From a virus (taxonomy: Duplodnaviria > Caudoviricetes): a DNA stretch of 64,000 nucleotides. The notes below the pieces were generated by a model that saw only the letters and a program-made list of their open reading frames with translations, did not search any database and was not told the DNA's origin. The DNA is taken from positions 1 through 64,000 of the IMG/VR virus record IMGVR_UViG_3300006851_000007; one strand, 5' to 3'. The translations under genes were made by a program, and so were the position numbers. Each line of letters opens with the position of its first letter. Position 1 is the first letter of the stretch. Positions 1-64,000 of the stretch are shown piece after piece.

Positions 1-361
1 CTATCTAGGGGGAGAAGTACCCCGAGCCTGCTGTCGGTACCAGCAGGACAAGAGGCAGACAGTGGCCCGAATTACTGTGAAGTCTTGGTTAAAGGAATCT
101 AACCAAAGTCCTCTTGGGTTACCTCGATTGATACCACGAGGCCATCTCGGTATCCGCACCTTTCACGAGGGTGCGTACTTCTGACGAGTACCGGACCACC
201 AATGCGAAATCCGAGGCTCGCCAGTGGCTCAAGGGCCACGCGGATGAGCTGGTCGAGGCGCTCAAGGAGTCGCTCGAAGACTAGCCGAAACGCCCCCGAA
301 AGGGGGCAACAAGCTCGTCAACAACAACTGGCGGCATTGCCGCCAAAACAAGGAGATCATC

Positions 362-994
362 GTGAACATCTACGAAAACTGGAGAGTTTTTACCGCCACC
401 CACAACAGCCTTTACAGCGCCCTTTGCGCTTTCGAGGCACTCCGCGGCCACCTTGGCCACGGGGCGCTCGTCCAGGTGGACGAGAACTGGGGAGTGGCGG
501 AGTACCTCTCCGCCATCGCGGCGGAGGATGAGAAGCTGTGGGAAGAGGGCGAGGGATACATGGGAACCACCGCCCCCTTCGAGGACGGTGGCTTCCTGGT
601 GCACGAAACGTGCACCAAAAACACCATGTACATCCTCGACCCCGAGGAGTGTACCATAGAGGTCCATCGCCGAGAAGAGGCCCCTATCTCCAGCCGGGGC
701 TGGAACGAGGAGGTGGCCACCATCCTCGGCATGAAGCCCCAGGGTGTTCGGTGGGGATACCACGAACACATGGATCAGTCCTTCGAGCTCGCTATCCGGG
801 AGCTCGAGCGGGCCCGCGAGACGCACCGGAGACTCGCTCTGGAGGAGATGCCGGAGAGCGAGTTTCGGGAGAAACTCTCTCCCGCCGGAGAGGCCATCCG
901 CCTTCTGGAGGAAGAGAAGGCGGAGTTAGAGGCGGAGGTGGAGCGCCTCCGAAAAGACCTGGCGCAAGCGGAGAAGCTCCGCCCCACAACATAA
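362..994 (+). CDS. hypothetical phage protein with C-terminal coiled coil
   Basis: 210 aa ORF, GTG start after AAGGAG, GC3-rich codon usage, heptad-rich tail (LEEEKAELEAEVERLRKDL). Confidence 0.75.
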   Translation: MNIYENWRVFTATHNSLYSALCAFEALRGHLGHGALVQVDENWGVAEYLSAIAAEDEKLWEEGEGYMGTTAPFEDGGFLVHETCTKNTMYILDPEECTIEVHRREEAPISSRGWNEEVATILGMKPQGVRWGYHEHMDQSFELAIRELERARETHRRLALEEMPESEFREKLSPAGEAIRLLEEEKAELEAEVERLRKDLAQAEKLRPTT

Positions 995-1045
995 CCAACA
1001 ACCGAGGCCCGGCGATGAGCCGGGCCTCACCATAAGGATAATGAA

Positions 1046-1267
1046 GTGAAGACACATATCACACACGTCAGCAACTTTGGTTCTTTCCGTCCCGCCATCC
1101 GTGCGGACTTTCAGGGTTATATTACCTACCATGCCTCTCCGAGATATGCCCTGGCCGACGAGAGTCAGCTCGAAGAATGGCTTGAGTCCCGCCTGTCCGC
1201 AGTTCGAGCCGCTGCAGCCATTGAGCTTGCCAACCGAAAGATTGCCGCCTGGCAGGAAAACAGATAG
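1046..1267 (+). CDS. hypothetical protein
   Basis: 73 aa ORF after AAGGA, colinear with neighbours. Confidence 0.6.
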   Translation: MKTHITHVSNFGSFRPAIRADFQGYITYHASPRYALADESQLEEWLESRLSAVRAAAAIELANRKIAAWQENR

Positions 1268-1299
1268 ACAGCCACCATAGAACCACAATGAGGTGTAAT

Positions 1300-1743
1300 A
1301 TGGCTACAAGATCAACCACACATTTTGTGTCAAGTTTTTTTAACTCCAGGGCAATCATTTATGTTCACCACGATGGATACCCCAGCGAAGGTGGAGAAAG
1401 GGTTCTCCGGTTTCTTGAAACTGTTCGAGACAAGGTGCCTCAATCTTCTACGCGCTTTAACGATAATTCTCTAACGGCCACCAGGTTCGCTGTTTTTATG
1501 TTTCACAGATACCTTGACAATAAAAAGGCATATCCCATGCCTGGCAAAAACATTGATAATTACCATGTCCTTGACACTATATCAGTGGCGGTAGTAGATA
1601 GCGATCCTGGCGATATTGAGTACAGATATATCGTTTTGTGCGATGAGATCGAGGAGGACGGGACACCAAAAGTCATAGTGGAGTCTGTGTGGGATGGTTG
1701 GAAGAGAGATGCCAAAGATATGCGAGCTAAAGGATGGATATGA
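1300..1743 (+). CDS. conserved phage hypothetical protein (MxTR...YxHxDGYP family)
   Basis: MATRST...IYVHHDGYPSEGG motif; GAGGT RBS before ATG 1300. Confidence 0.7.
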   Translation: MATRSTTHFVSSFFNSRAIIYVHHDGYPSEGGERVLRFLETVRDKVPQSSTRFNDNSLTATRFAVFMFHRYLDNKKAYPMPGKNIDNYHVLDTISVAVVDSDPGDIEYRYIVLCDEIEEDGTPKVIVESVWDGWKRDAKDMRAKGWI

Positions 1744-1925
1744 CAGAGGTGATGATGGAAGAGAGTTTTTGTGTTGTTGTGGATCTTGGAGGTGATGAAA
1801 TTATCCTGGGTCCGTACTACGATATGATCACAGTGAATGCTGTGGTGGAGGCCATTGAAGATATTGGAGACATCGTTGGATTTGATCCAGTTGCAGTGAT
1901 CACGGAATGTGATGAGGAGTGTTAG
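1734..1925 (+). CDS. small acidic hypothetical protein
   Basis: 63 aa ORF overlapping the upstream gene. Confidence 0.55.
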   Translation: MDMTEVMMEESFCVVVDLGGDEIILGPYYDMITVNAVVEAIEDIGDIVGFDPVAVITECDEEC

Positions 1926-1939
1926 ACAGCAGGTGTAAA

Positions 1940-2152
1940 ATGCTTAAAGATATTTTGAATTTTTTAGAAAGAAATCCGGAGGTATTGATCCTCATCGCTC
2001 TTGTTCTTATATGCGCGCTTATTCCTGTCGGGATCATGCTTGAGGAACGGGCTAAATCAAAGGAGAGGCTCGCTCTTATCGAAATGTGTAAGGAGGTCTA
2101 CCTCTCAGGGGGAGAGCTCAAGGGTTGTGAGAAGGTTCTTAATGGGAAGTAG
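1940..2152 (+). CDS. small single-pass membrane protein
   Basis: hydrophobic stretch VLILIALVLICALIPVGIML; AGGT RBS. Confidence 0.6.
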   Translation: MLKDILNFLERNPEVLILIALVLICALIPVGIMLEERAKSKERLALIEMCKEVYLSGGELKGCEKVLNGK

Positions 2153-2233
2153 AACGATGGACAAGATTACTAAAACCATCGCCGAAATGATGTGTATAGC
2201 AGCTGATTGTTTAAAAACATTACAACCAACAGG

Positions 2234-2496
2234 TGAGGAGGTCGAAAGTGACTAACATTAATGCACCAAAAATATTGACTGTCATCTTCGCAGACACGTA
2301 CAGGACGATGCAATCGATCGTGTACGAAAATGAGCACGTTCCATACCGAAAAAGAATCGTGCAAATCGAACTCACACCTGAGCAGAGAAAAGCCCTTGAG
2401 CGTCGATATACAGGACATGGCAGTTCAGGGGAGATGTATGAGGAGCTCCTGGAATGCTGGTTTGAGCCTGATGAAGATGAGGAGGTCGAAAGTGAC
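2234..2496 (+). repeat. 19-bp direct repeat TGAGGAGGTCGAAAGTGAC (2234-2252 and 2478-2496)
   Basis: two identical copies, each containing RBS plus GTG start. Confidence 0.9.
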
Positions 2497-2502
2497 GAGT
2501 AA
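2248..2502 (+). CDS. hypothetical protein flanked by 19-bp direct repeats
   Basis: GTG start inside repeat TGAGGAGGTCGAAAGTGAC, which supplies the GGAGG RBS. Confidence 0.65.
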   Translation: MTNINAPKILTVIFADTYRTMQSIVYENEHVPYRKRIVQIELTPEQRKALERRYTGHGSSGEMYEELLECWFEPDEDEEVESDE

Positions 2503-2800
2503 ACCAGAACCCCCGCCCCAAAAGGGCAAGAAAAAAGTGGTCGGGAGGCTCATGACCTGGCTGGCCGGACGGGGCGATGTGGCCGCCCAAAAACTCGTCC
2601 TGTCACGCGCGCATTTTGGCCTCGAAAAATACGGCACTACCCTTATGACGCACAACGGCCGTGACGCTATCGAGGACGCCCGCCAAGAGCTTGGCGACGC
2701 TCTCCAGTATGTGATGCAAGCCAAGATGGAGGGGCGCGATATGGCGGATCTGAGAGAGCTGACGCAGACGCTTTTGGAGCTGATCGAGGCCGACCCATGA
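2492..2800 (+). CDS. phage protein, MazG-like/all-alpha NTP pyrophosphohydrolase-related
   Basis: GLEKYGTTL...AIEDARQELGDALQY acidic helix motif. Confidence 0.55.
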   Translation: MTSKPEPPPQKGKKKVVGRLMTWLAGRGDVAAQKLVLSRAHFGLEKYGTTLMTHNGRDAIEDARQELGDALQYVMQAKMEGRDMADLRELTQTLLELIEADP

Positions 2801-3099
2801 TCCCCCAGATCGACTACTCAAAAGCGCCCCGCCCTACCCAACGCCCCCTCACCATCGCCATCGACTGGGACCAGACGTGGACGGCAGACCCCGACCTGTG
2901 GAGCCGTTTTGCCGAGATGGCGCAGGCCTCCGGCCACACTGTCTATATCGTCACGTCCAGGCCGTCTGGCAACACCAGCGAGTGCGTGGCCTCAGGCGTA
3001 AAGGTGATCGCCACAGCATGGCAAGCGAAGAGGCCGTTTTGTGAGGAGTTGGGTATTAGGGTGGACATTTGGATTGACGATTGTCCTGAGTTTATTTGA
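2797..3099 (+). CDS. capless HAD-superfamily phosphatase (PNK-phosphatase/nucleotidase-like)
   Basis: HAD motifs IAIDWDQT, IVTSR, K, IWIDD. Confidence 0.8.
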   Translation: MIPQIDYSKAPRPTQRPLTIAIDWDQTWTADPDLWSRFAEMAQASGHTVYIVTSRPSGNTSECVASGVKVIATAWQAKRPFCEELGIRVDIWIDDCPEFI

Positions 3100-3108
3100 G
3101 GAGATGAG

Positions 3109-3423
3109 ATGAGCGTTGAATTTAGTACAGTGTCAGAGCGACGAGCCAGAAAGCCCCACATGTGCGACGACTGCCGCACCACCATCAAAGCTGGCTCCTC
3201 TTATCTTGACTTCCGATGGGTCTCTGATGGTCGATGGTGGGGAGGGAAATCATGCCATCCTTGCTACGCCCTTCGGGGCAAAATATTGTCGGATGATGGT
3301 GTTCCAGAAGATGTCGAGCTCAAAGAGTACGTCATCGGATACCACTCTAAAAAAGAGATCAAGGAAGACGAGCTTCTGTCAGGATTCCTTCAGAGGTTGG
3401 AGCAAAGTGAGGCTCGAAAATGA
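3109..3423 (+). CDS. zinc-finger phage protein
   Basis: RARKPHMCDDC...SCHPC. Confidence 0.7.
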   Translation: MSVEFSTVSERRARKPHMCDDCRTTIKAGSSYLDFRWVSDGRWWGGKSCHPCYALRGKILSDDGVPEDVELKEYVIGYHSKKEIKEDELLSGFLQRLEQSEARK

Positions 3424-3776
3424 GAACAGCAGATAAAATCAGGGAGCTCCTACTCCCCGGCAACTGGAGTGAGGAGCTGGCGCGCGAGCTCCTGGATGAT
3501 GCGATGGATGAGCTTTGGTCTGCCTGCCCTGAGTGCGTGAGGAGGGATGAGGCGGACTATGGGTGCGATTGCGAGTGTGATTGTGAGGATAGTAACCCCA
3601 AAGTGTCGACATATGAGCGTCTGAAAAAGCAGACGTCATCTACGATGAAGATCGGAGATGTGGATGTGGTGTGGGAGAGTATTGAGGCCGCGGAGCCGTA
3701 TGATCCCAGGGTGACCAGGGCCACCATTTGGGTTGATGAAGATACATGGAAAAAACACGTAAAGATTGGGGGGTGA
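3420..3776 (+). CDS. hypothetical Cys-rich protein
   Basis: 118 aa, ATGA-coupled, CPEC and CDCECDC. Confidence 0.6.
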   Translation: MRTADKIRELLLPGNWSEELARELLDDAMDELWSACPECVRRDEADYGCDCECDCEDSNPKVSTYERLKKQTSSTMKIGDVDVVWESIEAAEPYDPRVTRATIWVDEDTWKKHVKIGG

Positions 3777-3779
3777 AAA

Positions 3780-4076
3780 ATGAATGTCACGGATGAATGG
3801 GCGTGTAGTGCGCCGGCCGGAGAGGAGTTGGATCGCATCTGCGCCAAATGGCTCGGTATCCCAGGGGAGTATTCCACCGAGTGGGCCGCCGCTGGTCCTC
3901 TGCTGGAGGCAATGGATGGGCAGCTAGAGCCCCCAATGAGAAGCGGGATGGACACATGGCTCTGTTATGTCTGGCACACCCACCATGGCGAACGCGCCCC
4001 CACCCCCCAGCTAGCAATCGCTCGTGTTTGCGCCACCCTGGTTGCACGCGGGATCACAAAAGAGGATATGGAATGA
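3780..4076 (+). CDS. phage ABA-sandwich-domain-like protein
   Basis: ELDRICA...YSTEWAAAGPLLE...TPQLAIARV pattern. Confidence 0.6.
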   Translation: MNVTDEWACSAPAGEELDRICAKWLGIPGEYSTEWAAAGPLLEAMDGQLEPPMRSGMDTWLCYVWHTHHGERAPTPQLAIARVCATLVARGITKEDME

Positions 4077-4333
4077 AAACATCAAAAGTTAAAAGTAAAG
4101 TTTATAGGTTCCTCCGCACACGCGGAGATTGTCCGGATGGTCAGGTGGGGGGCTGGGGTGTCCTTGACCGCTTGTGTGGAGCAGCAGCCATCGATCGTGA
4201 TGACCGGGAGCTTGGTTGGGGATACGATGCCGATGTGTACACTTTGAGGTCTGACGGCGAGGTTGAGGAGTCTCGGAAGAAAAGAGGGATACTCAGGATT
4301 TATAATCTGTTCTCATCTATCATGGAGGTGGCT

Positions 4334-4558
4334 ATGAGTCATGACATATACCTTAAACATAAGTTGGTATACCTTGAAGAAAAGTTTAAGAGCCTAATGG
4401 AAGAATATGGCGAAATGGTTTATTCAGGGGGTGTCTACCTGACTCGAAGCGAAGAGGCTCGTAAATTGTGGTCGGAGCTAACAGCTGTTGTCGAAGATAT
4501 GGTAGATGTTGAGACGGAGCTTGAGAACCTATGCAGCACCGTTAAAAACAAACAATGA
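4334..4558 (+). CDS. hypothetical coiled-coil protein (could extend upstream to ATG 4073)
   Basis: GGAGG RBS before ATG 4334; the upstream part contains an out-of-frame copy of the lipoprotein gene. Confidence 0.5.
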   Translation: MSHDIYLKHKLVYLEEKFKSLMEEYGEMVYSGGVYLTRSEEARKLWSELTAVVEDMVDVETELENLCSTVKNKQ

Positions 4559-4580
4559 AGACTTAGCAAATATAGGATAC

Positions 4581-4856
4581 ATGGTGGAAGATCGAGCAAG
4601 TAAAGATGTATTGACATATGAGAAAGAATTACTTGAGCGACGACTTAAATTACTTGACTCAGACAGGGATTGGCTCACACATTGCATTAAGTCATTTAGG
4701 GACATCTTATTGGGACACGAGTTGCAACTTGAAATTACTTTAGCCAGGATTCATGAAACATCTTCAAGGATTGGACAGATAGATACTCAACTTGGCAACC
4801 TGGTTCATCCAGATGATTTGCCAGACTTCTTAAAGGGTTCACAAGATGAGGAGTGA
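4581..4856 (+). CDS. hypothetical coiled-coil protein
   Basis: AGGA RBS; ORF track 4506..4856. Confidence 0.55.
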   Translation: MVEDRASKDVLTYEKELLERRLKLLDSDRDWLTHCIKSFRDILLGHELQLEITLARIHETSSRIGQIDTQLGNLVHPDDLPDFLKGSQDEE

Positions 4857-5175
4857 TGAATTCCAAAGTGCACTAAGGCAATACAGGGAGAATGGGGATC
4901 GGGAATCTTTAAGCAACTTTGCAAAGGTTTTGACATTCTTTGAGAAGGGTGATGATATTCAACACCTTACAATTGTTGGCAAGAATGTTTGGACGCAGGG
5001 TCGTGTGACTTGGACAAGCCTTGATGTGACCTGTGGGTTTAGTTTTATTGTCTATATTAGTGAGTGCGATGACTTCTACACCCTTTCAGCCCCAGGTCTA
5101 TTGAGGTTTGCGAAGGAGTTTGAGGAACACAGACCCGACATTGATGTCTTGATAGACACATTTGTTTTGGGTTAA
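4846..5175 (+). CDS. hypothetical protein
   Basis: 109 aa ORF overlapping the previous stop. Confidence 0.6.
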   Translation: MRSDEFQSALRQYRENGDRESLSNFAKVLTFFEKGDDIQHLTIVGKNVWTQGRVTWTSLDVTCGFSFIVYISECDDFYTLSAPGLLRFAKEFEEHRPDIDVLIDTFVLG

Positions 5176-5229
5176 TTTACTCTGGCATTAGGTTCAGTTA
5201 CAAGATGCATGACGAGAGGAGGACTTGAA

Positions 5230-5937
5230 ATGACTAGCCTTATCGCACTCGCGCGCCGCTGGAAGGTGTGCAAAAACTTTCAGTGGGTGTTCGGCATGGT
5301 GGCCGCTCTGGCCGGGGTGTCCTTGACCGCTTGTGTGGAGCAGCAGCAGCCATCGATCGTGATGACCGGGAGCATCATTGGCGAGTACGATGTCGAGACT
5401 GGGAGTTGTAGCTATGATGCACCGCAGATCTCGACATGGGGTCGTATCAATCTCAGAGATCTTATCGCCTATGGGCAACCTCTGGCGCCCGGCTTCAGTT
5501 ATGAGGTCCCGGGTACCTACTTTTTCACGGCCATGTACGAGAATAGCAGCCAGAGCGATGTGATGATCACATCAGCGACGGTCTCTTTTCCGGTCTCCTC
5601 CAATACCTTTTATGGTTATGGTGTGGGGAGCTTTACCACGCAGAGTGGAAATGAGGTGGAGTGGGAGCGCCCCCTTAGCATGCTCGTCCCCTCTGGTGGG
5701 GGTCCTATGATCTCACGGATCCCTCTGATCAACGGCGTTCGGGAGGCGGAAGATTTCAAGGCCTTTTTGGCGCAGGCTCCGACCAATAGGCCCCTGACCT
5801 TCATCGCCGAGATTCAGTTCAAAGGAAAGACGTTGTCGGGTGAAAAAGTGAAGTTCAATCGCCTTGAATACCCGATTAAGATCTATGCAGATTGCGCTTG
5901 TAGGACGACGCCGTTGTGCTCTGTCGGGGTTCATTGA
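5230..5937 (+). CDS. putative lipoprotein
   Basis: basic N-terminus, hydrophobic core, lipobox LTA-C; beta-rich mature region with terminal Cys cluster; GAGGAGG RBS. Confidence 0.75.
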   Translation: MTSLIALARRWKVCKNFQWVFGMVAALAGVSLTACVEQQQPSIVMTGSIIGEYDVETGSCSYDAPQISTWGRINLRDLIAYGQPLAPGFSYEVPGTYFFTAMYENSSQSDVMITSATVSFPVSSNTFYGYGVGSFTTQSGNEVEWERPLSMLVPSGGGPMISRIPLINGVREAEDFKAFLAQAPTNRPLTFIAEIQFKGKTLSGEKVKFNRLEYPIKIYADCACRTTPLCSVGVH

Positions 5938-6139
5938 CAGGATGAGGCAATCATGCTTCCTGGTATTGGACTCCTTGGTTGGAACATTTTTGAATCGTAA
6001 TTTGGAATTGACTTAAGTAAAGTGAGGAGAAGATGAAGAAATTTTTGGGACTTCTTTTGATGGCTTTATGTCTGGTTCTGTCACGTCCTGCCCCGATAAC
6101 CCCATAATTACGGAATTATTTACAGACAGGAGATTTGCT

Positions 6140-7204
6140 ATGGCTAGTTTTAAGGTAGAGGTAGTACGGGTTGAGATAACGCCACATCCCAATGCGGACC
6201 GTCTGGAGCTTGCGAATGTAGGAGGGTATCATGTTGTAGTGGGAAAAGGGACATACGAGACTGGCGATTTAGCGGCATATATCCCGGAGGCCGCTCTTGT
6301 TCCGGAAGAGATCCTTACGGAGATGGGCTTGAGGGGTAAGCTTGATGGGCCTCAACGCAATAGAGTCAAAGCCCGTCGTCTCCGAGGCATCCTATCACAA
6401 GGCTTATGCTATCCCGCCAAGCCCGGCTGGGCAGAGGGGCAGGACGTGACAGAAGAGCTAGGGATCACGAAATATGAACCCCCGGTTCCCGTACATATGG
6501 ATGGACAGATATACGCCGCGGGACCGGAGCGTACCGTAAGGTACGATATCGAAAACTTCAAGCGGTATCCTGATGTCTTGCAGGAGGGAGAGGGCGTTGT
6601 TATCGCCGAAAAGCTGCACGGGACTTTTATGTGTCTGGGAATCCTTTCTGAAGAAGATGCCCATCCCGAATATGGTAGGATAGCTGTGACTTCGAAAGGG
6701 TTGGGAGCCAGAGGTCTTGTTTTTAAGCCGGATGTCCCTGAAAACGAAAATAACTTATATCTCCGGGTCGCCAAACAGGTTATTGCTGAAAATAACCTTT
6801 TGGATGCCCGCCACACCTTCTTCTTATTGGGAGAAGTCTATGGTTCCGGGGTGCAAGATTTAACATATGGCTCCAGGGATCCCGGATTCCGGGTGTTTGA
6901 TTTGGTAATCACCGATTCCGAGGGGCAACAAACTTTTGCCGATGACTCTTACCTTACGGCCTTCTTAGAAGATTTTCCGAATCTAGAGAGGGTACCCGTC
7001 TTGTATAGGGGGCCTTTCAGTAAAGAAGTGCTAAGGGAGCTTACGGACGGTAAAGAAACCGTAAGCGGAGAGGCCTCCCATATCAGGGAAGGCGTGGTTG
7101 TCAGACCCCTTGAAGAACGTCGGGACCCCCGCCTGGGTCGGGTACAGTTAAAATCTATCTCCGCAGATTATTTAACGCGCCGGGGCGGCACAGAATACAC
7201 GTAG
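6140..7204 (+). CDS. RNA ligase, DRB0094/Rnl2-like family with N-terminal OB domain
   Basis: HPNADRLE N-domain; nucleotidyltransferase motifs EKLHGT, GEVYG, FRVFD, REGVVV, LKSIS. Confidence 0.92.
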   Translation: MASFKVEVVRVEITPHPNADRLELANVGGYHVVVGKGTYETGDLAAYIPEAALVPEEILTEMGLRGKLDGPQRNRVKARRLRGILSQGLCYPAKPGWAEGQDVTEELGITKYEPPVPVHMDGQIYAAGPERTVRYDIENFKRYPDVLQEGEGVVIAEKLHGTFMCLGILSEEDAHPEYGRIAVTSKGLGARGLVFKPDVPENENNLYLRVAKQVIAENNLLDARHTFFLLGEVYGSGVQDLTYGSRDPGFRVFDLVITDSEGQQTFADDSYLTAFLEDFPNLERVPVLYRGPFSKEVLRELTDGKETVSGEASHIREGVVVRPLEERRDPRLGRVQLKSISADYLTRRGGTEYT

Positions 7205-7400
7205 GACGAATTTACAAGCCGTAAGGGAGCAACCTCCTATCCCAGGGGGGCTGCGCCATTTTTTTCTTTTGACGCCTTGGGTCGTCCCTAATATAGAGAT
7301 ATGCCTGCAAAAAAAACCAACACAAAAGGATAAAAGCCATGTCTTATGGAGCACGCAACAAAGATCAAAAAAAGAATGATGAAGAGTTTTGAGGTCAGGA

Positions 7401-7715
7401 ATGTTTGAGGGCGACATTAATGTTGTTCGAGAAATTTTGGTAAAAAGAAGAGAGTGGTACCTCCGCTCAGTAGGGACTGAGTCAGACTTTTATTCTGACT
7501 TTATGGCCCACGAGATATCAAAATCCTTGCTTGAGCTCGACAAAAGCGTTTATAAGGCAAGAACTCTCGCTAAGAGAAACATAAGGAAGTATCAAAAGCA
7601 TATTGACAGCCAGCCTGACAATTTTTGCAAACAGCACAGAAGAGCTATAGCTGCTCAGGCTGAGTGGGGATTTATCTTAAGCCTCTTATGCAAAATTGAG
7701 GATGGGTCGTTTTAG
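7401..7715 (+). CDS. hypothetical protein
   Basis: ORF with GAGGT RBS. Confidence 0.55.
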   Translation: MFEGDINVVREILVKRREWYLRSVGTESDFYSDFMAHEISKSLLELDKSVYKARTLAKRNIRKYQKHIDSQPDNFCKQHRRAIAAQAEWGFILSLLCKIEDGSF

Positions 7716-7739
7716 TTACATACTATATGCAGGAGTCCA

Positions 7740-8516
7740 ATGAATACTGGTACTGACCTCATTAGAAACATTGCAGGGGGAGTAGAGCAGATTATTAAGT
7801 CTGAAGACTTTCCTTTTACCGTCACCGTTAATCAAAACATCATCAAGTTGCATTATAAAAAAAGGCGCTGGTGGCCAGGCATTAAAGATAATCATATAGC
7901 TATCGAGCCTCTTGGTAGGTATCTGGACATATCCTGGGTCAAGAGCAGGCATGCCGATAGGGTCGTCCCTTACCTTGAAAAGTTTCTTGAGGATTGTGGG
8001 GTACTCGCACCAGTGCTGACGTGGGAACTACTGCGAGACAGCTATAAGACCAACCCCGCTCGCATGCCTTCTTTTGTTATTCCAGCGCACGGTGCGCTCG
8101 AGGTCGATGCGGGAATTGTTTTTCAGGAGGCTCGAAGAAAGGGGTTTTTATACTTTAAACCAGACCTGCTAGATCAGGATGTGATGTTTTGTAGATCGCC
8201 TCTTGTGTATCTATTTGTTGATAATTGCCTAAATTTCTACCCCAGCGAAAGACCTTATCACTCTGGAGTTTTTAGCAGATCTCCAGATCTGGGAATATAT
8301 CATTTTATAGACGCCTCCCGCAAAGAGACTGGCCCCGCTACCTACCTTGACGATCTTCACAAACCAGAAAATCAACGCGGTAGAGTACATCTTCGAGGTG
8401 GTCACTGGATGATATGTTACGGAGCCACGCCTGAGGGTGTTCGTCAAAAAATGCTAGACGCCTTCAGTAAGATGCACATAAGAGAATTCTCCGTCACAGG
8501 AAGTGTCATCGTTTGA
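7740..8516 (+). CDS. hypothetical protein
   Basis: 258 aa ORF, AGGAG RBS. Confidence 0.7.
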   Translation: MNTGTDLIRNIAGGVEQIIKSEDFPFTVTVNQNIIKLHYKKRRWWPGIKDNHIAIEPLGRYLDISWVKSRHADRVVPYLEKFLEDCGVLAPVLTWELLRDSYKTNPARMPSFVIPAHGALEVDAGIVFQEARRKGFLYFKPDLLDQDVMFCRSPLVYLFVDNCLNFYPSERPYHSGVFSRSPDLGIYHFIDASRKETGPATYLDDLHKPENQRGRVHLRGGHWMICYGATPEGVRQKMLDAFSKMHIREFSVTGSVIV

Positions 8517-8537
8517 TGTAATCATCCATAAGGAATT

Positions 8538-9161
8538 GTGATGATGAATAACAAAAAGGTATGTGAAAAATGCTCTCAGGTTATAGGTCATGACGAGAGA
8601 TATAACGAGAATAAAAATTTCTCTAATGGGGAAATGACTGTATCGCTGCAGTGCTTGAGATGTCGTCCTAATAACAACCTTGAGTACAAAAGACCTGAAT
8701 ACCAGGGCCAGGAGATGGCTGGATTTACAAGAATTAACAGAAACGGGAGAGGTGAGGATCCGTGTATCTTCATCTCTAACGACGGAGAGCGTTGGGAGAT
8801 TAAAGGCCCAGACCTTGATGAGCTGTCAAGACGTGTGGTTGAGTGCAGCTCTTGGGAGTGGCTACCAGGGATGAAAACTGTGTGTGGTAAAAGGATTATA
8901 TCCAAAGATACCACCGTGAGGATTAATGATAGTGGTGAGCTTGTAAAATGTAGAATTCCCCACAATGCTCGTCCTGATCTGGAAGATCATGCTACAAACG
9001 GATGTATTCTATATCTTGTTAGATCCTCTTTTGGGTATTGTGGTATATCCACAGAAAGAAATGGTCGCCGGTGGAGCATCAGTGTTCCAGGCGGGACACC
9101 ATTTGTATCAGAGGTTTCATCTATGGTTGCAGTTCTAGAGAGACTTGATCTTAACCCATAA
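8538..9161 (+). CDS. hypothetical phage protein (N-terminal CxxC, WxWLPGM...PDLxDxAT motif)
   Basis: 207 aa ORF; motifs seen in translation. Confidence 0.65.
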   Translation: MMMNNKKVCEKCSQVIGHDERYNENKNFSNGEMTVSLQCLRCRPNNNLEYKRPEYQGQEMAGFTRINRNGRGEDPCIFISNDGERWEIKGPDLDELSRRVVECSSWEWLPGMKTVCGKRIISKDTTVRINDSGELVKCRIPHNARPDLEDHATNGCILYLVRSSFGYCGISTERNGRRWSISVPGGTPFVSEVSSMVAVLERLDLNP

Positions 9162-9169
9162 GACACGTC

Positions 9170-9373
9170 ATGATTGTCTCTAAGTATGCTATGAATTTTG
9201 AGTACCAGCTAGATATGCTGAGAGACGAAGATGAAGATATAATTGTCGACCATATCATAGGTGTGTGCACTCTTTGTGGTTATTACGGAGAGCAGAGTGT
9301 TATAACACTAGATATAGAAGATGAGTCGGTGTCTATATGTTTCGAGTGTATATCAGAGGCTGTATTTTACTAG
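9170..9373 (+). CDS. small acidic Zn-ribbon protein
   Basis: CTLC...CFEC. Confidence 0.55.
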   Translation: MIVSKYAMNFEYQLDMLRDEDEDIIVDHIIGVCTLCGYYGEQSVITLDIEDESVSICFECISEAVFY

Positions 9374-9382
9374 GAGTGTATT

Positions 9383-9577
9383 GTGAAGATTGAAATGATA
9401 AAGAAGGGTGTGTTTAAAGTCATCCTAAAAAGCACCGAGGAGGGCGATGGATTTGTTGAAGGTATTCACTTTGCGGACGACCCAGCACTAAGAACGTACT
9501 GGGAGGACAACACAACAATCATTGTCCTGGATACAGATGAGTGCAGTCTTGAAGATCTTAATAAATACTCGCAGTAA
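9383..9577 (+). CDS. small hypothetical protein
   Basis: AGGAG RBS, 64 aa. Confidence 0.6.
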   Translation: MKIEMIKKGVFKVILKSTEEGDGFVEGIHFADDPALRTYWEDNTTIIVLDTDECSLEDLNKYSQ

Positions 9578-9600
9578 TGTGTTGTAATATAACACTTAAG

Positions 9601-9627
9601 GGCTCCGCATAGCGGGGCCTTTTTTTT
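9601..9627 (+). terminator. intrinsic terminator
   Basis: GGCTCCGC-ATA-GCGGGGCC stem followed by T run. Confidence 0.8.
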
Positions 9628-9658
9628 GTTTATATGGATGAATCGTGGTCGCCTATTG

Positions 9659-9716
9659 CGGGATAATATATATAGAGGAGTAACAGTGGGTTGCTCCATA
9701 TTTCCCAAGGAGAGAG
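9659..9716 (+). promoter_or_regulatory. promoter (GATAATATA) + leader hairpin + RBS cassette, repeated at 44309-44370 on minus strand
   Basis: ATAATATATA..GGAGTAAC-AGTGG-GTTGCTCC..AAGGAGAGAG. Confidence 0.7.
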
Positions 9717-10379
9717 ATGAAAGTCGGAAAATTTATAAAGCTGGATCGCAAGCGGAATAAGCTCTTTGTTTACAACAACGAGCTATATGTAGGGACCTCT
9801 GATTTCTTCAAGATAGATCCCAAAACGGGAAAGCTTTACGCCGCTGTCTGGGGGCAGTGGCGGGGCCGTCCCGACGCCTATTTCTTCGTCCCTGTAGAGC
9901 CCACCTAGGAAGGGACGACTCCCTATGTGGTCCTTAAGGGAAACAGGGATGAGGAGATCTACCTCCGCGCGGGAATAAACAGGTTCGCCCTCCCTGAAGG
10001 GACAGAACCAGAGCTGCTTCTGGAAAGAGCGAAAGAACTCTGGGGAACCGTCCCCCATTTATCGAGTTCGGGGGAGCAGTGGGATCATTATACCCGCCTT
10101 GACGAAAACCATGTGATGCAGCATCTGTCGGTATGCCGCCCCGAAAAGGTTTCAAGAGCCCCGAACAAGTGGTGGGAGGGCGTTAAAAGGGAATTTTACA
10201 GCGTGGATTTCTGGATGGAATCCGAGGAGGGTGAGATCTTCCGGATTGTAGAGGAGGTCAAAGAGCCCCAGACCTCCTATGGGTGGGGGGAGGGTTACCA
10301 TTCTGAAGCTGTTGGGAGCAACACAACGATGGTCACCTATGCCATCCTTGAGGATGGAAGGAAGGTGAAAATTTCCTGA
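9717..10379 (+). CDS. hypothetical protein split by one in-frame TAG (9717..9908 and 9927..10379)
   Basis: both ORFs in the same frame separated only by TAG 9906-9908. Confidence 0.55.
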
Positions 10380-10532
10380 AGCATGGTGGGTCACCACCAG
10401 AAGGCTTCAGAACTACGTCCTGAGCACGACGTTAAACTGCTCTTTTTTTTACTAAATTGTTTACAATATTCGGTGATAATGTTTGTGCAGCAGGAATGGC
10501 CTGTTGTATACACCTATGTAGTGGAGAGAGCT

Positions 10533-11207
10533 ATGAGTGTTGTTCTTGCTATTGGCACCTGTACTGATGTATGGCTTCAGACATTCGTGAAACACCACCT
10601 GATCATGAATAAGATCCACAACCAGGCAATCGCAGCTGGGGCCTGGTTGCGATTGAATCTTAATTATAATTGCGAGGTGGATCTAGCAACAAGAGTCGTG
10701 AAGGGGCAAACTCTACCAGAGTCGGTCACGTGGCCATTTAAATGGATTAAAGAACGGAGCGAAAAGGAACTCCAATTCATAGCGGCATCGGCCGTGAGTA
10801 TCGAATGCCATCTTGCGCAAATGATTGACTCTGCTCAAGATAACATCAACGACGGCGAGAGAATACGCCTCGACGACGCCCTTGAAATCTTTAAAGAAAG
10901 AGAGCTTCTTGAGGGGTTATGCTCTTTGCTCGCCACAACAGAAATCGCTTCGGAGGTTGCTGAAATAGGCAATCTCGCAGACGATTGGGGCGATTGGTAC
11001 GCCAAAGAGGTAGAGATGGGTATGGATCCAGATACACCCTTCTCAGGTATAGAGTTTATGAGGAGAGTTGCAACATATGATCCGACTGCATGGTGGATCA
11101 GGCTCGTAAACCATAAACCCCAAAAGAATATATTCGGATATTTTGATGAAATAGACCCGGATACAGCACCTTTTTGGTCCAAAGGGTCTGCGCCAGAGTC
11201 ATACTAA
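10533..11207 (+). CDS. hypothetical protein
   Basis: GGAG RBS before ATG 10533; long ORF. Confidence 0.65.
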   Translation: MSVVLAIGTCTDVWLQTFVKHHLIMNKIHNQAIAAGAWLRLNLNYNCEVDLATRVVKGQTLPESVTWPFKWIKERSEKELQFIAASAVSIECHLAQMIDSAQDNINDGERIRLDDALEIFKERELLEGLCSLLATTEIASEVAEIGNLADDWGDWYAKEVEMGMDPDTPFSGIEFMRRVATYDPTAWWIRLVNHKPQKNIFGYFDEIDPDTAPFWSKGSAPESY

Positions 11208-11245
11208 AAAAATGGGGGGGGTATCCCCCCTATGGTTGGGGAGTT

Positions 11246-11374
11246 ATGTCTGATTTTATAGATGAGTTCATCGTGGCAATACTCATTGTTGCCTTTTGGA
11301 GCCTGTTGTTCATTGGAGCTCTACATATTGTAGAGATAAGTGTGAGTAATACTCAAGGAGTGTGTGATGAGTGA
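11246..11374 (+). CDS. small membrane protein
   Basis: GGGAG RBS; one TM segment. Confidence 0.5.
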   Translation: MSDFIDEFIVAILIVAFWSLLFIGALHIVEISVSNTQGVCDE

Positions 11375-11786
11375 GGAGCTGCCGTTAGAGTTCTTAGCAA
11401 AGATGATATTCCCCTTTGCCAAAGTACCCGTAGATACATACGAGGAGTTTGTGGAGTTCATGAACAATCCCCCAGAGATCTCAAATGATAAGTTGGATGT
11501 AAGAACATCCGGAATTATCAATGAGGAGGACGACCTCAGATGGAGGCTGAACATCCTCATCTCTAAGATCAACCCGGACTCAGTCTATCACTGCATCCTG
11601 GAGATGAAGAATAACGAGGCCTCAGGGATGTTCATCCTCTCCTACGTAGGAGGCAAGACGAAATTTAAGTCTGTAGTCTCCAAGGAGGGTGTCCTTCCGG
11701 TTGAGGAGTACTGCAAGTGGATGATACTTGCCGATGAATACGTAGCCCCTGAGGTAAACCCTTCAGCCGACGTTGCCATACCATGA
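11364..11786 (+). CDS. hypothetical protein
   Basis: 140 aa, AAGGAG RBS. Confidence 0.7.
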   Translation: MMSEELPLEFLAKMIFPFAKVPVDTYEEFVEFMNNPPEISNDKLDVRTSGIINEEDDLRWRLNILISKINPDSVYHCILEMKNNEASGMFILSYVGGKTKFKSVVSKEGVLPVEEYCKWMILADEYVAPEVNPSADVAIP

Positions 11787-12124
11787 TTTTAGACAAAATG
11801 TCCGACCCGGAAGTAATAGCTATAAGAGATTGCTTCCAGATGTTTTTGAAAAAAGTCCCAGGCGTGGCTGTATACTCCATGCTCGACAAGAGGTGGGGTC
11901 ACGTACTTATTGTAGCTGAAGGTATGGACCTTCACGTCTCGATGATCATAAGAGATCATAGCGATATCAGACTCATAGTGAGCACTGGAGGGATGTCTTC
12001 AAAGTTCATTGGGGCTGCTAAAGACATCAGGCAGTTTCTTGAGTTTGTCGACCACTCAATGGGCGGTCTCAAGAGGTACAAAGAAAGGGGGAGGGTGGGA
12101 GAACTTCTAGAGGTCTTCACCTGA
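11783..12124 (+). CDS. hypothetical protein
   Basis: 113 aa, ATGA-coupled. Confidence 0.65.
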   Translation: MILDKMSDPEVIAIRDCFQMFLKKVPGVAVYSMLDKRWGHVLIVAEGMDLHVSMIIRDHSDIRLIVSTGGMSSKFIGAAKDIRQFLEFVDHSMGGLKRYKERGRVGELLEVFT

Positions 12125-12130
12125 TCTTAT

Positions 12131-12157
12131 AGGGAGGCTTAGACCTCCCTTTTTTTT
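12131..12157 (+). terminator. intrinsic terminator
   Basis: AGGGAGG-CTTAGA-CCTCCCT followed by T run. Confidence 0.8.
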
Positions 12158-12159
12158 AC

Positions 12160-12920
12160 TATGAGGAGACTGAACGGGTGTGTAGTGTAAACCGATCTAC
12201 ACTCATGTTTTTTTACTGCGGGCTATAGTATACCGTGTTCTTAAGAATCAGCATGAGATCTCTCGAAGTTTTGAGGGTGTAGATTTGGTGTAAATCTCCA
12301 GTTTTTTCCCATTTTTGGTATCCGGGTCTCCCTTGTTTTTTCTAAATCTTCTAAATTGATCGCATTTCGATTAAATATATACAGAACTATACAAAAGCAT
12401 ACCAAAAGTTACAATTGCCCAAAATTGAATCTACACTCAAACCGGTGTAGATTTTGAAAAAAAAGGACAAAACCAAATTTCAGAGGTAAAGGAAAAGTCT
12501 CTTTGGAATCCCTGCCAGAGCCAGGCTCTATCTAGGTTTTAGCGTTCTGTCTGTGTAAGCAGTGTAAGTGTAGACCTTGTTTTTGCTCCCTCTATAGCCA
12601 GTTTCCCAAACTACACACTTACACTCTCTTTTTATATGAAATACTCTTTGTTTCTATAGTTAGTAATTACTTTAGTATAGAATGTATTCTTTATATAGTA
12701 TTTATATAGTATTATATAGTTATTTATATAGATTATATAAGTATATAGTATCTATATAGATATATATAAGTATATAAGTATGTATAAAGAGAGGGAGGGA
12801 GGGACACCTAAACTAGTTTGTAAATTTTAAGCAGATCTACACTAAAAAATCTACACTAGTGTAAGAGTGTAAGTGTAGATCGCACTTTTATAGAGCTATA
12901 GGGAGGGTCTAAGTCTCCCT
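12160..12920. other. putative replication origin (iterons plus AT-rich unwinding element)
   Basis: no ORFs; repeated TCTACACT/GTGTAGA motifs in both orientations; TATATAGTA-repeat core 12660-12790; adjacent to primase-helicase. Confidence 0.65.
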
Positions 12921-12944
12921 AAGGGTTTTCGTTAGATTCTGGGT

Positions 12945-12974
12945 AAAAAAAAGACACCCATTATCGGGTGTCTT
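12945..12974 (-). terminator. intrinsic terminator of primase-helicase
   Basis: minus strand AAGACACCC-GATAAT-GGGTGTCTT-TTTTTT. Confidence 0.8.
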
Positions 12975-13015
12975 CTTTCTGACTCAAATATACGCCTCAG
13001 ACCTCACAGAATGCC

Positions 13016-15346
13016 TCAGGATTGGATCTTACAATTATAGTATATGAAGCCACTCTTTTTCTTTTCAAAGCGCTTAGAGACTCCCTCAAAGAACCTCTGG
13101 CTACCCTGAGCCCTATAGCCGTTGAGAGAGCTCCAGTTTTTGTATCTCTGGTACAGGTCTGATGCCTGCACCCAGTCATCCTCACCTCCCTCTGTGATGC
13201 CCTCCATCTCCAGAAAGTAAGCAATCCTATCCGCCTTGTTTCTCCATCTGTGGATCGCTCTATCTGACGAGGGAACATCTACATAGTAGTGCTCACCCCT
13301 TTCCAGCAACCTCTGAACCCCTTCAATTGCCCAGTTGAGCAATCCCTGTCTCTCTTGTGTTTTTATTCTGTGTCCGAGAGTTGGGTCTCTGTCTTTCTCT
13401 GGGATGGTCTTGTTGAACTCTATGATCGCCCATCTTCTCCAGAACCCGTATGACACATCAGCTACTGCTGGTAGAGTGCTTGCGGACATGACTATTCCAA
13501 CACGAGGCTGGAAGAAAATCGGCTTGCCTGCCGGAGACCTTCCCGATATTCGGTTTCCTGTCACGATAGCCTTGAACCCATCACTGTCCATGATGTCGCT
13601 CTCGGGCATCTCGTCGATCGTGTTGATCTTTCTTCCCACAAGCTCTGCCCTGTAGTACTCAGATCTTCCAGACCCGTCTCCCAACTGCTGTGGAGATATG
13701 CTGGACCTGTCGCTGTCCTTGAACATGCTGTTGAATATATCCAAAAATAGAGACTTTCCGTTTGCGCCCTCTCCAAAAAGAATCAAGGCCTTCTCATACT
13801 TGTGGGGCATCCCAAAAAGACATGCTCCTGCGAACTCCTGCAAAAACGCAGTTTTGTTTTCACCGTCCGGATCATCTCCAAATATATCTTCCAAGTACCT
13901 CTGAAATAGCGGTGCTGTTTTGTATGGGTCGTAGGGGATGTCCATTTTGTCTCTGACTTTGTCACTCTTTCTGTAGTCTCTTGCTACAAGCCTGCCGTTC
14001 TCAATCTTCACAATCTTGTCTGAGAAATTCACAGACTCCACAAGACCCTCAAAGAAGGTCGTATCTGTTGTTACCTCCTGCGCGTGACTGATGGCTGCTT
14101 TAATTTTAGATAGACTGAGATTCATAGGTTTCCCTGTCGATCTCTCCACCCCGTCAAGCATTGACAGGTACTCAACCATCTCCCTCATTGATAGCTCTTC
14201 GTATTTCTTATCCCTCTCTATATATTGCCACGAGTTCTCTCCGTCAAAAATCATGTCGTACCGAGCTCTCAAGATTTGAGATAACTCTACGTCACTCCCA
14301 CTGTTGAGTATTATATACTGATCGCTGTGGGGGTCAGTCTTATCTTCCTCAGCCCAGTCTATAAGGACATCTTCCTTTAAGAGCTCTCTGATGTCGTTGC
14401 CTTTGTCTAGCCAATCGACGATGTCTTCCGACTCCCCAACATCCAATCCAATTACCTCTGAGCCCTCGATCTGAGCCGCGATAAATCTTGCGTAGTCGTA
14501 CCCTCCCTCGTCGTTGTCTGGAATTATTCTGACTATTTTTTGGTTGATAACACTCCAGTCAGACATTGGTGCGGCGTTTGATCCCCCTATGGATGTTGTT
14601 ACAATAACTTCCGGAAAGTTATCCTTGTGCATACGCCTTGCTTCATCGCATGCCTTCTGCAACACCTCCATGCACTTCTCGCCCTCTACTATCCACACCT
14701 GCGCGTCAGGGCTTTTGGAAATCTCGTACGCTTTATATAGTGGCCTTATATACTCCTTGGGTGTTCCGAGAACCCATTCTTCATCACCGATCTTTGAGAA
14801 GGGTCTCATACATTTCCCCTCATCCACCTCCCACCTTAAAACAGCTATTAGTACCAGATCCCCCTCAGAGTTTCTCCCTCCTGTTACATGATGGAACGAC
14901 TCTTCCCCAATGGTGAGGTTCCCTAATTTTCTGTAGACCCTTTTTCTCAACTTCCCCTGACTGTCTTTGTATGACTCAATCCTCTCCTCTCCCGATATGT
15001 CTACAGGGGTCAACCTTTCTCTTGATTCGACTTTTTTGCTCTGAGTTCTTTTCCTAAAGTCGTCGATATCGACAACCCTTTCATCACCATACCTCTGTAA
15101 AAGCATTTTAATGGCCTCCTTCGCATCGATGCCGTACTTGACCATGTATGCATCAACTATGGTGCCATACACAACCTCTCCGTCACGACGTGATCCGTGA
15201 TACCTCCATACTATACTGTTTTCCCCAACTTTGACAGATGTGCTATCACCACCCCCTGATGGATGTGGACCATTATCCTCACCCACCTTCATTCCTATAT
15301 CTTCATAGGGTTTTTCCATCTTTTTTATATCATCTAGTGTAACCAT
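13016..15346 (-). CDS. primase-helicase: Toprim primase + D5/P4-type SF3 helicase
   Basis: Toprim WIVEGEKC and PDNDEGG; SF3 Walker A GEGANGKS, IDE Walker B, GFWRR; C-terminal winged helix. Confidence 0.9.
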   Translation of the reverse strand: MVTLDDIKKMEKPYEDIGMKVGEDNGPHPSGGGDSTSVKVGENSIVWRYHGSRRDGEVVYGTIVDAYMVKYGIDAKEAIKMLLQRYGDERVVDIDDFRKRTQSKKVESRERLTPVDISGEERIESYKDSQGKLRKRVYRKLGNLTIGEESFHHVTGGRNSEGDLVLIAVLRWEVDEGKCMRPFSKIGDEEWVLGTPKEYIRPLYKAYEISKSPDAQVWIVEGEKCMEVLQKACDEARRMHKDNFPEVIVTTSIGGSNAAPMSDWSVINQKIVRIIPDNDEGGYDYARFIAAQIEGSEVIGLDVGESEDIVDWLDKGNDIRELLKEDVLIDWAEEDKTDPHSDQYIILNSGSDVELSQILRARYDMIFDGENSWQYIERDKKYEELSMREMVEYLSMLDGVERSTGKPMNLSLSKIKAAISHAQEVTTDTTFFEGLVESVNFSDKIVKIENGRLVARDYRKSDKVRDKMDIPYDPYKTAPLFQRYLEDIFGDDPDGENKTAFLQEFAGACLFGMPHKYEKALILFGEGANGKSLFLDIFNSMFKDSDRSSISPQQLGDGSGRSEYYRAELVGRKINTIDEMPESDIMDSDGFKAIVTGNRISGRSPAGKPIFFQPRVGIVMSASTLPAVADVSYGFWRRWAIIEFNKTIPEKDRDPTLGHRIKTQERQGLLNWAIEGVQRLLERGEHYYVDVPSSDRAIHRWRNKADRIAYFLEMEGITEGGEDDWVQASDLYQRYKNWSSLNGYRAQGSQRFFEGVSKRFEKKKSGFIYYNCKIQS

Positions 15347-15571
15347 GTTAAACTCTCCTAAAATGAGCTGTGCGTGTTACTGCTTCTGGTATTTACGACA
15401 ACCTTTCTTTGTTAAATATGATTGTTGATTATGTGATAATACCTATACAGAAGTATGGGTAATTTTCACATGGCATAACTGCCTCCACAACTAAAAGGGT
15501 GTTCCGGAATCATTATCACCTGATTGTGCCCATAACTTTAGGAACACCCCATGACAAGAAAGGGATACCTT

Positions 15572-15826
15572 ATGATTAACAAAAACGTTGTTGTTGTTGT
15601 GATTGTTGTAATTGTACTGCTTTCGGTTTTCTTCATTGGTGCGGCTATGAGCCTTTCTACCGAACCGCCCGCAAAACACAAAGGATCATCGCTACACCTC
15701 TGCATGCACGGAAATTATAGTACCTGCTGTTCTTACAGGTCGGCATACAGTAGTTGTTACTACACATTGTGCAATAGCGGTCCCGACACAAAATATGTCG
15801 AGTCGAAATATACATGTTTTAATTAA
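15572..15826 (+). CDS. small membrane-anchored Cys-rich protein
   Basis: poly-Val TM segment then 6 Cys; AAGGGA RBS. Confidence 0.55.
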   Translation: MINKNVVVVVIVVIVLLSVFFIGAAMSLSTEPPAKHKGSSLHLCMHGNYSTCCSYRSAYSSCYYTLCNSGPDTKYVESKYTCFN

Positions 15827-16105
15827 AAATAAGGGCGTGAGTTTAACCACAGCTCACGCCCGAATGAGCAAACTTAGGCATACCTAAACCCCTCCAAGAC
15901 CCATAGCATACCGTCCCCAAATACGAAAATAAGGCAGATTTTTCAAATACTTACCGCCCCATTTTTGGCCATTTTTCGCCATTTTTCGACACTTTTTTTA
16001 CAACCCTTTACAAACCCCCACAACCCAGCCACACCGTCTTCTGACGATACTGCATCCCGATTTTAACAGCAAGCCCCTACCACTCTCCGACAGGCCAGAT
16101 TTTAA

Positions 16106-16134
16106 TTGCCCACCCCCCTCCACCCTGATATGAT
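16106..16134 (+). promoter_or_regulatory. sigma70-type promoter
   Basis: TTGCCC-17 bp-TATGAT with extended TG. Confidence 0.6.
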
Positions 16135-16144
16135 AGCTCATCAA

Positions 16145-16247
16145 AACCCGCCAAGGCTATGGCCTCTGTATAAAACCAAGAGAGCACCCGGAAGCTGATC
16201 TGTCCGCCCGTGCTCGTCTTGGAGAGCTAACCTCAAACAGGCGGGTT
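16145..16247 (+). ncRNA. candidate structured RNA / 5' leader (multi-branch)
   Basis: closing stem AACCCGCC/GGCGGGTT; inner stems AGGC/GCCT, CCAAGA-GAGCAC/GTGCTC-G-TCTTGG, CGGA/TCCG; begins just after the promoter. Confidence 0.45.
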
Positions 16248-16302
16248 ACTTTATTGTGCTGATTTGTGTTAAACAGCGTTACTAGCAGTCAGAAACGGGA
16301 AA

Positions 16303-18021
16303 ATGATCTCTTCTGGTGATAAGATTTGCCGTAAAATCATGCGCGATGATTCGATTGTGCGAGTCTCTCGCCCTATGTTAGCCACTGGAGGGCAAATTAC
16401 ATATTCTGGCGACTGGGTAATTCACACCTTCACCGAAGACGGGGAGTTTGAGGTTCTCGTCGATGGGCTTGAGGTTGAATATCTTATCGTCGGAGGTGGT
16501 GGGGCCGGCGGTTGCTCATATGAACACAACGACAAGCCTGTCGGCGGTGGTGGCGGTGGTGGTGGGGTTCTTTACGGCGCAACCGATTTGCACGGCGATC
16601 TTCCTGTTAAAGTCGGCGGTGGTGGTCAAGGCAATAATTCAAACGGGGTTGGACTGTCAGGCCAAAACTCTTCGCTTGGAAGCTGGGTTGCGATAGGTGG
16701 CTCTGGCGGGGGCTCTGGGACTAACAGGCCGCCTGTCGGTGGTTCTGGCGGGGGCTCTGGAGCTATGAGTCGGAATGTCGCCTATGGGTACTTTGGGCAA
16801 GGCACGTATGGTCAAGGCCATAATGGCGGCAGAGGCTCCCAAAGAGCTGGTGGGGTCGCTGGCGGCGGAGGCGGTGGGGCGACAGGGTTAGGTGGCAACG
16901 GGGCTACCTCTATAAATGAAATGAATAGGAGTGATGCAACAGGCGGCTCAGGCGGTCCCGGGTTCACGTCGGATATTTCTGGCGCACTTTCAGTATATGG
17001 CGGCGGAGGTGGTGGGGCAGCGTACGGCCATCACTATACGCCCTACAATGAATATGGCCGTGCTTTTGGCGGTGTTGGTGGCTCTGGTGGTGGCGGTAAA
17101 GGTGGAGAATCTACTGGCGGGCACCTGTCGGGACAGAATCCTGAATATGACCATTACGCTTCGCCTACACCTGGGGCTCCTGGGACGGGCGGTGGTGGTG
17201 GTGGTGCGTCGCATCACATACCAGATTACCCGGAAGGAGCACCTGGTGGCTCAGGCATTGTTATAATCAGGTACAAAGCTGACGCATCGCCTGTCAAAAC
17301 ATATAGGTTGGGGCCTGTCTTTTATGGTGTCTCAGGTGGCATCGCCCGTTTTGATGCCCGAGCCTACACAAACCAGTTTGTCTCGGAGCAATATTTAAGT
17401 GTTCTGACCGACCGAAGTGGAAACGATAACCACGGCATCGAGAGGGCTGGTTACAATACAGCAGTATTTAAGAAAAGTTCGGCCCGTGTTTTATCCCCTA
17501 ATGTAAAGTTCGACAGCTCGGTCTACGAGCTTCCTGATGCGTTTCGTCTTGAAAAACAAACGCCCTGGACACGCTACACGGTCATCCGTCTCGAGCTGTA
17601 TACAGGAGTTGTGTACTCATGGGAGTACTCAGGCACCACACGACCTGCCTATCGATTTTCAGTGTTGTTTTCGAGCTCAGGTCTCAGGCCCGAGTTGAAT
17701 GTTGGCGGTAATTTGGTGACAGGCCCCGCCATGGACCTGACGACCAATCCTGTCATCGTCACCGTGAGCAATGACGGCACTAACAGCTCCATGTGGATAG
17801 ATGGCGAGAAAGTGATTGACGTGGTTAACGGAACAAGATCCGCGCCCCCGGCTTCACAAGCTCCGTTTTTCGGTGCGTATGGTAGTGGCTCATCCGGGAA
17901 TCCAGCGAGGTTACTGTCTGGCAACCTATTCGATGACATCACGTATCTTGGCGCGCATGATGACCCGACGCGTGAGATGATTGAGGCGAACCTGAGAAGC
18001 GAATGGAGTTGGCTGTTTTGA
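16303..18021 (+). CDS. glycine-rich protein with C-terminal LamG/concanavalin-like domain (putative tail fibre/adhesin)
   Basis: ATGG..IHTFT..VEYLIVGGGGAGG..GGSGIVIIRY glycine-rich domain; DRSGNDNHG..SMWIDGE..SGNLFD jelly-roll signature. Confidence 0.75.
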   Translation: MISSGDKICRKIMRDDSIVRVSRPMLATGGQITYSGDWVIHTFTEDGEFEVLVDGLEVEYLIVGGGGAGGCSYEHNDKPVGGGGGGGGVLYGATDLHGDLPVKVGGGGQGNNSNGVGLSGQNSSLGSWVAIGGSGGGSGTNRPPVGGSGGGSGAMSRNVAYGYFGQGTYGQGHNGGRGSQRAGGVAGGGGGGATGLGGNGATSINEMNRSDATGGSGGPGFTSDISGALSVYGGGGGGAAYGHHYTPYNEYGRAFGGVGGSGGGGKGGESTGGHLSGQNPEYDHYASPTPGAPGTGGGGGGASHHIPDYPEGAPGGSGIVIIRYKADASPVKTYRLGPVFYGVSGGIARFDARAYTNQFVSEQYLSVLTDRSGNDNHGIERAGYNTAVFKKSSARVLSPNVKFDSSVYELPDAFRLEKQTPWTRYTVIRLELYTGVVYSWEYSGTTRPAYRFSVLFSSSGLRPELNVGGNLVTGPAMDLTTNPVIVTVSNDGTNSSMWIDGEKVIDVVNGTRSAPPASQAPFFGAYGSGSSGNPARLLSGNLFDDITYLGAHDDPTREMIEANLRSEWSWLF

Positions 18022-18053
18022 GCACGTTACGAATCAGCGACGCCATCCGATGA

Positions 18054-18251
18054 TCACACCCCTTCCACCTTGACCCGTATATCGCCAGAAACGGCATCAA
18101 CCTTACTGTTGGGTCGAACCATACTGGAACTTGGCCTATGTCCGGCCAGATAGCTGAAGTCATAGCTTACAACAGGCATCTAGATTCTGGAGAGGTCTTC
18201 CAGATAGAATCATACCTTAACGACAAGTACGCAGATCTATTGTCTATGTAG
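18054..18251 (+). pseudogene. orphan alternative C-terminus of a LamG-like domain
   Basis: translates to ..LTVGSNHTGTWPMSGQIAEVIAYNRHLDSGEVFQIESYLNDKYADLLSM*, no proper start. Confidence 0.6.
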
Positions 18252-18337
18252 ATGTACTACTACTTCTTGGTTATAATCATATTTCACGACTTATAACCAC
18301 ATTTCATAAACATCTCTAAATATAAATCCTTTTTTTT

Positions 18338-18353
18338 AGGGTATAATATACAT
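18338..18353 (+). promoter_or_regulatory. putative phage promoter driving microprotein array (part 1)
   Basis: AGGGTATAATATAC; motif shared with 9659, 21442, 23745, 24346, 49706. Confidence 0.55.
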
Positions 18354-18388
18354 ACCCAAACACACCAACTTAAACATGAGGGGGGTCT

Positions 18389-18460
18389 ATGCTACTACCG
18401 GGAGTAGGTATGTGGGATTGCGGTCAGGGTGTATATTACATCACAAATCTTGAGCTTTAA
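18389..18460 (+). CDS. array microprotein 1 (short, 23 aa, ends LEL)
   Basis: GAGGGG RBS; MLLPG..YYITNLEL*. Confidence 0.45.
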   Translation: MLLPGVGMWDCGQGVYYITNLEL

Positions 18461-18471
18461 GGGTATTAGGT

Positions 18472-18618
18472 ATGACTATCGTAGATGTTTACAGATTTTT
18501 AAAAAACAAACGAGAGGGTTTCTACTCTTACGGCAACGTGGGAAATGGGATTATTTATATTTTATATACACGAGAAGGTGATAAATACCCAAAGTATCTC
18601 AGCAGGATTGAGTATTAA
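18472..18618 (+). CDS. array microprotein 2 (48 aa, ends IEY)
   Basis: MTIVDVYR..YLSRIEY*. Confidence 0.7.
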   Translation: MTIVDVYRFLKNKREGFYSYGNVGNGIIYILYTREGDKYPKYLSRIEY

Positions 18619-18633
18619 CTGTGAGGAGTTGTA

Positions 18634-18804
18634 GTGAATATAATCTGCAAAGACTTTAGAAAAACCCTTCAAGGGTTATCAGGCCCGACATACGGTGTAT
18701 ATCCGATATGTACGGTCGGTGGGTACGAGTTTAATGATTTGATATTAGATATGTCATACGGTGAGGGGTCGCAGGGCTTCTTTATTACTATCATCGAGTG
18801 CTAG
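18634..18804 (+). CDS. array microprotein 3 (56 aa, ends IEC)
   Basis: GAGGAG RBS; MNIICK..FITIIEC*. Confidence 0.75.
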   Translation: MNIICKDFRKTLQGLSGPTYGVYPICTVGGYEFNDLILDMSYGEGSQGFFITIIEC

Positions 18805-18812
18805 AATGCGGG

Positions 18813-18872
18813 ATGTATTACTCAGATACATATGAGAAGAAATTCAAACGCATACAAGTCATTGAATATTAA
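18813..18872 (+). CDS. array microprotein 4 (short/remnant, ends IEY)
   Basis: MYYSDTYEKKFKRIQVIEY*. Confidence 0.4.
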   Translation: MYYSDTYEKKFKRIQVIEY

Positions 18873-18932
18873 ACCACACGAACTCTTGGGGTGGTTTCGG
18901 ACTTTTGTGTACAAATAGAACAAGGACTGACT

Positions 18933-19082
18933 TTGAACGTTTTAAAAGCGAGTGACCCCGCGTTATACAGAGAGCCTGGTGGTACCTATTACGTCAGCTT
19001 GTCGGTTGTTGGAGGGATGTATGTAGGCATATACAACCCTAAAAGTCACGCCGTAAACTATTTCTTGCTGATTGAGTTTTGA
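18933..19082 (+). CDS. array microprotein 5 (49 aa, ends IEF)
   Basis: AAGGA RBS, TTG start; ..YFLLIEF*. Confidence 0.7.
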   Translation: MNVLKASDPALYREPGGTYYVSLSVVGGMYVGIYNPKSHAVNYFLLIEF

Positions 19083-19132
19083 TGCAGGATACACATCTGT
19101 GGATGTTGTGACTGATTACATACGGAGGCGAA

Positions 19133-19279
19133 ATGTCGATATTTAAGCAGTTTGGCTCAAATGAGGTTAGGCCGATATATATTGAGGTGGGTGGCCCTTT
19201 CATAAAAAAGGGTGTTATGGAGGTGTATATATTTACCGGCAAACACTTCCCCTCACACACGTTCTACATAGAGTTGTAA
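19133..19279 (+). CDS. array microprotein 6 (48 aa, ends IEL)
   Basis: GGAGG RBS; MSIFKQ..TFYIEL*. Confidence 0.75.
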   Translation: MSIFKQFGSNEVRPIYIEVGGPFIKKGVMEVYIFTGKHFPSHTFYIEL

Positions 19280-19281
19280 CC

Positions 19282-19461
19282 ATGGAAATATTTCCTTATA
19301 GCGAAGCGAATATTCTGGGTGAGATAAATCACACCTATTCTACGGTCAGTGGGTCGTATGTCTTCCCCGGATTTCAAAGGATGGTGGTCCTGGTTCTATT
19401 TTATCCAGACAGCAAGAAGAAGGGGGCTAACAAGTTTTACATATGCAATCTTGAGTACTAA
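19282..19461 (+). CDS. array microprotein 7 (59 aa, ends LEY)
   Basis: MEIFPY..YICNLEY*. Confidence 0.7.
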   Translation: MEIFPYSEANILGEINHTYSTVSGSYVFPGFQRMVVLVLFYPDSKKKGANKFYICNLEY

Positions 19462-19473
19462 CCTGAGGCGGTC

Positions 19474-19626
19474 ATGGAGCTGATGGAGCTGACGGATCAA
19501 AAGATCTGGGATGGGAAACTGGTGGACTCTAAATATCTCATTGTAAGAACAGAGGGGTATGTTTTGGTTTACATCAAGAAATTGGCAAGAAGTTTCTCAT
19601 GCAGAATGGCTGCGCTTGAGGCGTAA
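19474..19626 (+). CDS. array microprotein 8 (50 aa, ends LEA)
   Basis: GAGG RBS; MELMEL..RMAALEA*. Confidence 0.7.
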   Translation: MELMELTDQKIWDGKLVDSKYLIVRTEGYVLVYIKKLARSFSCRMAALEA

Positions 19627-19643
19627 GCACAGGAGGTGTGGGT

Positions 19644-19820
19644 ATGATTATCTGTAATGTTGATAGATGGAGAACTCATAACAAAGACACGATGTACTTC
19701 GCCGGCAATAACAGGGTGTACTTCGTCGGCAATAAGTCGTACTTATACAATTTAGTACCTCTGTATGTGCCCACACATAATGGCAAATATCTTTTTCTTT
19801 TCGACTGGATCGAGTTCTAG
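19644..19820 (+). CDS. array microprotein 9 (58 aa, ends IEF)
   Basis: AGGAGG RBS; MIICNV..FDWIEF*. Confidence 0.75.
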   Translation: MIICNVDRWRTHNKDTMYFAGNNRVYFVGNKSYLYNLVPLYVPTHNGKYLFLFDWIEF

Positions 19821-19853
19821 AATCATAGAGACCTCATTTATCAGGAGGCAGAT

Positions 19854-20003
19854 ATGAGCCTTGTCAATATAATCAAGCACAGGTCTGGAGATTTTAGGCA
19901 TAAAGAGTGTTACTTTTTCATACCTCGTAACAGGCGTGCATATATATACGAGTTAGGCAGGCGGGATGGGGTTAAGTCAGTTTTTTCCTTCATCGAATTT
20001 TGA
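19854..20003 (+). CDS. array microprotein 10 (49 aa, ends IEF)
   Basis: AGGAGG RBS; MSLVNI..FSFIEF*. Confidence 0.75.
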   Translation: MSLVNIIKHRSGDFRHKECYFFIPRNRRAYIYELGRRDGVKSVFSFIEF

Positions 20004-20010
20004 GGCACGA

Positions 20011-20175
20011 ATGACAATCATGCGGTTTACACACCTTTTGAAAAACGATGTGATTTACGATTGTTACTATCTACTGTATGAGGAATACGACAGCGCATCA
20101 AATATGGCTTGGATTTATAAATACAGCCCAGAAAATCACGCCAAACCTTCTGTAATATCATCCATAGAAATCTAA
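20011..20175 (+). CDS. array microprotein 11 (54 aa, ends IEI)
   Basis: GAGG RBS; MTIMRF..ISSIEI*. Confidence 0.7.
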   Translation: MTIMRFTHLLKNDVIYDCYYLLYEEYDSASNMAWIYKYSPENHAKPSVISSIEI

Positions 20176-20186
20176 GAGCCAACGTA

Positions 20187-20342
20187 ATGCAGATTCTTAG
20201 CGCCGCTTATCCTGACTGGGGTCTGGGTTGTTATTATTTCTACATGGACCGGACACATAAAACAATCTTGATATTTACCACACACCCTTCAGTATCTGAT
20301 GAGGGTTGGGCGATCAATAGTATTGCAAGTATTGAAATTTAA
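20187..20342 (+). CDS. array microprotein 12 (51 aa, ends IEI)
   Basis: MQILSA..IASIEI*. Confidence 0.7.
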   Translation: MQILSAAYPDWGLGCYYFYMDRTHKTILIFTTHPSVSDEGWAINSIASIEI

Positions 20343-20369
20343 TCTATATACGTCGATCAGGGGGTGGTT

Positions 20370-20516
20370 ATGTCAGTTATAAAGTTCCAGTATTCAACAT
20401 TCAACAAGCCGTATGCCTACTACTATCATTTCACACCTTTTGGTTTATTGTCTATAGGTTTATTTCAGGATGGCATAAGCTGGGTGGAGATGACAAGGGT
20501 TGAGGTTGATTTATAA
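20370..20516 (+). CDS. array microprotein 13 (48 aa, ends VEVDL)
   Basis: GGGGG RBS; MSVIKF..TRVEVDL*. Confidence 0.7.
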   Translation: MSVIKFQYSTFNKPYAYYYHFTPFGLLSIGLFQDGISWVEMTRVEVDL

Positions 20517-20582
20517 TGTAGGGGTTATAAATATCGTACATGATATGGATTTAACCAGGTATAACAAGTACAAGGATTAGGT

Positions 20583-20750
20583 GTGGGTGTTATTAATTTA
20601 GATCATTTCAACTTAGATGTTGATCCGGATAAAGTGTCTTACTACTGTCAAAGCGAAACTTCTTCCAACATTGTGTGGCTTGGCATATATATTCCAGACA
20701 GAGGCCAGCTTGAAGAGTGTTGGATAGAATTAACCGAGGTTGAGGTTTAA
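20583..20750 (+). CDS. array microprotein 14 (55 aa, ends VEV)
   Basis: AAGGA RBS, GTG start; ..LTEVEV*. Confidence 0.7.
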   Translation: MGVINLDHFNLDVDPDKVSYYCQSETSSNIVWLGIYIPDRGQLEECWIELTEVEV

Positions 20751-20780
20751 CTGTTTTGGTGGATAACCTCGAGGTGTTAT

Positions 20781-20927
20781 ATGTCTATATCCTTAGTGTC
20801 TAGTGTATGGGGTGGGGGTTGTACTTATATGTTCTCCGCAACAAGGGGAGTGGAGGCAGGAATATGGCTATTCGGCCCAAAATATGTAGATGGAAGACTC
20901 AACTTCATCTCATTTATTGAGTATTAA
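20781..20927 (+). CDS. array microprotein 15 (48 aa, ends IEY)
   Basis: GAGGT RBS; MSISLV..ISFIEY*. Confidence 0.75.
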   Translation: MSISLVSSVWGGGCTYMFSATRGVEAGIWLFGPKYVDGRLNFISFIEY

Positions 20928-20949
20928 TAGAGAAGGTGGTAAGGTGGTG

Positions 20950-21135
20950 ATGAATTTTTGGCTAGAACACGATTTTTGGCGAGAATACGGACTCTGGAGG
21001 GACTCAAAAGGTTCGTTAAGTTACCCGTGTTTGGACACCTTTGGGACAGACGGGGGCAGAACAGTAACCATATGCAGCACTAAAGCTCACAGCAAAGGTG
21101 GGTCTATTTGGGTCATATGTGCTATTGAGGTTTGA
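20950..21135 (+). CDS. array microprotein 16 (61 aa, ends IEV)
   Basis: AAGGT RBS; MNFWLE..ICAIEV*. Confidence 0.7.
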   Translation: MNFWLEHDFWREYGLWRDSKGSLSYPCLDTFGTDGGRTVTICSTKAHSKGGSIWVICAIEV

Positions 21136-21196
21136 TGGCACTGTAACGGATAATTTAAACTGTGGGCAGATGAGTATATCGTACATCGAGGTATAG
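21125..21196 (+). CDS. array microprotein 17 (short/remnant, ends IEV)
   Basis: ..GQMSISYIEV*; start uncertain. Confidence 0.35.
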   Translation: MRFDGTVTDNLNCGQMSISYIEV

Positions 21197-21239
21197 CAGG
21201 CCACACCCTAATGGTCTTGTATCGAGCGTCTACTGAAGT

Positions 21240-21407
21240 ATGAAAATAGAAGTCTGGCAAGATATATACAATACATACACAAACGACACGTACAAAGATG
21301 TGTATATGGTAGTTTGGATGTCAAAAAACGGTAACTACTGGTGTATAAATCTAAACCTATTCGGGGATAACAAAATCCCTGTCGCCAGATTCAGTCTCGA
21401 GTATTAG
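21240..21407 (+). CDS. array microprotein 18 (55 aa, ends LEY)
   Basis: MKIEVW..RFSLEY*. Confidence 0.7.
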   Translation: MKIEVWQDIYNTYTNDTYKDVYMVVWMSKNGNYWCINLNLFGDNKIPVARFSLEY

Positions 21408-21441
21408 CCATTGCCGCTACCGCTAAATAAATGCAGGTGGC

Positions 21442-21457
21442 AGGGGATAATATATAC
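21442..21457 (+). promoter_or_regulatory. putative phage promoter inside array (part 2)
   Basis: AGGGGATAATATATAC. Confidence 0.55.
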
Positions 21458-21495
21458 CAGGCAAACACATTCAACTCTCTTAGAGGTGATACAAC

Positions 21496-21660
21496 ATGAC
21501 CATCATAGTTGATTTATGTCCTGGACAAGAAGTCACGTTTTGGATGAGGGCGAAAGGGTTTTATAGCTCATTTGCCTCCCAGGAAACGCTAACAGTTACG
21601 TACGAATGGAACGAAGACGGTGAGACCTGGTACACACACCTCTTTTGCCTGGAACTGTAG
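21496..21660 (+). CDS. array microprotein 19 (54 aa, ends LEL)
   Basis: GAGGTG RBS; MTIIVD..LFCLEL*. Confidence 0.75.
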   Translation: MTIIVDLCPGQEVTFWMRAKGFYSSFASQETLTVTYEWNEDGETWYTHLFCLEL

Positions 21661-21676
21661 TCAGTGGAGATGCAAA

Positions 21677-21844
21677 ATGATGATGGTAGATATGAGAAAG
21701 GTGAGCATGCTTTACGAAGAAGGGTCGGTACCGACATCCTCTGTGTATGTGGCGCTATTTTTAGACTGGGCGGTGCTAATAAGGGTGGGGGGAGATGTAG
21801 TAGCAAGCCCAAGACCTCTGGAATACATGTCTTTAGAGTTTTAA
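21677..21844 (+). CDS. array microprotein 20 (55 aa, ends LEF)
   Basis: GGAG RBS; MMMVDM..YMSLEF*. Confidence 0.7.
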   Translation: MMMVDMRKVSMLYEEGSVPTSSVYVALFLDWAVLIRVGGDVVASPRPLEYMSLEF

Positions 21845-21898
21845 GTGCCCGCAGGAGGGACGTGTCTATAGGTTGTTAGGGTGGAGTACTGAGGTTGC

Positions 21899-22066
21899 AT
21901 GTTTCTCATTTTAAGCATAAGTGGTGAAGAGGGGGCGAGCGGGGTGTTTTACACCCTCTCGTCCTCCCCTAAGGGGTATTTTTTGTATTTTTGTAAGACT
22001 TTATACAGTCACGAAAGAGGGGCTCACGTCATAACAAACACAGAGATTGTAGAGCTGGAGGCGTAA
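21899..22066 (+). CDS. array microprotein 21 (55 aa, ends LEA)
   Basis: GAGGT RBS; MFLILS..IVELEA*. Confidence 0.7.
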   Translation: MFLILSISGEEGASGVFYTLSSSPKGYFLYFCKTLYSHERGAHVITNTEIVELEA

Positions 22067-22075
22067 TGGTTTCCG

Positions 22076-22120
22076 ATGCCAGGGGATGGGGGCGGGTGGA
22101 GCGTGGGTATTGAAATATGA
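22076..22120 (+). CDS. array microprotein 22 (remnant, 14 aa, ends IEI)
   Basis: MPGDGGGWSVGIEI*. Confidence 0.3.
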   Translation: MPGDGGGWSVGIEI

Positions 22121-22137
22121 ATTAGCGCGAGGATGAA

Positions 22138-22314
22138 TTGAATATTGTACTAAAAAAGGATGCACGAAAATACAGTTGGGAGGACTGTATATATCAACTA
22201 TTTGACGTTTGTTATGAACTACCCCCAGGTGATAACAGGATAATGGCTGCGTATCTGTATTCAAGAGGGGTGGGGAGGCGGTACTCTCATACTGCGATAA
22301 TTTTAGAGATATAG
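22138..22314 (+). CDS. array microprotein 23 (58 aa, ends LEI)
   Basis: GAGGA RBS, TTG start; MNIVLK..AIILEI*. Confidence 0.7.
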   Translation: MNIVLKKDARKYSWEDCIYQLFDVCYELPPGDNRIMAAYLYSRGVGRRYSHTAIILEI

Positions 22315-22323
22315 GAGACAGTT

Positions 22324-22503
22324 ATGAGCTTTACTATTTACGGGCGGGAGGATTTTCTAAAAGGTGGACTTAAATATAGCTTTACACATGTGGTAAATCT
22401 TTATCTGGGGGGTTTGGAGAGGGGCGAGGTAATCATAAACGGCGTGCACGGTTTTATACACGATGAGTGGAATCCACCGATGTCTGTGGTGCTGGAGTGC
22501 TAA
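22324..22503 (+). CDS. array microprotein 24 (59 aa, ends LEC)
   Basis: AGGAG RBS; MSFTIY..SVVLEC*. Confidence 0.75.
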   Translation: MSFTIYGREDFLKGGLKYSFTHVVNLYLGGLERGEVIINGVHGFIHDEWNPPMSVVLEC

Positions 22504-22691
22504 TGAATATTGTCGATAGCGAAGAGTACTGGGAGTACAGTGTAGATGACAGGCATGGGGCGTATTACGCGCTTGACATTGGAGATTTCGATTGGGATGA
22601 AAAGATGGTGTTGTATAGAGGCGGGTGGAGTCTTGAGGAGTATCATTGGCGTATTAACTTAGAATACGGCCTGAATGATACTAACCAGTGA
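22503..22691 (+). CDS. array microprotein 25 (62 aa, LEY + 7-aa extension)
   Basis: TAATG coupling; MNIVDS..RINLEYGLNDTNQ*. Confidence 0.7.
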   Translation: MNIVDSEEYWEYSVDDRHGAYYALDIGDFDWDEKMVLYRGGWSLEEYHWRINLEYGLNDTNQ

Positions 22692-22739
22692 TACGAATAG
22701 CTCAATATCTCACAATAAAGACAGAGGTGTAAACGTGTC

Positions 22740-22922
22740 ATGGAAATAATACATGCAGGCGGTATTGCGGGAAAGTCTGGTCCGGCTTATGCTTATGATT
22801 ACGATCTCCCTTATAGTCACCACTCTACCTCTCTCAGGTATATAGATTTACTTATCTTCTATGTCGATGAAGGGGGGTGTAGAGATTGCCCAATGATCCT
22901 TTTGTTTTATATTGAGTGTTAA
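22740..22922 (+). CDS. array microprotein 26 (60 aa, ends IEC)
   Basis: GAGGT RBS; MEIIHA..LFYIEC*. Confidence 0.7.
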   Translation: MEIIHAGGIAGKSGPAYAYDYDLPYSHHSTSLRYIDLLIFYVDEGGCRDCPMILLFYIEC

Positions 22923-22924
22923 AC

Positions 22925-23086
22925 ATGGACCTATTGAAAGAAATTCCGGCCAATAACTCCCCTGAGAAAAGAAAGGTATATTACATAATGACAGATATAC
23001 CCTTTCGCGAGGGTGGTATTTCATTTCTCGTCGTGGCGCTCGAACGTGGGTGCCGCTATTTAAATGCGATGAATATAGAGGTGTAG
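22925..23086 (+). CDS. array microprotein 27 (53 aa, ends IEV)
   Basis: MDLLKE..AMNIEV*. Confidence 0.7.
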   Translation: MDLLKEIPANNSPEKRKVYYIMTDIPFREGGISFLVVALERGCRYLNAMNIEV

Positions 23087-23087
23087 G

Positions 23088-23255
23088 GTGAATATAGTAA
23101 ACTACGAAGACGCCATGGATGCCAGGATATACGATCGCGCGGGGGAGTATTATGTTTTAGACCGGATAAGAGTGGGGCGGGAAGGGGAGATGATGTTTCA
23201 CATATCGTTGGGTCGTTATTTTGGTAAAGTCGAGATTATGTATATTGAATATTGA
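23088..23255 (+). CDS. array microprotein 28 (55 aa, ends IEY)
   Basis: GAGGT RBS, GTG start; MNIVNY..IMYIEY*. Confidence 0.75.
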   Translation: MNIVNYEDAMDARIYDRAGEYYVLDRIRVGREGEMMFHISLGRYFGKVEIMYIEY

Positions 23256-23272
23256 TACTATTTGGAGGTTTT

Positions 23273-23452
23273 ATGGACATTTTAAGCCCTTCGGAGGTAT
23301 ATGATGCATATATATACAGTCTCAACAATAATGTCAGGGCGGTTAAGTATATTTCTCTAAAGCAACAATCGAAAAATCTATATCTTGATATTATCATTTT
23401 GGATAAAGGACAAAAATACGCGTTAGAACTTCCAATAGAGATAGAGTGCTAA
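23273..23452 (+). CDS. array microprotein 29 (59 aa, ends IEC)
   Basis: GGAGG RBS; MDILSP..PIEIEC*. Confidence 0.75.
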   Translation: MDILSPSEVYDAYIYSLNNNVRAVKYISLKQQSKNLYLDIIILDKGQKYALELPIEIEC

Positions 23453-23797
23453 TAATAGTGGGGAATATGCATCACTCTGGGGTAATCCTAACAAGCAACG
23501 CTTATAGCACCGGCGCCGATAAAAAGGACCTACCGGTTTTTTTTACACTACACCGAACAGCCAACCCGACCCACCTCTGATAAGCCCTGCTAAGGGTGTC
23601 ACAAAACACACTCCTGAAGCCACAGAATCGATCAGGAGACACTTCTTGCAACACGGTGCTACCAACAGTCGTATCGTACCCACAAGTCGGATATAAGCCC
23701 CACTAAGGGCTCGCATTACATTACCCGGAATATGGCCCGTTTTTACGGTATAATACATCCAGGTACGTCACTTATATATCAGCCAATAGGAGTGTTA

Positions 23798-24010
23798 GTG
23801 ATCATTCATACGATACAAGAGCACAATCGCGGTGGGGTTAGGTGGGTCAAGGATCAATTGCTTTATGTAGCGTTGGATCTTCCCAGTCGTGGTCGCTTGA
23901 AGGTGATATTTGCGGCGACGGTGGGCGAGGGTGGAAAACTTCAAGGGGGTTTAGACATGTGGGAGCTCGGTGTGAATATATTCATAGAATACATGATTGG
24001 GGAGGATTGA
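23798..24010 (+). CDS. array-like microprotein 30 (70 aa, IEY + 5-aa extension)
   Basis: AGGAG RBS, GTG start; MIIHTI..NIFIEYMIGED*; promoter ACGGTATAATACA at 23745. Confidence 0.6.
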   Translation: MIIHTIQEHNRGGVRWVKDQLLYVALDLPSRGRLKVIFAATVGEGGKLQGGLDMWELGVNIFIEYMIGED

Positions 24011-24011
24011 T

Positions 24012-24278
24012 ATGGCAGAGCTGTATGAGGGTGGTATTAGACAATACATCGCAGAGGCGTTGACTCTTGGGTGGTACGATGTTCTTGTTGAGAGCTCCTA
24101 CAACTTCATGGAGGAGGTGATTAATTCCGATTTGCCTCGAGAGGATCAAAATGAGGCAATTTTTGCTCTTTTGGAAATAATAAGGGGTGCGAAATCGAGG
24201 GATGGGGCTTCTATTTTTTCTGGTTTGTATAAGTTAAGAAAACGTGTGGAAAACCATGATCTTGTAAAATTTATATAA
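24012..24278 (+). CDS. hypothetical helical protein
   Basis: GGAGG RBS; 88 aa. Confidence 0.65.
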   Translation: MAELYEGGIRQYIAEALTLGWYDVLVESSYNFMEEVINSDLPREDQNEAIFALLEIIRGAKSRDGASIFSGLYKLRKRVENHDLVKFI

Positions 24279-24402
24279 AGCGACACTTCCCAGTATAGCA
24301 TGGGGGTCCAAATTAAAAAAATGCCACTAAAATTACGTGGCTTTGGGGTGATAATATATCTGCGGACTTCCTGTGATATTCTACACTTTAAAAGAGGTGA
24401 TT

Positions 24403-25470
24403 ATGGATGTTAAAAGCGCAACAAAAACCGCTATTATTTTCTGCAAAAATAAAATTCCTGTCATGTTCCGTGGTCCCCACGGGATTGGTAAGTCAGAAAT
24501 TGTCTACCAGATTGCACAGGAGTTAGAGCTTCCGGTCGTTGAGAGGCGAGCATCTCAAATGACAGAGGGTGACCTACTCGGGCTTCCTGACAGAGGTGAG
24601 GGGGGAGTAACAAAATTCCTTCCCCCTGAATGGTACCAAAGGGCTTGTGATGAACCTGTGCTGCTTTTCTTTGACGAGATCGATAGATCTATCGTTCAGG
24701 TCGCACAAGGAATCTTTGAGATTACTGACTCAAGGAAAATATTTGGCAACAAGCTCCACCCAGAGACAGTTATTATGGCTGCTGTGAACTCCGGGGTTGA
24801 CACATTCAGCTACCAGACAAGAACGATGGATCCCGCAGAGCTTGACCGGTGGGGGGTCATCGATATCACCCCATCGGTTGATGAATGGCTTGACTGGGCG
24901 GAGAGCAGCGAAGTGGACCCCATGGTGGTTAGCTTTATCCGCAGCAACCCAACCTCTCTGGAGCATTACGATTCTAATTTTGAGCCTAACAAGGTGTACC
25001 CCTCAAGGAGGTCTTGGGTTCGCCTATCCAATATGATAAAGGGTATTGATTATACGACAAAGGAGGGTCTTTCTGTATTGCAGAATGTTGCCCTTGCTAT
25101 GGTGGGGCAGGATACTGCGATCTCCTTCAGGAGGTATATCGAGGATATCAGTATCAACCTAAACGAGATGCTGTCAGATGATGCCGTTCTCAAGAAGGCA
25201 ATCGAGGCCCCGTTCGAGATTAAGATTGACTTGATCAACCAGGTCAGGGTCGGAAGAGTGCGACCGGAGAACCCCCTCGAGGTTACCCTCGGAAAAGAGG
25301 AGGTGGGTAGACTTATTAAGTTTATGGACTCTCTGGAAGACGAACAGGTGTTTGCCCTCATTCGATCTATTGGTGTTGGTAATCGCATCTTCATCAAAGA
25401 GTGTGGGTATAACATTGATGATAAGTTTGTCGAACTCACACAGAAAAGTGGCTTAAAGATGGAGGAGTAA
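24403..25470 (+). CDS. MoxR-like AAA+ ATPase
   Basis: Walker A GPHGIGKS, Walker B LLFFDEIDR, MDPAELDRW, PSRRSW; GAGGTG RBS; promoter GGTGATAATATA at 24347. Confidence 0.9.
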   Translation: MDVKSATKTAIIFCKNKIPVMFRGPHGIGKSEIVYQIAQELELPVVERRASQMTEGDLLGLPDRGEGGVTKFLPPEWYQRACDEPVLLFFDEIDRSIVQVAQGIFEITDSRKIFGNKLHPETVIMAAVNSGVDTFSYQTRTMDPAELDRWGVIDITPSVDEWLDWAESSEVDPMVVSFIRSNPTSLEHYDSNFEPNKVYPSRRSWVRLSNMIKGIDYTTKEGLSVLQNVALAMVGQDTAISFRRYIEDISINLNEMLSDDAVLKKAIEAPFEIKIDLINQVRVGRVRPENPLEVTLGKEEVGRLIKFMDSLEDEQVFALIRSIGVGNRIFIKECGYNIDDKFVELTQKSGLKMEE

Positions 25471-26654
25471 TGTCTAGTGGGCGAAGAATCATGGGTGCAG
25501 CATTATCCGAGCTCATGATCAGGGAGCCCTTTTGGGCTTCCGTATCTTATCACGTTGAGAAGATAGCATCCAACTCAATCCCCCTTATGGCCGTTGGGTT
25601 TCATGGGAAGGGGTATAAGCTTATATACAACCCAGAAGGACTAGAACGGATGAAGGTGGACCATCCGGATGAGTATATTAAATACACCATGGGTGTAATA
25701 AAGCATGAGTTTTTACACATCGTGTTCGACCATGTTTCGGTGTTTACAAAAAATAAAAACGAAACAAAGACGATGAATATCGCCATGGATCTTGCCATCA
25801 ATAGCTTTATTGCTGATGAGATTCCAGAAACGGCGCTGATCCCCGGAAGGGGTGCGTTTGAGAACTATGAGCCCAACCTGTCCTTCATTGAGTATTATGA
25901 GCAACTTAAGGGTGATGAGTCAATATCATTGGAGGAATTCGATACGGTTCATCTCACCGTGGAGGACCTGGAGAGGATTCTGGGTGAGGTTGACAGACTG
26001 TCTCCAGAAGAGATGGAAGTCGTCAGAAGGATGATCATAGATGTCGCGACAAGCAGAGCAGAAGGTGAGGGGTGGGGAACTGTATCTAGAGACATGCAGG
26101 ATAAGATAAGAGCGTCAATGATGAATATCATTGATTGGAGGGGGCTCTTGAGAAGGTTTATCGGAAATGCTGTTGTTGATGAGATGAATACTTCTTTTAA
26201 GAGAATCAACAGGAGGTACCCGTGGCAGTTTCCAGGAACAAGGAGGGATAATCAGCCGAAGGTGGCGGTGTCGATTGATATGTCCGGATCGATGAGCGAT
26301 GAAGACTTGGCTGATATTGCTGGGGAGCTAAACGCACTGTCTGACACAGCTTCGTTCACAGTTATTCCATTCGATACTGAGGTGGCAGAAGAACATATAT
26401 ACGAATGGAGGAAGGGTCGGAAATTTGGTGAGATTGACAGAGTTGCATGCGGCGGAACTGACCTAAGCGCTCCCATCTTGTATGTTGACAAAAGCGTGGG
26501 CAACTTTTCAGCACACATCATGTTTAGTGACCTGCATGCCTGTACTCCACCAATCCCGAGGGTAAAGACTGTGTTCTTCGTTCCAGAGGGTGGCAATATG
26601 GATTTAGATCACCCTTCCGAGAAAATCATGATGGTGAGAGGTCGTAATGATTAA
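25470..26654 (+). CDS. putative metallopeptidase + vWA domain protein (DUF2201-like), MoxR partner
   Basis: HEFLH + NIAMDLAIN; MIDAS DMSGS, GGTD, FSD; TAATG-coupled to the ATPase. Confidence 0.88.
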   Translation: MSSGRRIMGAALSELMIREPFWASVSYHVEKIASNSIPLMAVGFHGKGYKLIYNPEGLERMKVDHPDEYIKYTMGVIKHEFLHIVFDHVSVFTKNKNETKTMNIAMDLAINSFIADEIPETALIPGRGAFENYEPNLSFIEYYEQLKGDESISLEEFDTVHLTVEDLERILGEVDRLSPEEMEVVRRMIIDVATSRAEGEGWGTVSRDMQDKIRASMMNIIDWRGLLRRFIGNAVVDEMNTSFKRINRRYPWQFPGTRRDNQPKVAVSIDMSGSMSDEDLADIAGELNALSDTASFTVIPFDTEVAEEHIYEWRKGRKFGEIDRVACGGTDLSAPILYVDKSVGNFSAHIMFSDLHACTPPIPRVKTVFFVPEGGNMDLDHPSEKIMMVRGRND

Positions 26655-26919
26655 CGAGAAATACGAGATACTCGCTCTCGTAAATAATATTAAAAATAGG
26701 GCAGAGAAGGCGAGAAGTAGGGAGGATATAGAGCAAATAGAATACTACTCCAGGCTTATCGTCAGGTGTTGTCAGGAGGGGGCAGTGTCAGACATAAAAC
26801 TTGACGTGAAGGGGATATTGGAGAGATCTAGCAAGCATAACGCAATAATCTTTGTCAAGAACGTTACAGGGATAACCCTGGCTGAGGCAAGGGAGTGGGT
26901 TGAGAATAATATAGACTGA
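26647..26919 (+). CDS. protein with ribosomal L7/L12 C-terminal-like domain
   Basis: KHNAIIFVKNVTGITLAEAREWVE resembles KxxAIKxVRxxTGLGLKEAKxxVE. Confidence 0.55.
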   Translation: MINEKYEILALVNNIKNRAEKARSREDIEQIEYYSRLIVRCCQEGAVSDIKLDVKGILERSSKHNAIIFVKNVTGITLAEAREWVENNID

Positions 26920-26926
26920 CACAAAT

Positions 26927-26950
26927 GGGGCCCTGCGCCCCTATTTTTTT
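26927..26950 (+). terminator. intrinsic terminator
   Basis: GGGGC-CCTGC-GCCCC-TATTTTTTT. Confidence 0.6.
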
Positions 26951-26967
26951 AGATATAGAGAGGGAAA

Positions 26968-27753
26968 ATGAAGGTAGCATTATCTGGGTCTGGCATGCTG
27001 TATCCTGTTCACGTTGGAGCAATCAAGAGGCTTATGGAGTCTGGAAATATAAGAGAGATTAGCGGGACGAGCGGTGGGGCGATAGTCGCAGCTATGGTCG
27101 CATCAGACGTTGGCAGACTAGAGGAGATGGTTATAAACAATATGCCAATGGACGGCAAACTATTTAACCCCTCCCTTACCAACCTCCGAAATTATGGACT
27201 TATGGACGGGAGAAGGATTGAGAGATTGTTTGAAAGGTTTTTCCCTGCAACTTTTTCTGAGACAAAGATACCACTAAGGGTTGTAACAGCGAATCTTAAT
27301 AAGCGTACACATATGGTGTTTGGAACAGAGGAGACCCCGAGCATATCTGTGGCAAGAGCTGTGAGGGCTAGCATGAGTATTCCAGGAATATTCAGCCCTG
27401 TGTCTATAGGTGGAGACCTTCATGTTGACGGGGGTATCGCCGCAAATCTTCCGATCAACCTGTACAGCCCAGACGATGACGTGATCGGTATTAGGGTGAG
27501 GGCCAACCCGAAGATGAATGACAATATTTCCGGGGTTAAAGATTACATTATGTCGGTAATGAGTATTGTTATGGACACCCTGACAAACCATGGTGTAGAT
27601 CATTACACGAATAGTAGAATAATAACTATATATAGCAATAACAACGGTTTGAATTTCATGATGAGTAAAGAAGATGCAATAAAAATGATGTGGGAGGGAT
27701 ATAAAACAGTTGACAAGTGGATAAAAAAGAATAATCTCTCATCGACTAAATAA
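26968..27753 (+). CDS. patatin-like phospholipase
   Basis: ALSGSG, GTSGG nucleophile, ASMSIPG, DGG. Confidence 0.9.
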   Translation: MKVALSGSGMLYPVHVGAIKRLMESGNIREISGTSGGAIVAAMVASDVGRLEEMVINNMPMDGKLFNPSLTNLRNYGLMDGRRIERLFERFFPATFSETKIPLRVVTANLNKRTHMVFGTEETPSISVARAVRASMSIPGIFSPVSIGGDLHVDGGIAANLPINLYSPDDDVIGIRVRANPKMNDNISGVKDYIMSVMSIVMDTLTNHGVDHYTNSRIITIYSNNNGLNFMMSKEDAIKMMWEGYKTVDKWIKKNNLSSTK

Positions 27754-27772
27754 CTTTTACAAAGAGGTTATA

Positions 27773-27937
27773 ATGAATTACAGACAGCTTCTAGAAGAGC
27801 TTGAGAATCTTGACGATGAGGCTCTTGAGCAAGAAGTTACAGTAGTATGGGATGGTGAAGTCTTTGAGGTTGACTACGCCACAATTAGCGATGACGGTGA
27901 GTTTCTTGACGGAATGCTCATCCTTTACGCGGAGTAA
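27773..27937 (+). CDS. small acidic protein (54 aa, not in ORF track)
   Basis: GAGGT RBS; MNYRQLLEELENLDDEALEQEV.. Confidence 0.6.
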   Translation: MNYRQLLEELENLDDEALEQEVTVVWDGEVFEVDYATISDDGEFLDGMLILYAE

Positions 27938-27939
27938 TC

Positions 27940-28230
27940 ATGAAAATAAGCAATAGTTATTCTACTCCTGTAAAAACAAGTCTAAATAGGGGTGATGCCA
28001 ATCCTTTTATCAAAGGGTTGTCTGGATCAATGAGCGGTGAAGGTCGGTACAGTGTAGATCCAAAAGAGATCAGCACTGGTGACATGCCATATGAATTTAG
28101 GATCTACGATGGAGATTTGTGTGTTATTGTCGGGTACACTACAGGCATGGTACATGTCATGGGTATGATTAAGGACAGCAACAGAAGAGTTAGGCTGTAC
28201 GATCGCAAAACAAGGAGAAGGTTAGTATGA
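27940..28230 (+). CDS. hypothetical protein
   Basis: 96 aa, GGAG RBS. Confidence 0.6.
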   Translation: MKISNSYSTPVKTSLNRGDANPFIKGLSGSMSGEGRYSVDPKEISTGDMPYEFRIYDGDLCVIVGYTTGMVHVMGMIKDSNRRVRLYDRKTRRRLV

Positions 28231-28712
28231 GAGGGGTCCCAAGAAGCGAGATCGTTGAGAAGGGTATCAGGAAATTACCAGAGACACTGATTCGCGGTGG
28301 GGAGGTCACCAATGTGTGGGTCCATCGAGATGTCATGTTCGAGTCTTATATAAGATTCAAAAGTATTTTATATGGAATCAAATATGAGAGAGTATCTCAC
28401 GCAAAGACAAGAAAGAGGGTGGAGGAAGGAAGATCGCTCCACTCGGTGTGGGTTACTATATGGCTGGATCACCCGGTGGCCGACAGTAAGCCTATAACAG
28501 AGGTTTGTGTTGATGTTGGTGAAGGGGCTCTTCTGTTTGGTAGTGATGGAACCCCCGCTCCAGAGATCGTGAAAGCGTTCAACATGGCGGCCATGAGTGT
28601 TGACGATGATATATCTGGACTGATTGATGTTTTAAAAGATGCAAAAGAAGATGTGGCAGAGTCTCTGTCTGACGTAGAAAAAATGGTACAGGAGGCTGTA
28701 GGTGCTAATTGA
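28227..28712 (+). CDS. hypothetical protein
   Basis: 161 aa, ATGA-coupled. Confidence 0.65.
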   Translation: MRGVPRSEIVEKGIRKLPETLIRGGEVTNVWVHRDVMFESYIRFKSILYGIKYERVSHAKTRKRVEEGRSLHSVWVTIWLDHPVADSKPITEVCVDVGEGALLFGSDGTPAPEIVKAFNMAAMSVDDDISGLIDVLKDAKEDVAESLSDVEKMVQEAVGAN

Positions 28713-28995
28713 AGTGCTAGAAAGGACTGCGAGGGATGTGGCTAAAACCATTGCCAGGAATGCGGCTATTGGGGGGGTCGCAGATGGGATCTTTGCTGCC
28801 GTTGACAGCAAGCCGATCATAAAAGAGGTGGGATGCGGAGTAGTAACCTCTGGCGCCGGGACTGTCGCAAGAGAGGTGTTTTGGCATCTGACTAAAAATA
28901 CGGGGAAGTGGGGGCACATAGTAGGGGTGGGTGCGTCTATTGGTGCCAGGTATGCATATCGTCAAAAGTTCTGCAAAGAAGAGGAAGAGCGGTAG
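28702..28995 (+). CDS. small Gly/Ala-rich hypothetical protein
   Basis: 97 aa, AGGAGG RBS. Confidence 0.6.
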   Translation: MLIEVLERTARDVAKTIARNAAIGGVADGIFAAVDSKPIIKEVGCGVVTSGAGTVAREVFWHLTKNTGKWGHIVGVGASIGARYAYRQKFCKEEEER

Positions 28996-29633
28996 TGGAG
29001 AATATACTTTACGTCGAAAGAAAAGATATAGAGGATTTTATATGTAGCGATGACATATTGTTCATCGGCAAGGATCATGCAGAGTTTCCACCGATGGTGG
29101 AAAGTATTATGAATAATATTCAGGTTGGCCCAAGGAGTGAGCTTGAATCTGACCCTTCCAAAAAACAGATAATTCCATATATTGTGATTACTAAAAATCT
29201 GTGCAAGCAGGTTTTTATGACACGCCGGCTCTCATCACAAACAGAGAAAAGGCTTAGGGGTTCATACTCTTTAGGCGTGGGAGGGCACGCAGAGGAGGTT
29301 GATATGGGGGGAGACTTCATATTCAACGCTGCAATTCGGGAGCTTAACGAGGAGGTGTGCGTAGAGAACGTGGAACATATGAAGAGGGTGGGGTTTATCA
29401 ATAACGATACCGATAGTGTCGGTAAGGTTCACCTTGGGGTCATATATCACATCTCTTGTGAGGATGTTTCCGTACGAGAAAAGGATAAGATGTCGGGTGG
29501 TTGGGTAAAATGGGTTGATGTTTCAAGGTTTAACATGGAGGTCTGGTCTAAAATGATTGCCGGAATCCAAGCCCAACTATCGAGTGATTCTTTTCCTCAC
29601 GTTTATAACCCCATAAACGGGGAATGTTACTGA
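28995..29633 (+). CDS. NUDIX-family phosphoesterase
   Basis: KQIIPY, EKRL..YSLGVGGH, RELNEE Nudix box, VGKVHLG. Confidence 0.85.
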   Translation: MENILYVERKDIEDFICSDDILFIGKDHAEFPPMVESIMNNIQVGPRSELESDPSKKQIIPYIVITKNLCKQVFMTRRLSSQTEKRLRGSYSLGVGGHAEEVDMGGDFIFNAAIRELNEEVCVENVEHMKRVGFINNDTDSVGKVHLGVIYHISCEDVSVREKDKMSGGWVKWVDVSRFNMEVWSKMIAGIQAQLSSDSFPHVYNPINGECY

Positions 29634-29879
29634 GCCATCAGGCGCTGTTAACTCTATGTCATATACAGCGCTTCCCCAATCAAACTTATTTGTGGTTTCA
29701 CTGTCTATGTTGATGACAATAAATTCATCACTGACTGACGGTGAGATCTCAAATAAAACGTCAGTAGAAGATGGGTGTATTCTTGCCTGCATTCTCGCTG
29801 AGTAATTACTGTAATCCCTCTTCATGGGAATTTTTTGGGAGTATGTAGCTCCCTGGTGAATAAGGAGGTCAAACTTCAT
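29577..29879 (-). CDS. putative tail/baseplate Ig-like component
   Basis: LLIHQGATY..YSARMQAR..AVYDIELTAPDG..GVINVRKRITR pattern typical of phage tail/baseplate accessory proteins. Confidence 0.65.
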   Translation of the reverse strand: MKFDLLIHQGATYSQKIPMKRDYSNYSARMQARIHPSSTDVLFEISPSVSDEFIVINIDSETTNKFDWGSAVYDIELTAPDGSVTFPVYGVINVRKRITR

Positions 29880-30120
29880 GACAAACCTGGAGCAAGAGAT
29901 AGCTGACGCTATTATACAATATGCGCGTAGCAACGCATACAAAAATAAGAAAAGGGCAGAACTGTCAGGCAGCGGATTGTCCGATCTAGAGGGGGTGGTG
30001 GAGGATTTGTCTGAGGGTCTTGCCGGATTTGCGGCCGATATAGCATCAATGGCTCCGGCCATCGAGGGGTATATCGACTATAAAATCAGCCAGCACATAG
30101 ACGACTTTCATGAACCGTGA
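29878..30120 (+). CDS. hypothetical protein
   Basis: 80 aa, AGGAGG RBS. Confidence 0.6.
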   Translation: MTNLEQEIADAIIQYARSNAYKNKKRAELSGSGLSDLEGVVEDLSEGLAGFAADIASMAPAIEGYIDYKISQHIDDFHEP

Positions 30121-30436
30121 CGGCAAACATATGGCCGCGTATACCCTATGCGAGGTCATGGATAGAGAGCATCTCAGAGTGGGAAGACTTTCTGAAATAG
30201 CCGGAGTTAGTAGGGAGTACATTATCTACCTGAGAGAGTTCGCCACAGATTTTGATCAGATTTCGTATATCTGTAGTGTGGCAAGGTCCTACAACCATAG
30301 AGACTATCTGAGTCAAATAAGGGTAGATATAGACGAGGATATGTACAATAGTTTGAGATCTCTTGAGGGATCTATCTCATCCAATGGCAGAAAAGCTATT
30401 GAATACTGGAGGAAGAAAAATGGCTATTTTGATTAA
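30110..30436 (+). CDS. putative HTH/RHH DNA-binding protein
   Basis: LSEIAGVSREYI HTH-like segment; C-terminal RHH-like segment. Confidence 0.5.
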   Translation: MNRDGKHMAAYTLCEVMDREHLRVGRLSEIAGVSREYIIYLREFATDFDQISYICSVARSYNHRDYLSQIRVDIDEDMYNSLRSLEGSISSNGRKAIEYWRKKNGYFD

Positions 30437-31322
30437 CATGTTAGATCTCCTGAAGCCTGAAAATAGACGTAAGACCCTGGAGCTTTCCCGTAACGAAGGA
30501 AAGTCCGTAGAAATGTTCGCGCTGCACCTTCTTGAGTCATACGTTGAAGGCAAGCTTGAGTGGGTGGAGGAGGAAGAGGATCCAGAGGTTATCATCGAGT
30601 CTGACAGGCTGGAAGATATGGAGCTGTCCATCCGGCCATACAATGCACTTAAGAAGGCTGGAATAACAAAAATATCCGAATTGATTGCGCTTGGAAGCAT
30701 TGAAAAGGTTGCACGTATTAAGGGGATCGGTAATCGTTCTTTAAGGGAGATTGAACTCAGGGTTCTAGAGTTGGGTCTTAGATTTGGCATGAACGTCGCG
30801 ACTGGTGACGACGATGACATGCAGACAGACATTGAAGAGTTTATCGAGTCTGCAAAAGATAAGTATAAAGAAGAGGATTGTGGTAGCGAAGAGCATTATG
30901 AAGTATCCGAGGAAATCGACGACGATCACACCGAACATACTGCGGACACTCTAGAGGCAACCTCCTCCGAAGATCTCTATGATGAGATCTTAAGTCTTCC
31001 GCCCACCCGAGACGGCGTCAGGAGAGCCTTCGAGATTTTCTCAACCCTGAGAAACACCTCTGAACAAGAAGTTGTGGACGTGGTTACGGAAATAATGAGT
31101 GGGTACGATAAAGAAGACCCAAACACATACACTCCCACGATAAGAAAATTCTACGAACACCTTCCGGCAACGGAGGGTCATATTTCAGAAATCAAAAAGT
31201 GGGGAAAGGAGGCTGGCTACCCTGGGCACAGAATATCCATGTACAAGGGAATGCCTATAGAAGAAATTTCGGTGGGAGATGCTGAGGAGAGAATTGAATT
31301 CCTCAAGGACCTAACATTCTAA
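30420..31322 (+). CDS. protein containing an RNA polymerase alpha-CTD-like domain
   Basis: LEDMELSIRPYNALKKAGITKISELI..IKGIGNRSLREIELRVLELGLRFGM matches the alpha-CTD HhH signature; no alpha-NTD. Confidence 0.8.
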   Translation: MAILINMLDLLKPENRRKTLELSRNEGKSVEMFALHLLESYVEGKLEWVEEEEDPEVIIESDRLEDMELSIRPYNALKKAGITKISELIALGSIEKVARIKGIGNRSLREIELRVLELGLRFGMNVATGDDDDMQTDIEEFIESAKDKYKEEDCGSEEHYEVSEEIDDDHTEHTADTLEATSSEDLYDEILSLPPTRDGVRRAFEIFSTLRNTSEQEVVDVVTEIMSGYDKEDPNTYTPTIRKFYEHLPATEGHISEIKKWGKEAGYPGHRISMYKGMPIEEISVGDAEERIEFLKDLTF

Positions 31323-31329
31323 ATAAAAT

Positions 31330-31349
31330 GCGGGGCCTTTCGGCCCCGC
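31330..31349 (+). terminator. hairpin/terminator
   Basis: GCGGGGCC-TTTC-GGCCCCGC. Confidence 0.55.
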
Positions 31350-31397
31350 TACCCCTCCAATCCTCACATACCCATCATATGACAGGAGTATACACAA

Positions 31398-31589
31398 TTG
31401 AACACAACAGTCAAGAAGAGAATTACCATTTACATGAGTAACGAGGATAGGGAAGAATTAAAAGAACTATCGATAAGGTTGAACAAACCTCTGACAGATA
31501 TAGTAAGAGAGTCTATTTCGGAGTACCTTAAAGACCTGAAGGATCAACAGAAATGCTTAGACGCGAAGAAGGAATCATACCCCCCTTAA
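31398..31589 (+). CDS. ribbon-helix-helix (CopG-like) regulator
   Basis: KRITIYMS..ELKELS..LTDIVRESISEYL. Confidence 0.75.
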   Translation: MNTTVKKRITIYMSNEDREELKELSIRLNKPLTDIVRESISEYLKDLKDQQKCLDAKKESYPP

Positions 31590-32034
31590 CGCCATACCCT
31601 CTAATCAAATCCTCTACCTCCTCCTCCGTGTATACGGGCGCCTTATTAATGTGTCTATTTTTTAACACCCTTCTGTTGCCCAGTATCTGCCCACCGACCG
31701 ACCCAAGCCCAAAGCCGGTAGCCCCGCCGACCACAGCTCCGCGAATAGCTTTACCTGCCGTATCTAGCCTGATCTGACTCAGCAGCTCATTGTAGAGGTC
31801 GACCTGCCTCTTAGGAGCCCCGGGGGCGACACCCCTGGGTCTTGGTGCTGTCAACAACACACTTCCGGCTCCAATAGTAGCGCCCGCAAGGGCGCCGCCG
31901 AGACCGCCTATAGTAGTGCTTTTGCTTAACGATTCAAGTTCATCTATATCTCTTGGTCGAGGCCTCTTTACAACGGGGTCGTACCACCTGTATTTATAAA
32001 TGTCCTGTCTGGCTACCTTAACTAAAACGCTCAT
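31528..32034 (-). CDS. glycine-zipper putative virion protein with N-terminal KxA motif
   Basis: MSVLVKVAR; GGLGGALAGATIGAG and GAVVGGATGFGLG. Confidence 0.65.
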   Translation of the reverse strand: MSVLVKVARQDIYKYRWYDPVVKRPRPRDIDELESLSKSTTIGGLGGALAGATIGAGSVLLTAPRPRGVAPGAPKRQVDLYNELLSQIRLDTAGKAIRGAVVGGATGFGLGSVGGQILGNRRVLKNRHINKAPVYTEEEVEDLIRGYGVKGGMIPSSRLSISVDPSGL

Positions 32035-32058
32035 CTCTAACACCAAGGTGAAATTAAA

Positions 32059-33276
32059 GTGATTACTTCAATTGGAGAATATATTATATCAAAAGCTATC
32101 GTAGATCGCTCTAAAATACCATTTGAAGCTTACTCTAAAGTGGCGCCCCTTACTAAAGAATTTTATGAAATCGGGTCAGCCCTGTCGAAGATAAACACAG
32201 ACGAGCCCTTTTCCTGGATAGAAGCAGTCAGCAAGTTGTCCGATAGATTTATAGAGAAGGCACCGTCTGGGCTGCAGAATGATCCTCTGTTTGAATACCT
32301 GGAGGATAGAGGGTATGTAATGATTAGCGATCCTGCGACTGATTGGTATGAAGAATTTTTGCTTCGCAATACTGATATGGTGGTCGAGATAAAGGATGGG
32401 GATGATTATGTTGCATCGATCAGTCTTCCTGGAGGCGTTGTTTACGTCATGGGTGATAGTAAAAAAGATTCGAGGGGTAAAAACCCGATGGTTGGGAAGA
32501 GGTTTTACTATCCAGAGGATGAGGATGCTCGCAAAAAGGTGTATGAATCAATCGGCGACCTTGTATGGAGAGATAAAACTGGTCTGTTTTTCGATGTTGA
32601 CGATGAGGATTATATTGTCGAGAACTACAAGGCTCGCAACAATGAGTACTATGGCGAAGGGAGGGCCTTTGCTGATACATGGGGCAAGTATGTCGATGCC
32701 GGAGTACGCAGGGTGGTTGTACTTCAAGGTGCCCCGGGCACTGGCAAGTCGACCCTGTGTTCATATGTTGCCAGGCAGATAAATTCCAGGATTGTTCATG
32801 CAAGTCTAAATTTTATTAAAAATTGTCATGAGGGGAGCTGGTTTAGAATCATGGATGTTCTGAAGCCCAATCTTGTCATTGTAGATGATATTGACAGGAT
32901 CCCGACACTATCACTTGAGAGAAAGTTGTATATGTTCGAGGAGGGTGTTTACGATGTACCTTTAACGATCTTTACAACAAATGACGACACAAAACTTCCA
33001 GATGCAATGAGGAGGCCTGGAAGGATCGATCAAATCATTGACATGCCAGAACCTCCGCGACAAGGAAAGATCAGCCTTATCGAAGGGTTTGCAAGAGATG
33101 TTGGCATAGAGGGAGATATACCCAAGGACAAAATGGACTATCTTATAAATGTTTTTGAAGTAGTAAGGTCTGGAGCTTATGTAAAGGAGTTACTAAAGAG
33201 ATATAAAGTTGAAGGGTGGGACTACGAGCTGGGCGTGTATGACAAGTCTTTCTGGGAAGTCGTGGAGAATAAGTGA
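32059..33276 (+). CDS. AAA+ ATPase (classical/BCS1-like)
   Basis: GAPGTGKS, VIVDDIDR, FTTN, RRPGRID. Confidence 0.85.
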   Translation: MITSIGEYIISKAIVDRSKIPFEAYSKVAPLTKEFYEIGSALSKINTDEPFSWIEAVSKLSDRFIEKAPSGLQNDPLFEYLEDRGYVMISDPATDWYEEFLLRNTDMVVEIKDGDDYVASISLPGGVVYVMGDSKKDSRGKNPMVGKRFYYPEDEDARKKVYESIGDLVWRDKTGLFFDVDDEDYIVENYKARNNEYYGEGRAFADTWGKYVDAGVRRVVVLQGAPGTGKSTLCSYVARQINSRIVHASLNFIKNCHEGSWFRIMDVLKPNLVIVDDIDRIPTLSLERKLYMFEEGVYDVPLTIFTTNDDTKLPDAMRRPGRIDQIIDMPEPPRQGKISLIEGFARDVGIEGDIPKDKMDYLINVFEVVRSGAYVKELLKRYKVEGWDYELGVYDKSFWEVVENK

Positions 33277-33277
33277 T

Positions 33278-36200
33278 ATGAGCATCATAGAGCTACACCT
33301 TCATACCAGGTATTCGGTAGGTGATGCCCTGCCATCATCGTGGGACTATGCCAGGGCGGCCGGAAGGGGGAGTGTTTTAGCTATCGTCGACCATGATAAT
33401 ATGGGGGGTATATACGCGCACAAGGCGGCGTGCGAGAAGTATGGTGTTAAGCCTATATATGGGGTTGAGATAACACTCGATGGTGGATACAGCCTGGTTC
33501 TTTTGGCTATGACAAACCGCGGCCTGGAGAACCTGTACGCCCTTCTAGGCACAGACAGGACCACCAAAGATTTACATAGGTACAGCAAGGACGTTATTGC
33601 CCTTAGCGGAAACATGACCTCTGCTCTTGCTGTACACTTTCTTAATGAAGATATGGAGGAGTTTCACGAAACCTTTGGTATATACAAGGATATTTTTGGT
33701 GACAGGTTTTTCCTTGAGATTATTGATCATAATATTGAGGAGCAGGGAAGGTATAACAAGTACCTGAAGAGCCTGGGATGGCAGACAGTAAAGACTAACG
33801 ATGTCCATTATCTTAATAAAGGTGATCACCCAAAACAGGCGGTATTGATATGCGACAGGCTGTCAAGAGTTGCTCTTGATCCGGAGGTGTTGGGTACAGG
33901 TATTGATGAGGCTTATCTGAAGCCACTACCTGATAACCCCAATGCTCAGAAAATCGCTGACATGTGCAATGTTACTCTTAGAGACTCTGGTATATTTTTG
34001 CCAGCATTTGAGATCCCCGAAGGGTTTAAAGATGAGGGGTCGTTTTTAAAGCACCTTGTCTGGAAGGGCTTAAAAGAGAGAGGATGCACCTCAAAAGAAT
34101 ACATAGATAGAGCAGCTCATGAAATTAGAGTTATCGAGGACATGGGCTTTATTGGGTACTTTCTTATTGTGTGGGACTTTATCGAGTTTGCCCACAAAAG
34201 CAATATACCTGTTGGCCCAGGCAGGGGATCTGGAGCAGGAAGCCTTGTGGCCTATGCTTTATATATAACAAATGTTGACCCCATAGAAGGCGGCCTCCTA
34301 TTTGAAAGGTTTTTAAATCCTGACCGCGTCTCAATGCCCGACTTTGATATCGACTTTTGTAGAGACGGCAGGTCCAGGGTTATTGAGTATGTCACAAGCA
34401 AGTACGGAGAGGATTGCGTTAGCGCCATTGGCACATATGGAGAACTAAAGCCGAGAGCTGCATGGAAGAGCGTGGCTAGAGTGCTGGGGATGCCTTTTGA
34501 TAGGCAAAACATGCTGTCAGGAGATCTTCCTGATCCTGTTGTAGATGACGCTAAATTAAAAGATATTTTTGACGATAGTGGCAATATCAGGGAGGAGTTG
34601 AAAGATAAGTACCCTGTGATGTATAGGGAGTCAAAAGATGATGATAAAGTCAGGCTCGTCAACAGGCTATCCACAGGTGTGGAGGGGGCTTATAAGAACA
34701 TAGGTCGCCATGCTGCAGGAATCCTCATCTCTGATGGTCCGGCAGAAAAATATATACCTGTGTGGCACATGGGCAAATACTCACCCATTGAATCTTCGGA
34801 TGATGGGATCAAGACAATGTCTCAGCTGGATATGCGAGATGCCGAAAGGGCGGGTCTTGTAAAGTTTGACTTCCTGGGGCTTATGGAATTAACAGTAATC
34901 GATTACGCAATCATGCTTATTAAGGAGGAGTATGGAATAGATATAAATATAAACGATATACCTAAGGACGATCCAAAGGTCTTCAAAATGCTGGCAGAGG
35001 GGGATACTCTTGGCACTTTCCAGATTGCAAGCCAGGGCATGACTGAATTTGTTAAAATACTTAAACCTGAAAGCCTCAACGACATCATCGCTGTAGTGGC
35101 TCTATACAGACCTGGCCCCATGGATTATGGCGATGGTATGCATCTTGAATACGCCAGAAGGAAAAACGGAGAAGCTCCGGTGACCTTCCTTCATGAGAAC
35201 CTCCGAGAAATTCTTGACGAGACATATGGGGTTATCGTCTATCAGGAACAGATTATGGAAATTGCCCGTAAGGTTGCAGGGTATAGTCTTGGGAAGGCTG
35301 ATATCCTAAGAAGGGCTATGGGTAAGAAGCATAAAGACGAGATGGACAGGGAGAAGGCAAACTTTTTAAGCGGAGCAAGGAGAAATGGCTATAGTGATGA
35401 TATAACCGAGGATCTGTGGGAGCAGATTTCTACCTTCAGTAGATATGGGTTTAACAAGTCTCATGCCGCTTCTTATGGGCTTATCACCTATCAAACAGCA
35501 TGGCTGAAAGCTAATTTCCCTGAGGAGTTGATGGCCGCTCAGATGCAGGTGAGGTCAAATAAGCTGGCTGTGGTAGCTGAATTTATACACAGCTCTGAAG
35601 GTGCGGGGCTGGAGGTTATGTATCCAGATGTTCAGATAGGTAATAAGAACTTTACAACAAAAAACAAGAAGATATATGCAGGCCTTAAATGCATCAGGGG
35701 TATTACGGAGGATGTTTGTGACCGCATAGAGAGGGAGGGGCCGTTCAAAAACCTTACTGAGTTTTTCACTAAAGTTAAGATTGGCAGGGGTGCTCTTAAG
35801 ACGTTGCTATACTCTGGAGCTCTGGATTCTCTTGTTGGGGCGACAACGCTAGAGAAGAAGGCTCAGTTCAGGTCTGATTTGTATAATCAGGCTGACAAAT
35901 TCCTTAACATCGGGAAGAGTGTAAACCCCGATCAGATGACGTTATTTCCGATGGACTTGACTCTACAGTACCGTTCGTGCGAACCAATGAGCATCGGTGA
36001 GATGCTTAAGAGGGAGAGGCATTACATGGGGCTGTATAGAAGCGCCCACCCTATTGAATTTAAGCGGAAGAGGTTGACAGACAGAGGTGGTATAACTATA
36101 AGTGAGGCCCTCTCTGGAGAAAAAGGGTCAGAGATCGAGGTGTGTGGGGTCATCATAGATATCAATGTCATAATTACAAAATCTAATGAATCTATGTGTT

Positions 36201-36376
36201 TTATAACCCTTGAGGATGAGACAGGACGGATGGATGTCACAGTCTTTCCAGACACATACTCGATGACCAACTTTCAGGAGGGCGACATATTAATGGCTGA
36301 AGTTAAACAAGAGCTGTACGAGGGTGATCTTAGCGCTCACCTCGTTAACTGGGAGGTTTTAGAATGGGATTTCTAG
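33278..36376 (+). CDS. dnaE: DNA polymerase III alpha subunit (family C)
   Basis: PHP LHLHTRYS, GPGRGSGAGSL, MPDFDIDF, KFDFLGL, YGFNKSHA, clamp motif QMTLF, C-terminal OB. Confidence 0.97.
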   Translation: MSIIELHLHTRYSVGDALPSSWDYARAAGRGSVLAIVDHDNMGGIYAHKAACEKYGVKPIYGVEITLDGGYSLVLLAMTNRGLENLYALLGTDRTTKDLHRYSKDVIALSGNMTSALAVHFLNEDMEEFHETFGIYKDIFGDRFFLEIIDHNIEEQGRYNKYLKSLGWQTVKTNDVHYLNKGDHPKQAVLICDRLSRVALDPEVLGTGIDEAYLKPLPDNPNAQKIADMCNVTLRDSGIFLPAFEIPEGFKDEGSFLKHLVWKGLKERGCTSKEYIDRAAHEIRVIEDMGFIGYFLIVWDFIEFAHKSNIPVGPGRGSGAGSLVAYALYITNVDPIEGGLLFERFLNPDRVSMPDFDIDFCRDGRSRVIEYVTSKYGEDCVSAIGTYGELKPRAAWKSVARVLGMPFDRQNMLSGDLPDPVVDDAKLKDIFDDSGNIREELKDKYPVMYRESKDDDKVRLVNRLSTGVEGAYKNIGRHAAGILISDGPAEKYIPVWHMGKYSPIESSDDGIKTMSQLDMRDAERAGLVKFDFLGLMELTVIDYAIMLIKEEYGIDININDIPKDDPKVFKMLAEGDTLGTFQIASQGMTEFVKILKPESLNDIIAVVALYRPGPMDYGDGMHLEYARRKNGEAPVTFLHENLREILDETYGVIVYQEQIMEIARKVAGYSLGKADILRRAMGKKHKDEMDREKANFLSGARRNGYSDDITEDLWEQISTFSRYGFNKSHAASYGLITYQTAWLKANFPEELMAAQMQVRSNKLAVVAEFIHSSEGAGLEVMYPDVQIGNKNFTTKNKKIYAGLKCIRGITEDVCDRIEREGPFKNLTEFFTKVKIGRGALKTLLYSGALDSLVGATTLEKKAQFRSDLYNQADKFLNIGKSVNPDQMTLFPMDLTLQYRSCEPMSIGEMLKRERHYMGLYRSAHPIEFKRKRLTDRGGITISEALSGEKGSEIEVCGVIIDINVIITKSNESMCFITLEDETGRMDVTVFPDTYSMTNFQEGDILMAEVKQELYEGDLSAHLVNWEVLEWDF

Positions 36377-36951
36377 ATGGGTTGGATGAGGTTGATGAGG
36401 AGGGGGTATTGTCGTCAGTTATTGTGGAGGAGGTGTCCGGCAAGACGGTCAATGCTTCTGCAAGCAGGAGTTCAATTATTACATCCGACGAATCTATTTC
36501 AGTCACATTTGACAGAGAGGATATTGATAAGGATTTGATGGAATATGTCCGCAAGGGGTGTGTAAATATCGTAAAAGACCTGGAGGAGCTTAAGGGTATT
36601 GATTTGGAGATGGTGTTTATCGAGAAGGGTGATCCGATATACAATCTGGATAGAAGCGCTATGTTCCTAAAGAGCATAAGGATGGCTAATAGTAGCGGTC
36701 AGGAAGTTGAGGTACACCCGATCGTTGTCGCCAACCTGGCTCAGGCATTTGGCGCAGAGTCGCCAATACTAAAACCAGTGCCGGTATCAATGGTGAAGGC
36801 TATCGTATCTGATGACAAGGAGACGATTTCCCTGATAAGGGATAAAATTAAAGGGGAGATGTCGTTGTATGGAAGTGTTGACCACACCCCCACCTTCAAG
36901 TTTGTTTGGGGAACCCTTAAAAATAATGAGGTAATGGAATGGACTATTTAG
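36364..36951 (+). CDS. hypothetical protein
   Basis: 195 aa in replication operon. Confidence 0.7.
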   Translation: MGFLDGLDEVDEEGVLSSVIVEEVSGKTVNASASRSSIITSDESISVTFDREDIDKDLMEYVRKGCVNIVKDLEELKGIDLEMVFIEKGDPIYNLDRSAMFLKSIRMANSSGQEVEVHPIVVANLAQAFGAESPILKPVPVSMVKAIVSDDKETISLIRDKIKGEMSLYGSVDHTPTFKFVWGTLKNNEVMEWTI

Positions 36952-37808
36952 TAAAAGGTTTTATTAGACCTCAATACTTTGATGTTAAGTTTGGGAGGAA
37001 AAGGTGTGAATGGTTTGAAGAGGTGGTAAAAGCTAGCTCTAGGGATGAGGCAAGGGAGTTGGCCAGGTTTAGGGTCCAACAATCAAGCCTATCTCTCGTC
37101 ACAGTAGAGTCGGTGGAACCGCTGGGTGGAGAGGAGGTTAAGATTGCTTCCAGTAGTGTCCATATCCCAAATCTTGACTTGCCATGGTACGAGAACGAGA
37201 TCACCTTTTTTGATACTGAAACGACTGGTCTTAACCCAGAGACAGACCGAATAGTTGAGATCGGTTTTACAAGATACGACCGCGAGAAGAGAGCGTTCAT
37301 CGAATCTGAGTCGTATTTTATTAATGACGGAAAAGAGATACCTGCAGAGGCCACTAATATCCATGGTATAACGAATGAAATGATTGCAGACGCTCCGACT
37401 TTCGCGGAGGTGTTTGAGGAAGTATATCCGAAGTTAATTAGAGGGAGGCTGTTTATTGGATCTCACAACAGGGGTTTTGACATAGCCCACCTTCTGGCGT
37501 CTATGTTCAGGCACGATATAAGCGCCCACATCCCTCCAGTTCTATGCACCATGGAGATGGCTTTAAATAACAAGGATATAAGGACGAGAAACCACAGGCT
37601 GGAGACCTTGATTAATTATTTCAATCTGGATAATGTCAACTCTCACAGGGCTGGGGATGATGCACTATCTTCAGGTAGCGTATTTCTGGAGATGGCCCGT
37701 ATGAGCGGCTCTCCTTTTAGGAAAAAGGGGGCCACAGGACGAGATATCGTGGAGTATATCGATAGCTTTAGTTGGTCTGGTGATGAGCAGTCTAGAGGGG
37801 TTGTGTGA
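36939..37808 (+). CDS. dnaQ: DEDDh 3'-5' exonuclease (epsilon-like)
   Basis: FFDTETTG, HNRGFD, HRAGDDA. Confidence 0.9.
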   Translation: MDYLVKGFIRPQYFDVKFGRKRCEWFEEVVKASSRDEARELARFRVQQSSLSLVTVESVEPLGGEEVKIASSSVHIPNLDLPWYENEITFFDTETTGLNPETDRIVEIGFTRYDREKRAFIESESYFINDGKEIPAEATNIHGITNEMIADAPTFAEVFEEVYPKLIRGRLFIGSHNRGFDIAHLLASMFRHDISAHIPPVLCTMEMALNNKDIRTRNHRLETLINYFNLDNVNSHRAGDDALSSGSVFLEMARMSGSPFRKKGATGRDIVEYIDSFSWSGDEQSRGVV

Positions 37809-38434
37809 ATATAATAACATGGGACCTTGAAACTGGAGGACTATCCCCTGATAGTGATGATATTGTTGAGATAGGTATGGTTATATCAGACGGTTTCGAT
37901 ATAACCAAAAGGGCAGGATGTTTTGTAGTACCAACAAAGGATATCCCCTCTGAAGCGGTTCGTATCCACGGGATTACAACAAAGATGGCTACGGACGAGG
38001 GGTTTAAGTGGAGTCAGGCTGGACCAAGATTTGCTAAGAGGCTTCACGATGCAGATGTGTGGTGCGGTTTCAATCTTGACTTCGATATAATGTTCGCAAG
38101 ACATTGCCTGAGGAAGATAGGCATTGATCTTGAAGACAGGCCTGTGATAGACCTATTTAAGATTGTCCAAAGGTACGTTCCGGCAGCAGTCTTACCGAGG
38201 AAAAATCTCGGCAAGGTTGCAGAATTCCTGGACGTACCTCTGGATAATGCTCATAGGGCTGTTGACGACTCAGTTGCAACACTGTATTCATTGCAGTCCC
38301 TGCTTGGTAAGCTGGGGATAACTCTGGATGATATTTTGTCTGGAAGGAGGTATCTTGGACCCTTAAATTATGGATCAGACCCATTCGAGAGTTTCTTTAA
38401 CGGTTTAATCGGTGGCATTAGGATGCGAGGATAA
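37805..38434 (+). CDS. dnaQ: second DEDDh 3'-5' exonuclease (epsilon-like)
   Basis: WDLETGG, FNLDFD, HRAVDDS. Confidence 0.88.
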   Translation: MNIITWDLETGGLSPDSDDIVEIGMVISDGFDITKRAGCFVVPTKDIPSEAVRIHGITTKMATDEGFKWSQAGPRFAKRLHDADVWCGFNLDFDIMFARHCLRKIGIDLEDRPVIDLFKIVQRYVPAAVLPRKNLGKVAEFLDVPLDNAHRAVDDSVATLYSLQSLLGKLGITLDDILSGRRYLGPLNYGSDPFESFFNGLIGGIRMRG

Positions 38435-38435
38435 T

Positions 38436-38822
38436 ATGAACAAAGCTATTATTATGGGTAATCTTGGCCAGGATGTTGAGCTGAAATCTGTTGGCGATAC
38501 CCAAGTGGCCAATTTCAGCGTGGCGACGAATGAGAGGTGGGTAGGAAAAGACGGAAAGCCTCAAGAGAGAACAGAGTGGCACTCGATTGTTGTCTGGGGG
38601 AAACAGGCTGAAAACTGTGCAAAGTTTTTAAGCAAGGGAAGCAAGGTGCTGGTTGAAGGCAATATCCAGACTCGCACATGGGATGACGCTGGAAGCAAGA
38701 GGTATAGAACCGAAATCAGGGCTCAGAATGTCCAATTCATCTCTACAGATAGAGGAGGAGGTTCTGGCGGCAATAAGGGTGGCGGGGGGACAGAGTTCTC
38801 TGATGATGATATCCCCTTTTAA
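38436..38822 (+). CDS. ssb: single-stranded DNA-binding protein
   Basis: MNKAIIMGNLG..TEWH..DDDIPF tail. Confidence 0.97.
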   Translation: MNKAIIMGNLGQDVELKSVGDTQVANFSVATNERWVGKDGKPQERTEWHSIVVWGKQAENCAKFLSKGSKVLVEGNIQTRTWDDAGSKRYRTEIRAQNVQFISTDRGGGSGGNKGGGGTEFSDDDIPF

Positions 38823-38876
38823 CAAAAAATAAATTACTATGGTAAAATGCTCCCAGGATAAGAATGGGAGCTTACT

Positions 38877-39557
38877 GTGAAACTTAAAGCATCAGATAGG
38901 CCTCGTGCTGGCTTTATTTATGAGGACTCTACGGCGAGAAGCCTTAAAAGAAGAGGTCACAAAGTAAAGCAGATGCCGAGGAATGCTAAATACGATTTAA
39001 ATGTAAATGGAACTAAGGTGGAAGTTAAAGCCGCCGTAAAAACTAAATACAAAGGGTCGGACGGATACCCTATAGAGGGGTATGTTTTTAGTAATATGAA
39101 GAAGAACCCTAAGAATGATAAATATATTCTTAAGTGTCTGTCTCCAGACAGGAAAAGAACATTAAAAACCTATGAGATACCGTCAAGACTCGTTAAGCAG
39201 AAAACATTAACAATAACAGACAATGGAAAGTATGAGAAATTCAGAAAGTCTGCCTCACTCCGCAGGGCGGCCAGGAGGCTTAAATACGAGACCGTCGGTA
39301 GTCTAACTGGAGCTGCGCTTGCGATGGGTCCAGAGGGAATTGTGGAAGCGGGTAGGTCGTTTTTAGGCTTGCCGTACCGAGAGGAGTCTGTTAACTTCAG
39401 CCTTATCGTCCGAGGAGCAGTAGGGGCGACAATTGGAAGATATATTAGTTCTAATATTTTAAGGAGAAAGCAGCATGAAGAACGTCGTAGGGAAAATCAG
39501 CAGAGAAGAGGGATTAGAGCGGGATACGGTGCTCCGGGTCATCTCGGGGCTTTTTGA
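38877..39557 (+). CDS. PD-(D/E)xK-like domain fused via KSA motif to a Gly-rich hydrophobic segment
   Basis: E..YDLNVNGTKVEVK; FRKSAS; GAVGATIG. Confidence 0.55.
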   Translation: MKLKASDRPRAGFIYEDSTARSLKRRGHKVKQMPRNAKYDLNVNGTKVEVKAAVKTKYKGSDGYPIEGYVFSNMKKNPKNDKYILKCLSPDRKRTLKTYEIPSRLVKQKTLTITDNGKYEKFRKSASLRRAARRLKYETVGSLTGAALAMGPEGIVEAGRSFLGLPYREESVNFSLIVRGAVGATIGRYISSNILRRKQHEERRRENQQRRGIRAGYGAPGHLGAF

Positions 39558-39735
39558 AGCAATCGCCGATGCGGCCCATAAAGGAGAGGATTTCCGTGTG
39601 GGTAAATTTGGGCGATTCTCCCCGAGGGTCACTCCGGAGAAAGAGTACCGAAACCCCAGAACTGGAGAGATGGTGAGCGGCGGCGGCAATCTCAAGATTA
39701 GGTTCACCGCCTTTAAAGCTATGCTTGATCGCTAA
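39475..39735 (+). CDS. hup: HU/IHF-like DNA-binding protein
   Basis: FGRFS..RNPRTGE..IRFTAFK. Confidence 0.9.
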
Positions 39736-39773
39736 TAAAAACGGGGGCGCGAGCCCCCTTCGTAAGGATTAAC

Positions 39774-40550
39774 GTGAAGGAATATCTGGAGTTATTGGAA
39801 GATGTTCTAAACACCGGCGAAAAAAAAGAAGACCGGACCGGCACAGGTACTATAAGTAAATTTGGAGTGAGGGCAGAGTACGATCTGCAAAAAGGTTTTC
39901 CGGCGGTAACCACTAAATCTCTTTTTTTTAAGGGTGTCGTGGTGGAGCTCCTCTGGTTTCTAAGAGGGGACACAAATATTAAATTTCTAAAAGACAATAA
40001 TGTTAAAATTTGGGACGAATGGGCCGACCATAGAGGTAACCTTGGGCCTGTGTATGGACACCAATGGAGAAGTTGGGGCGATGACCAGATATATAAGGTC
40101 ATAAGGTCGATCAAAGAAAACCCCGACAGTAGAAGGCATATAGTTAGTGCCTGGAATGTGTCACAATTGCATCTCATGGCCTTACCTCCGTGCCACGTGA
40201 TGTTTCAGTTCTACGTCAGGGGAGGTGAATATCTTGACTGTCAAATGTACCAGAGAAGCGGAGACCTTTTTTTAGGAGTTCCGTTCAACGTCGCTTCGTA
40301 CAGTCTTTTAACCCACATGATTGCGTCTGTAACAGGCCTTACTCCAGGCCGATTTATCCACGTGATAGGAGATGCTCACATTTATAACAATCATATCGAC
40401 CAGGTAAAAACCCAGCTAGGAAGAAGCCCTATGGGTTTGCCAGAATTGCGCATGACTCACAGGGAGCATATAGATGAATTTACTGTTGATGATTTTTCTC
40501 TAATTGGTTACAAGCATCATCCCGCCATCAAGGCGCCAATTGCTGTATAA
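39774..40550 (+). CDS. thyA: thymidylate synthase
   Basis: [31 protein letters not shown]. Confidence 0.98.
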
Positions 40551-40559
40551 GGAGCTAAA

Positions 40560-41021
40560 ATGTCTTATTCGATTATTGTGGCAAAGTCAGAAAATGGGGT
40601 AATTGGTAAAGACAACACCTTACCGTGGCACATCCCTGTGGACCTGTTGAGGTTTAAGGAAATTACGTCAGGTAAGACTGTTATCATGGGCAGAAAAACT
40701 TATGAGTCTATTGGACAACCCCTACCCGGCAGGAGGAATGTTGTTATAAGTAAGACTATGGGTGACACTGAAGGGGTAGAGGTTGTGCGCTCATTCGAGG
40801 AGGCTGTAAATCTCACAAAGGGGGAAAAAGAGGTATTTTTGTGTGGTGGGGAAGATGTGTACAGAAGAGGTCTTGATGTTTCCAATAAGATTTATATGAC
40901 CACTGTCGATGGTGAGTTTGACGGAGATAGGAAATTCCCAGATATTAATCCACATGACTGGAACGTTACCTATTGGGAGAACCAGGCTGATCATAGCTTC
41001 TTTATTCTCGAAAGGGTGTGA
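40560..41021 (+). CDS. folA: dihydrofolate reductase
   Basis: VIGKDNTLPW, IMGRKTYESI, PLPGRRNVVIS, GG. Confidence 0.96.
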   Translation: MSYSIIVAKSENGVIGKDNTLPWHIPVDLLRFKEITSGKTVIMGRKTYESIGQPLPGRRNVVISKTMGDTEGVEVVRSFEEAVNLTKGEKEVFLCGGEDVYRRGLDVSNKIYMTTVDGEFDGDRKFPDINPHDWNVTYWENQADHSFFILERV

Positions 41022-41022
41022 C

Positions 41023-41478
41023 ATGTATATCGGAATTGTAGGAAAGTCAGGTGTAGGCAAAACGACTGCTGCCAGGTTTATCGAGGATATGTATGAGGTC
41101 ACCAGGGCTGTATTCTCCGACTTAATGTCGGACACACACCCTGCGACCATCAGTCTTACCTCTGGTTTTACTCGCTCAGATTGCGCACCCGGATATATAA
41201 AAGTTGATGAGGGCATCTGGGTTGACGGTGCGACCCATAATCTTTTCAAGGTTGCTGGAGGGGTTGTGATAGATGGCTGCAGGTCTGACAGAGAGGTTGA
41301 ATACATCAAGAAAATGGGGGGCGTCGTAATAGGTATTACAAGGCCGGGGGTATCAACATATGATTGCAGTATCCCAACCCCCGCTGGGTGTGAGCTAAAT
41401 CATGACATTCTTAACTTTGGGACAAAAGAAGACCTGTATCTTGCGATTGAAGGGATAGTAGATGAGCATTATGGATGA
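41023..41478 (+). CDS. deoxynucleoside monophosphate kinase-like P-loop protein
   Basis: GIVGKSGVGKTT, VIDGCRSDRE, NFGTKEDL. Confidence 0.7.
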   Translation: MYIGIVGKSGVGKTTAARFIEDMYEVTRAVFSDLMSDTHPATISLTSGFTRSDCAPGYIKVDEGIWVDGATHNLFKVAGGVVIDGCRSDREVEYIKKMGGVVIGITRPGVSTYDCSIPTPAGCELNHDILNFGTKEDLYLAIEGIVDEHYG

Positions 41479-42019
41479 GGTAAAAAAGGAGGGTGTAGTG
41501 ATTGCCAGAAAGGGGGACTGGCAGGTATGGTGGCACTATATTGTTCCTGTATTCTGGGCTATTGCAGGACTTTTATTCCCTCGGGAGAAAAAGAATTTCG
41601 AGGAAAGGGCTATTATTAATCTTGGTAAACATATTTATTTTAATGACCCAGACCATGTGAATGCTAACCTACCAAGATACAGGCCAACATTCGTGCATGA
41701 GTTGGTACATATCAAGGACAACAAGAGGAGGCCACTGTTTTACAAGATTACATACGTGTTGTCTAAAAAATGGAGGTGCTACTGGGAGTTTAGAGCCTAT
41801 AGCCAAGAGATGGTCTTTCGCTATAAGGACGGAGAGATACCTCCAGATTATATTGATTTCCTGGTCGAGGTTTTTAGAGATAGTTTTTATTTTAAAATGC
41901 ACGACAATATCAGGCCGGCATTTGAAAGGGTGGCCGATCTTGCCAGTAATGGTAAAATATCTCTTTTCGAGTTCCCCGAAGAGTTTGAAGTAATTGCAAA
42001 AGAGGAAATATTCTCATGA
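41462..42019 (+). CDS. putative zinc metallopeptidase
   Basis: HELVH..EFRAY; N-terminal hydrophobic segment. Confidence 0.65.
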   Translation: MSIMDEVKKEGVVIARKGDWQVWWHYIVPVFWAIAGLLFPREKKNFEERAIINLGKHIYFNDPDHVNANLPRYRPTFVHELVHIKDNKRRPLFYKITYVLSKKWRCYWEFRAYSQEMVFRYKDGEIPPDYIDFLVEVFRDSFYFKMHDNIRPAFERVADLASNGKISLFEFPEEFEVIAKEEIFS

Positions 42020-43977
42020 TGTCCGCAGTCTCCGAAATTAGAAAGTTTAAGCTATCACCTGTTTTTTTATCCCAATATGCAACCAGGGAGGTTGACTGGG
42101 GCTTTGGTGACTTTTCATACGTTGTTTACAAGAGGACTTATGCGAGAAGGGTCGAGGGTGAGGATAGGACGGAGGAGTGGTGGGAGACCTGCCGGAGAGT
42201 CATAGAGGGTATGTTCACAACCCAGAAGGCTCATTGTCACCAGTTAAGATTACCGTGGTGTAATCGTAAGGCCCAGAGGTCTGCTCAGGAGGCCTACGAC
42301 AGGATGTTTAACTTCAAGTGGACGCCATCAGGTAGAGGTCTATGGATGATGGGCACCGATTTTGTTTGGGAGAGATCGGGTGCCGGTCTGAACAATTGTG
42401 CGTTCGTCACCACGGAAAACATTACCGGGGGGTACTCATCTCCATTTACATGGATGTTTGAGATGAGCATGCTAGGAGTGGGCGTCGGGTACGACACAAA
42501 GGGTGCGGGAACTATAGAGATTGCAGAACCTAGAAGAACTGATGAGGTTCATTATGTGGAAGATTCTAGAGAAGGGTGGGCAGAATCTTTAAGAATTCTC
42601 CTCGATGCTTTTGTGGGCAAGGGGGCGATCCCAGTGTGGGATTTTAGTCTAGTTAGAGAGAGAGGAGCAAAAATAAAAGGGTTTGGTGGTGTGGCTTCTG
42701 GCCCAGCACCTTTAAAAGAGATGCTCAAAAGGGTGGATGAAATTCACATGAACAGTGTAGGAGAAAAGATTAGCTCCACCCTTATATCAGACACAATGAA
42801 CCTTATCGCAAAGTGTGTGGTGTCTGGAGGGGTGAGGCGTAGCGCGCTTATCGCTCTTGGAGATAAGGATGATGAGGAGTTTGCAAACCTTAAGGCTGAC
42901 CATGAAAAATTAATGGACTACAGGTGGGCGTCAAATAACTCTATCTTCGCCTCCATAGGCATGGACTATAGCTATCATGCACCCCTGGCCGCAAGAAACG
43001 GGGAGCCGAATTTTGTCTTTATGGAAAATGTGCACCGGTTTGGCAGGACTGGTGACCCTGAAGATAACCGTGATGCTGGAGCAATGGGCTTTAACCCATG
43101 TGCGGAACAACCTCTGTGGGATAAGGAGTTGTGCAACCTTGTAGAAACATATCCAGCCAGACACGACTCGGTGGAGGATTACCTTAGGACTCTTAAGTTT
43201 GCATATCTTTACGGCAAAACCGTGTCTCTTATTCCAACACACTCGCCAGAAACCAATGCGATTATGATGCGCAATCGGCGTATTGGGTTGTCGATGAGCG
43301 GTGTTGTACAAAACATTGAGAAGGTCGGATTAAGAAACCACCTCGAGATGTGTGATGTCGGATATAAGTACGTCAAAGAGTTGGATAAGACCTATAGCGA
43401 CTGGCTGTGTGTCCCCAGGAGCATAAGAATGACTACCGTAAAACCCAGCGGTACAGTGTCTCTTTTGCCGGGAGCCACCCCTGGAATCCACCACCCAATC
43501 TCCGAGTTCTATATAAGGAGAATGCGTATAGCAAACACCTCCGATCTCTGGGGTAAACTAAAAGATGCTGGATATCATGTGGAGGATTGTGTTAACGCTC
43601 CAGATACAAAGGTTGTGGAATTTCCCATTAGGGTCGAGAATTTTGGGAGGGCAGAAACGGATGTATCTATGTGGGAGCAGGTTAATCTTGTCTCTCTCAT
43701 GCAACAATACTGGAGTGATAACTCGGTTAGCTGCACAGTGAAGATCACAAAAGAGGAGGGTGAGGAGCTGGATAGGGTGATTGAGGCATACGAAGACAGG
43801 CTCAAGAGTATCTCATTTCTCCCTCACAGCGACCACGGATATGAGCAGGCTCCGTATGAACCTATCACGCAGGAAGAATACGAAAGCCTCCGCAAAAACA
43901 TATCTCCGATCAATATAGGTGACGCAAAGCACGAGGTAACCGAGAAGTTCTGCGACGGGGATACGTGCATGGTTTAA
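42016..43977 (+). CDS. nrdJ: class II (AdoCbl) ribonucleotide reductase, monomeric type
   Basis: RTYAR, PSGRGLW, NNCAF, NPCAEQ, TTVKPSGT, C-terminal CDGDTC. Confidence 0.95.
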   Translation: MMSAVSEIRKFKLSPVFLSQYATREVDWGFGDFSYVVYKRTYARRVEGEDRTEEWWETCRRVIEGMFTTQKAHCHQLRLPWCNRKAQRSAQEAYDRMFNFKWTPSGRGLWMMGTDFVWERSGAGLNNCAFVTTENITGGYSSPFTWMFEMSMLGVGVGYDTKGAGTIEIAEPRRTDEVHYVEDSREGWAESLRILLDAFVGKGAIPVWDFSLVRERGAKIKGFGGVASGPAPLKEMLKRVDEIHMNSVGEKISSTLISDTMNLIAKCVVSGGVRRSALIALGDKDDEEFANLKADHEKLMDYRWASNNSIFASIGMDYSYHAPLAARNGEPNFVFMENVHRFGRTGDPEDNRDAGAMGFNPCAEQPLWDKELCNLVETYPARHDSVEDYLRTLKFAYLYGKTVSLIPTHSPETNAIMMRNRRIGLSMSGVVQNIEKVGLRNHLEMCDVGYKYVKELDKTYSDWLCVPRSIRMTTVKPSGTVSLLPGATPGIHHPISEFYIRRMRIANTSDLWGKLKDAGYHVEDCVNAPDTKVVEFPIRVENFGRAETDVSMWEQVNLVSLMQQYWSDNSVSCTVKITKEEGEELDRVIEAYEDRLKSISFLPHSDHGYEQAPYEPITQEEYESLRKNISPINIGDAKHEVTEKFCDGDTCMV

Positions 43978-43996
43978 TAAAACCTAGATAGCGAGT

Positions 43997-44027
43997 AAAA
44001 AAAAGACCCCACCGAAGTGGGGTCTCT
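43997..44027 (-). terminator. terminator between convergent genes
   Basis: AAAAAAAA-GACCCCAC-CGAA-GTGGGGTC. Confidence 0.75.
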
Positions 44028-44035
44028 TGGGCACA

Positions 44036-44308
44036 TCAAGAGTAACCCTCGATGTACCCTCGGATGAGAGCTAGTTTGGTTAACCGGCTTTCGATCATCT
44101 GGTTATCTACATCCCCCCTCTTGAAGAGGGGGGTTTTTCCACTCTCTCGGTCTTCTCGACCTCTCTGCTTTCCCTTCTCATACGCCCGGAGAATCTCCGG
44201 GCGTACGCGGTTTTGCAGGTAGTCCTGCAACGCCTCCCCGTACTTATCGTCGTATAAAACCGACAGGAAGAACAATCTTTTAACCTGTTTCTCGAAGCTT
44301 ACGCTCAT
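44036..44308 (-). CDS. hypothetical protein (90 aa)
   Basis: AAGGAGAG RBS before ATG 44308; preceded by the repeated promoter-hairpin cassette. Confidence 0.7.
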   Translation of the reverse strand: MSVSFEKQVKRLFFLSVLYDDKYGEALQDYLQNRVRPEILRAYEKGKQRGREDRESGKTPLFKRGDVDNQMIESRLTKLALIRGYIEGYS

Positions 44309-44370
44309 ATCTCTCTCCTTCATATATATGGAGTAACCCACTGTTACTCCTTCATATATATTATTACGTA
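44309..44370 (-). promoter_or_regulatory. second copy of promoter + leader hairpin + RBS cassette
   Basis: minus strand ATAATATATATGAA-GGAGTAAC-AGTGG-GTTACTCC..AAGGAGAGAG. Confidence 0.7.
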
Positions 44371-44487
44371 AACAGGCTCTATAATTTAGCATTTTGATCG
44401 ACACATAAACCATCCTTACTTTTGTCATGATGGTTAAATGTGGTATTATTTGGTTGAACTATTGGTAAAATCAGGTATGGTGCTAGC

Positions 44488-44658
44488 ATGGAAAAGTATG
44501 GAGTAATGACTGACCCTGAAATCAAAACCGCTTCTGGTAGGATGCACTGCCCTGAATGTGGGGCGGTAGCGGAAGATCATGGCGTATTAATTTGCCCAAA
44601 TCATGGATCGGAGCCATTTGAGTATGATAAATGTGACGCCAAGGAAGTACAAGATTAA
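44488..44658 (+). CDS. small Zn-ribbon protein with KTAS motif (56 aa, not in ORF track)
   Basis: MEKYGV..IKTASG..CPECG..CPNHGSEPFE. Confidence 0.7.
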   Translation: MEKYGVMTDPEIKTASGRMHCPECGAVAEDHGVLICPNHGSEPFEYDKCDAKEVQD

Positions 44659-44959
44659 TAGAGTTTATGTGTCCTCTGAAGGTCTGTTTGACAACGATAA
44701 GGAGAGGGTGTTTTTTTTAGGTGTATTTACAAGAAATGTCACAGAAGAGGACATTAGAAACAGTCTTACAGAATTTGGCCTATGGTCGATGGTTTTAACT
44801 CCTAACTTTTTCGCCCAGGGTAAGAGTACTATAAGTATGATACCAGGATTTATAACCGAGGGTCCTATTTTTGAAAACGCGATAGAGTTCGCAATCAATC
44901 TCAAGGGCGGCACAACATACCAGGATATTTGCAGAGGAAGCGATTATGTGGAAATTTGA
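44624..44959 (+). CDS. hypothetical protein
   Basis: ORF in morphogenesis operon. Confidence 0.55.
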   Translation: MINVTPRKYKINRVYVSSEGLFDNDKERVFFLGVFTRNVTEEDIRNSLTEFGLWSMVLTPNFFAQGKSTISMIPGFITEGPIFENAIEFAINLKGGTTYQDICRGSDYVEI

Positions 44960-45968
44960 AAAAAGGGCTGGACTAATTTTAGATCAACAAGATGATCCTG
45001 GGTTTGGGTGGGATAAGATAGCCTCATTTTGGCCCGATGATATGGATAGGCCTGACATCGGAATCGACCTGTCTGAAGCCAACTGTATCGCAGAGCTCTC
45101 TGATGGTCATACAAAATTGGCAAAATACCCAACCGACTCCCCGGAGAATACCTTAGCCAGCTCTATGTACTTTCTGATGTATGGGATCGACTCCATAGAA
45201 AAGAGAGCACATAAGCATATTGCCCAGGGTCTCAAGAATGCGCGAGTGGCGTGGGATGTAAGCATTCCGGATGGCTTTGTGGATTATGTTAGGAGCACCT
45301 CATTTGAGAAAGAGGCCTCTGTTGAAGATGATGTTTTTGCTGACTCTGAAGGCAACCTTCCCGTAACAACTGAGAATCAATGTAGGAGAAGCATTGATGT
45401 GTTTGAGAAGCACGCTAGCAGGTGGAATGCGTCAGAGAGAATGATTATCGGGAGAAGTCTCCAGGAGGCTGCAGATTATCACGGCCTTGGTATAAATGTC
45501 AGGTACGCTGGCATGGAAATGTCGAAAAATGCGTCCGGGGCGATAAACGTAAGAGAGAGGGTTATGAAGAACATGTATGATCATCCGGGCAGGGTGCAGT
45601 ACTTGTCCAGCCTTGATGAGTTCAGAACCCGTCTCGCTAACCTGGAAGATTACAATGATTTAGTCGCAGCAGCTAATGAGCTCGAGCATCTCGATAAGGA
45701 GGCTGGCATGGATATTGGCTGGGGGGATTTCTTTCCAGATCCTGTGGAATCTCTGCTGGAGGGGGTTTCCGAAGACCTGTTCCCAGATCTGACAAAACAT
45801 GCCGAGCGTGATTACGATGCGATAGACTGGAGCGGGCTGGCAAACTACTTTGATGAAGACATCGCCAACCAGATCGCAGCCGACCCTCAGGGCGTTATCC
45901 CGACACTTCCAACTCCCCAAAGAAACATAGTCGAGGACTATATTAATGAGAGAATTCGATCCAAGTAG
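44946..45968 (+). CDS. putative virion/head protein with multiple KxA motifs
   Basis: 340 aa; FEKRAG, FEKEAS, FEKHAS, MSKNAS, LDKEAG, LTKHAE. Confidence 0.65.
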   Translation: MWKFEKRAGLILDQQDDPGFGWDKIASFWPDDMDRPDIGIDLSEANCIAELSDGHTKLAKYPTDSPENTLASSMYFLMYGIDSIEKRAHKHIAQGLKNARVAWDVSIPDGFVDYVRSTSFEKEASVEDDVFADSEGNLPVTTENQCRRSIDVFEKHASRWNASERMIIGRSLQEAADYHGLGINVRYAGMEMSKNASGAINVRERVMKNMYDHPGRVQYLSSLDEFRTRLANLEDYNDLVAAANELEHLDKEAGMDIGWGDFFPDPVESLLEGVSEDLFPDLTKHAERDYDAIDWSGLANYFDEDIANQIAADPQGVIPTLPTPQRNIVEDYINERIRSK

Positions 45969-47091
45969 AGCGCAAATCGGTGCCATAGCCTACCTCAGTG
46001 GAAAAGAGGGGGTTGTCGACCCTTCTTTATTCTCCAACAGTAAGAGGAATCATGTTGTAAATGATGGTTCCTACGCCGACCATCATGTGGCATCATACGA
46101 GCACGACGATGAGGATTATACTCTATCTAAGGAAGCTCGGAGTTTGCCCCCGAGATCGCATGTAGAACAGCCGGACTTTAGCGGGTTTGACGGCGATGAT
46201 TCTATAGAGAGTGGGCCGTCCATCAAAGAGGTTCCTGTTGGTCTTAATCAGAGGTCCTTTGATGGTAAGGACGATATGTCCCTGAAGGAGTTTGTTCGCG
46301 CAAGATTGTCTTCTCTCAGAGCTGAGGTGCAGAATAAGGAGAAGGCTTTCCTGGCAAGACAGATTGATAACCAGAAAAGTAGGTATGAACAAAGCCTCAC
46401 CATTCCCACCGACACGTCAATAGATAGAAATTTAATATTGCAGGAAAACCCCAGCGTATTTAAAAGTGCTGAGAACGCTCTTGCGATACTGGCTGATGAT
46501 GACGCCAACCCTGTCGTGATAATGCTCATTCTAAGTCGTAGCTGGGGAGACGAGTGGTATGACTGGGAGATAGAAACAATCATACAGACTGCAAGGATGG
46601 ATGCGGGGGTGGAGATAAGTAGGCTAAACCAAGATAAGGTAATGGCTTTAAAGGTTCTGAAAAATACTGACAGGTTTTTTAAAGACCCGAGAGTTTTTGA
46701 GAAGGTGTGTACAGCGCTATCTGGCAAACAGGTTGATTGGGGTCATATACAAGAGCCCTGCACTCATGAAATAGCCGCATGTGTTGGTCTGGTTGAAAGG
46801 TATATCAAGGAGGATAGCTTCTCTGACGATGTGGCCGCGTATGTGGCCGCTGCTGCCGTGAGGGATGGCTTCATCTTGCTGCCTTCTGTTTTAAGTTTTG
46901 CAGAGTATCCTTTCTCAAGCCAGCTTGCATCAAATATTGGCGATGAAGCTATAGATAAGCAACAGAGACTCATGGACGCTCTAGAGGGGGATGATCCCGA
47001 AGGGTTGACCCCCGACGATGTCGTGCAGTATATGAGACTATTGAGATGCCAATACCACATGCAAGAAATGATTGATGAGGTGCGTTCATGA
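45946..47091 (+). CDS. putative virion protein
   Basis: 381 aa upstream of portal; LSKEAR, VFKSAE. Confidence 0.65.
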   Translation: MREFDPSRAQIGAIAYLSGKEGVVDPSLFSNSKRNHVVNDGSYADHHVASYEHDDEDYTLSKEARSLPPRSHVEQPDFSGFDGDDSIESGPSIKEVPVGLNQRSFDGKDDMSLKEFVRARLSSLRAEVQNKEKAFLARQIDNQKSRYEQSLTIPTDTSIDRNLILQENPSVFKSAENALAILADDDANPVVIMLILSRSWGDEWYDWEIETIIQTARMDAGVEISRLNQDKVMALKVLKNTDRFFKDPRVFEKVCTALSGKQVDWGHIQEPCTHEIAACVGLVERYIKEDSFSDDVAAYVAAAAVRDGFILLPSVLSFAEYPFSSQLASNIGDEAIDKQQRLMDALEGDDPEGLTPDDVVQYMRLLRCQYHMQEMIDEVRS

Positions 47092-49292
47092 TAAGGTCTG
47101 CTAGCCCACTATCGCTTGCCAGGCAGCAGTATCCGGATCCATTTCTGGACATTGCCAGCACAAAACTCCCCAAGACACAAAAGAAGCTGTTTGAGCTTCT
47201 ATGGCTCTTTGCGACAACACATCCCCAGATATCGCCGATTGTGAAAAAACTGGCGAAATACCCCATTACTAAAATCATTGTTAATGCGGACAATCCCAAA
47301 CTCACAGCAATCGAGAATAAGTGGAAGAGCACGATCGAGAATGATCTAAACTTTTATGAAGCTGCGGAAGCCATGGGTTTGGATTTTTTCGGTTTGGGTA
47401 ACTGCTTCATAGTTGTGCACAGGCCTTTTATCAGGATGTATACTTGCAACAGATGCAAGGAAAGAAATACTGCCGGTACCGTTAAATACAATATTTCTGG
47501 AAAATCAGTTGTTGGGATATGCCCCAAATGCAAGCAGAAAACAACCTTTACTCCCACTGATGAGAAAATCAGGAATCCCAAGGGAATCAGGATAGTACGG
47601 ATACCTCCGCAAGATATGTATATCAAACAGGTTGAGACCACAGGAGAGCATTTTTACTACAGGGAGGTTCCATCGTCTTTAAAAAGGGCGGTTAGCAAGA
47701 CCAGGCCAGATAGGGAGATTATTGACAACACTCCGTGGGATTATGTCAGGGCCGCTCTTGAAGGAAAAAAAATAAGGTTTAGGGAGGGTAAAATACTTCA
47801 TCTTAAAGAACCCTCCGTTTCGGGAAAGAGTTCTGAGTGGGGGACTCCGATCATCATGGCCGGACTAAAAGATGCGTACTTAAATCAAATATATAAGAAG
47901 GCCGACGAGTCGGTGGCCAATGAAAGGTCTGTTCCAGCCAGATTTGTGTACCCTCAGCCAACATCAGATAACCCGCTCGGGACGATATCTTTAGCAAAGT
48001 TTTCCAACTTTATGGGGCAATCTCTAAGGCGGTGGAGGCATGACAAGAATGCTGTGATGGTGTCCCCATTCCCTGTTGGGGTGGCTGAAGTGGGGGGTGA
48101 CGCACAGAGGCTGAATACAGCGAACCTCCGCCAACTCACAATAAGGGAGATTATTGGATCCACCGGGGTTCCTGAGGGTTTTCTTGCAGACGGGATGACC
48201 TGGAGCGGCGGGTCTGTACAGTTAAGAATGCTCGAAAACATGATCATGGGGTACAAAAGAGCTCTTGACAGGATGCTTTGGTTCGTCGTCTCTGAGGTTG
48301 AGAAGATAACCGAGTGGCCTCATGTGGACGTTCACATGAAACCATTCAGGATGGCTGACGACATCCAGATGCTTCAAATTTTATTGCAGTTGGCACAACT
48401 TAAGCATGTCTCGTTTGAGGAAATACTTGAGAGGATTGATCTTGATTGGGAAGAAGAACATAAAAAGGTGCTAAGAGAGACCGAGAAGGTCATGGACATC
48501 AATCTCAAAGAGTCCCTACTCGAGGTTAAGTCGATGCTTCAGGCGGTTGATTACCAAGTGGAGGTCCAGGGTAGAGAATCGTCAGTAACAGAATTGATAC
48601 AAGAGAAGAACAAGTCTGAGGAGGCCACAACCTCTCACCTCAAGAGGATACAGTCCTTTGATGAGTATAAGGACAGTATTGAGGAGCGGGATGCCGAGGC
48701 TGGTCAGGAAGAGGCTCAGGAGCAACAACAGGCCGCTAATGTCAAACAAACCTTAGATGCTGCAAGGGCGGAGAAATACAAGGCTGAGGCGGCAAGAACA
48801 GAGTCTCGCATAGCTCCAATAGTTCAGAATCTGACGGATAGGCTTATGAGAATGAGTGAGGGTGAGCGAAACAACAGACTTCAAGCCTTGGTGGAGTCGG
48901 CACCAGTAATAGCAGAGCAGGTCCAGGAGCAACTTGAATTGAGAATGTCTGGTAGCGGGCAGCAAGCTGAGGAGGGCGAAGAGCAAGTTGAGGGAGGCGG
49001 GGATCACACTGAGGAGCCTGCTGAAACTCAAGGTGGATCCAGTGAGGATCCTTCCGAGGTGCTTAACAGACTCAGGACGGAAAGCAAGAGTCCCGCAGAT
49101 ATGGCAAATTCCATCATAATGCTCCCAGGTAACATCAGACAGGCTGTGTTTGCACAACTTCGACAAGAGGATCCCCAGCTTGCCATAACCGTTATGCGAG
49201 AACTTGTGGGTAGCAGAAAAAAAGGTAGAGGTGGAGGTGGGTCGATAAGCCCACCCCAGCCCGAACAAAGACCTCCGAGGAGTAACCAATGA
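47088..49292 (+). CDS. portal protein (with Zn-ribbon insertion and long acidic C-terminal tail)
   Basis: ISPIVKKLAKYPIT, D..GLGNCFI, ILHLKEP..WGTPII, IIGSTGVP; near terminase. Confidence 0.7.
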   Translation: MIRSASPLSLARQQYPDPFLDIASTKLPKTQKKLFELLWLFATTHPQISPIVKKLAKYPITKIIVNADNPKLTAIENKWKSTIENDLNFYEAAEAMGLDFFGLGNCFIVVHRPFIRMYTCNRCKERNTAGTVKYNISGKSVVGICPKCKQKTTFTPTDEKIRNPKGIRIVRIPPQDMYIKQVETTGEHFYYREVPSSLKRAVSKTRPDREIIDNTPWDYVRAALEGKKIRFREGKILHLKEPSVSGKSSEWGTPIIMAGLKDAYLNQIYKKADESVANERSVPARFVYPQPTSDNPLGTISLAKFSNFMGQSLRRWRHDKNAVMVSPFPVGVAEVGGDAQRLNTANLRQLTIREIIGSTGVPEGFLADGMTWSGGSVQLRMLENMIMGYKRALDRMLWFVVSEVEKITEWPHVDVHMKPFRMADDIQMLQILLQLAQLKHVSFEEILERIDLDWEEEHKKVLRETEKVMDINLKESLLEVKSMLQAVDYQVEVQGRESSVTELIQEKNKSEEATTSHLKRIQSFDEYKDSIEERDAEAGQEEAQEQQQAANVKQTLDAARAEKYKAEAARTESRIAPIVQNLTDRLMRMSEGERNNRLQALVESAPVIAEQVQEQLELRMSGSGQQAEEGEEQVEGGGDHTEEPAETQGGSSEDPSEVLNRLRTESKSPADMANSIIMLPGNIRQAVFAQLRQEDPQLAITVMRELVGSRKKGRGGGGSISPPQPEQRPPRSNQ

Positions 49293-49684
49293 GTGCCAAG
49301 TCAACCCCAATGGGTAATCCCTTTTTTATCAATGAGACAGATCTTGCTTTCTCCGACAGGAGGACCAAGTTCCACTCGAGAATCTTTGTGCTCTCAAAGC
49401 ATGGTGGGGATAATGAAGAATATGAAGAGCTTATGAATTCTCTACATCCGTTTGACCAGGAGTCAAACATGATAGTTAACCCCTACAGTAAGATCATAAG
49501 ATCTATTGACAGTGAGGGTAATATCGTAGTCCATGTCGAATATCTAGAGCTTCTCGAGGATGAGCCCGACTACCTGGCAATGGCTAGAAGTATGGCTGAA
49601 AGGGAGGGTAGAGCCGGGGACGAGGAATTTATTAAATATCTAGAAAGAAGCCTGAGGTCTAGCGCCAACTCTATCAACTGGTGA
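49289..49684 (+). CDS. hypothetical protein
   Basis: 131 aa, ATGA-coupled to portal. Confidence 0.65.
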   Translation: MSAKSTPMGNPFFINETDLAFSDRRTKFHSRIFVLSKHGGDNEEYEELMNSLHPFDQESNMIVNPYSKIIRSIDSEGNIVVHVEYLELLEDEPDYLAMARSMAEREGRAGDEEFIKYLERSLRSSANSINW

Positions 49685-49702
49685 GCATCATTAGCTTAAT
49701 AG

Positions 49703-49731
49703 CCTCCGGTATAATATAATATCACCGGAGG
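49703..49731 (+). promoter_or_regulatory. SD-sequestering hairpin with promoter in the loop
   Basis: CCTCCGGT-ATAATATAATATC-ACCGGAGG; the 3' arm contains the GGAGG SD of the RNAP gene. Confidence 0.65.
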
Positions 49732-49736
49732 TGCTC

Positions 49737-52700
49737 ATGAACTTTGAAATATCTTTTGAAACCCACAAAAATCTTTTAAAAAATCTTGAATCTGAGATCA
49801 AGAAGGTGTTGGCTGTCTCAGACGGCAACAGATCTCTTGAGGTTGAGAGTGTTGATATTCCCACTCTTGATACAACAGAAAATCTTGCCGCTGAAAAAGC
49901 GGCCAAAGTACAGGGAATTTCTTATACTGAGCCATTAAGGGCGACACTTGTCCTTAAGGAGGACGGGAAGGTTATCAACAGAGGCAAGGTGAAGATAATG
50001 GACCTTCCCCGAATAACCTCTCGCGGATCCTATATAGTGAGTGGCGGAGAATATACGTTCCCCTTGCAGAAGCGCCTAATCCCCGGGGTGTACGTCCAAG
50101 AAAAGGATGACGGCACTATATCAGGATGGATGAACTCCGGGAAGGGGGTCAATATGACCATAATCCTCAGAGAGGGTGGGGATTTTTTATTGAAAGTCGG
50201 CACTGGCCATATAAACCTGACCGCATTCCTGTTAGGTATGGGTGCACCTGCCGATACTCTACGAAAGGTGTGGGGGAGAGAGGTATATGAAACAAATATA
50301 GCATCCAGAGGGGCAAATGACCCTCTGGGGGCGCTTAAAAGTTTCTATAGCAGGGTGAAGTATCCTACAGACGAACCTTTTGTCACGGATGATATTCCTG
50401 GGTACAGGAAGTGGATTAGTGATTATTTTAGGGACAAGTCTGAATTCGATGCAGATAATGTGGAGATAACCCTGGGGGTAAAACATTCGAGCAACGGCAT
50501 CGGTCTCATGCTGGACACCACCAGGAAAATCCTGGCTGTATCCAGGGGTGAAAAGGAGGAGGATAACAGAGAATCGCTTATCCATAACCATATATATGAC
50601 CTGTCCGACTTTATCATAGAAAGGATAAATCAAAGGCAATACAAAAGTCGTATAACCAGGACTATTAGAAGAAATATAAAACGATATAACAAAGTTTCGG
50701 ATATATACTCAAAAGATTTACTGCAAACCCCGGTAGAATCTACATTCACACAGACAAGCCTGAGTCGTATGCCGAAGCAGACAAACCCTATGGACGTCAT
50801 ATCTTCATTTACGGAGATAACGGTCATGGGGGAGGGTGGAATTCGCGATGTTCATGCGATTCAATCCGATACAAGGGCTATCGACCCATCCCACCTGGCA
50901 TTTCTTGATCTCGCCCACACGCCAGAAGGGATAAATATCGGTACCAGCCTCCACATAGCTCATGGTGTTAGAAAAAAGGGGAAAAATCTTGTCAATAAAT
51001 TTTACGATGTCAAGACTGGCAAGTCTGTCGACCTGACGCCAAGAGAAGCGTTTAGTAAGTATATAATTTTTGCGGAGAGTTATAACAAGGACACTAAAAG
51101 AATAAAAACGGAAAAAGATGGCAGGGTTAAAGCCACGCACAAGGGTGAGATAAAGAAAATACCCCCATCAAAAGCTCAGTATGCTATTCGTACTACTACT
51201 GACATGTTTGATGTTAATACTATGGCGATCCCGTTTCTGTCTCACAACAACGGAACCAGGGTCATGACTGCCGCAAAAATGCAGACTCAGGCAAAGCCCT
51301 TGAAGTACCGCGAAGAGCCTGTAGTCAGATGTGCTATTCATGAAAGGTCTGACAAGACCGTAGAAGAGATTATGGGGAGAAGGAGTGCTCAAGAGTCTCC
51401 TGTGGACGGAGTGGTGAAAAAGGTTGGTAGAGACGAAGTTATAATCACCGACTCCTCTGGTAAAGATCACCGCGTGGGGATATTCCACAACTTTTGGATG
51501 AATGAGAACAACTATATCTCTTCAGAGGTTAAGGTAAAAAAGGGGGATAAAGTCAAGAAAGGTCAGATTATTGCTGACAACAATTACACCAAGAATGGTG
51601 TCATGGCTTTGGGCACAAATCTGAACGTCGCATATGTGGCCTATAAGGGTCTGAATCATGAGGACGGGGTGGTGGTATCCGAGACGGGAGCCAAGAAATT
51701 AACATCCCTCCACTCGTACCAGAAATCATGCCCCATAAACGACAATGACGTGACAGATAAGAGGAGGTATATAGCCTTTTTCCCCGCCATATTTACAAGA
51801 GAACAGCTTGATATGGTGGATGACAACGGTGTCGTTAAGCCTGGACAGACGGTGAAAAAGGGTGATCCCCTTTTATTGAAAATGAGAAAGGTGGAGGAGG
51901 AGGCTGTATCCAAGCAGTTGCAAAATATATCCAGACTCCTTGTTCAAGACTTCAGGGACACCTCAGTTATATGGGATATGGATGTTCCTGGGGAAGTCGC
52001 GGAAGTCCATGTTCGCAAGAAAGACATCCTTATCGTTGTCAAGACGGAAGAAGTGGCGAGAGTCGGAGATAAACTTGTAGGCAGGTACGGAAACAAAGGC
52101 ACCATTGTTACAATCTTGCCTGATAATGAAATGCCTAAGAATGAGGACGGCACCCCCATGGATATTCTTCTTAACCCGGATGGAGTTCCCGGAAGAATGA
52201 ATATGGGACAGATACTGGAAACCACAGCCTCCAGGATAGCTGATAAGACAGGCAAGCCCTACATAGCCAAACCGTTTGGTGGAGATTATACAAGAACCCT
52301 GGAGAAAGAGCTTAAGAGTCATAACCTTAAGGATCACGGAAGATTGATAGATGGGGATAGGTCCATTGATGGGGTTCTTCATGGCAAGCAGTACTTTTTC
52401 AAACTTGAGCACCAGGTTGATGTTAAAATGTCAGCAAGGGGAGCTGGCCCTGGATACTCCTATACGTCAGACGGCCAACCAGGACAGGGTGGGGGTCAAT
52501 CTGGAAGATCTATAGGTTTGGGTGAAATGTATGCCCTGCTTGCCCACGGGGCAGATATAAACATTAAGGAGATGTACACCTTTAAGGGGGATAAACAGCT
52601 GGAGATATGGAGGGCTATCGAAAGTGGTACATTTGTCCCCCCTCCGGATATGCCATACTCATCCAAAAAGTTTGCTGAGATGTTGAGGGGGATGGGGATT

Positions 52701-55700
52701 AACCTACAGGAGAGTTCTGGAGAGGTTAAGATGGTCCCCTTCTTAGACAGAGATGTGAAAAAAATCTCCAGCGGTGCTATTAAGGATGCTACGGCCCTCA
52801 GAGCGAAAGACCTTAAAGAGGAGGATGGTGGCATCTTTGATCTCAACACCACCGGTGGGCTGATAGGGACTAAGTGGTCTCACGTCAATCTTGCCGAACC
52901 AATACCTCACCCAACTTTTGAGGATTCTATTTTAGCTGTAACGGGCTTAAGTAGAAAGGATTTCTTGGGGGTGGTATCTGGGACCAGGGGTGTGGTTAAA
53001 GGGGAGGTTGTAGACCCGGACACACCAGGAGCCCTGGTTGGAGGTGAGGCTATAAAAAAGATGCTTGGTGACATCGATATAGACAAGAGATTGAAAGAGA
53101 TAGCCGAAATAGCTCCAACAAAAAGAGGCTCTGACCTCAACAAGCTACACAGAGAAGCGAGGGTTCTAAAAAACTTTCGTGACAACAAAATAAAACTCAC
53201 CGAGATGGTCGTTGAAACCATGCCTGTTATCCCCCCTCAATACAGGCCCGTTCTGGAGCTCCCCAACGGAGATATTTCTGTTGCCGATATAAACGAGCAT
53301 TATAGGGCGACTATACTGGTCAACAATCAGCTTAAAGAGTACAGAAATAGGCCAGGATTAAGAGATGAGGCGAGTAGAATTAGAAGGGATTTGTACGACT
53401 CGTATGCGGGAGTACTTGGATTTTCTGCCGGGCTTGTAGACAAGCCTGACGTAAAAGGTATTGCCAGCACCATATCGGGGTCGAGTCCTAAGTATGGCTA
53501 TTACCAGTCCAGACTAATGAAGAGGAGACAAGACACCTCCGGAACAGGTGTTATTGGGGTGGACCCCAAACTCAGCATGGACGAGATAGGTATCCCCGAG
53601 AATATGGCATGGGAGATATTTAAGCCATACACGCTTAAAGAATTAAGGTCCATGGGATTCACATCCATTAAAGCAAGAGAGGAGATCGAAGAGAGAAGTA
53701 AGGTGGCAAAGGACGCTCTTATACGCGTCATGGACAAAAGGCTTGTAATTGCTAACAGAGCCCCTACCCTACACAAGTTCTCCATTATGGCATTTAAGCC
53801 TAAGCTGATTCCAGGTTCGGCTATCCACCTGCCTGTTGAGGTTCTGGGAGGCTTTAATGCTGACCTTGATGGAGACACTTTTGGTATACACGTGCCATCT
53901 TCGCAGGAGGCGATAGAGGAGGCCAAGACTATGCTTCCTTCTAATAATATCTACGCTCCAGGGAGCGGTAGGGATAAGGTTGTGCCTGGCCTTAGCAAAG
54001 AATATATGGTCGGTATCTATAAGCTGACTAGGTCTATAAAAAGGAAAAATGTAACCTACAATTCCCCATCTGAGGCTGTCAGGGATGCTGAGGGTGAGAG
54101 GTTGGAGTGGACAGATAATATCAACGTCAAGGGGATAGGCAGGACAACTCCAGGAAGGATTAAGATCAATAGCTATATTCCTGAGAAACTCAGAGATTAT
54201 AATGCTGAGTTTGACAAAAGCAAGATCAATAGCACTCTCGATGAGATCTATAGAGAGTACGGGAAGAACGCTTTTCTCAAAGCTATTGAGGGGTGGAAGC
54301 ATGCCGGTAGAGAGTTTGTCTACACCTCAGGATCAAGCTTGTTGCTGTCAGACCTAAGGGCTTTTACTAAAGAGAAGGATGCTCTTTACGATGAGGCTGA
54401 CAAAAAGGTTGATAAAATAAGGAAAATGAAAACCCTGTCAGACAAAGAAAAAGAAAAGAGGATTATCGAAGTCTACTCTGAGGTTGATAAAAAGATTGCA
54501 AAAAGATCTACAGTCTTGGGGGATAATGCATCCGGCAGATCCAACAATATGAATAATATGGTTTCTGCTGGAATGTCAAAACCAGGGGTAGTTCAGATGA
54601 AACAGATAGTCGGAGCTGTTGGGCTTATGACTGACCACAGACAAAGAATTATCCCCGAGCCTGTTCGTGGTAACTATGCTGACGGGTTATCATCTTCAGA
54701 TTTTTACTCCCATATGTTCTCCCAGAGGAAGGGGATGATCGACAAATCAAGATCTGTTTCCGGGCCTGGGCAACTATCTAAAGAGCTAACAAATACAGCT
54801 GCGAGATATAAGGTGGTCCAGGTCGATTGTGGGACTAATAATGGCAGAGAGGTCCCCGTTGATAGGCACGCCTTGGATAGGGTTATACAGGAGACCGTTT
54901 CTGGGGTGAGAAAAGGTAGCGTGATCGATACCGATGCTCTCGAGAAGATAAAGAAGTCCGGCAAAGCCAGCATTAAGGTGAGAACCGTGTTTGATTGTGA
55001 GTCTGCCGGAGGCGTATGTGCAAAATGTTTTGGCTATGACGAGAGTGGGGGCTTTCCTGATGTGGGTAAGAACATCGGAGTTTCTGAGATTCAGTCTATT
55101 ACCGAAAGGTCGGTGCAGCTGCCTATGAAGGCATTTCATACTGGAGGTGTCGCCTCTGGAGGTGGGGTGTCTGGTAGTGCGTTTGAGCGCGCTCTTGAGG
55201 TGTTCAGAATGCCAGAAAATGTAAAAAACAAAGCGATACTGGCAGAGAGTGATGGAATCGTGTCAAAGGTGAGAAAATCCGGTTATGGGGGATATTTTGT
55301 TACAGTAGGGGCTAAGGAGTATCGTGTACCCAAGAGTGTCGAAGTGTCTGTTAAGGTTGGAGACAGGGTTAAAAAGGGTGACAGGCTTACCACCGGGTCT
55401 ATTAAGCATCAGGAATTATTGAAACTAAAAGGAGTGTCTGCCGTACAGGATCAGATGGCTCAAGACCTTCATGAGACCTTCTTAAGCGCAGGGGTGAAGG
55501 CTCAGAAAAAAACATTTGAGATGGCTGCAAAAATGTACACCGAACAGGTGAGGGTCATAGACCCCGGGGATTGTAAAGATTTTGTGACTGGAGACTATTC
55601 AACCATCTCGAAGGTTGAGGGGTGGAACAGAAAGAATCCATCAAAAAGGAGAATTAAGTACATGAATATTCTGCCGGGGTCTCTATCCACACCACAGAGG

Positions 55701-55862
55701 AGTGACGACTGGGCCCAGAGAATGGCTCTTGGGAGAATCAAGAAAACTCTTCGAGACTCTGCGGGACAGGGGGCGTCAAGTATGCGTGATGGTACAGGGT
55801 CTCCGTTTGCAGATATTGTTCTGGGCCCGGGCACTCGCCTCACAGCTCCAGGAGAAGTGTGA
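49737..55862 (+). CDS. rpoBC: DNA-directed RNA polymerase, fused beta-beta' single chain
   Basis: beta: TPEGINIG, KMQTQA, NHEDG, GDKLVGRYGNKG, LNPDGVPGRMN, YFFKLEH; beta': PVIPPQYRP, NRAPTLH, FNADLDGD, DCGT..C..C..C, MKAFHTGG. Confidence 0.95.
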   Translation: MNFEISFETHKNLLKNLESEIKKVLAVSDGNRSLEVESVDIPTLDTTENLAAEKAAKVQGISYTEPLRATLVLKEDGKVINRGKVKIMDLPRITSRGSYIVSGGEYTFPLQKRLIPGVYVQEKDDGTISGWMNSGKGVNMTIILREGGDFLLKVGTGHINLTAFLLGMGAPADTLRKVWGREVYETNIASRGANDPLGALKSFYSRVKYPTDEPFVTDDIPGYRKWISDYFRDKSEFDADNVEITLGVKHSSNGIGLMLDTTRKILAVSRGEKEEDNRESLIHNHIYDLSDFIIERINQRQYKSRITRTIRRNIKRYNKVSDIYSKDLLQTPVESTFTQTSLSRMPKQTNPMDVISSFTEITVMGEGGIRDVHAIQSDTRAIDPSHLAFLDLAHTPEGINIGTSLHIAHGVRKKGKNLVNKFYDVKTGKSVDLTPREAFSKYIIFAESYNKDTKRIKTEKDGRVKATHKGEIKKIPPSKAQYAIRTTTDMFDVNTMAIPFLSHNNGTRVMTAAKMQTQAKPLKYREEPVVRCAIHERSDKTVEEIMGRRSAQESPVDGVVKKVGRDEVIITDSSGKDHRVGIFHNFWMNENNYISSEVKVKKGDKVKKGQIIADNNYTKNGVMALGTNLNVAYVAYKGLNHEDGVVVSETGAKKLTSLHSYQKSCPINDNDVTDKRRYIAFFPAIFTREQLDMVDDNGVVKPGQTVKKGDPLLLKMRKVEEEAVSKQLQNISRLLVQDFRDTSVIWDMDVPGEVAEVHVRKKDILIVVKTEEVARVGDKLVGRYGNKGTIVTILPDNEMPKNEDGTPMDILLNPDGVPGRMNMGQILETTASRIADKTGKPYIAKPFGGDYTRTLEKELKSHNLKDHGRLIDGDRSIDGVLHGKQYFFKLEHQVDVKMSARGAGPGYSYTSDGQPGQGGGQSGRSIGLGEMYALLAHGADINIKEMYTFKGDKQLEIWRAIESGTFVPPPDMPYSSKKFAEMLRGMGINLQESSGEVKMVPFLDRDVKKISSGAIKDATALRAKDLKEEDGGIFDLNTTGGLIGTKWSHVNLAEPIPHPTFEDSILAVTGLSRKDFLGVVSGTRGVVKGEVVDPDTPGALVGGEAIKKMLGDIDIDKRLKEIAEIAPTKRGSDLNKLHREARVLKNFRDNKIKLTEMVVETMPVIPPQYRPVLELPNGDISVADINEHYRATILVNNQLKEYRNRPGLRDEASRIRRDLYDSYAGVLGFSAGLVDKPDVKGIASTISGSSPKYGYYQSRLMKRRQDTSGTGVIGVDPKLSMDEIGIPENMAWEIFKPYTLKELRSMGFTSIKAREEIEERSKVAKDALIRVMDKRLVIANRAPTLHKFSIMAFKPKLIPGSAIHLPVEVLGGFNADLDGDTFGIHVPSSQEAIEEAKTMLPSNNIYAPGSGRDKVVPGLSKEYMVGIYKLTRSIKRKNVTYNSPSEAVRDAEGERLEWTDNINVKGIGRTTPGRIKINSYIPEKLRDYNAEFDKSKINSTLDEIYREYGKNAFLKAIEGWKHAGREFVYTSGSSLLLSDLRAFTKEKDALYDEADKKVDKIRKMKTLSDKEKEKRIIEVYSEVDKKIAKRSTVLGDNASGRSNNMNNMVSAGMSKPGVVQMKQIVGAVGLMTDHRQRIIPEPVRGNYADGLSSSDFYSHMFSQRKGMIDKSRSVSGPGQLSKELTNTAARYKVVQVDCGTNNGREVPVDRHALDRVIQETVSGVRKGSVIDTDALEKIKKSGKASIKVRTVFDCESAGGVCAKCFGYDESGGFPDVGKNIGVSEIQSITERSVQLPMKAFHTGGVASGGGVSGSAFERALEVFRMPENVKNKAILAESDGIVSKVRKSGYGGYFVTVGAKEYRVPKSVEVSVKVGDRVKKGDRLTTGSIKHQELLKLKGVSAVQDQMAQDLHETFLSAGVKAQKKTFEMAAKMYTEQVRVIDPGDCKDFVTGDYSTISKVEGWNRKNPSKRRIKYMNILPGSLSTPQRSDDWAQRMALGRIKKTLRDSAGQGASSMRDGTGSPFADIVLGPGTRLTAPGEV

Positions 55863-56371
55863 TGACAGTACTAATGAAAGTTGCATCCTCTACTGCTTTT
55901 AGCAAGAAGGTGGAGGGGTATAACGGTGCTGACCCTATTAATGTATATCAAAAAGTGGGATACAGCCTTCACGAGAAAGGCAGAATGATGAAGAGGGCGG
56001 CTGTTGAGCACAGGTTTAATAGAGCGAAGAGAGACCTGGAAGAAAGAGGTGTCAGGGCGTATAGTCTGCATAAGAGGATAGCTATACCCAAAAAAGAATT
56101 ATCACTAAAGGACTTAAGGAGGCTTGGATTTAGGTCAAGCTACACAGGAATACCGGAACCAGGTCAGGTTAGATTTGTTTCATACAGACACAGGGACGGG
56201 TACCATATTCATGATCATGGAGACCATTGGGTAATGCATAAGGATGCCTACAATCCCCTCAATGTCGGAATTAAGGGGCTAATCATGCACGGAAAGGAGG
56301 AGGCCCTCCCGGCCTTTAAAGATTTTGTCAACTGGGATAAGGGAGCTATAATGAAGTACATTCCGGTATGA
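55859..56371 (+). CDS. basic putative virion protein (KVAS motif)
   Basis: MTVLMKVASS; His-rich HIHDHGDHWVMH. Confidence 0.65.
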   Translation: MMTVLMKVASSTAFSKKVEGYNGADPINVYQKVGYSLHEKGRMMKRAAVEHRFNRAKRDLEERGVRAYSLHKRIAIPKKELSLKDLRRLGFRSSYTGIPEPGQVRFVSYRHRDGYHIHDHGDHWVMHKDAYNPLNVGIKGLIMHGKEEALPAFKDFVNWDKGAIMKYIPV

Positions 56372-56383
56372 TGTGAGATCTTC

Positions 56384-56869
56384 ATGAGTGCACTTATAAA
56401 GGTTGCTTTCCTGTTTAAGAGGGAGAGGGAGAATATAAATCAGGCCCTGGCGGATGTTTCTGCTGCATCCAGAGGGATAGGCAACCTGTCTGGAGACTTG
56501 TCTCAAACATCGAAGGACATCCGTATGGGTGTAGGACACTTGAGCGATAGGGTCACCAACCTTGACGAGAATATTGGATTGATGGTGTCTAGAGTTAGAG
56601 ATAGCCAACAGCAGGCATCGCAAGCTCTGCATGGAACAATTGTCGGGGCTGGAGCTCTTGCTGCCCTGAGGGGGGCCAGACATGACGATGACTTCTTAAG
56701 GAGGGTGTCTAGAGGGTATTTAGGAGGAGCTGCAATCGGCGGGGTTTCTGGATACCTGAAACACAGGTCTGGGTCTGGAGATGATTTACTAACAGACATC
56801 CTAAGGGGTAGTAATGTCGGTGGAATAACAGGCGCCGTCGCAGGCGGCGCCTATCATAATATAAGGTGA
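56384..56869 (+). CDS. glycine-zipper putative virion protein (KVA motif)
   Basis: MSALIKVAF; coiled coil then GxxxG repeats. Confidence 0.65.
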   Translation: MSALIKVAFLFKRERENINQALADVSAASRGIGNLSGDLSQTSKDIRMGVGHLSDRVTNLDENIGLMVSRVRDSQQQASQALHGTIVGAGALAALRGARHDDDFLRRVSRGYLGGAAIGGVSGYLKHRSGSGDDLLTDILRGSNVGGITGAVAGGAYHNIR

Positions 56870-56872
56870 AGT

Positions 56873-57466
56873 ATGACTATTTTGTTAGAAAACAACAACC
56901 GGGGTGCGAGCCTATCCGGTGGAAATGTTGGCTCAGCATTGATAATGAAGCTGGCAAGTCTTAGTGACTACAACTCTCTTGACCCTGAGTCTAAGAAAGT
57001 TCTCGGTCTTGGGACCAGGCTTAAGTATGAGGCTCAAAACAAGATAAGAGGGTTAAGGGAGTCTGCATCAAAAAGAATTGCTCCCAAAAGTGGGTCCGCG
57101 GCCAGGAATATAACCCCAGCCGGGATTGGTACGACTGGTGCTATTAGTGGTGGTTCTGTTAGCCCTGCTGGCCCCACAGCTCTTGCCACTACCTCCAAAA
57201 CTAAGCCTATATCTGGCAGTGTTAGCGCTGCTGGGTCTGGACCCATGAAGGTTCCTGGTGGAGTCAGCGCTGCTGGCGTCAATACCCCGAAATCTCCAGG
57301 AAGGCTGTCCAGTCTGGCGAACAGAGCCAAGCCCTTTTTAAACAAACATAAAAAAGCAATAGGTATTGGGGCGGGGTCGCTAGCTGTGGGTGCAGGAGCC
57401 ATGCATTTGATGAACAAAAGGAGGCAGAGACGGCAGGAGCAGCAAGAATCTCAACAGAGGAGGTAG
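56873..57466 (+). CDS. basic low-complexity putative virion protein (KLAS motif)
   Basis: LIMKLASL; SVSAAG repeats; GIGAGSLAVGAGA segment. Confidence 0.65.
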   Translation: MTILLENNNRGASLSGGNVGSALIMKLASLSDYNSLDPESKKVLGLGTRLKYEAQNKIRGLRESASKRIAPKSGSAARNITPAGIGTTGAISGGSVSPAGPTALATTSKTKPISGSVSAAGSGPMKVPGGVSAAGVNTPKSPGRLSSLANRAKPFLNKHKKAIGIGAGSLAVGAGAMHLMNKRRQRRQEQQESQQRR

Positions 57467-57586
57467 TCACCATGAAAGGTCAGCTACAACCTTTATGGGC
57501 GGTCGGGTTAAACAAGAATTGGGGGCCGAATCATGATTGCTGACTATTATCATAAATATAATACCCATCCGATAAAGTGGGTAATA

Positions 57587-58084
57587 ATGAAGTATTCTCA
57601 CGGCCCCCTGTCTAAGGATACCTCTACATCAGAGATAGATTGGGTAAGCGATGATGATCAGATATTGTGTTGCCAGGCAATAGAAGAAATTACAGGAATA
57701 AGTATTCCCGATAATGACATAGAGCGTTTTTTTTACGGAGATATCACTATCGGTGAGATTATCAGCATGTGTGATGAGCTGGAAAAGCTTGGTGCTATAA
57801 CGACACCAGAGCAGAGGGCCAGGCAGAGGCAGTACTACATGGCCAATAAAGCGAAGATAGCAAGAAGAGCTCGTCGCAGAAGGCAGCAGCAAAAAAGCGG
57901 TATGAAGATTAAGAAGAGGAGGGTTGGTAGTGCGGCTACGGGATACACATTTATATACGATTCTTCTGGATCTAGAAAAGGATCTGGGGTATCGAGGGCG
58001 AGTAAGGTAAGAGCCACTAGAGGTGAGTATGAACCGACCCCAACAGGTAGTGTACATAGGAATGTTACATTAAAAGGGCACTGA
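57587..58084 (+). CDS. acidic-leader / highly basic putative DNA-condensing virion protein
   Basis: acidic N-terminus to LEKLG, then Arg/Lys-rich region. Confidence 0.6.
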   Translation: MKYSHGPLSKDTSTSEIDWVSDDDQILCCQAIEEITGISIPDNDIERFFYGDITIGEIISMCDELEKLGAITTPEQRARQRQYYMANKAKIARRARRRRQQQKSGMKIKKRRVGSAATGYTFIYDSSGSRKGSGVSRASKVRATRGEYEPTPTGSVHRNVTLKGH

Positions 58085-58085
58085 A

Positions 58086-58421
58086 ATGTCAAAAAAAAGA
58101 TCAAATGAAAATTTTGAAGTTACACCACATGACGCCATGTTGGAGCTGTTTAACAGAACTGGAGCCCTTAAAGGAAAAATGACAGATAGGGGGGCTAAAT
58201 TTATACACTATTTGTTTGTTGAGTCTGGCGTTAAATTGAGGGATGGTGCGGTGAATATGATCAGGGAGGGTAAGGATGTGCGCTCTTATATGTCTCCTGA
58301 GGGCAGGAGGTCTTTAGATATTAAACGAAAAAAAATGAAAATGTATAATAACGATGGATTAAAAGCAATCGCCAGGCGAAATGAAATATATTCACGCCTA
58401 ATCCCCAGGGTGTTTAAATGA
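58086..58421 (+). CDS. basic hypothetical protein
   Basis: 111 aa. Confidence 0.6.
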   Translation: MSKKRSNENFEVTPHDAMLELFNRTGALKGKMTDRGAKFIHYLFVESGVKLRDGAVNMIREGKDVRSYMSPEGRRSLDIKRKKMKMYNNDGLKAIARRNEIYSRLIPRVFK

Positions 58422-58786
58422 ATAGTACATTAAAGTTTGCGTCTCTAAACCCATTTAAAGGAAGAGGGAAGAGGGGGGGGTTTCTAACGGCTACGAAAAA
58501 AGATGTAGCCAGGACGTTGGGTGCTGCATACCGACATAAGGGGAGGGTCGGGATGGGCATTGTGGGTGCGGGTACAGCCGCGATGGCTGCCAATAAGTAT
58601 AACAACTACGCAGGAGTTGATAACCCAGAGGAGAGGAAGAGGAATATTGGTAGGGGGGTTTTGGCTGGCACCGCAATAGGTGCGATAGCCGGACCGAAGG
58701 CGCCAGGTAGGGTAATCAGAGGTGCAGTCAAGGCTAACCGTGGTCTCAGGAATATTGGACGCAGAATCGGAGGCGCTCTGGGGTAA
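58418..58786 (+). CDS. basic glycine-zipper putative virion protein (KFAS motif)
   Basis: MNSTLKFASL; GVLAGTAIGAIAG. Confidence 0.65.
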   Translation: MNSTLKFASLNPFKGRGKRGGFLTATKKDVARTLGAAYRHKGRVGMGIVGAGTAAMAANKYNNYAGVDNPEERKRNIGRGVLAGTAIGAIAGPKAPGRVIRGAVKANRGLRNIGRRIGGALG

Positions 58787-58810
58787 GCCACATGACTGCT
58801 GCGCATACCA

Positions 58811-60382
58811 ATGAGTTACACGAATAGTGTTGAGGTTAAGATGAAAACCACGATGTCAAACTGGATAGCCAATGCTGTTATGGTGAATAGCCAGAATAGG
58901 TTTTCATTCAATGGTAGAATGTGGATGCCCGCCCTGTTTGACACCAAGGCAACAAGAAGGGTTTGGAAAATGTCTCGCCAGGTGGGTAAGAGTACGGGCG
59001 GGGCCGCGGAAGGCACAGCTAGATCTTGCATGATAGATAACTTTAATATCCTATACGTTGCTCCAGAACAAGATCAGGCAAGGAAATTCTCTCAGGATAA
59101 ATTAAAGCCGATGATAGAGCAGTCTCCTATCATTCGCAGCCAGCTGGGCAGGTACAATAACGTTCACGAAAAAGAGTTCAGAAGGGGGGGGAAGTATTAT
59201 CTTAAATACGCCAAGCATAACCCAGACTCATGTCGTGGTATAACCGCAGATATGATCCACTTCGATGAGGTTCAGGACCAAAATCTTGAAGATACTGAGT
59301 CTGTGATCGAAGAGTCTCTCTTCACCTCAAAATACAAACTTAGGCTATATAGCGGCACACCTAAGTCATTTGCCAACCCTATCCATAAGAAGTGGGAAGA
59401 TTCAGACCAGAGGGAGTGGTTGGTCAAGTGTGTGGGGTGCAACAAGTACAACAGGCTTGGCATAAAAAATATCGGCAAGAGGGGGCCGTGTTGTAGTGGG
59501 TGTGGTAAGGATCTTGATGTCGACCATGGGGTGTGGGTTAGACATAACCTGTCGTCGTCCATAGCTGGATTCCACGTGAATCAGCTTCACTGTAAGATAT
59601 CTCATGACACACAGGAGTCGTGGGATGAAATATTGTATAAGCTGGAAAACTACGACTACGGGAAGTTCCTTAATGAGGTTCTGGGAGAGTCTGCCGATAC
59701 TGCGGAGTCTCCAATCACAGAAGAGATGCTTATGGCTATCTCCGACAAGAACCTGACCAATGCAGTACCTCCGCCTCCAGAATATATGAACAGCCCTAAT
59801 TTTGCAGGGATAGATTGGGGGCACATGGGTGCAAGCACGGTCCTGGTTATTGGCAACATGGGGCCTGATGGAACTTTCAGGAATGTATTTATGAAAAAAT
59901 ACTCCGACAGTCAGTGTGATCCTGACTATTGTATACCTGATATGGCTAGGATCATGAAGAGGTTGCAGGTAATGCGGATTCACTGCGATTATGGCGGGGG
60001 TTTCGGGCTTAACAGCAGGCTTGCTAAATATTTTGACAAAGGTCTCGTGACATCCAATGTGTGGTCAGCTTCTGCGATTGCTGCAGACCAGAGATGGACG
60101 ACAAAGAATGTCGAAGTGCCAAGATTAACCCTGAACCGCACAAGGGCTATAAGCGACTATATTAACCAGATAAGGACTGGAAAGATCTCGGTGCCTAGCT
60201 GGAAAAAATTCCACCCCGAGTTCAGCTCTGACTTTTTGAATATTAGAGCTGAGCTCAGGGGTGATGATTCTGTACACTTCGTGAGGGTTGGGAGCGATGA
60301 CGCCCTTCATGCTGCCATTTATGCTTATGTAATTTGCAAAATTTACTTCGCCTCATCAGGGGCTGGCTACTCCCTGTTTTGA
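58811..60382 (+). CDS. terL: terminase large subunit (GpA-like)
   Basis: SRQVGKS Walker A, HFDEVQD Walker B, SGTPK, CxxC pair, GIDWG and DDALHA nuclease motifs. Confidence 0.9.
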   Translation: MSYTNSVEVKMKTTMSNWIANAVMVNSQNRFSFNGRMWMPALFDTKATRRVWKMSRQVGKSTGGAAEGTARSCMIDNFNILYVAPEQDQARKFSQDKLKPMIEQSPIIRSQLGRYNNVHEKEFRRGGKYYLKYAKHNPDSCRGITADMIHFDEVQDQNLEDTESVIEESLFTSKYKLRLYSGTPKSFANPIHKKWEDSDQREWLVKCVGCNKYNRLGIKNIGKRGPCCSGCGKDLDVDHGVWVRHNLSSSIAGFHVNQLHCKISHDTQESWDEILYKLENYDYGKFLNEVLGESADTAESPITEEMLMAISDKNLTNAVPPPPEYMNSPNFAGIDWGHMGASTVLVIGNMGPDGTFRNVFMKKYSDSQCDPDYCIPDMARIMKRLQVMRIHCDYGGGFGLNSRLAKYFDKGLVTSNVWSASAIAADQRWTTKNVEVPRLTLNRTRAISDYINQIRTGKISVPSWKKFHPEFSSDFLNIRAELRGDDSVHFVRVGSDDALHAAIYAYVICKIYFASSGAGYSLF

Positions 60383-60738
60383 AATTCTGCTATTTTCCCT
60401 TGTATTTCAACTAATATATCTCTCATTTCGCTAAACGGGGGATCCTCATACTCACCTTCTCGAAGCTTGTTGAGTAAAACATCCACCCTGTTCGCGATAT
60501 AGTCAAGCATCTGCTCCACGCTTGATATTTTACCCTTGAACACATCCTGCTGCTCTTCTAGAGACTTAACTCTGGCTGTAAGCTTTTCGTTATCCTCCCT
60601 AAGTTCTTTTCTTAAGACTTCGGCAGCCCCAAATACAGTACTATTGGATTTTTCTTTGAATGCCAGAAGTGAAGTAATGATAGTTCCCAGCAAACTGAGC
60701 GCCGCCATAGCAATGGCTATTAATGTTTCTCCCTCCAT
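60367..60738 (-). CDS. N-terminal TM + coiled-coil protein (holin/spanin-like)
   Basis: TLIAIAMAALSLLGTIITSLLAF then heptads; AGGAG RBS. Confidence 0.55.
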   Translation of the reverse strand: MEGETLIAIAMAALSLLGTIITSLLAFKEKSNSTVFGAAEVLRKELREDNEKLTARVKSLEEQQDVFKGKISSVEQMLDYIANRVDVLLNKLREGEYEDPPFSEMRDILVEIQGKIAEFQNRE

Positions 60739-60739
60739 G

Positions 60740-60919
60740 TCAATCTCCTACCTCTATATAATCATCCAGTCCATCACTTGAATCCGTATTTGTGGGCGGG
60801 GTGCCATGATTTAAAAAATCATCAAACTCTGTATCGTTGATATCAACATCCAGGAGGTCGTCAAGAGTCTTCTTCACTCCTCCGGGAAGACCTATTCCGC
60901 TAAGATAATCATTGTTCAT
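60740..60919 (-). CDS. small acidic protein
   Basis: GAGGA RBS; overlaps the upstream gene. Confidence 0.5.
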   Translation of the reverse strand: MNNDYLSGIGLPGGVKKTLDDLLDVDINDTEFDDFLNHGTPPTNTDSSDGLDDYIEVGD

Positions 60920-61646
60920 TGGGGTCCTCATTCGGGTCATAATCTATCTGATCATAGTCAATAGAGGTCATCTCGGGATAAAATATCTCCTGGCGGAAGG
61001 CCTCAGGGAGATCTACTACGCCATCCCTGTTGGCATCCATTAACGTTTTGTATGCATCCAGAGCTAATCTGTGGTACTGTATTTTCTTACCATCCCCCCT
61101 CCAGCCATACTCACCGAGCTCAGCTGCCCTAAAAATAGAATCCAACAACATAAATTTTATAGCATCGTTGGGATCTATTTCGGCGTCTCCACCCTCCTTA
61201 TAGAGAGTGTATGACTCCCTCCACCTACCCGGAACAGGGGGAGCATTCTCGGGTATTGGGGAGAATGTGGGTCTATCTTCATAATATTTGGCTATGTCCA
61301 CATTGGATATGCTGTCTACATCAAAAAACAGCTTTCTGTAAACATTTATATCTTTGATTGTAATCGGCATCTTGAATCGATAATATATGACATCTCTTAT
61401 CTTTTTATTGTCACACCTTTCTGCCATTAATTTTTCCAATACCCTCCTTATAGGATAAGTCTCCCTCATTTTGACAGCGGTGGAAAAATGTTCGGAGCTA
61501 TCATCTACTGAGATATCTATCCCCTCTTCTTCGATGTACCTCTGAAGCTGGAGAAGCTCTTCTGTGTGTTGAGATTCGTCGCCAAACAATAATCTCCAGC
61601 GCCAATCTGGTATTGGGGGAATTCTTTCCTTTGGAATATTAGACAT
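60909..61646 (-). CDS. hypothetical protein
   Basis: 245 aa ORF coupled to upstream gene. Confidence 0.7.
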   Translation of the reverse strand: MSNIPKERIPPIPDWRWRLLFGDESQHTEELLQLQRYIEEEGIDISVDDSSEHFSTAVKMRETYPIRRVLEKLMAERCDNKKIRDVIYYRFKMPITIKDINVYRKLFFDVDSISNVDIAKYYEDRPTFSPIPENAPPVPGRWRESYTLYKEGGDAEIDPNDAIKFMLLDSIFRAAELGEYGWRGDGKKIQYHRLALDAYKTLMDANRDGVVDLPEAFRQEIFYPEMTSIDYDQIDYDPNEDPNEQ

Positions 61647-63624
61647 TTCTTTCCTGGAGTTCTATTTTTAATGCTTGTAGACTTCTTCTGACCTCCCCCA
61701 GCCCTGACAACGCCTTCTCTGCACCCTTTTCGTGTACTGAGGGCTCTCCCTGTCTGGATGCTAGCAATAGCTTGGCGATCTTGTCCTCCACATCGATAAA
61801 CAACCCCTCAGATTCAACAATCTCGGAAAGTGTGTCATCATTGATGAACTGCAAACTAAGTATGGCGTCGAGAGTTTTTTGATCTCCGGATGGATTCTTG
61901 GTCCCGGCCATCTCCTCTACCCCGTCAATAACTTTGTCGGCAGCTGTCTTGAGCCTTCCTAAATGAAAGTTGCTGACCCTAACCTTCCTTTTTGTAGATG
62001 CTGTCTTAATCGACACAGGTCTGACAAGCCCCCACATCTCCATCTCCGAACCGTTGTCCAGCTTGCAAGCCTTCTCGATATCATCGTCATTAACCCTATA
62101 ATGAGCAAGTTTTAGGCGCATATCTTCTTCGCTCATCATTTGATAGTCTACCGGACCATTAAGTGTCTCCCCGTGAAGAAAAAACATATTAGCATTCTTC
62201 CTCAGTACTGCTTTATGGCGCTCGTTTGAAGCAATCTTTGTAAAAGTGTGGGGTTTAGCTTTATCTACAAGGATTATCGGGGATGAGGTTTCAATAAAGC
62301 TCATATGGGATGGAATATAGTAAGACTCCTTCGGCATTATCGCCGAGTCGTACCGATTCACATTTATTCTCTGAGGTCTAGATATACCATCGACTATCAT
62401 TACCCCAATAGGACCTCCGGTGTCTGTTCTTACACCAATGATAAGGTCTGGCTCCCCGGGTATGCCAATAATCTGCTTGATTATAACGTCAGGAGTGCAT
62501 GAGGGGGAATAGCTTTCGTCGACAAAGCACCCCTTGACTCCAATATTTACACAACCTATGGGGAAATTGTCATGATTCAGACTTACCCTTACCCCAGAAA
62601 AAGCAATACCTTCTGCTGACTCTCCAGAGTCGAGAACGGCCTTTTGCCTCTTGATGCGAGATCCATCAAAATCAATCATCTGAGAAAAGACGTACCCGTG
62701 GCAGACGTCGCCATTTGGAGTCATAAGCCTGTATCTGCCGCTATGCTGCACAGGAGAAGGGATATTATTAACCAGGGGTTGCTCTACAGACCTAAGGGTT
62801 GGAAAATCACGTATAATACACCACCCCCTCTGCATTACTTTTCGCATACACTTTTTGAAATCTGGACCCAGGCCGCCCTGAAGATCCGAGATCGAAACAA
62901 CCCTGGTATCCCCATTACCAAATGCGACTGCAAAACTGCCGTCAGACCTCCGCATTATATGGGCCAGATTACTGTCTTTCTCCCTCTCGACCATCCCGGT
63001 GCTGAGGTGTTGTAGCGAGTCATTTAGCCCGACAACTTCAGCGATGGAGTTTATTCCTGGGTATGATACAAGCAGTGATCTGAGTGCGCTAATATCGTTA
63101 TCGCTTCTGATAACTCTGGACAGAAGGCCAGATCCGGCAGTGTTGATCATTCCCCCTCCAGTTCCTGCGGTGGGGTATCCGGAATATTCAAGAGGTGTAA
63201 CGTCCCCAGTCCTGTCTCCTATATATCTATTCTGTGGAGGCAGGCTGCCATAGTCATTCTTCGAGTGGGGTTTAATATTTGAGTCTGAATCAAGAGACCT
63301 CTTAATCGAGTACTCATTAAGGTGCATAAACCTTTCGCCGTCGAATAATATATCAAGCTTGTCTAACTCTAGGTGTTTTGTTTTTGGGTTCTCTCTGATT
63401 GAGAAAGGAATAGCCACCTTATTTTCGACAATTATTTTACCTACAGTCTCGTCAGACTCTGGCTCGACCTTGCTAAATGTTATTTTGGTGCTCGCTGTGT
63501 CAATGTATGGATGCTCTGTAACTAAAGTTTTTAGAACCTCAGAGGCCCACATCTTGGGGTCTTTGGGCAGCCTGATACCAGCGGATTTGATCATATCTTT
63601 GTATTTCTTTCTGTATAGCTTCAT
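61639..63624 (-). CDS. large putative virion structural protein with KxA motifs
   Basis: 661 aa; MIKSAG, FTKIAS, SIKTAS, RLKTAA; GGAG RBS. Confidence 0.7.
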   Translation of the reverse strand: MKLYRKKYKDMIKSAGIRLPKDPKMWASEVLKTLVTEHPYIDTASTKITFSKVEPESDETVGKIIVENKVAIPFSIRENPKTKHLELDKLDILFDGERFMHLNEYSIKRSLDSDSNIKPHSKNDYGSLPPQNRYIGDRTGDVTPLEYSGYPTAGTGGGMINTAGSGLLSRVIRSDNDISALRSLLVSYPGINSIAEVVGLNDSLQHLSTGMVEREKDSNLAHIMRRSDGSFAVAFGNGDTRVVSISDLQGGLGPDFKKCMRKVMQRGWCIIRDFPTLRSVEQPLVNNIPSPVQHSGRYRLMTPNGDVCHGYVFSQMIDFDGSRIKRQKAVLDSGESAEGIAFSGVRVSLNHDNFPIGCVNIGVKGCFVDESYSPSCTPDVIIKQIIGIPGEPDLIIGVRTDTGGPIGVMIVDGISRPQRINVNRYDSAIMPKESYYIPSHMSFIETSSPIILVDKAKPHTFTKIASNERHKAVLRKNANMFFLHGETLNGPVDYQMMSEEDMRLKLAHYRVNDDDIEKACKLDNGSEMEMWGLVRPVSIKTASTKRKVRVSNFHLGRLKTAADKVIDGVEEMAGTKNPSGDQKTLDAILSLQFINDDTLSEIVESEGLFIDVEDKIAKLLLASRQGEPSVHEKGAEKALSGLGEVRRSLQALKIELQERNV

Positions 63625-63686
63625 TCACTTCTCCATATGGTGTCAAGAATATTCTAATATAAGTGAAAATATAACCCAATTATCGC

Positions 63687-64000
63687 TTATATGCCCTTGA
63701 ATGCTGATAATTGAGGATCAATTATGGTTTTAACTGGAGCATTTAGTAGTGGGTATGTGCCCAACGGTGTAACCGTAGTGCATAACGCAAGGCTGTCTAC
63801 GACAGCCCCTACGATGTCGGCTATATCCACCCCGCGGCCTTTGATCGACACACCCCCAAAAGTGGACTCTATCTCCACCTTACCTTCGGCCTTCATTTCT
63901 ATCTTACCAGAGCTAGATATAGACAGATTGCTACCGTCCACATCTACATCTCCACCGCTTACACTCAATTCGTCGAACTCGAGAGAGGATGATCCAGTAT
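63687..64000 (-). CDS. baseplate spike/Gp5-like protein, C-terminal part (5' end outside window)
   Basis: frame open to window end; beta-helix-like repeats SISSSGKIEMKAEGKVEIES. Confidence 0.55.
   Translation of the reverse strand, partial: TGSSSLEFDELSVSGGDVDVDGSNLSISSSGKIEMKAEGKVEIESTFGGVSIKGRGVDIADIVGAVVDSLALCTTVTPLGTYPLLNAPVKTIIDPQLSAFKGI

Follow-up and report, generated by a model that had tools for sequence, protein, structure and literature searches.

A phage array of about thirty divergent small-protein genes with constant chain ends

The window analysed here (64,000 nucleotides, positions 1 to 64,000 of virus record IMGVR_UViG_3300006851_000007) belongs to an uncultured soil/compost phage of ~165 kb, whose record covers 125 kb (completeness estimate 75%). 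This phage spends 5.6 kb (18389-24010, + strand) on about 30 back-to-back genes for tyrosine-rich proteins of ~55 residues (Table 1). The region is tiled with 26 full-length ORFs (48-70 aa) and four short ones, three of 23, 19 and 32 aa and one 14-aa relic, which reproduces the count of the initial annotation, and coding density in the main run m01-m28 is 86%. The array sits in a replication/early-type region with a primase on one side and MoxR, DUF2201 and patatin genes on the other; a Gly-rich protein is also among its neighbours. Members lack a signal peptide. The promoter-like element that heads the array, GGTATAATA, is of the same class as one before the phage's RNA-polymerase-like gene: it has 8 copies in the 125-kb record compared with 1.4 expected, one of them just before that 2043-aa gene (49708). 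Between the array genes, neither promoter nor terminator motifs show enrichment.

Table 1. Predicted features of the array and its flanks (window coordinates)
Feature	Position	Strand	Remarks
Promoter-like -10 element GGTATAATA	18340..18348	+	behind T-tract, 41 nt 5' of first ORF; predicted
m01, 23 aa, end NLEL, short/truncated-looking	18389..18460	+	C-terminal half like that of m29
m02, 48 aa, end RIEY	18472..18618	+	AlphaFold2 model
m03, 56 aa, end IIEC	18634..18804	+	ORF, codon-frame score
m04, 19 aa (24 aa from GTG at 18798), end VIEY, short member	18813..18872	+	
m05, 49 aa (63 aa from GTG at 18891), end LIEF	18933..19082	+	
m06, 48 aa, end YIEL	19133..19279	+	
m07, 59 aa, end NLEY	19282..19461	+	start 2 nt past m06 stop
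m08, 50 aa, end ALEA	19474..19626	+	
m09, 58 aa, end WIEF	19644..19820	+	
m10, 49 aa, end FIEF	19854..20003	+	
m11, 54 aa, end SIEI	20011..20175	+	
m12, 51 aa, end SIEI	20187..20342	+	
m13, 48 aa, end VEV + DL	20370..20516	+	
m14, 55 aa, end EVEV	20583..20750	+	
m15, 48 aa, end FIEY	20781..20927	+	
m16, 61 aa, end AIEV	20950..21135	+	
m17, 32 aa, end YIEV, short member	21098..21196	+	other frame, 38-nt overlap with m16
m18, 55 aa, end SLEY	21240..21407	+	
m19, 54 aa, end CLEL	21496..21660	+	
m20, 55 aa, end SLEF	21677..21844	+	
6-codon relic, end VEY	21872..21892	+	
m21, 55 aa, end ELEA	21899..22066	+	
14-aa relic, end GIEI	22076..22120	+	30th ORF of the initial annotation
m22, 58 aa, TTG start, end ILEI	22138..22314	+	
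m23, 59 aa, end VLEC	22324..22503	+	
m24, 62 aa, NLEY + 7 residues	22503..22691	+	start overlaps m23 stop (TAATG)
m25, 60 aa, end YIEC	22740..22922	+	
m26, 53 aa, end NIEV	22925..23086	+	
m27, 55 aa, GTG start, end YIEY	23088..23255	+	AlphaFold2 model
m28, 59 aa, end EIEC	23273..23452	+	closes run; then 345 nt without a member
A-tract, weak hairpin, T8 run: possible operon end	23520..23544	+	weak stem; no call in consensus terminator scan
Second GGTATAATA element	23747..23755	+	context TTTTAsGGTATAATA as at 18334
m29, 70 aa (92 aa from ATG at 23732), FIEY + 5 residues	23798..24010	+	apart from main run; leads into MoxR/DUF2201 genes

The ORFs have their two ends in common. As the initial annotation had listed, [I/L/V]-Glu-x stands directly before the stop in 27 of 30, and the remaining three (m13, m29 and m24) have 2, 5 or 7 residues after the motif. 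When members are compared with the Glu as anchor, it is found in 29/29, with I/L/V at position -3 in 29/29 and a last motif residue that is hydrophobic in 27 and Ala in 2. The N-terminus reads M, polar, hydrophobic in 26/26 (Ile in 16), position 4 is hydrophobic in 85%, and a mid-chain Tyr occurs in 90% or more of members. Of the region's 31 + strand ORFs with at least 40 aa, 23 end in [ILV]-E-x, whereas 500 shuffles averaged 0.13 and reached 2 at most, showing that the motif is indeed commoner than in shuffled sequence. The same ending is seen in 0/16 - strand ORFs of the region, in 1 of ~160 + strand ORFs in the rest of the window, and in 64/8704 and 32/5809 small ORFs at other phage loci (~0.6% of 14,500).

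A sister phage (contig L089/L093), whose primase is 52% identical to that of the window, carries 18 more members of 45-75 aa that start with M-[NEQK]-[ILM] and end in [LIM]-E-[YHCAI], mostly L-E-Y; the family thus belongs to a lineage. They adjoin the primase as in the window, but on both sides and divergent from it. The signature is present in 18/44 ORFs on the array strand compared with 0/9 on the other, and the chain ends exactly one residue past the Glu in 18/18. Composition is much the same in the sister phage and the window family (Y 8.9 vs 8.5%, W 2.8 vs 2.1, F 5.1 vs 5.1, C 1.9 vs 1.9), and the change at position -3 from mostly Ile in the window to mostly Leu in the sister phage reads as a conservative substitution at the protein level.

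To ORF finders with the usual length cut-off the region seems empty, as it might if its frames were chance frames, a decayed repeat protein or a read-through polyprotein. We regard this as hardly credible, since it is contradicted by the shuffle and strand comparisons and by codon usage: the codon-frame score is positive in 29/29 members (mean 0.18), compared with 0.25 in chunks of long genes and -0.006 across all 395 small ORFs. Shine-Dalgarno sites (GAGG/GGAG) lie ahead of most starts, consistent with the earlier description of most ORFs as having their own site or being translationally coupled, and the public collection's gene caller also calls the array ORFs as genes. Moreover, the frame shifts between successive genes, which makes read-through into one long protein impossible, all three stop codons are used, and the arrangement is kept in strain variants and the family in the sister phage. 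Judged by codon usage, Shine-Dalgarno sites, motif and conservation, all of it sequence evidence, the ~30 ORFs are real genes.

At position -3 the motif is written with 8 codons, at the last residue with 16 and at the Glu with two, the stops are TAA (15), TAG (7) and TGA (4), and no nucleotide repeat family covers units or junctions. The variety at -3, at the Glu and in the stops indicates that the constraint lies mainly on the protein, as the initial annotation had argued. An exclusively protein-level constraint does not stand, however: Glu is preferentially written as GAG in the sister phage (15/18 vs 50% background, p 0.003) and, at p 0.08, in the window family (20/26 vs 62% background), which suggests a secondary, Shine-Dalgarno-like pressure at the RNA level. 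The motif is not only a coupling signal, as it is retained in members preceding long gaps (30-88 nt) and in m28.

Beyond the termini the members have diverged extensively, and the little pairwise identity noted at the outset is borne out: an all-against-all phmmer comparison gave one pair at E 1e-4 (m24/m27) and leave-one-out profiles recovered 9/26 members at E<0.05. Interior similarity within the family (mean Z 0.80, 15% of pairs >2) appears barely above the control against an unrelated small-protein family (mean Z 0.40, 6% of pairs >2), and across the two phages it is Z 0.27 (7.5% of pairs >2); the case for homology is made by termini, size, composition, arrangement and synteny. Neighbouring members are somewhat more alike than distant ones (Z 1.37 vs 0.71), short and relic copies retain the C-terminus, and the segment made up of the promoter and first ORF is similar to that 5' of m29. 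These observations point to a probable origin in a single small gene that was duplicated in tandem repeatedly and long ago. The earlier proposal of a diversified paralogous family therefore holds, and is strengthened by the same signature in the sister phage. The array diverges fast: metagenomes of compost, soil and fertilizer hold strain variants in which it is collinear yet 3-17% divergent, compared with 0.6-2.4% at 24081-24600; the listed set of substitutions, 27 changes only, holds 11 synonymous and 16 non-synonymous ones.

Relatives of the family were found neither in Pfam and PHROGs nor by PDB profile search, an exhaustive search of 1.84 billion protein representatives or fold libraries, in agreement with the initial annotation, which had recognised no described family. 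Both the family and the exact form of its C-terminus are new. An AlphaFold2 model of m02 (pLDDT 69) has strands at 27-32 and 42-47, this C-terminal hairpin being its confident part (pLDDT 85-91), and that of m27 (pLDDT 72, pTM 0.49) has a strand at 2-5, short helices, strands at 19-25 and 35-41 and a bridge at 53-54; neither has a fold match. Of the small beta fold that members had been suggested to share, the two models (pLDDT 69-72) agree on the C-terminal hairpin and on nothing else, which hints that one fold may run through the family.

Why the chain should end one residue after the Glu can be read in several ways. The exact end, kept in 27/30 and 18/18 proteins, suggests that the free carboxylate is used, and the Glu never varies across 29 + 18 proteins from the two phages, while all else drifts. 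The initial annotation had proposed a docking terminus, on interchangeable adaptors, anti-defence inhibitors or decoys. It is possible, if on the whole unlikely, that this hydrophobic-Glu-hydrophobic-COOH end, perhaps with the N-terminus, is read by one common machine to which the bodies are cargo, decoys or adaptors. Candidate machines are a host or phage protein that reads C-termini (PDZ-like, or a protease/unfoldase adaptor), a pathway for packaging or ejection, and the adjacent MoxR ATPase with DUF2201, whose vWA MIDAS or zincin site could bind Glu and carboxylate. The DUF2201 protein, encoded 1.5 kb downstream, has an intact HEFLH zincin motif and a DMSGS MIDAS motif, and marine phages with a homologous MoxR array another fixed-end small-protein family around that ATPase. 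However, the sister-phage array lies at the primase, and a zinc-ribbon gene, not a member, is directly upstream of MoxR on its contig L002 and likewise on L006 (~290 nt and ~1 kb of upstream sequence, respectively). Hundreds of phages have MoxR-DUF2201 pairs without these microproteins, no PDZ or S41 peptidase domain was found in the 125-kb record, and periplasmic PDZ proteases would be out of reach of members without a signal peptide. It is just as possible that the C-terminus is the closing strand of a minimal fold, with the residues at both chain ends built into the structure. As a separate observation, a scaffold does not usually call for a Glu that is invariant, and probably surface-facing, in 47 proteins, and this favours docking.

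The almost undetectable similarity of the interiors would also be expected if conservation lay mainly in the nucleic-acid sequence of the gene junctions (...yTG GAG TAT TAG GAGG N4-5 ATG...). These would act as a Shine-Dalgarno-like signal that couples translation along a long operon and as a substrate for recombination, by which unrelated mini-ORFs are shuffled or captured, like the promoter/stem-loop cassettes of T4-type hyperplastic regions; interiors would then need neither homology nor one function. Sister-phage junctions are nearly uniform, their Leu-Glu codons create GGAG, the GAG bias is in keeping with such a signal, and four tightly abutting window pairs have GAG 5-8 nt before the next start. 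We nevertheless consider this doubtful, because -3 is mostly Ile in the window (ATT/ATC/ATA), which makes no GGAG, GAA serves in 9/44 and codons at -3 and -1 are as varied as described; in most gaps a separate Shine-Dalgarno site is present, and 13-90 nt lie between the Glu codon and the following start. The motif persists in m28, ahead of the 345-nt gap, members have size, Tyr-rich composition and mid-chain Tyr in common, and the junctions lack a covering nucleotide repeat family. Sets of many hypervariable short ORFs with a constant end are also known from precursor peptides of the prochlorosin type, and the tandem ORFs could be such a multi-copy, ribosomally made set with a constant recognition end, a variable core and a processing enzyme elsewhere. 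This seems very improbable: both ends are fixed and there is no long leader, the sequences resemble folded, aromatic-rich beta proteins, Cys, Ser and Thr are unpatterned, and the neighbour genes include no maturase family.

On balance we favour an operon of ~30 real genes, an accessory family that arose long ago by tandem duplication, is probably expressed early and keeps its end strands fixed while the middle changes freely. Each full-length gene would encode a protein of 48-70 residues that is cytoplasmic, mostly beta and rich in Tyr, Trp and Cys, whose first strand would start at residue 1 (M, polar, I/L/V, hydrophobic) and whose last would stop one residue past the invariant Glu (I/L/V-E-hydrophobic-COOH), everything between being free to vary. 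The two end strands may serve as scaffold for a minimal fold that includes the chain termini, for example if Glu and C-terminal carboxylate pair with the N-terminal amine or a neighbouring subunit, which would leave the variable middle as the surface that does the work. By analogy, such dispensable accessory genes could supply a changing set of small binders against host or rival-phage components, for host takeover or counter-defence; a host-directed function is what we infer.

The closest known way in which a free hydrophobic-x-hydrophobic-COOH end works is as a beta strand in PDZ-type ligands, such as the Y-x-F-COOH end of outer-membrane proteins that activates DegS. These ligands act in the periplasm, vary in their middle residue and prefer Phe, whereas the window family has an invariant Glu and its record encodes no PDZ domain. 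Comparable too are the 'MKVGDLV ... LEVISESR' tandem arrays of small proteins (55-80 residues) in marine phages that share the MoxR ATPase (L004, L005, L011 and others), where each genome has many paralogues (303 distinct ones in 80 loci), placed around MoxR/DUF2201 genes. In these proteins as well the first and last strands are fixed, the last with hydrophobic-Glu-hydrophobic, but they differ in their GDLV start, a four-residue SESR tail past the strand and in not being Tyr-rich; homology to the window family was not detectable (hhalign P 0.29-0.41, HMM E>0.05), and the MKVGDLV family is itself absent from Pfam and barely present in PHROGs. T4-type hyperplastic regions hold unrelated ORFans split by promoter/stem-loop cassettes (Arbiol et al. 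2010, PMC2839356); they resemble the array as blocks of small genes that are non-essential, lack homologues, lie between conserved modules near replication/early genes and change fast from one close relative to another, whereas the window has one family and one or two promoter-like sites. The jumbo phages G and 121Q have a single gene in more than 30 consecutive copies on one strand; these are 'very similar' to each other and were read as tandem duplication expanding the genome (Hua et al. 2017, mBio, PMC5646251). The ~30 tandem copies described here likewise share one strand of a large phage; in contrast, the window genes are much smaller, nothing that was searched is related to their family by sequence, and the copies have diverged beyond pairwise detection, keeping only their two ends.

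The microproteins encoded at 18389-24010 form a real family, conserved in a lineage and new to databases. An ORF search with a 20-aa minimum, followed by a stop-to-stop scan, recovered the gene set given in the initial annotation: the + strand carries 26 ORFs of 48-70 aa, three shorter ORFs and a 14-aa relic, and 86% of 18389-23452 is occupied. The common ending is anchored on glutamate, which is present in 29/29 members, preceded by Ile, Leu or Val in 29/29 and followed by a hydrophobic last residue in 27/29; a short extension beyond it is found in three members, as had been claimed. Full-length members (26/26) open with Met, a polar residue and a hydrophobic one (Ile in 16), and residue 4 is hydrophobic in 85%. 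The fixed part of each chain end amounts to only 3-4 residues. Between them one mid-chain Tyr is conserved at 90% or more in the MAFFT alignment, and the low pairwise identity reported earlier is confirmed by a mean column identity of 17% and a single significant pair. The motif exceeds what chance would give: it ends 23 of the 31 + strand ORFs of at least 40 aa in the region, against a mean of 0.13 and a maximum of 2 in 500 shuffles. It ends none of the 16 ORFs on the opposite strand of the region, 1 of about 160 on the + strand of the rest of the window, and 64/8704 and 32/5809 small ORFs from other phage loci. When trained on long ORFs of this phage, a codon model favours the annotated frame in 29/29 members; their mean score is 0.18, while 55-codon segments taken from long genes score 0.25 and the genome's full set of 395 small ORFs -0.006. 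GAGG or GGAG lies at a proper distance before most starts. Since adjacent genes shift frame and use all three stop codons, no recoding or read-through yields a long protein, and we rejected both read-through and an alternative genetic code.

A second array is present in a sister phage, represented by a 7.4-kb contig (L089, the same as L093) that was found by synteny and carries a primase homologue 52% identical to that of the window. On both sides of this primase gene, on the opposite strand and divergent from it, lie 18 genes of 45-75 aa whose products begin M-[NEQK]-[ILM] and finish with [LIM]-E-[YHCAI]-stop, in most cases L-E-Y; the motif ends 18/44 ORFs on the array strand versus 0/9 on the other. 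This LEY family agrees with that of the window in signature, size, composition (Y 8.9 vs 8.5%, W 2.8 vs 2.1%, F 5.1 vs 5.1% and C 1.9 vs 1.9%), tandem arrangement and neighbourhood. In a set of 19 sequences the window profile matches three of the sister-phage proteins, with E from 8e-4 to 0.02; searching with the reverse profile recovers no window members, and cross-phage interior Z scores are not above control. As the interiors give no consistent signal of similarity across the two phages, kinship rests on signature, size, composition, arrangement and neighbourhood. A third phage of the lineage (contig L090, primase 41% identical) has rows of 58-148-aa proteins ending in two or three hydrophobic residues and Tyr-stop (VLY, VAY, VIY, VFY, IHY, IFY, ILY), which are another fixed-end family at the corresponding place; those with three hydrophobic residues before the Tyr measure 76-148 aa.

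The earlier failure to recognise a described family held up in every search. Pfam and PHROGs scans, with ten and then all 26 full-length members, returned no significant match, the best results being isolated single-member matches (E 0.006-0.08) under curated cut-offs. The family profile had 0 matches at E<=1 among PDB sequences, and in an hmmsearch of 1.84 billion representatives all 7 matches at E<=1e-3 were the window's own proteins, which were also all that a word-indexed search of 5.8 billion proteins returned. Within the genome the profile matches the array alone. Very short, divergent relatives would fall below the threshold of these profile searches, and because leave-one-out profiles regain just 9/26 members at E<0.05, the family profile is not expected to reach distant relatives. 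No DNA similarity to the array was found in 50,697 phage records, and no close relatives were found in IMG/VR by way of the MoxR ATPase or the glycine-rich protein. A JGI metagenome scan gave two distant fragments only, and no motif-bearing array was seen in the surroundings of MoxR homologues (80 loci) or of distant primase homologues (80 loci). Scans of the array region for tRNAs and Rfam families gave no match.

Structures were modelled with AlphaFold2 using the 26 paralogues as the alignment. The model of m02, a gene of the main run (m01-m28), has a pLDDT of 69 with a confident C-terminal hairpin (blocks 85-91), and that of m27, of the same run, has a pLDDT of 72 and a pTM of 0.49 and combines a strand at residues 2-5 with short helices, a central pair of strands and a bridge at the terminus. 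Foldseek of the m02 model against the PDB gave E>5. For m27 the best VIA-align wide Z was 3.7 and the ESM Atlas TM was <=0.59, with mixed, unrelated rows and none above noise; the ESM Atlas feature search gave either no usable match or one scoring 0.81-0.82, a level attained by shuffled proteins as well. The Phd/YefM fold compares with the N-terminal beta-alpha-alpha-beta-beta unit at a VIA Z of 2.3-2.7 and an atlas TM of 0.48-0.49, in a model whose pLDDT is only 72, and no toxin partner gene for an antitoxin of this type is present. The members are rich in Tyr, Cys and Trp and poor in Ala, Gln and Pro, are mixed in pI and lack a signal peptide.

Four further studies, with metagenomes of compost, soil and fertilizer, contain near-identical variants of the window's phage. 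The variant contigs align collinearly with the array and diverge there by 3-17%, compared to 0.6-2.4% at 24081-24600 just downstream. The 27 listed substitutions within members (11 synonymous, 16 not) leave the last three codons untouched, which suggests weak purifying selection on fast-changing genes in this small sample. Variant proteins rebuilt from the listed indels of the strain contigs contained stops, but since most differences are not listed this is no evidence of broken copies. The same contigs have a 1-nt deletion in a G5 run of m16 and a compensating -1/-2 pair in m27, suggesting either frameshift-driven remodelling of members or errors in low-depth contigs; m16 and m17, each with the ending IEV, overlap in different reading frames. 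Similarity is slightly higher between neighbours than between distant members (Z 1.37 at distance 1 vs 0.71 beyond 5), and the sole significant pair lies three genes apart. This statistic is biased positive, averaging 0.40 in an unrelated small-protein family, so that the 0.80 measured for interiors within the family exceeds control only modestly. The C-terminal end is retained in short copies and relics, and the first of the short ORFs is like the C-terminal half of m29, the member that lies apart from the main run.

The record is 124,780 bp long, with an estimated completeness of 75%, and the window is its first 64 kb. The nearest named phages share only ~26% identity (terminase or ATPase), and the lineage is poorly sampled. 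The MoxR ATPase, DUF2201 (zincin, vWA/MIDAS) and patatin-like genes form a conserved block, present in identical order on a related contig (L002), and thousands of metagenomic phage contigs carry both the ATPase and DUF2201. At the other flank, a 37-aa ORF 3' of the glycine-rich gene echoes the C-terminal pattern of that gene (...YNRHL..E...IE.YLNDKY) and may be a leftover gene end. Strain-variant contigs cease to match in this region and continue with unlike sequence; the 3' part of the glycine-rich gene seems to be exchanged between strains.

Coordinates of the array, its surroundings and related loci (window positions unless another contig or the genome is named)
Feature	Coordinates	Remarks
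DUF5906/D5-type primase-helicase	13016-15346	- strand
Glycine-rich protein (Gly_rich_2)	16303-18021	
End of match to strain-variant contigs	upstream of ~18040-18097	17900-18100 region
37-aa ORF	18138-18251	3' of glycine-rich gene
GGTATAATA copies, window	18340, 23747, 49708	
GGTATAATA copies, genome	85823, 89469, 101579, 103305, 123672	
1-nt deletion, m16	21052	strain contigs
-1/-2 pair, m27	23170, 23202	strain contigs
A-tract/hairpin/T8	23520-23544	weak; after last gene of run
17-nt repeat	23580-23596, 23693-23709	in 345-nt gap
m29	23798-24010	
MoxR-DUF2201-patatin block	24373-27753	
MoxR-type AAA+ ATPase (AAA_5)	24373-25470	
DUF2201 protein	25470-26654	HEFLH zincin motif, DMSGS MIDAS motif
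Patatin-like phospholipase		after DUF2201 gene
DNA polymerase, ribonucleotide reductase, 2043-aa RNA-polymerase-like gene, terminase		farther along
Rows of fixed-end proteins, third phage	L090:914-2540, 8792-10892	- strand
GDLV arrays, marine phages	L005:2150-5536; L004:1999-4293; L011	also ~65 other loci around MoxR homologues

A 15-nt sequence, TTTTAsGGTATAATA, occurs twice in the window, 41 nt upstream of the first ORF and before m29. The promoter-like -10 element GGTATAATA has 8 copies in the record against 1.4 expected, of which the array has only two, one per end, and another lies directly upstream of the RNA-polymerase-like gene. It is a candidate phage promoter class; gCTAAAT stands 17-18 nt upstream of three copies. 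Promoter-like sites within the array number 20 compared to 17.9 in shuffles, and terminator-like sites 2 compared to 3.8. The 345-nt gap after the last gene of the run, folded as RNA, gave a z of 0.07; it contains twice the 17-nt ATAAGCCCyrCTAAGGG, each copy a small CCCy...rGGG hairpin. We infer that the run is a single operon with 28 genes, which would probably belong to an early class.

The initial annotation held that the constraint on the motif acts on the protein rather than on the DNA, and this is mainly so. Eight codons are used at the Ile/Leu/Val position and sixteen for the last residue, in addition to the variety of stops, and no nucleotide repeat family spanning the units was found. 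The glutamate codon is GAG in 20 cases and GAA in 6, compared to 62% GAG genome-wide (p 0.08). Members that precede gaps of 30-88 nt retain the motif, as does the last gene of the run before its 345-nt gap, which indicates that the motif does not serve just as the ribosome-binding site of the gene that follows; GAG could act as one in no more than four tightly abutting pairs. Junctions in the sister phage hardly vary (yTG GAG TAT TAG GAGG N4-5 ATG) and the glutamate codon is GAG in 15/18 compared to a 50% background (p 0.003), a bias that points to some RNA-level pressure on top of that on the protein. This could be a Shine-Dalgarno-like coupling element or a homogenisation of junctions by recombination. 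Such junctions are what would be expected if the motif itself had a nucleic-acid cause; however, GAA is tolerated in 9/44, Ile in the window stands where Leu does in the sister phage, so that no GGAG is formed, and the motif is retained where no gene comes next. The junction is therefore not the main cause, and we hold a nucleic-acid origin of the motif to be very unlikely.

What stands out is an exact hydrophobic-Glu-hydrophobic end that is absolutely kept over 47 proteins whose interiors have dissolved. We lean towards the reading that the fixed ends would belong to a scaffold and leave a free working surface. It is rather unlikely that the chain end is instead a common docking tag, and we would call it unlikely that this end and the fixed N-terminus together form a tag read by one conserved machine, whether that machine is a reader of C-termini from host or phage or the MoxR/vWA-zincin pair. 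No PDZ_2, PDZ_6 or Peptidase_S41 domain was found in the 125-kb record (~75% complete). In a version built on the neighbouring genes, the motif glutamate would be the MIDAS ligand of the vWA protein, and the zincin and MIDAS motifs of the DUF2201 protein are indeed intact. However, the nearest MoxR relatives (57-58% identity, contigs L002 and L006) have a zinc-ribbon gene directly upstream and not an array member, with ~290 nt and ~1 kb available, 80 further MoxR loci lack the motif family, and the array of the sister phage sits at the primase. Co-occurrence of the array with MoxR/DUF2201 thus fails across relatives, which speaks against a MoxR-vWA substrate or adaptor system. A complex prediction for the DUF2201 protein and m27 scored 0.00, without controls, and counts neither for nor against binding.

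In large phages, several percent of the genome is recurrently taken up by rows of tiny orphan genes, which standard annotation passes over. Gene callers and family databases miss such genes. The present case is unusually clean, with ~30 copies here and 18 in the sister phage and with the glutamate and the exact chain ends constant. The fixed ends offer a testable handle for telling binder libraries on a minimal scaffold from cargo with a common tag. If the members are counter-defence or host-takeover proteins, the array would be a ready-made panel of small natural binders. Were the tag reading true, ~30 interchangeable, fast-evolving small domains would be fed to one partner; this would be a tag-and-library system of an undescribed sort, serving host takeover or counter-defence, that may extend to orphan fixed-end microprotein arrays of large uncultured phages generally.

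Marine phages of ~185 kb also have large tandem arrays of 55-80-aa proteins, which start MKVGDLV and end LEVISESR; 80 loci contain 303 distinct copies, placed to either side of the MoxR/DUF2201 genes. This GDLV family has no Pfam match and matches PHROGs only at E~0.01; it looks widespread and essentially unannotated, with an SH3/KOW-like pattern. Its start is found in none of the window's members, hhalign aligns only the IE/LE residues of the two families (P 0.29-0.41), HMMs are non-significant in both directions, and the family is absent from the window's genome. By sequence comparison the two appear analogous and are not detectably homologous. RiPP precursor sets need a long leader or follower and a nearby maturase, whereas here 3-4 residues are fixed per end and no maturase was found near the array, the neighbours being Gly_rich_2, AAA_5, DUF2201 and patatin. 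T4-type hyperplastic regions are a known case of the same kind in large phages (PMC2839356): there, as in the array, homologue-less small genes lie between conserved modules and vary among close relatives. The promoter/stem-loop cassettes found between genes of the T4 type are absent from the array, whose promoter- and terminator-like sites are near shuffle level. Another precedent for large phages expanding tiny accessory genes in tandem comes from phages G and 121Q, whose arrays hold more than 30 very similar copies (PMC5646251); the array described here has a like copy number, but its members have a mean column identity of 17%, with one significant pair.
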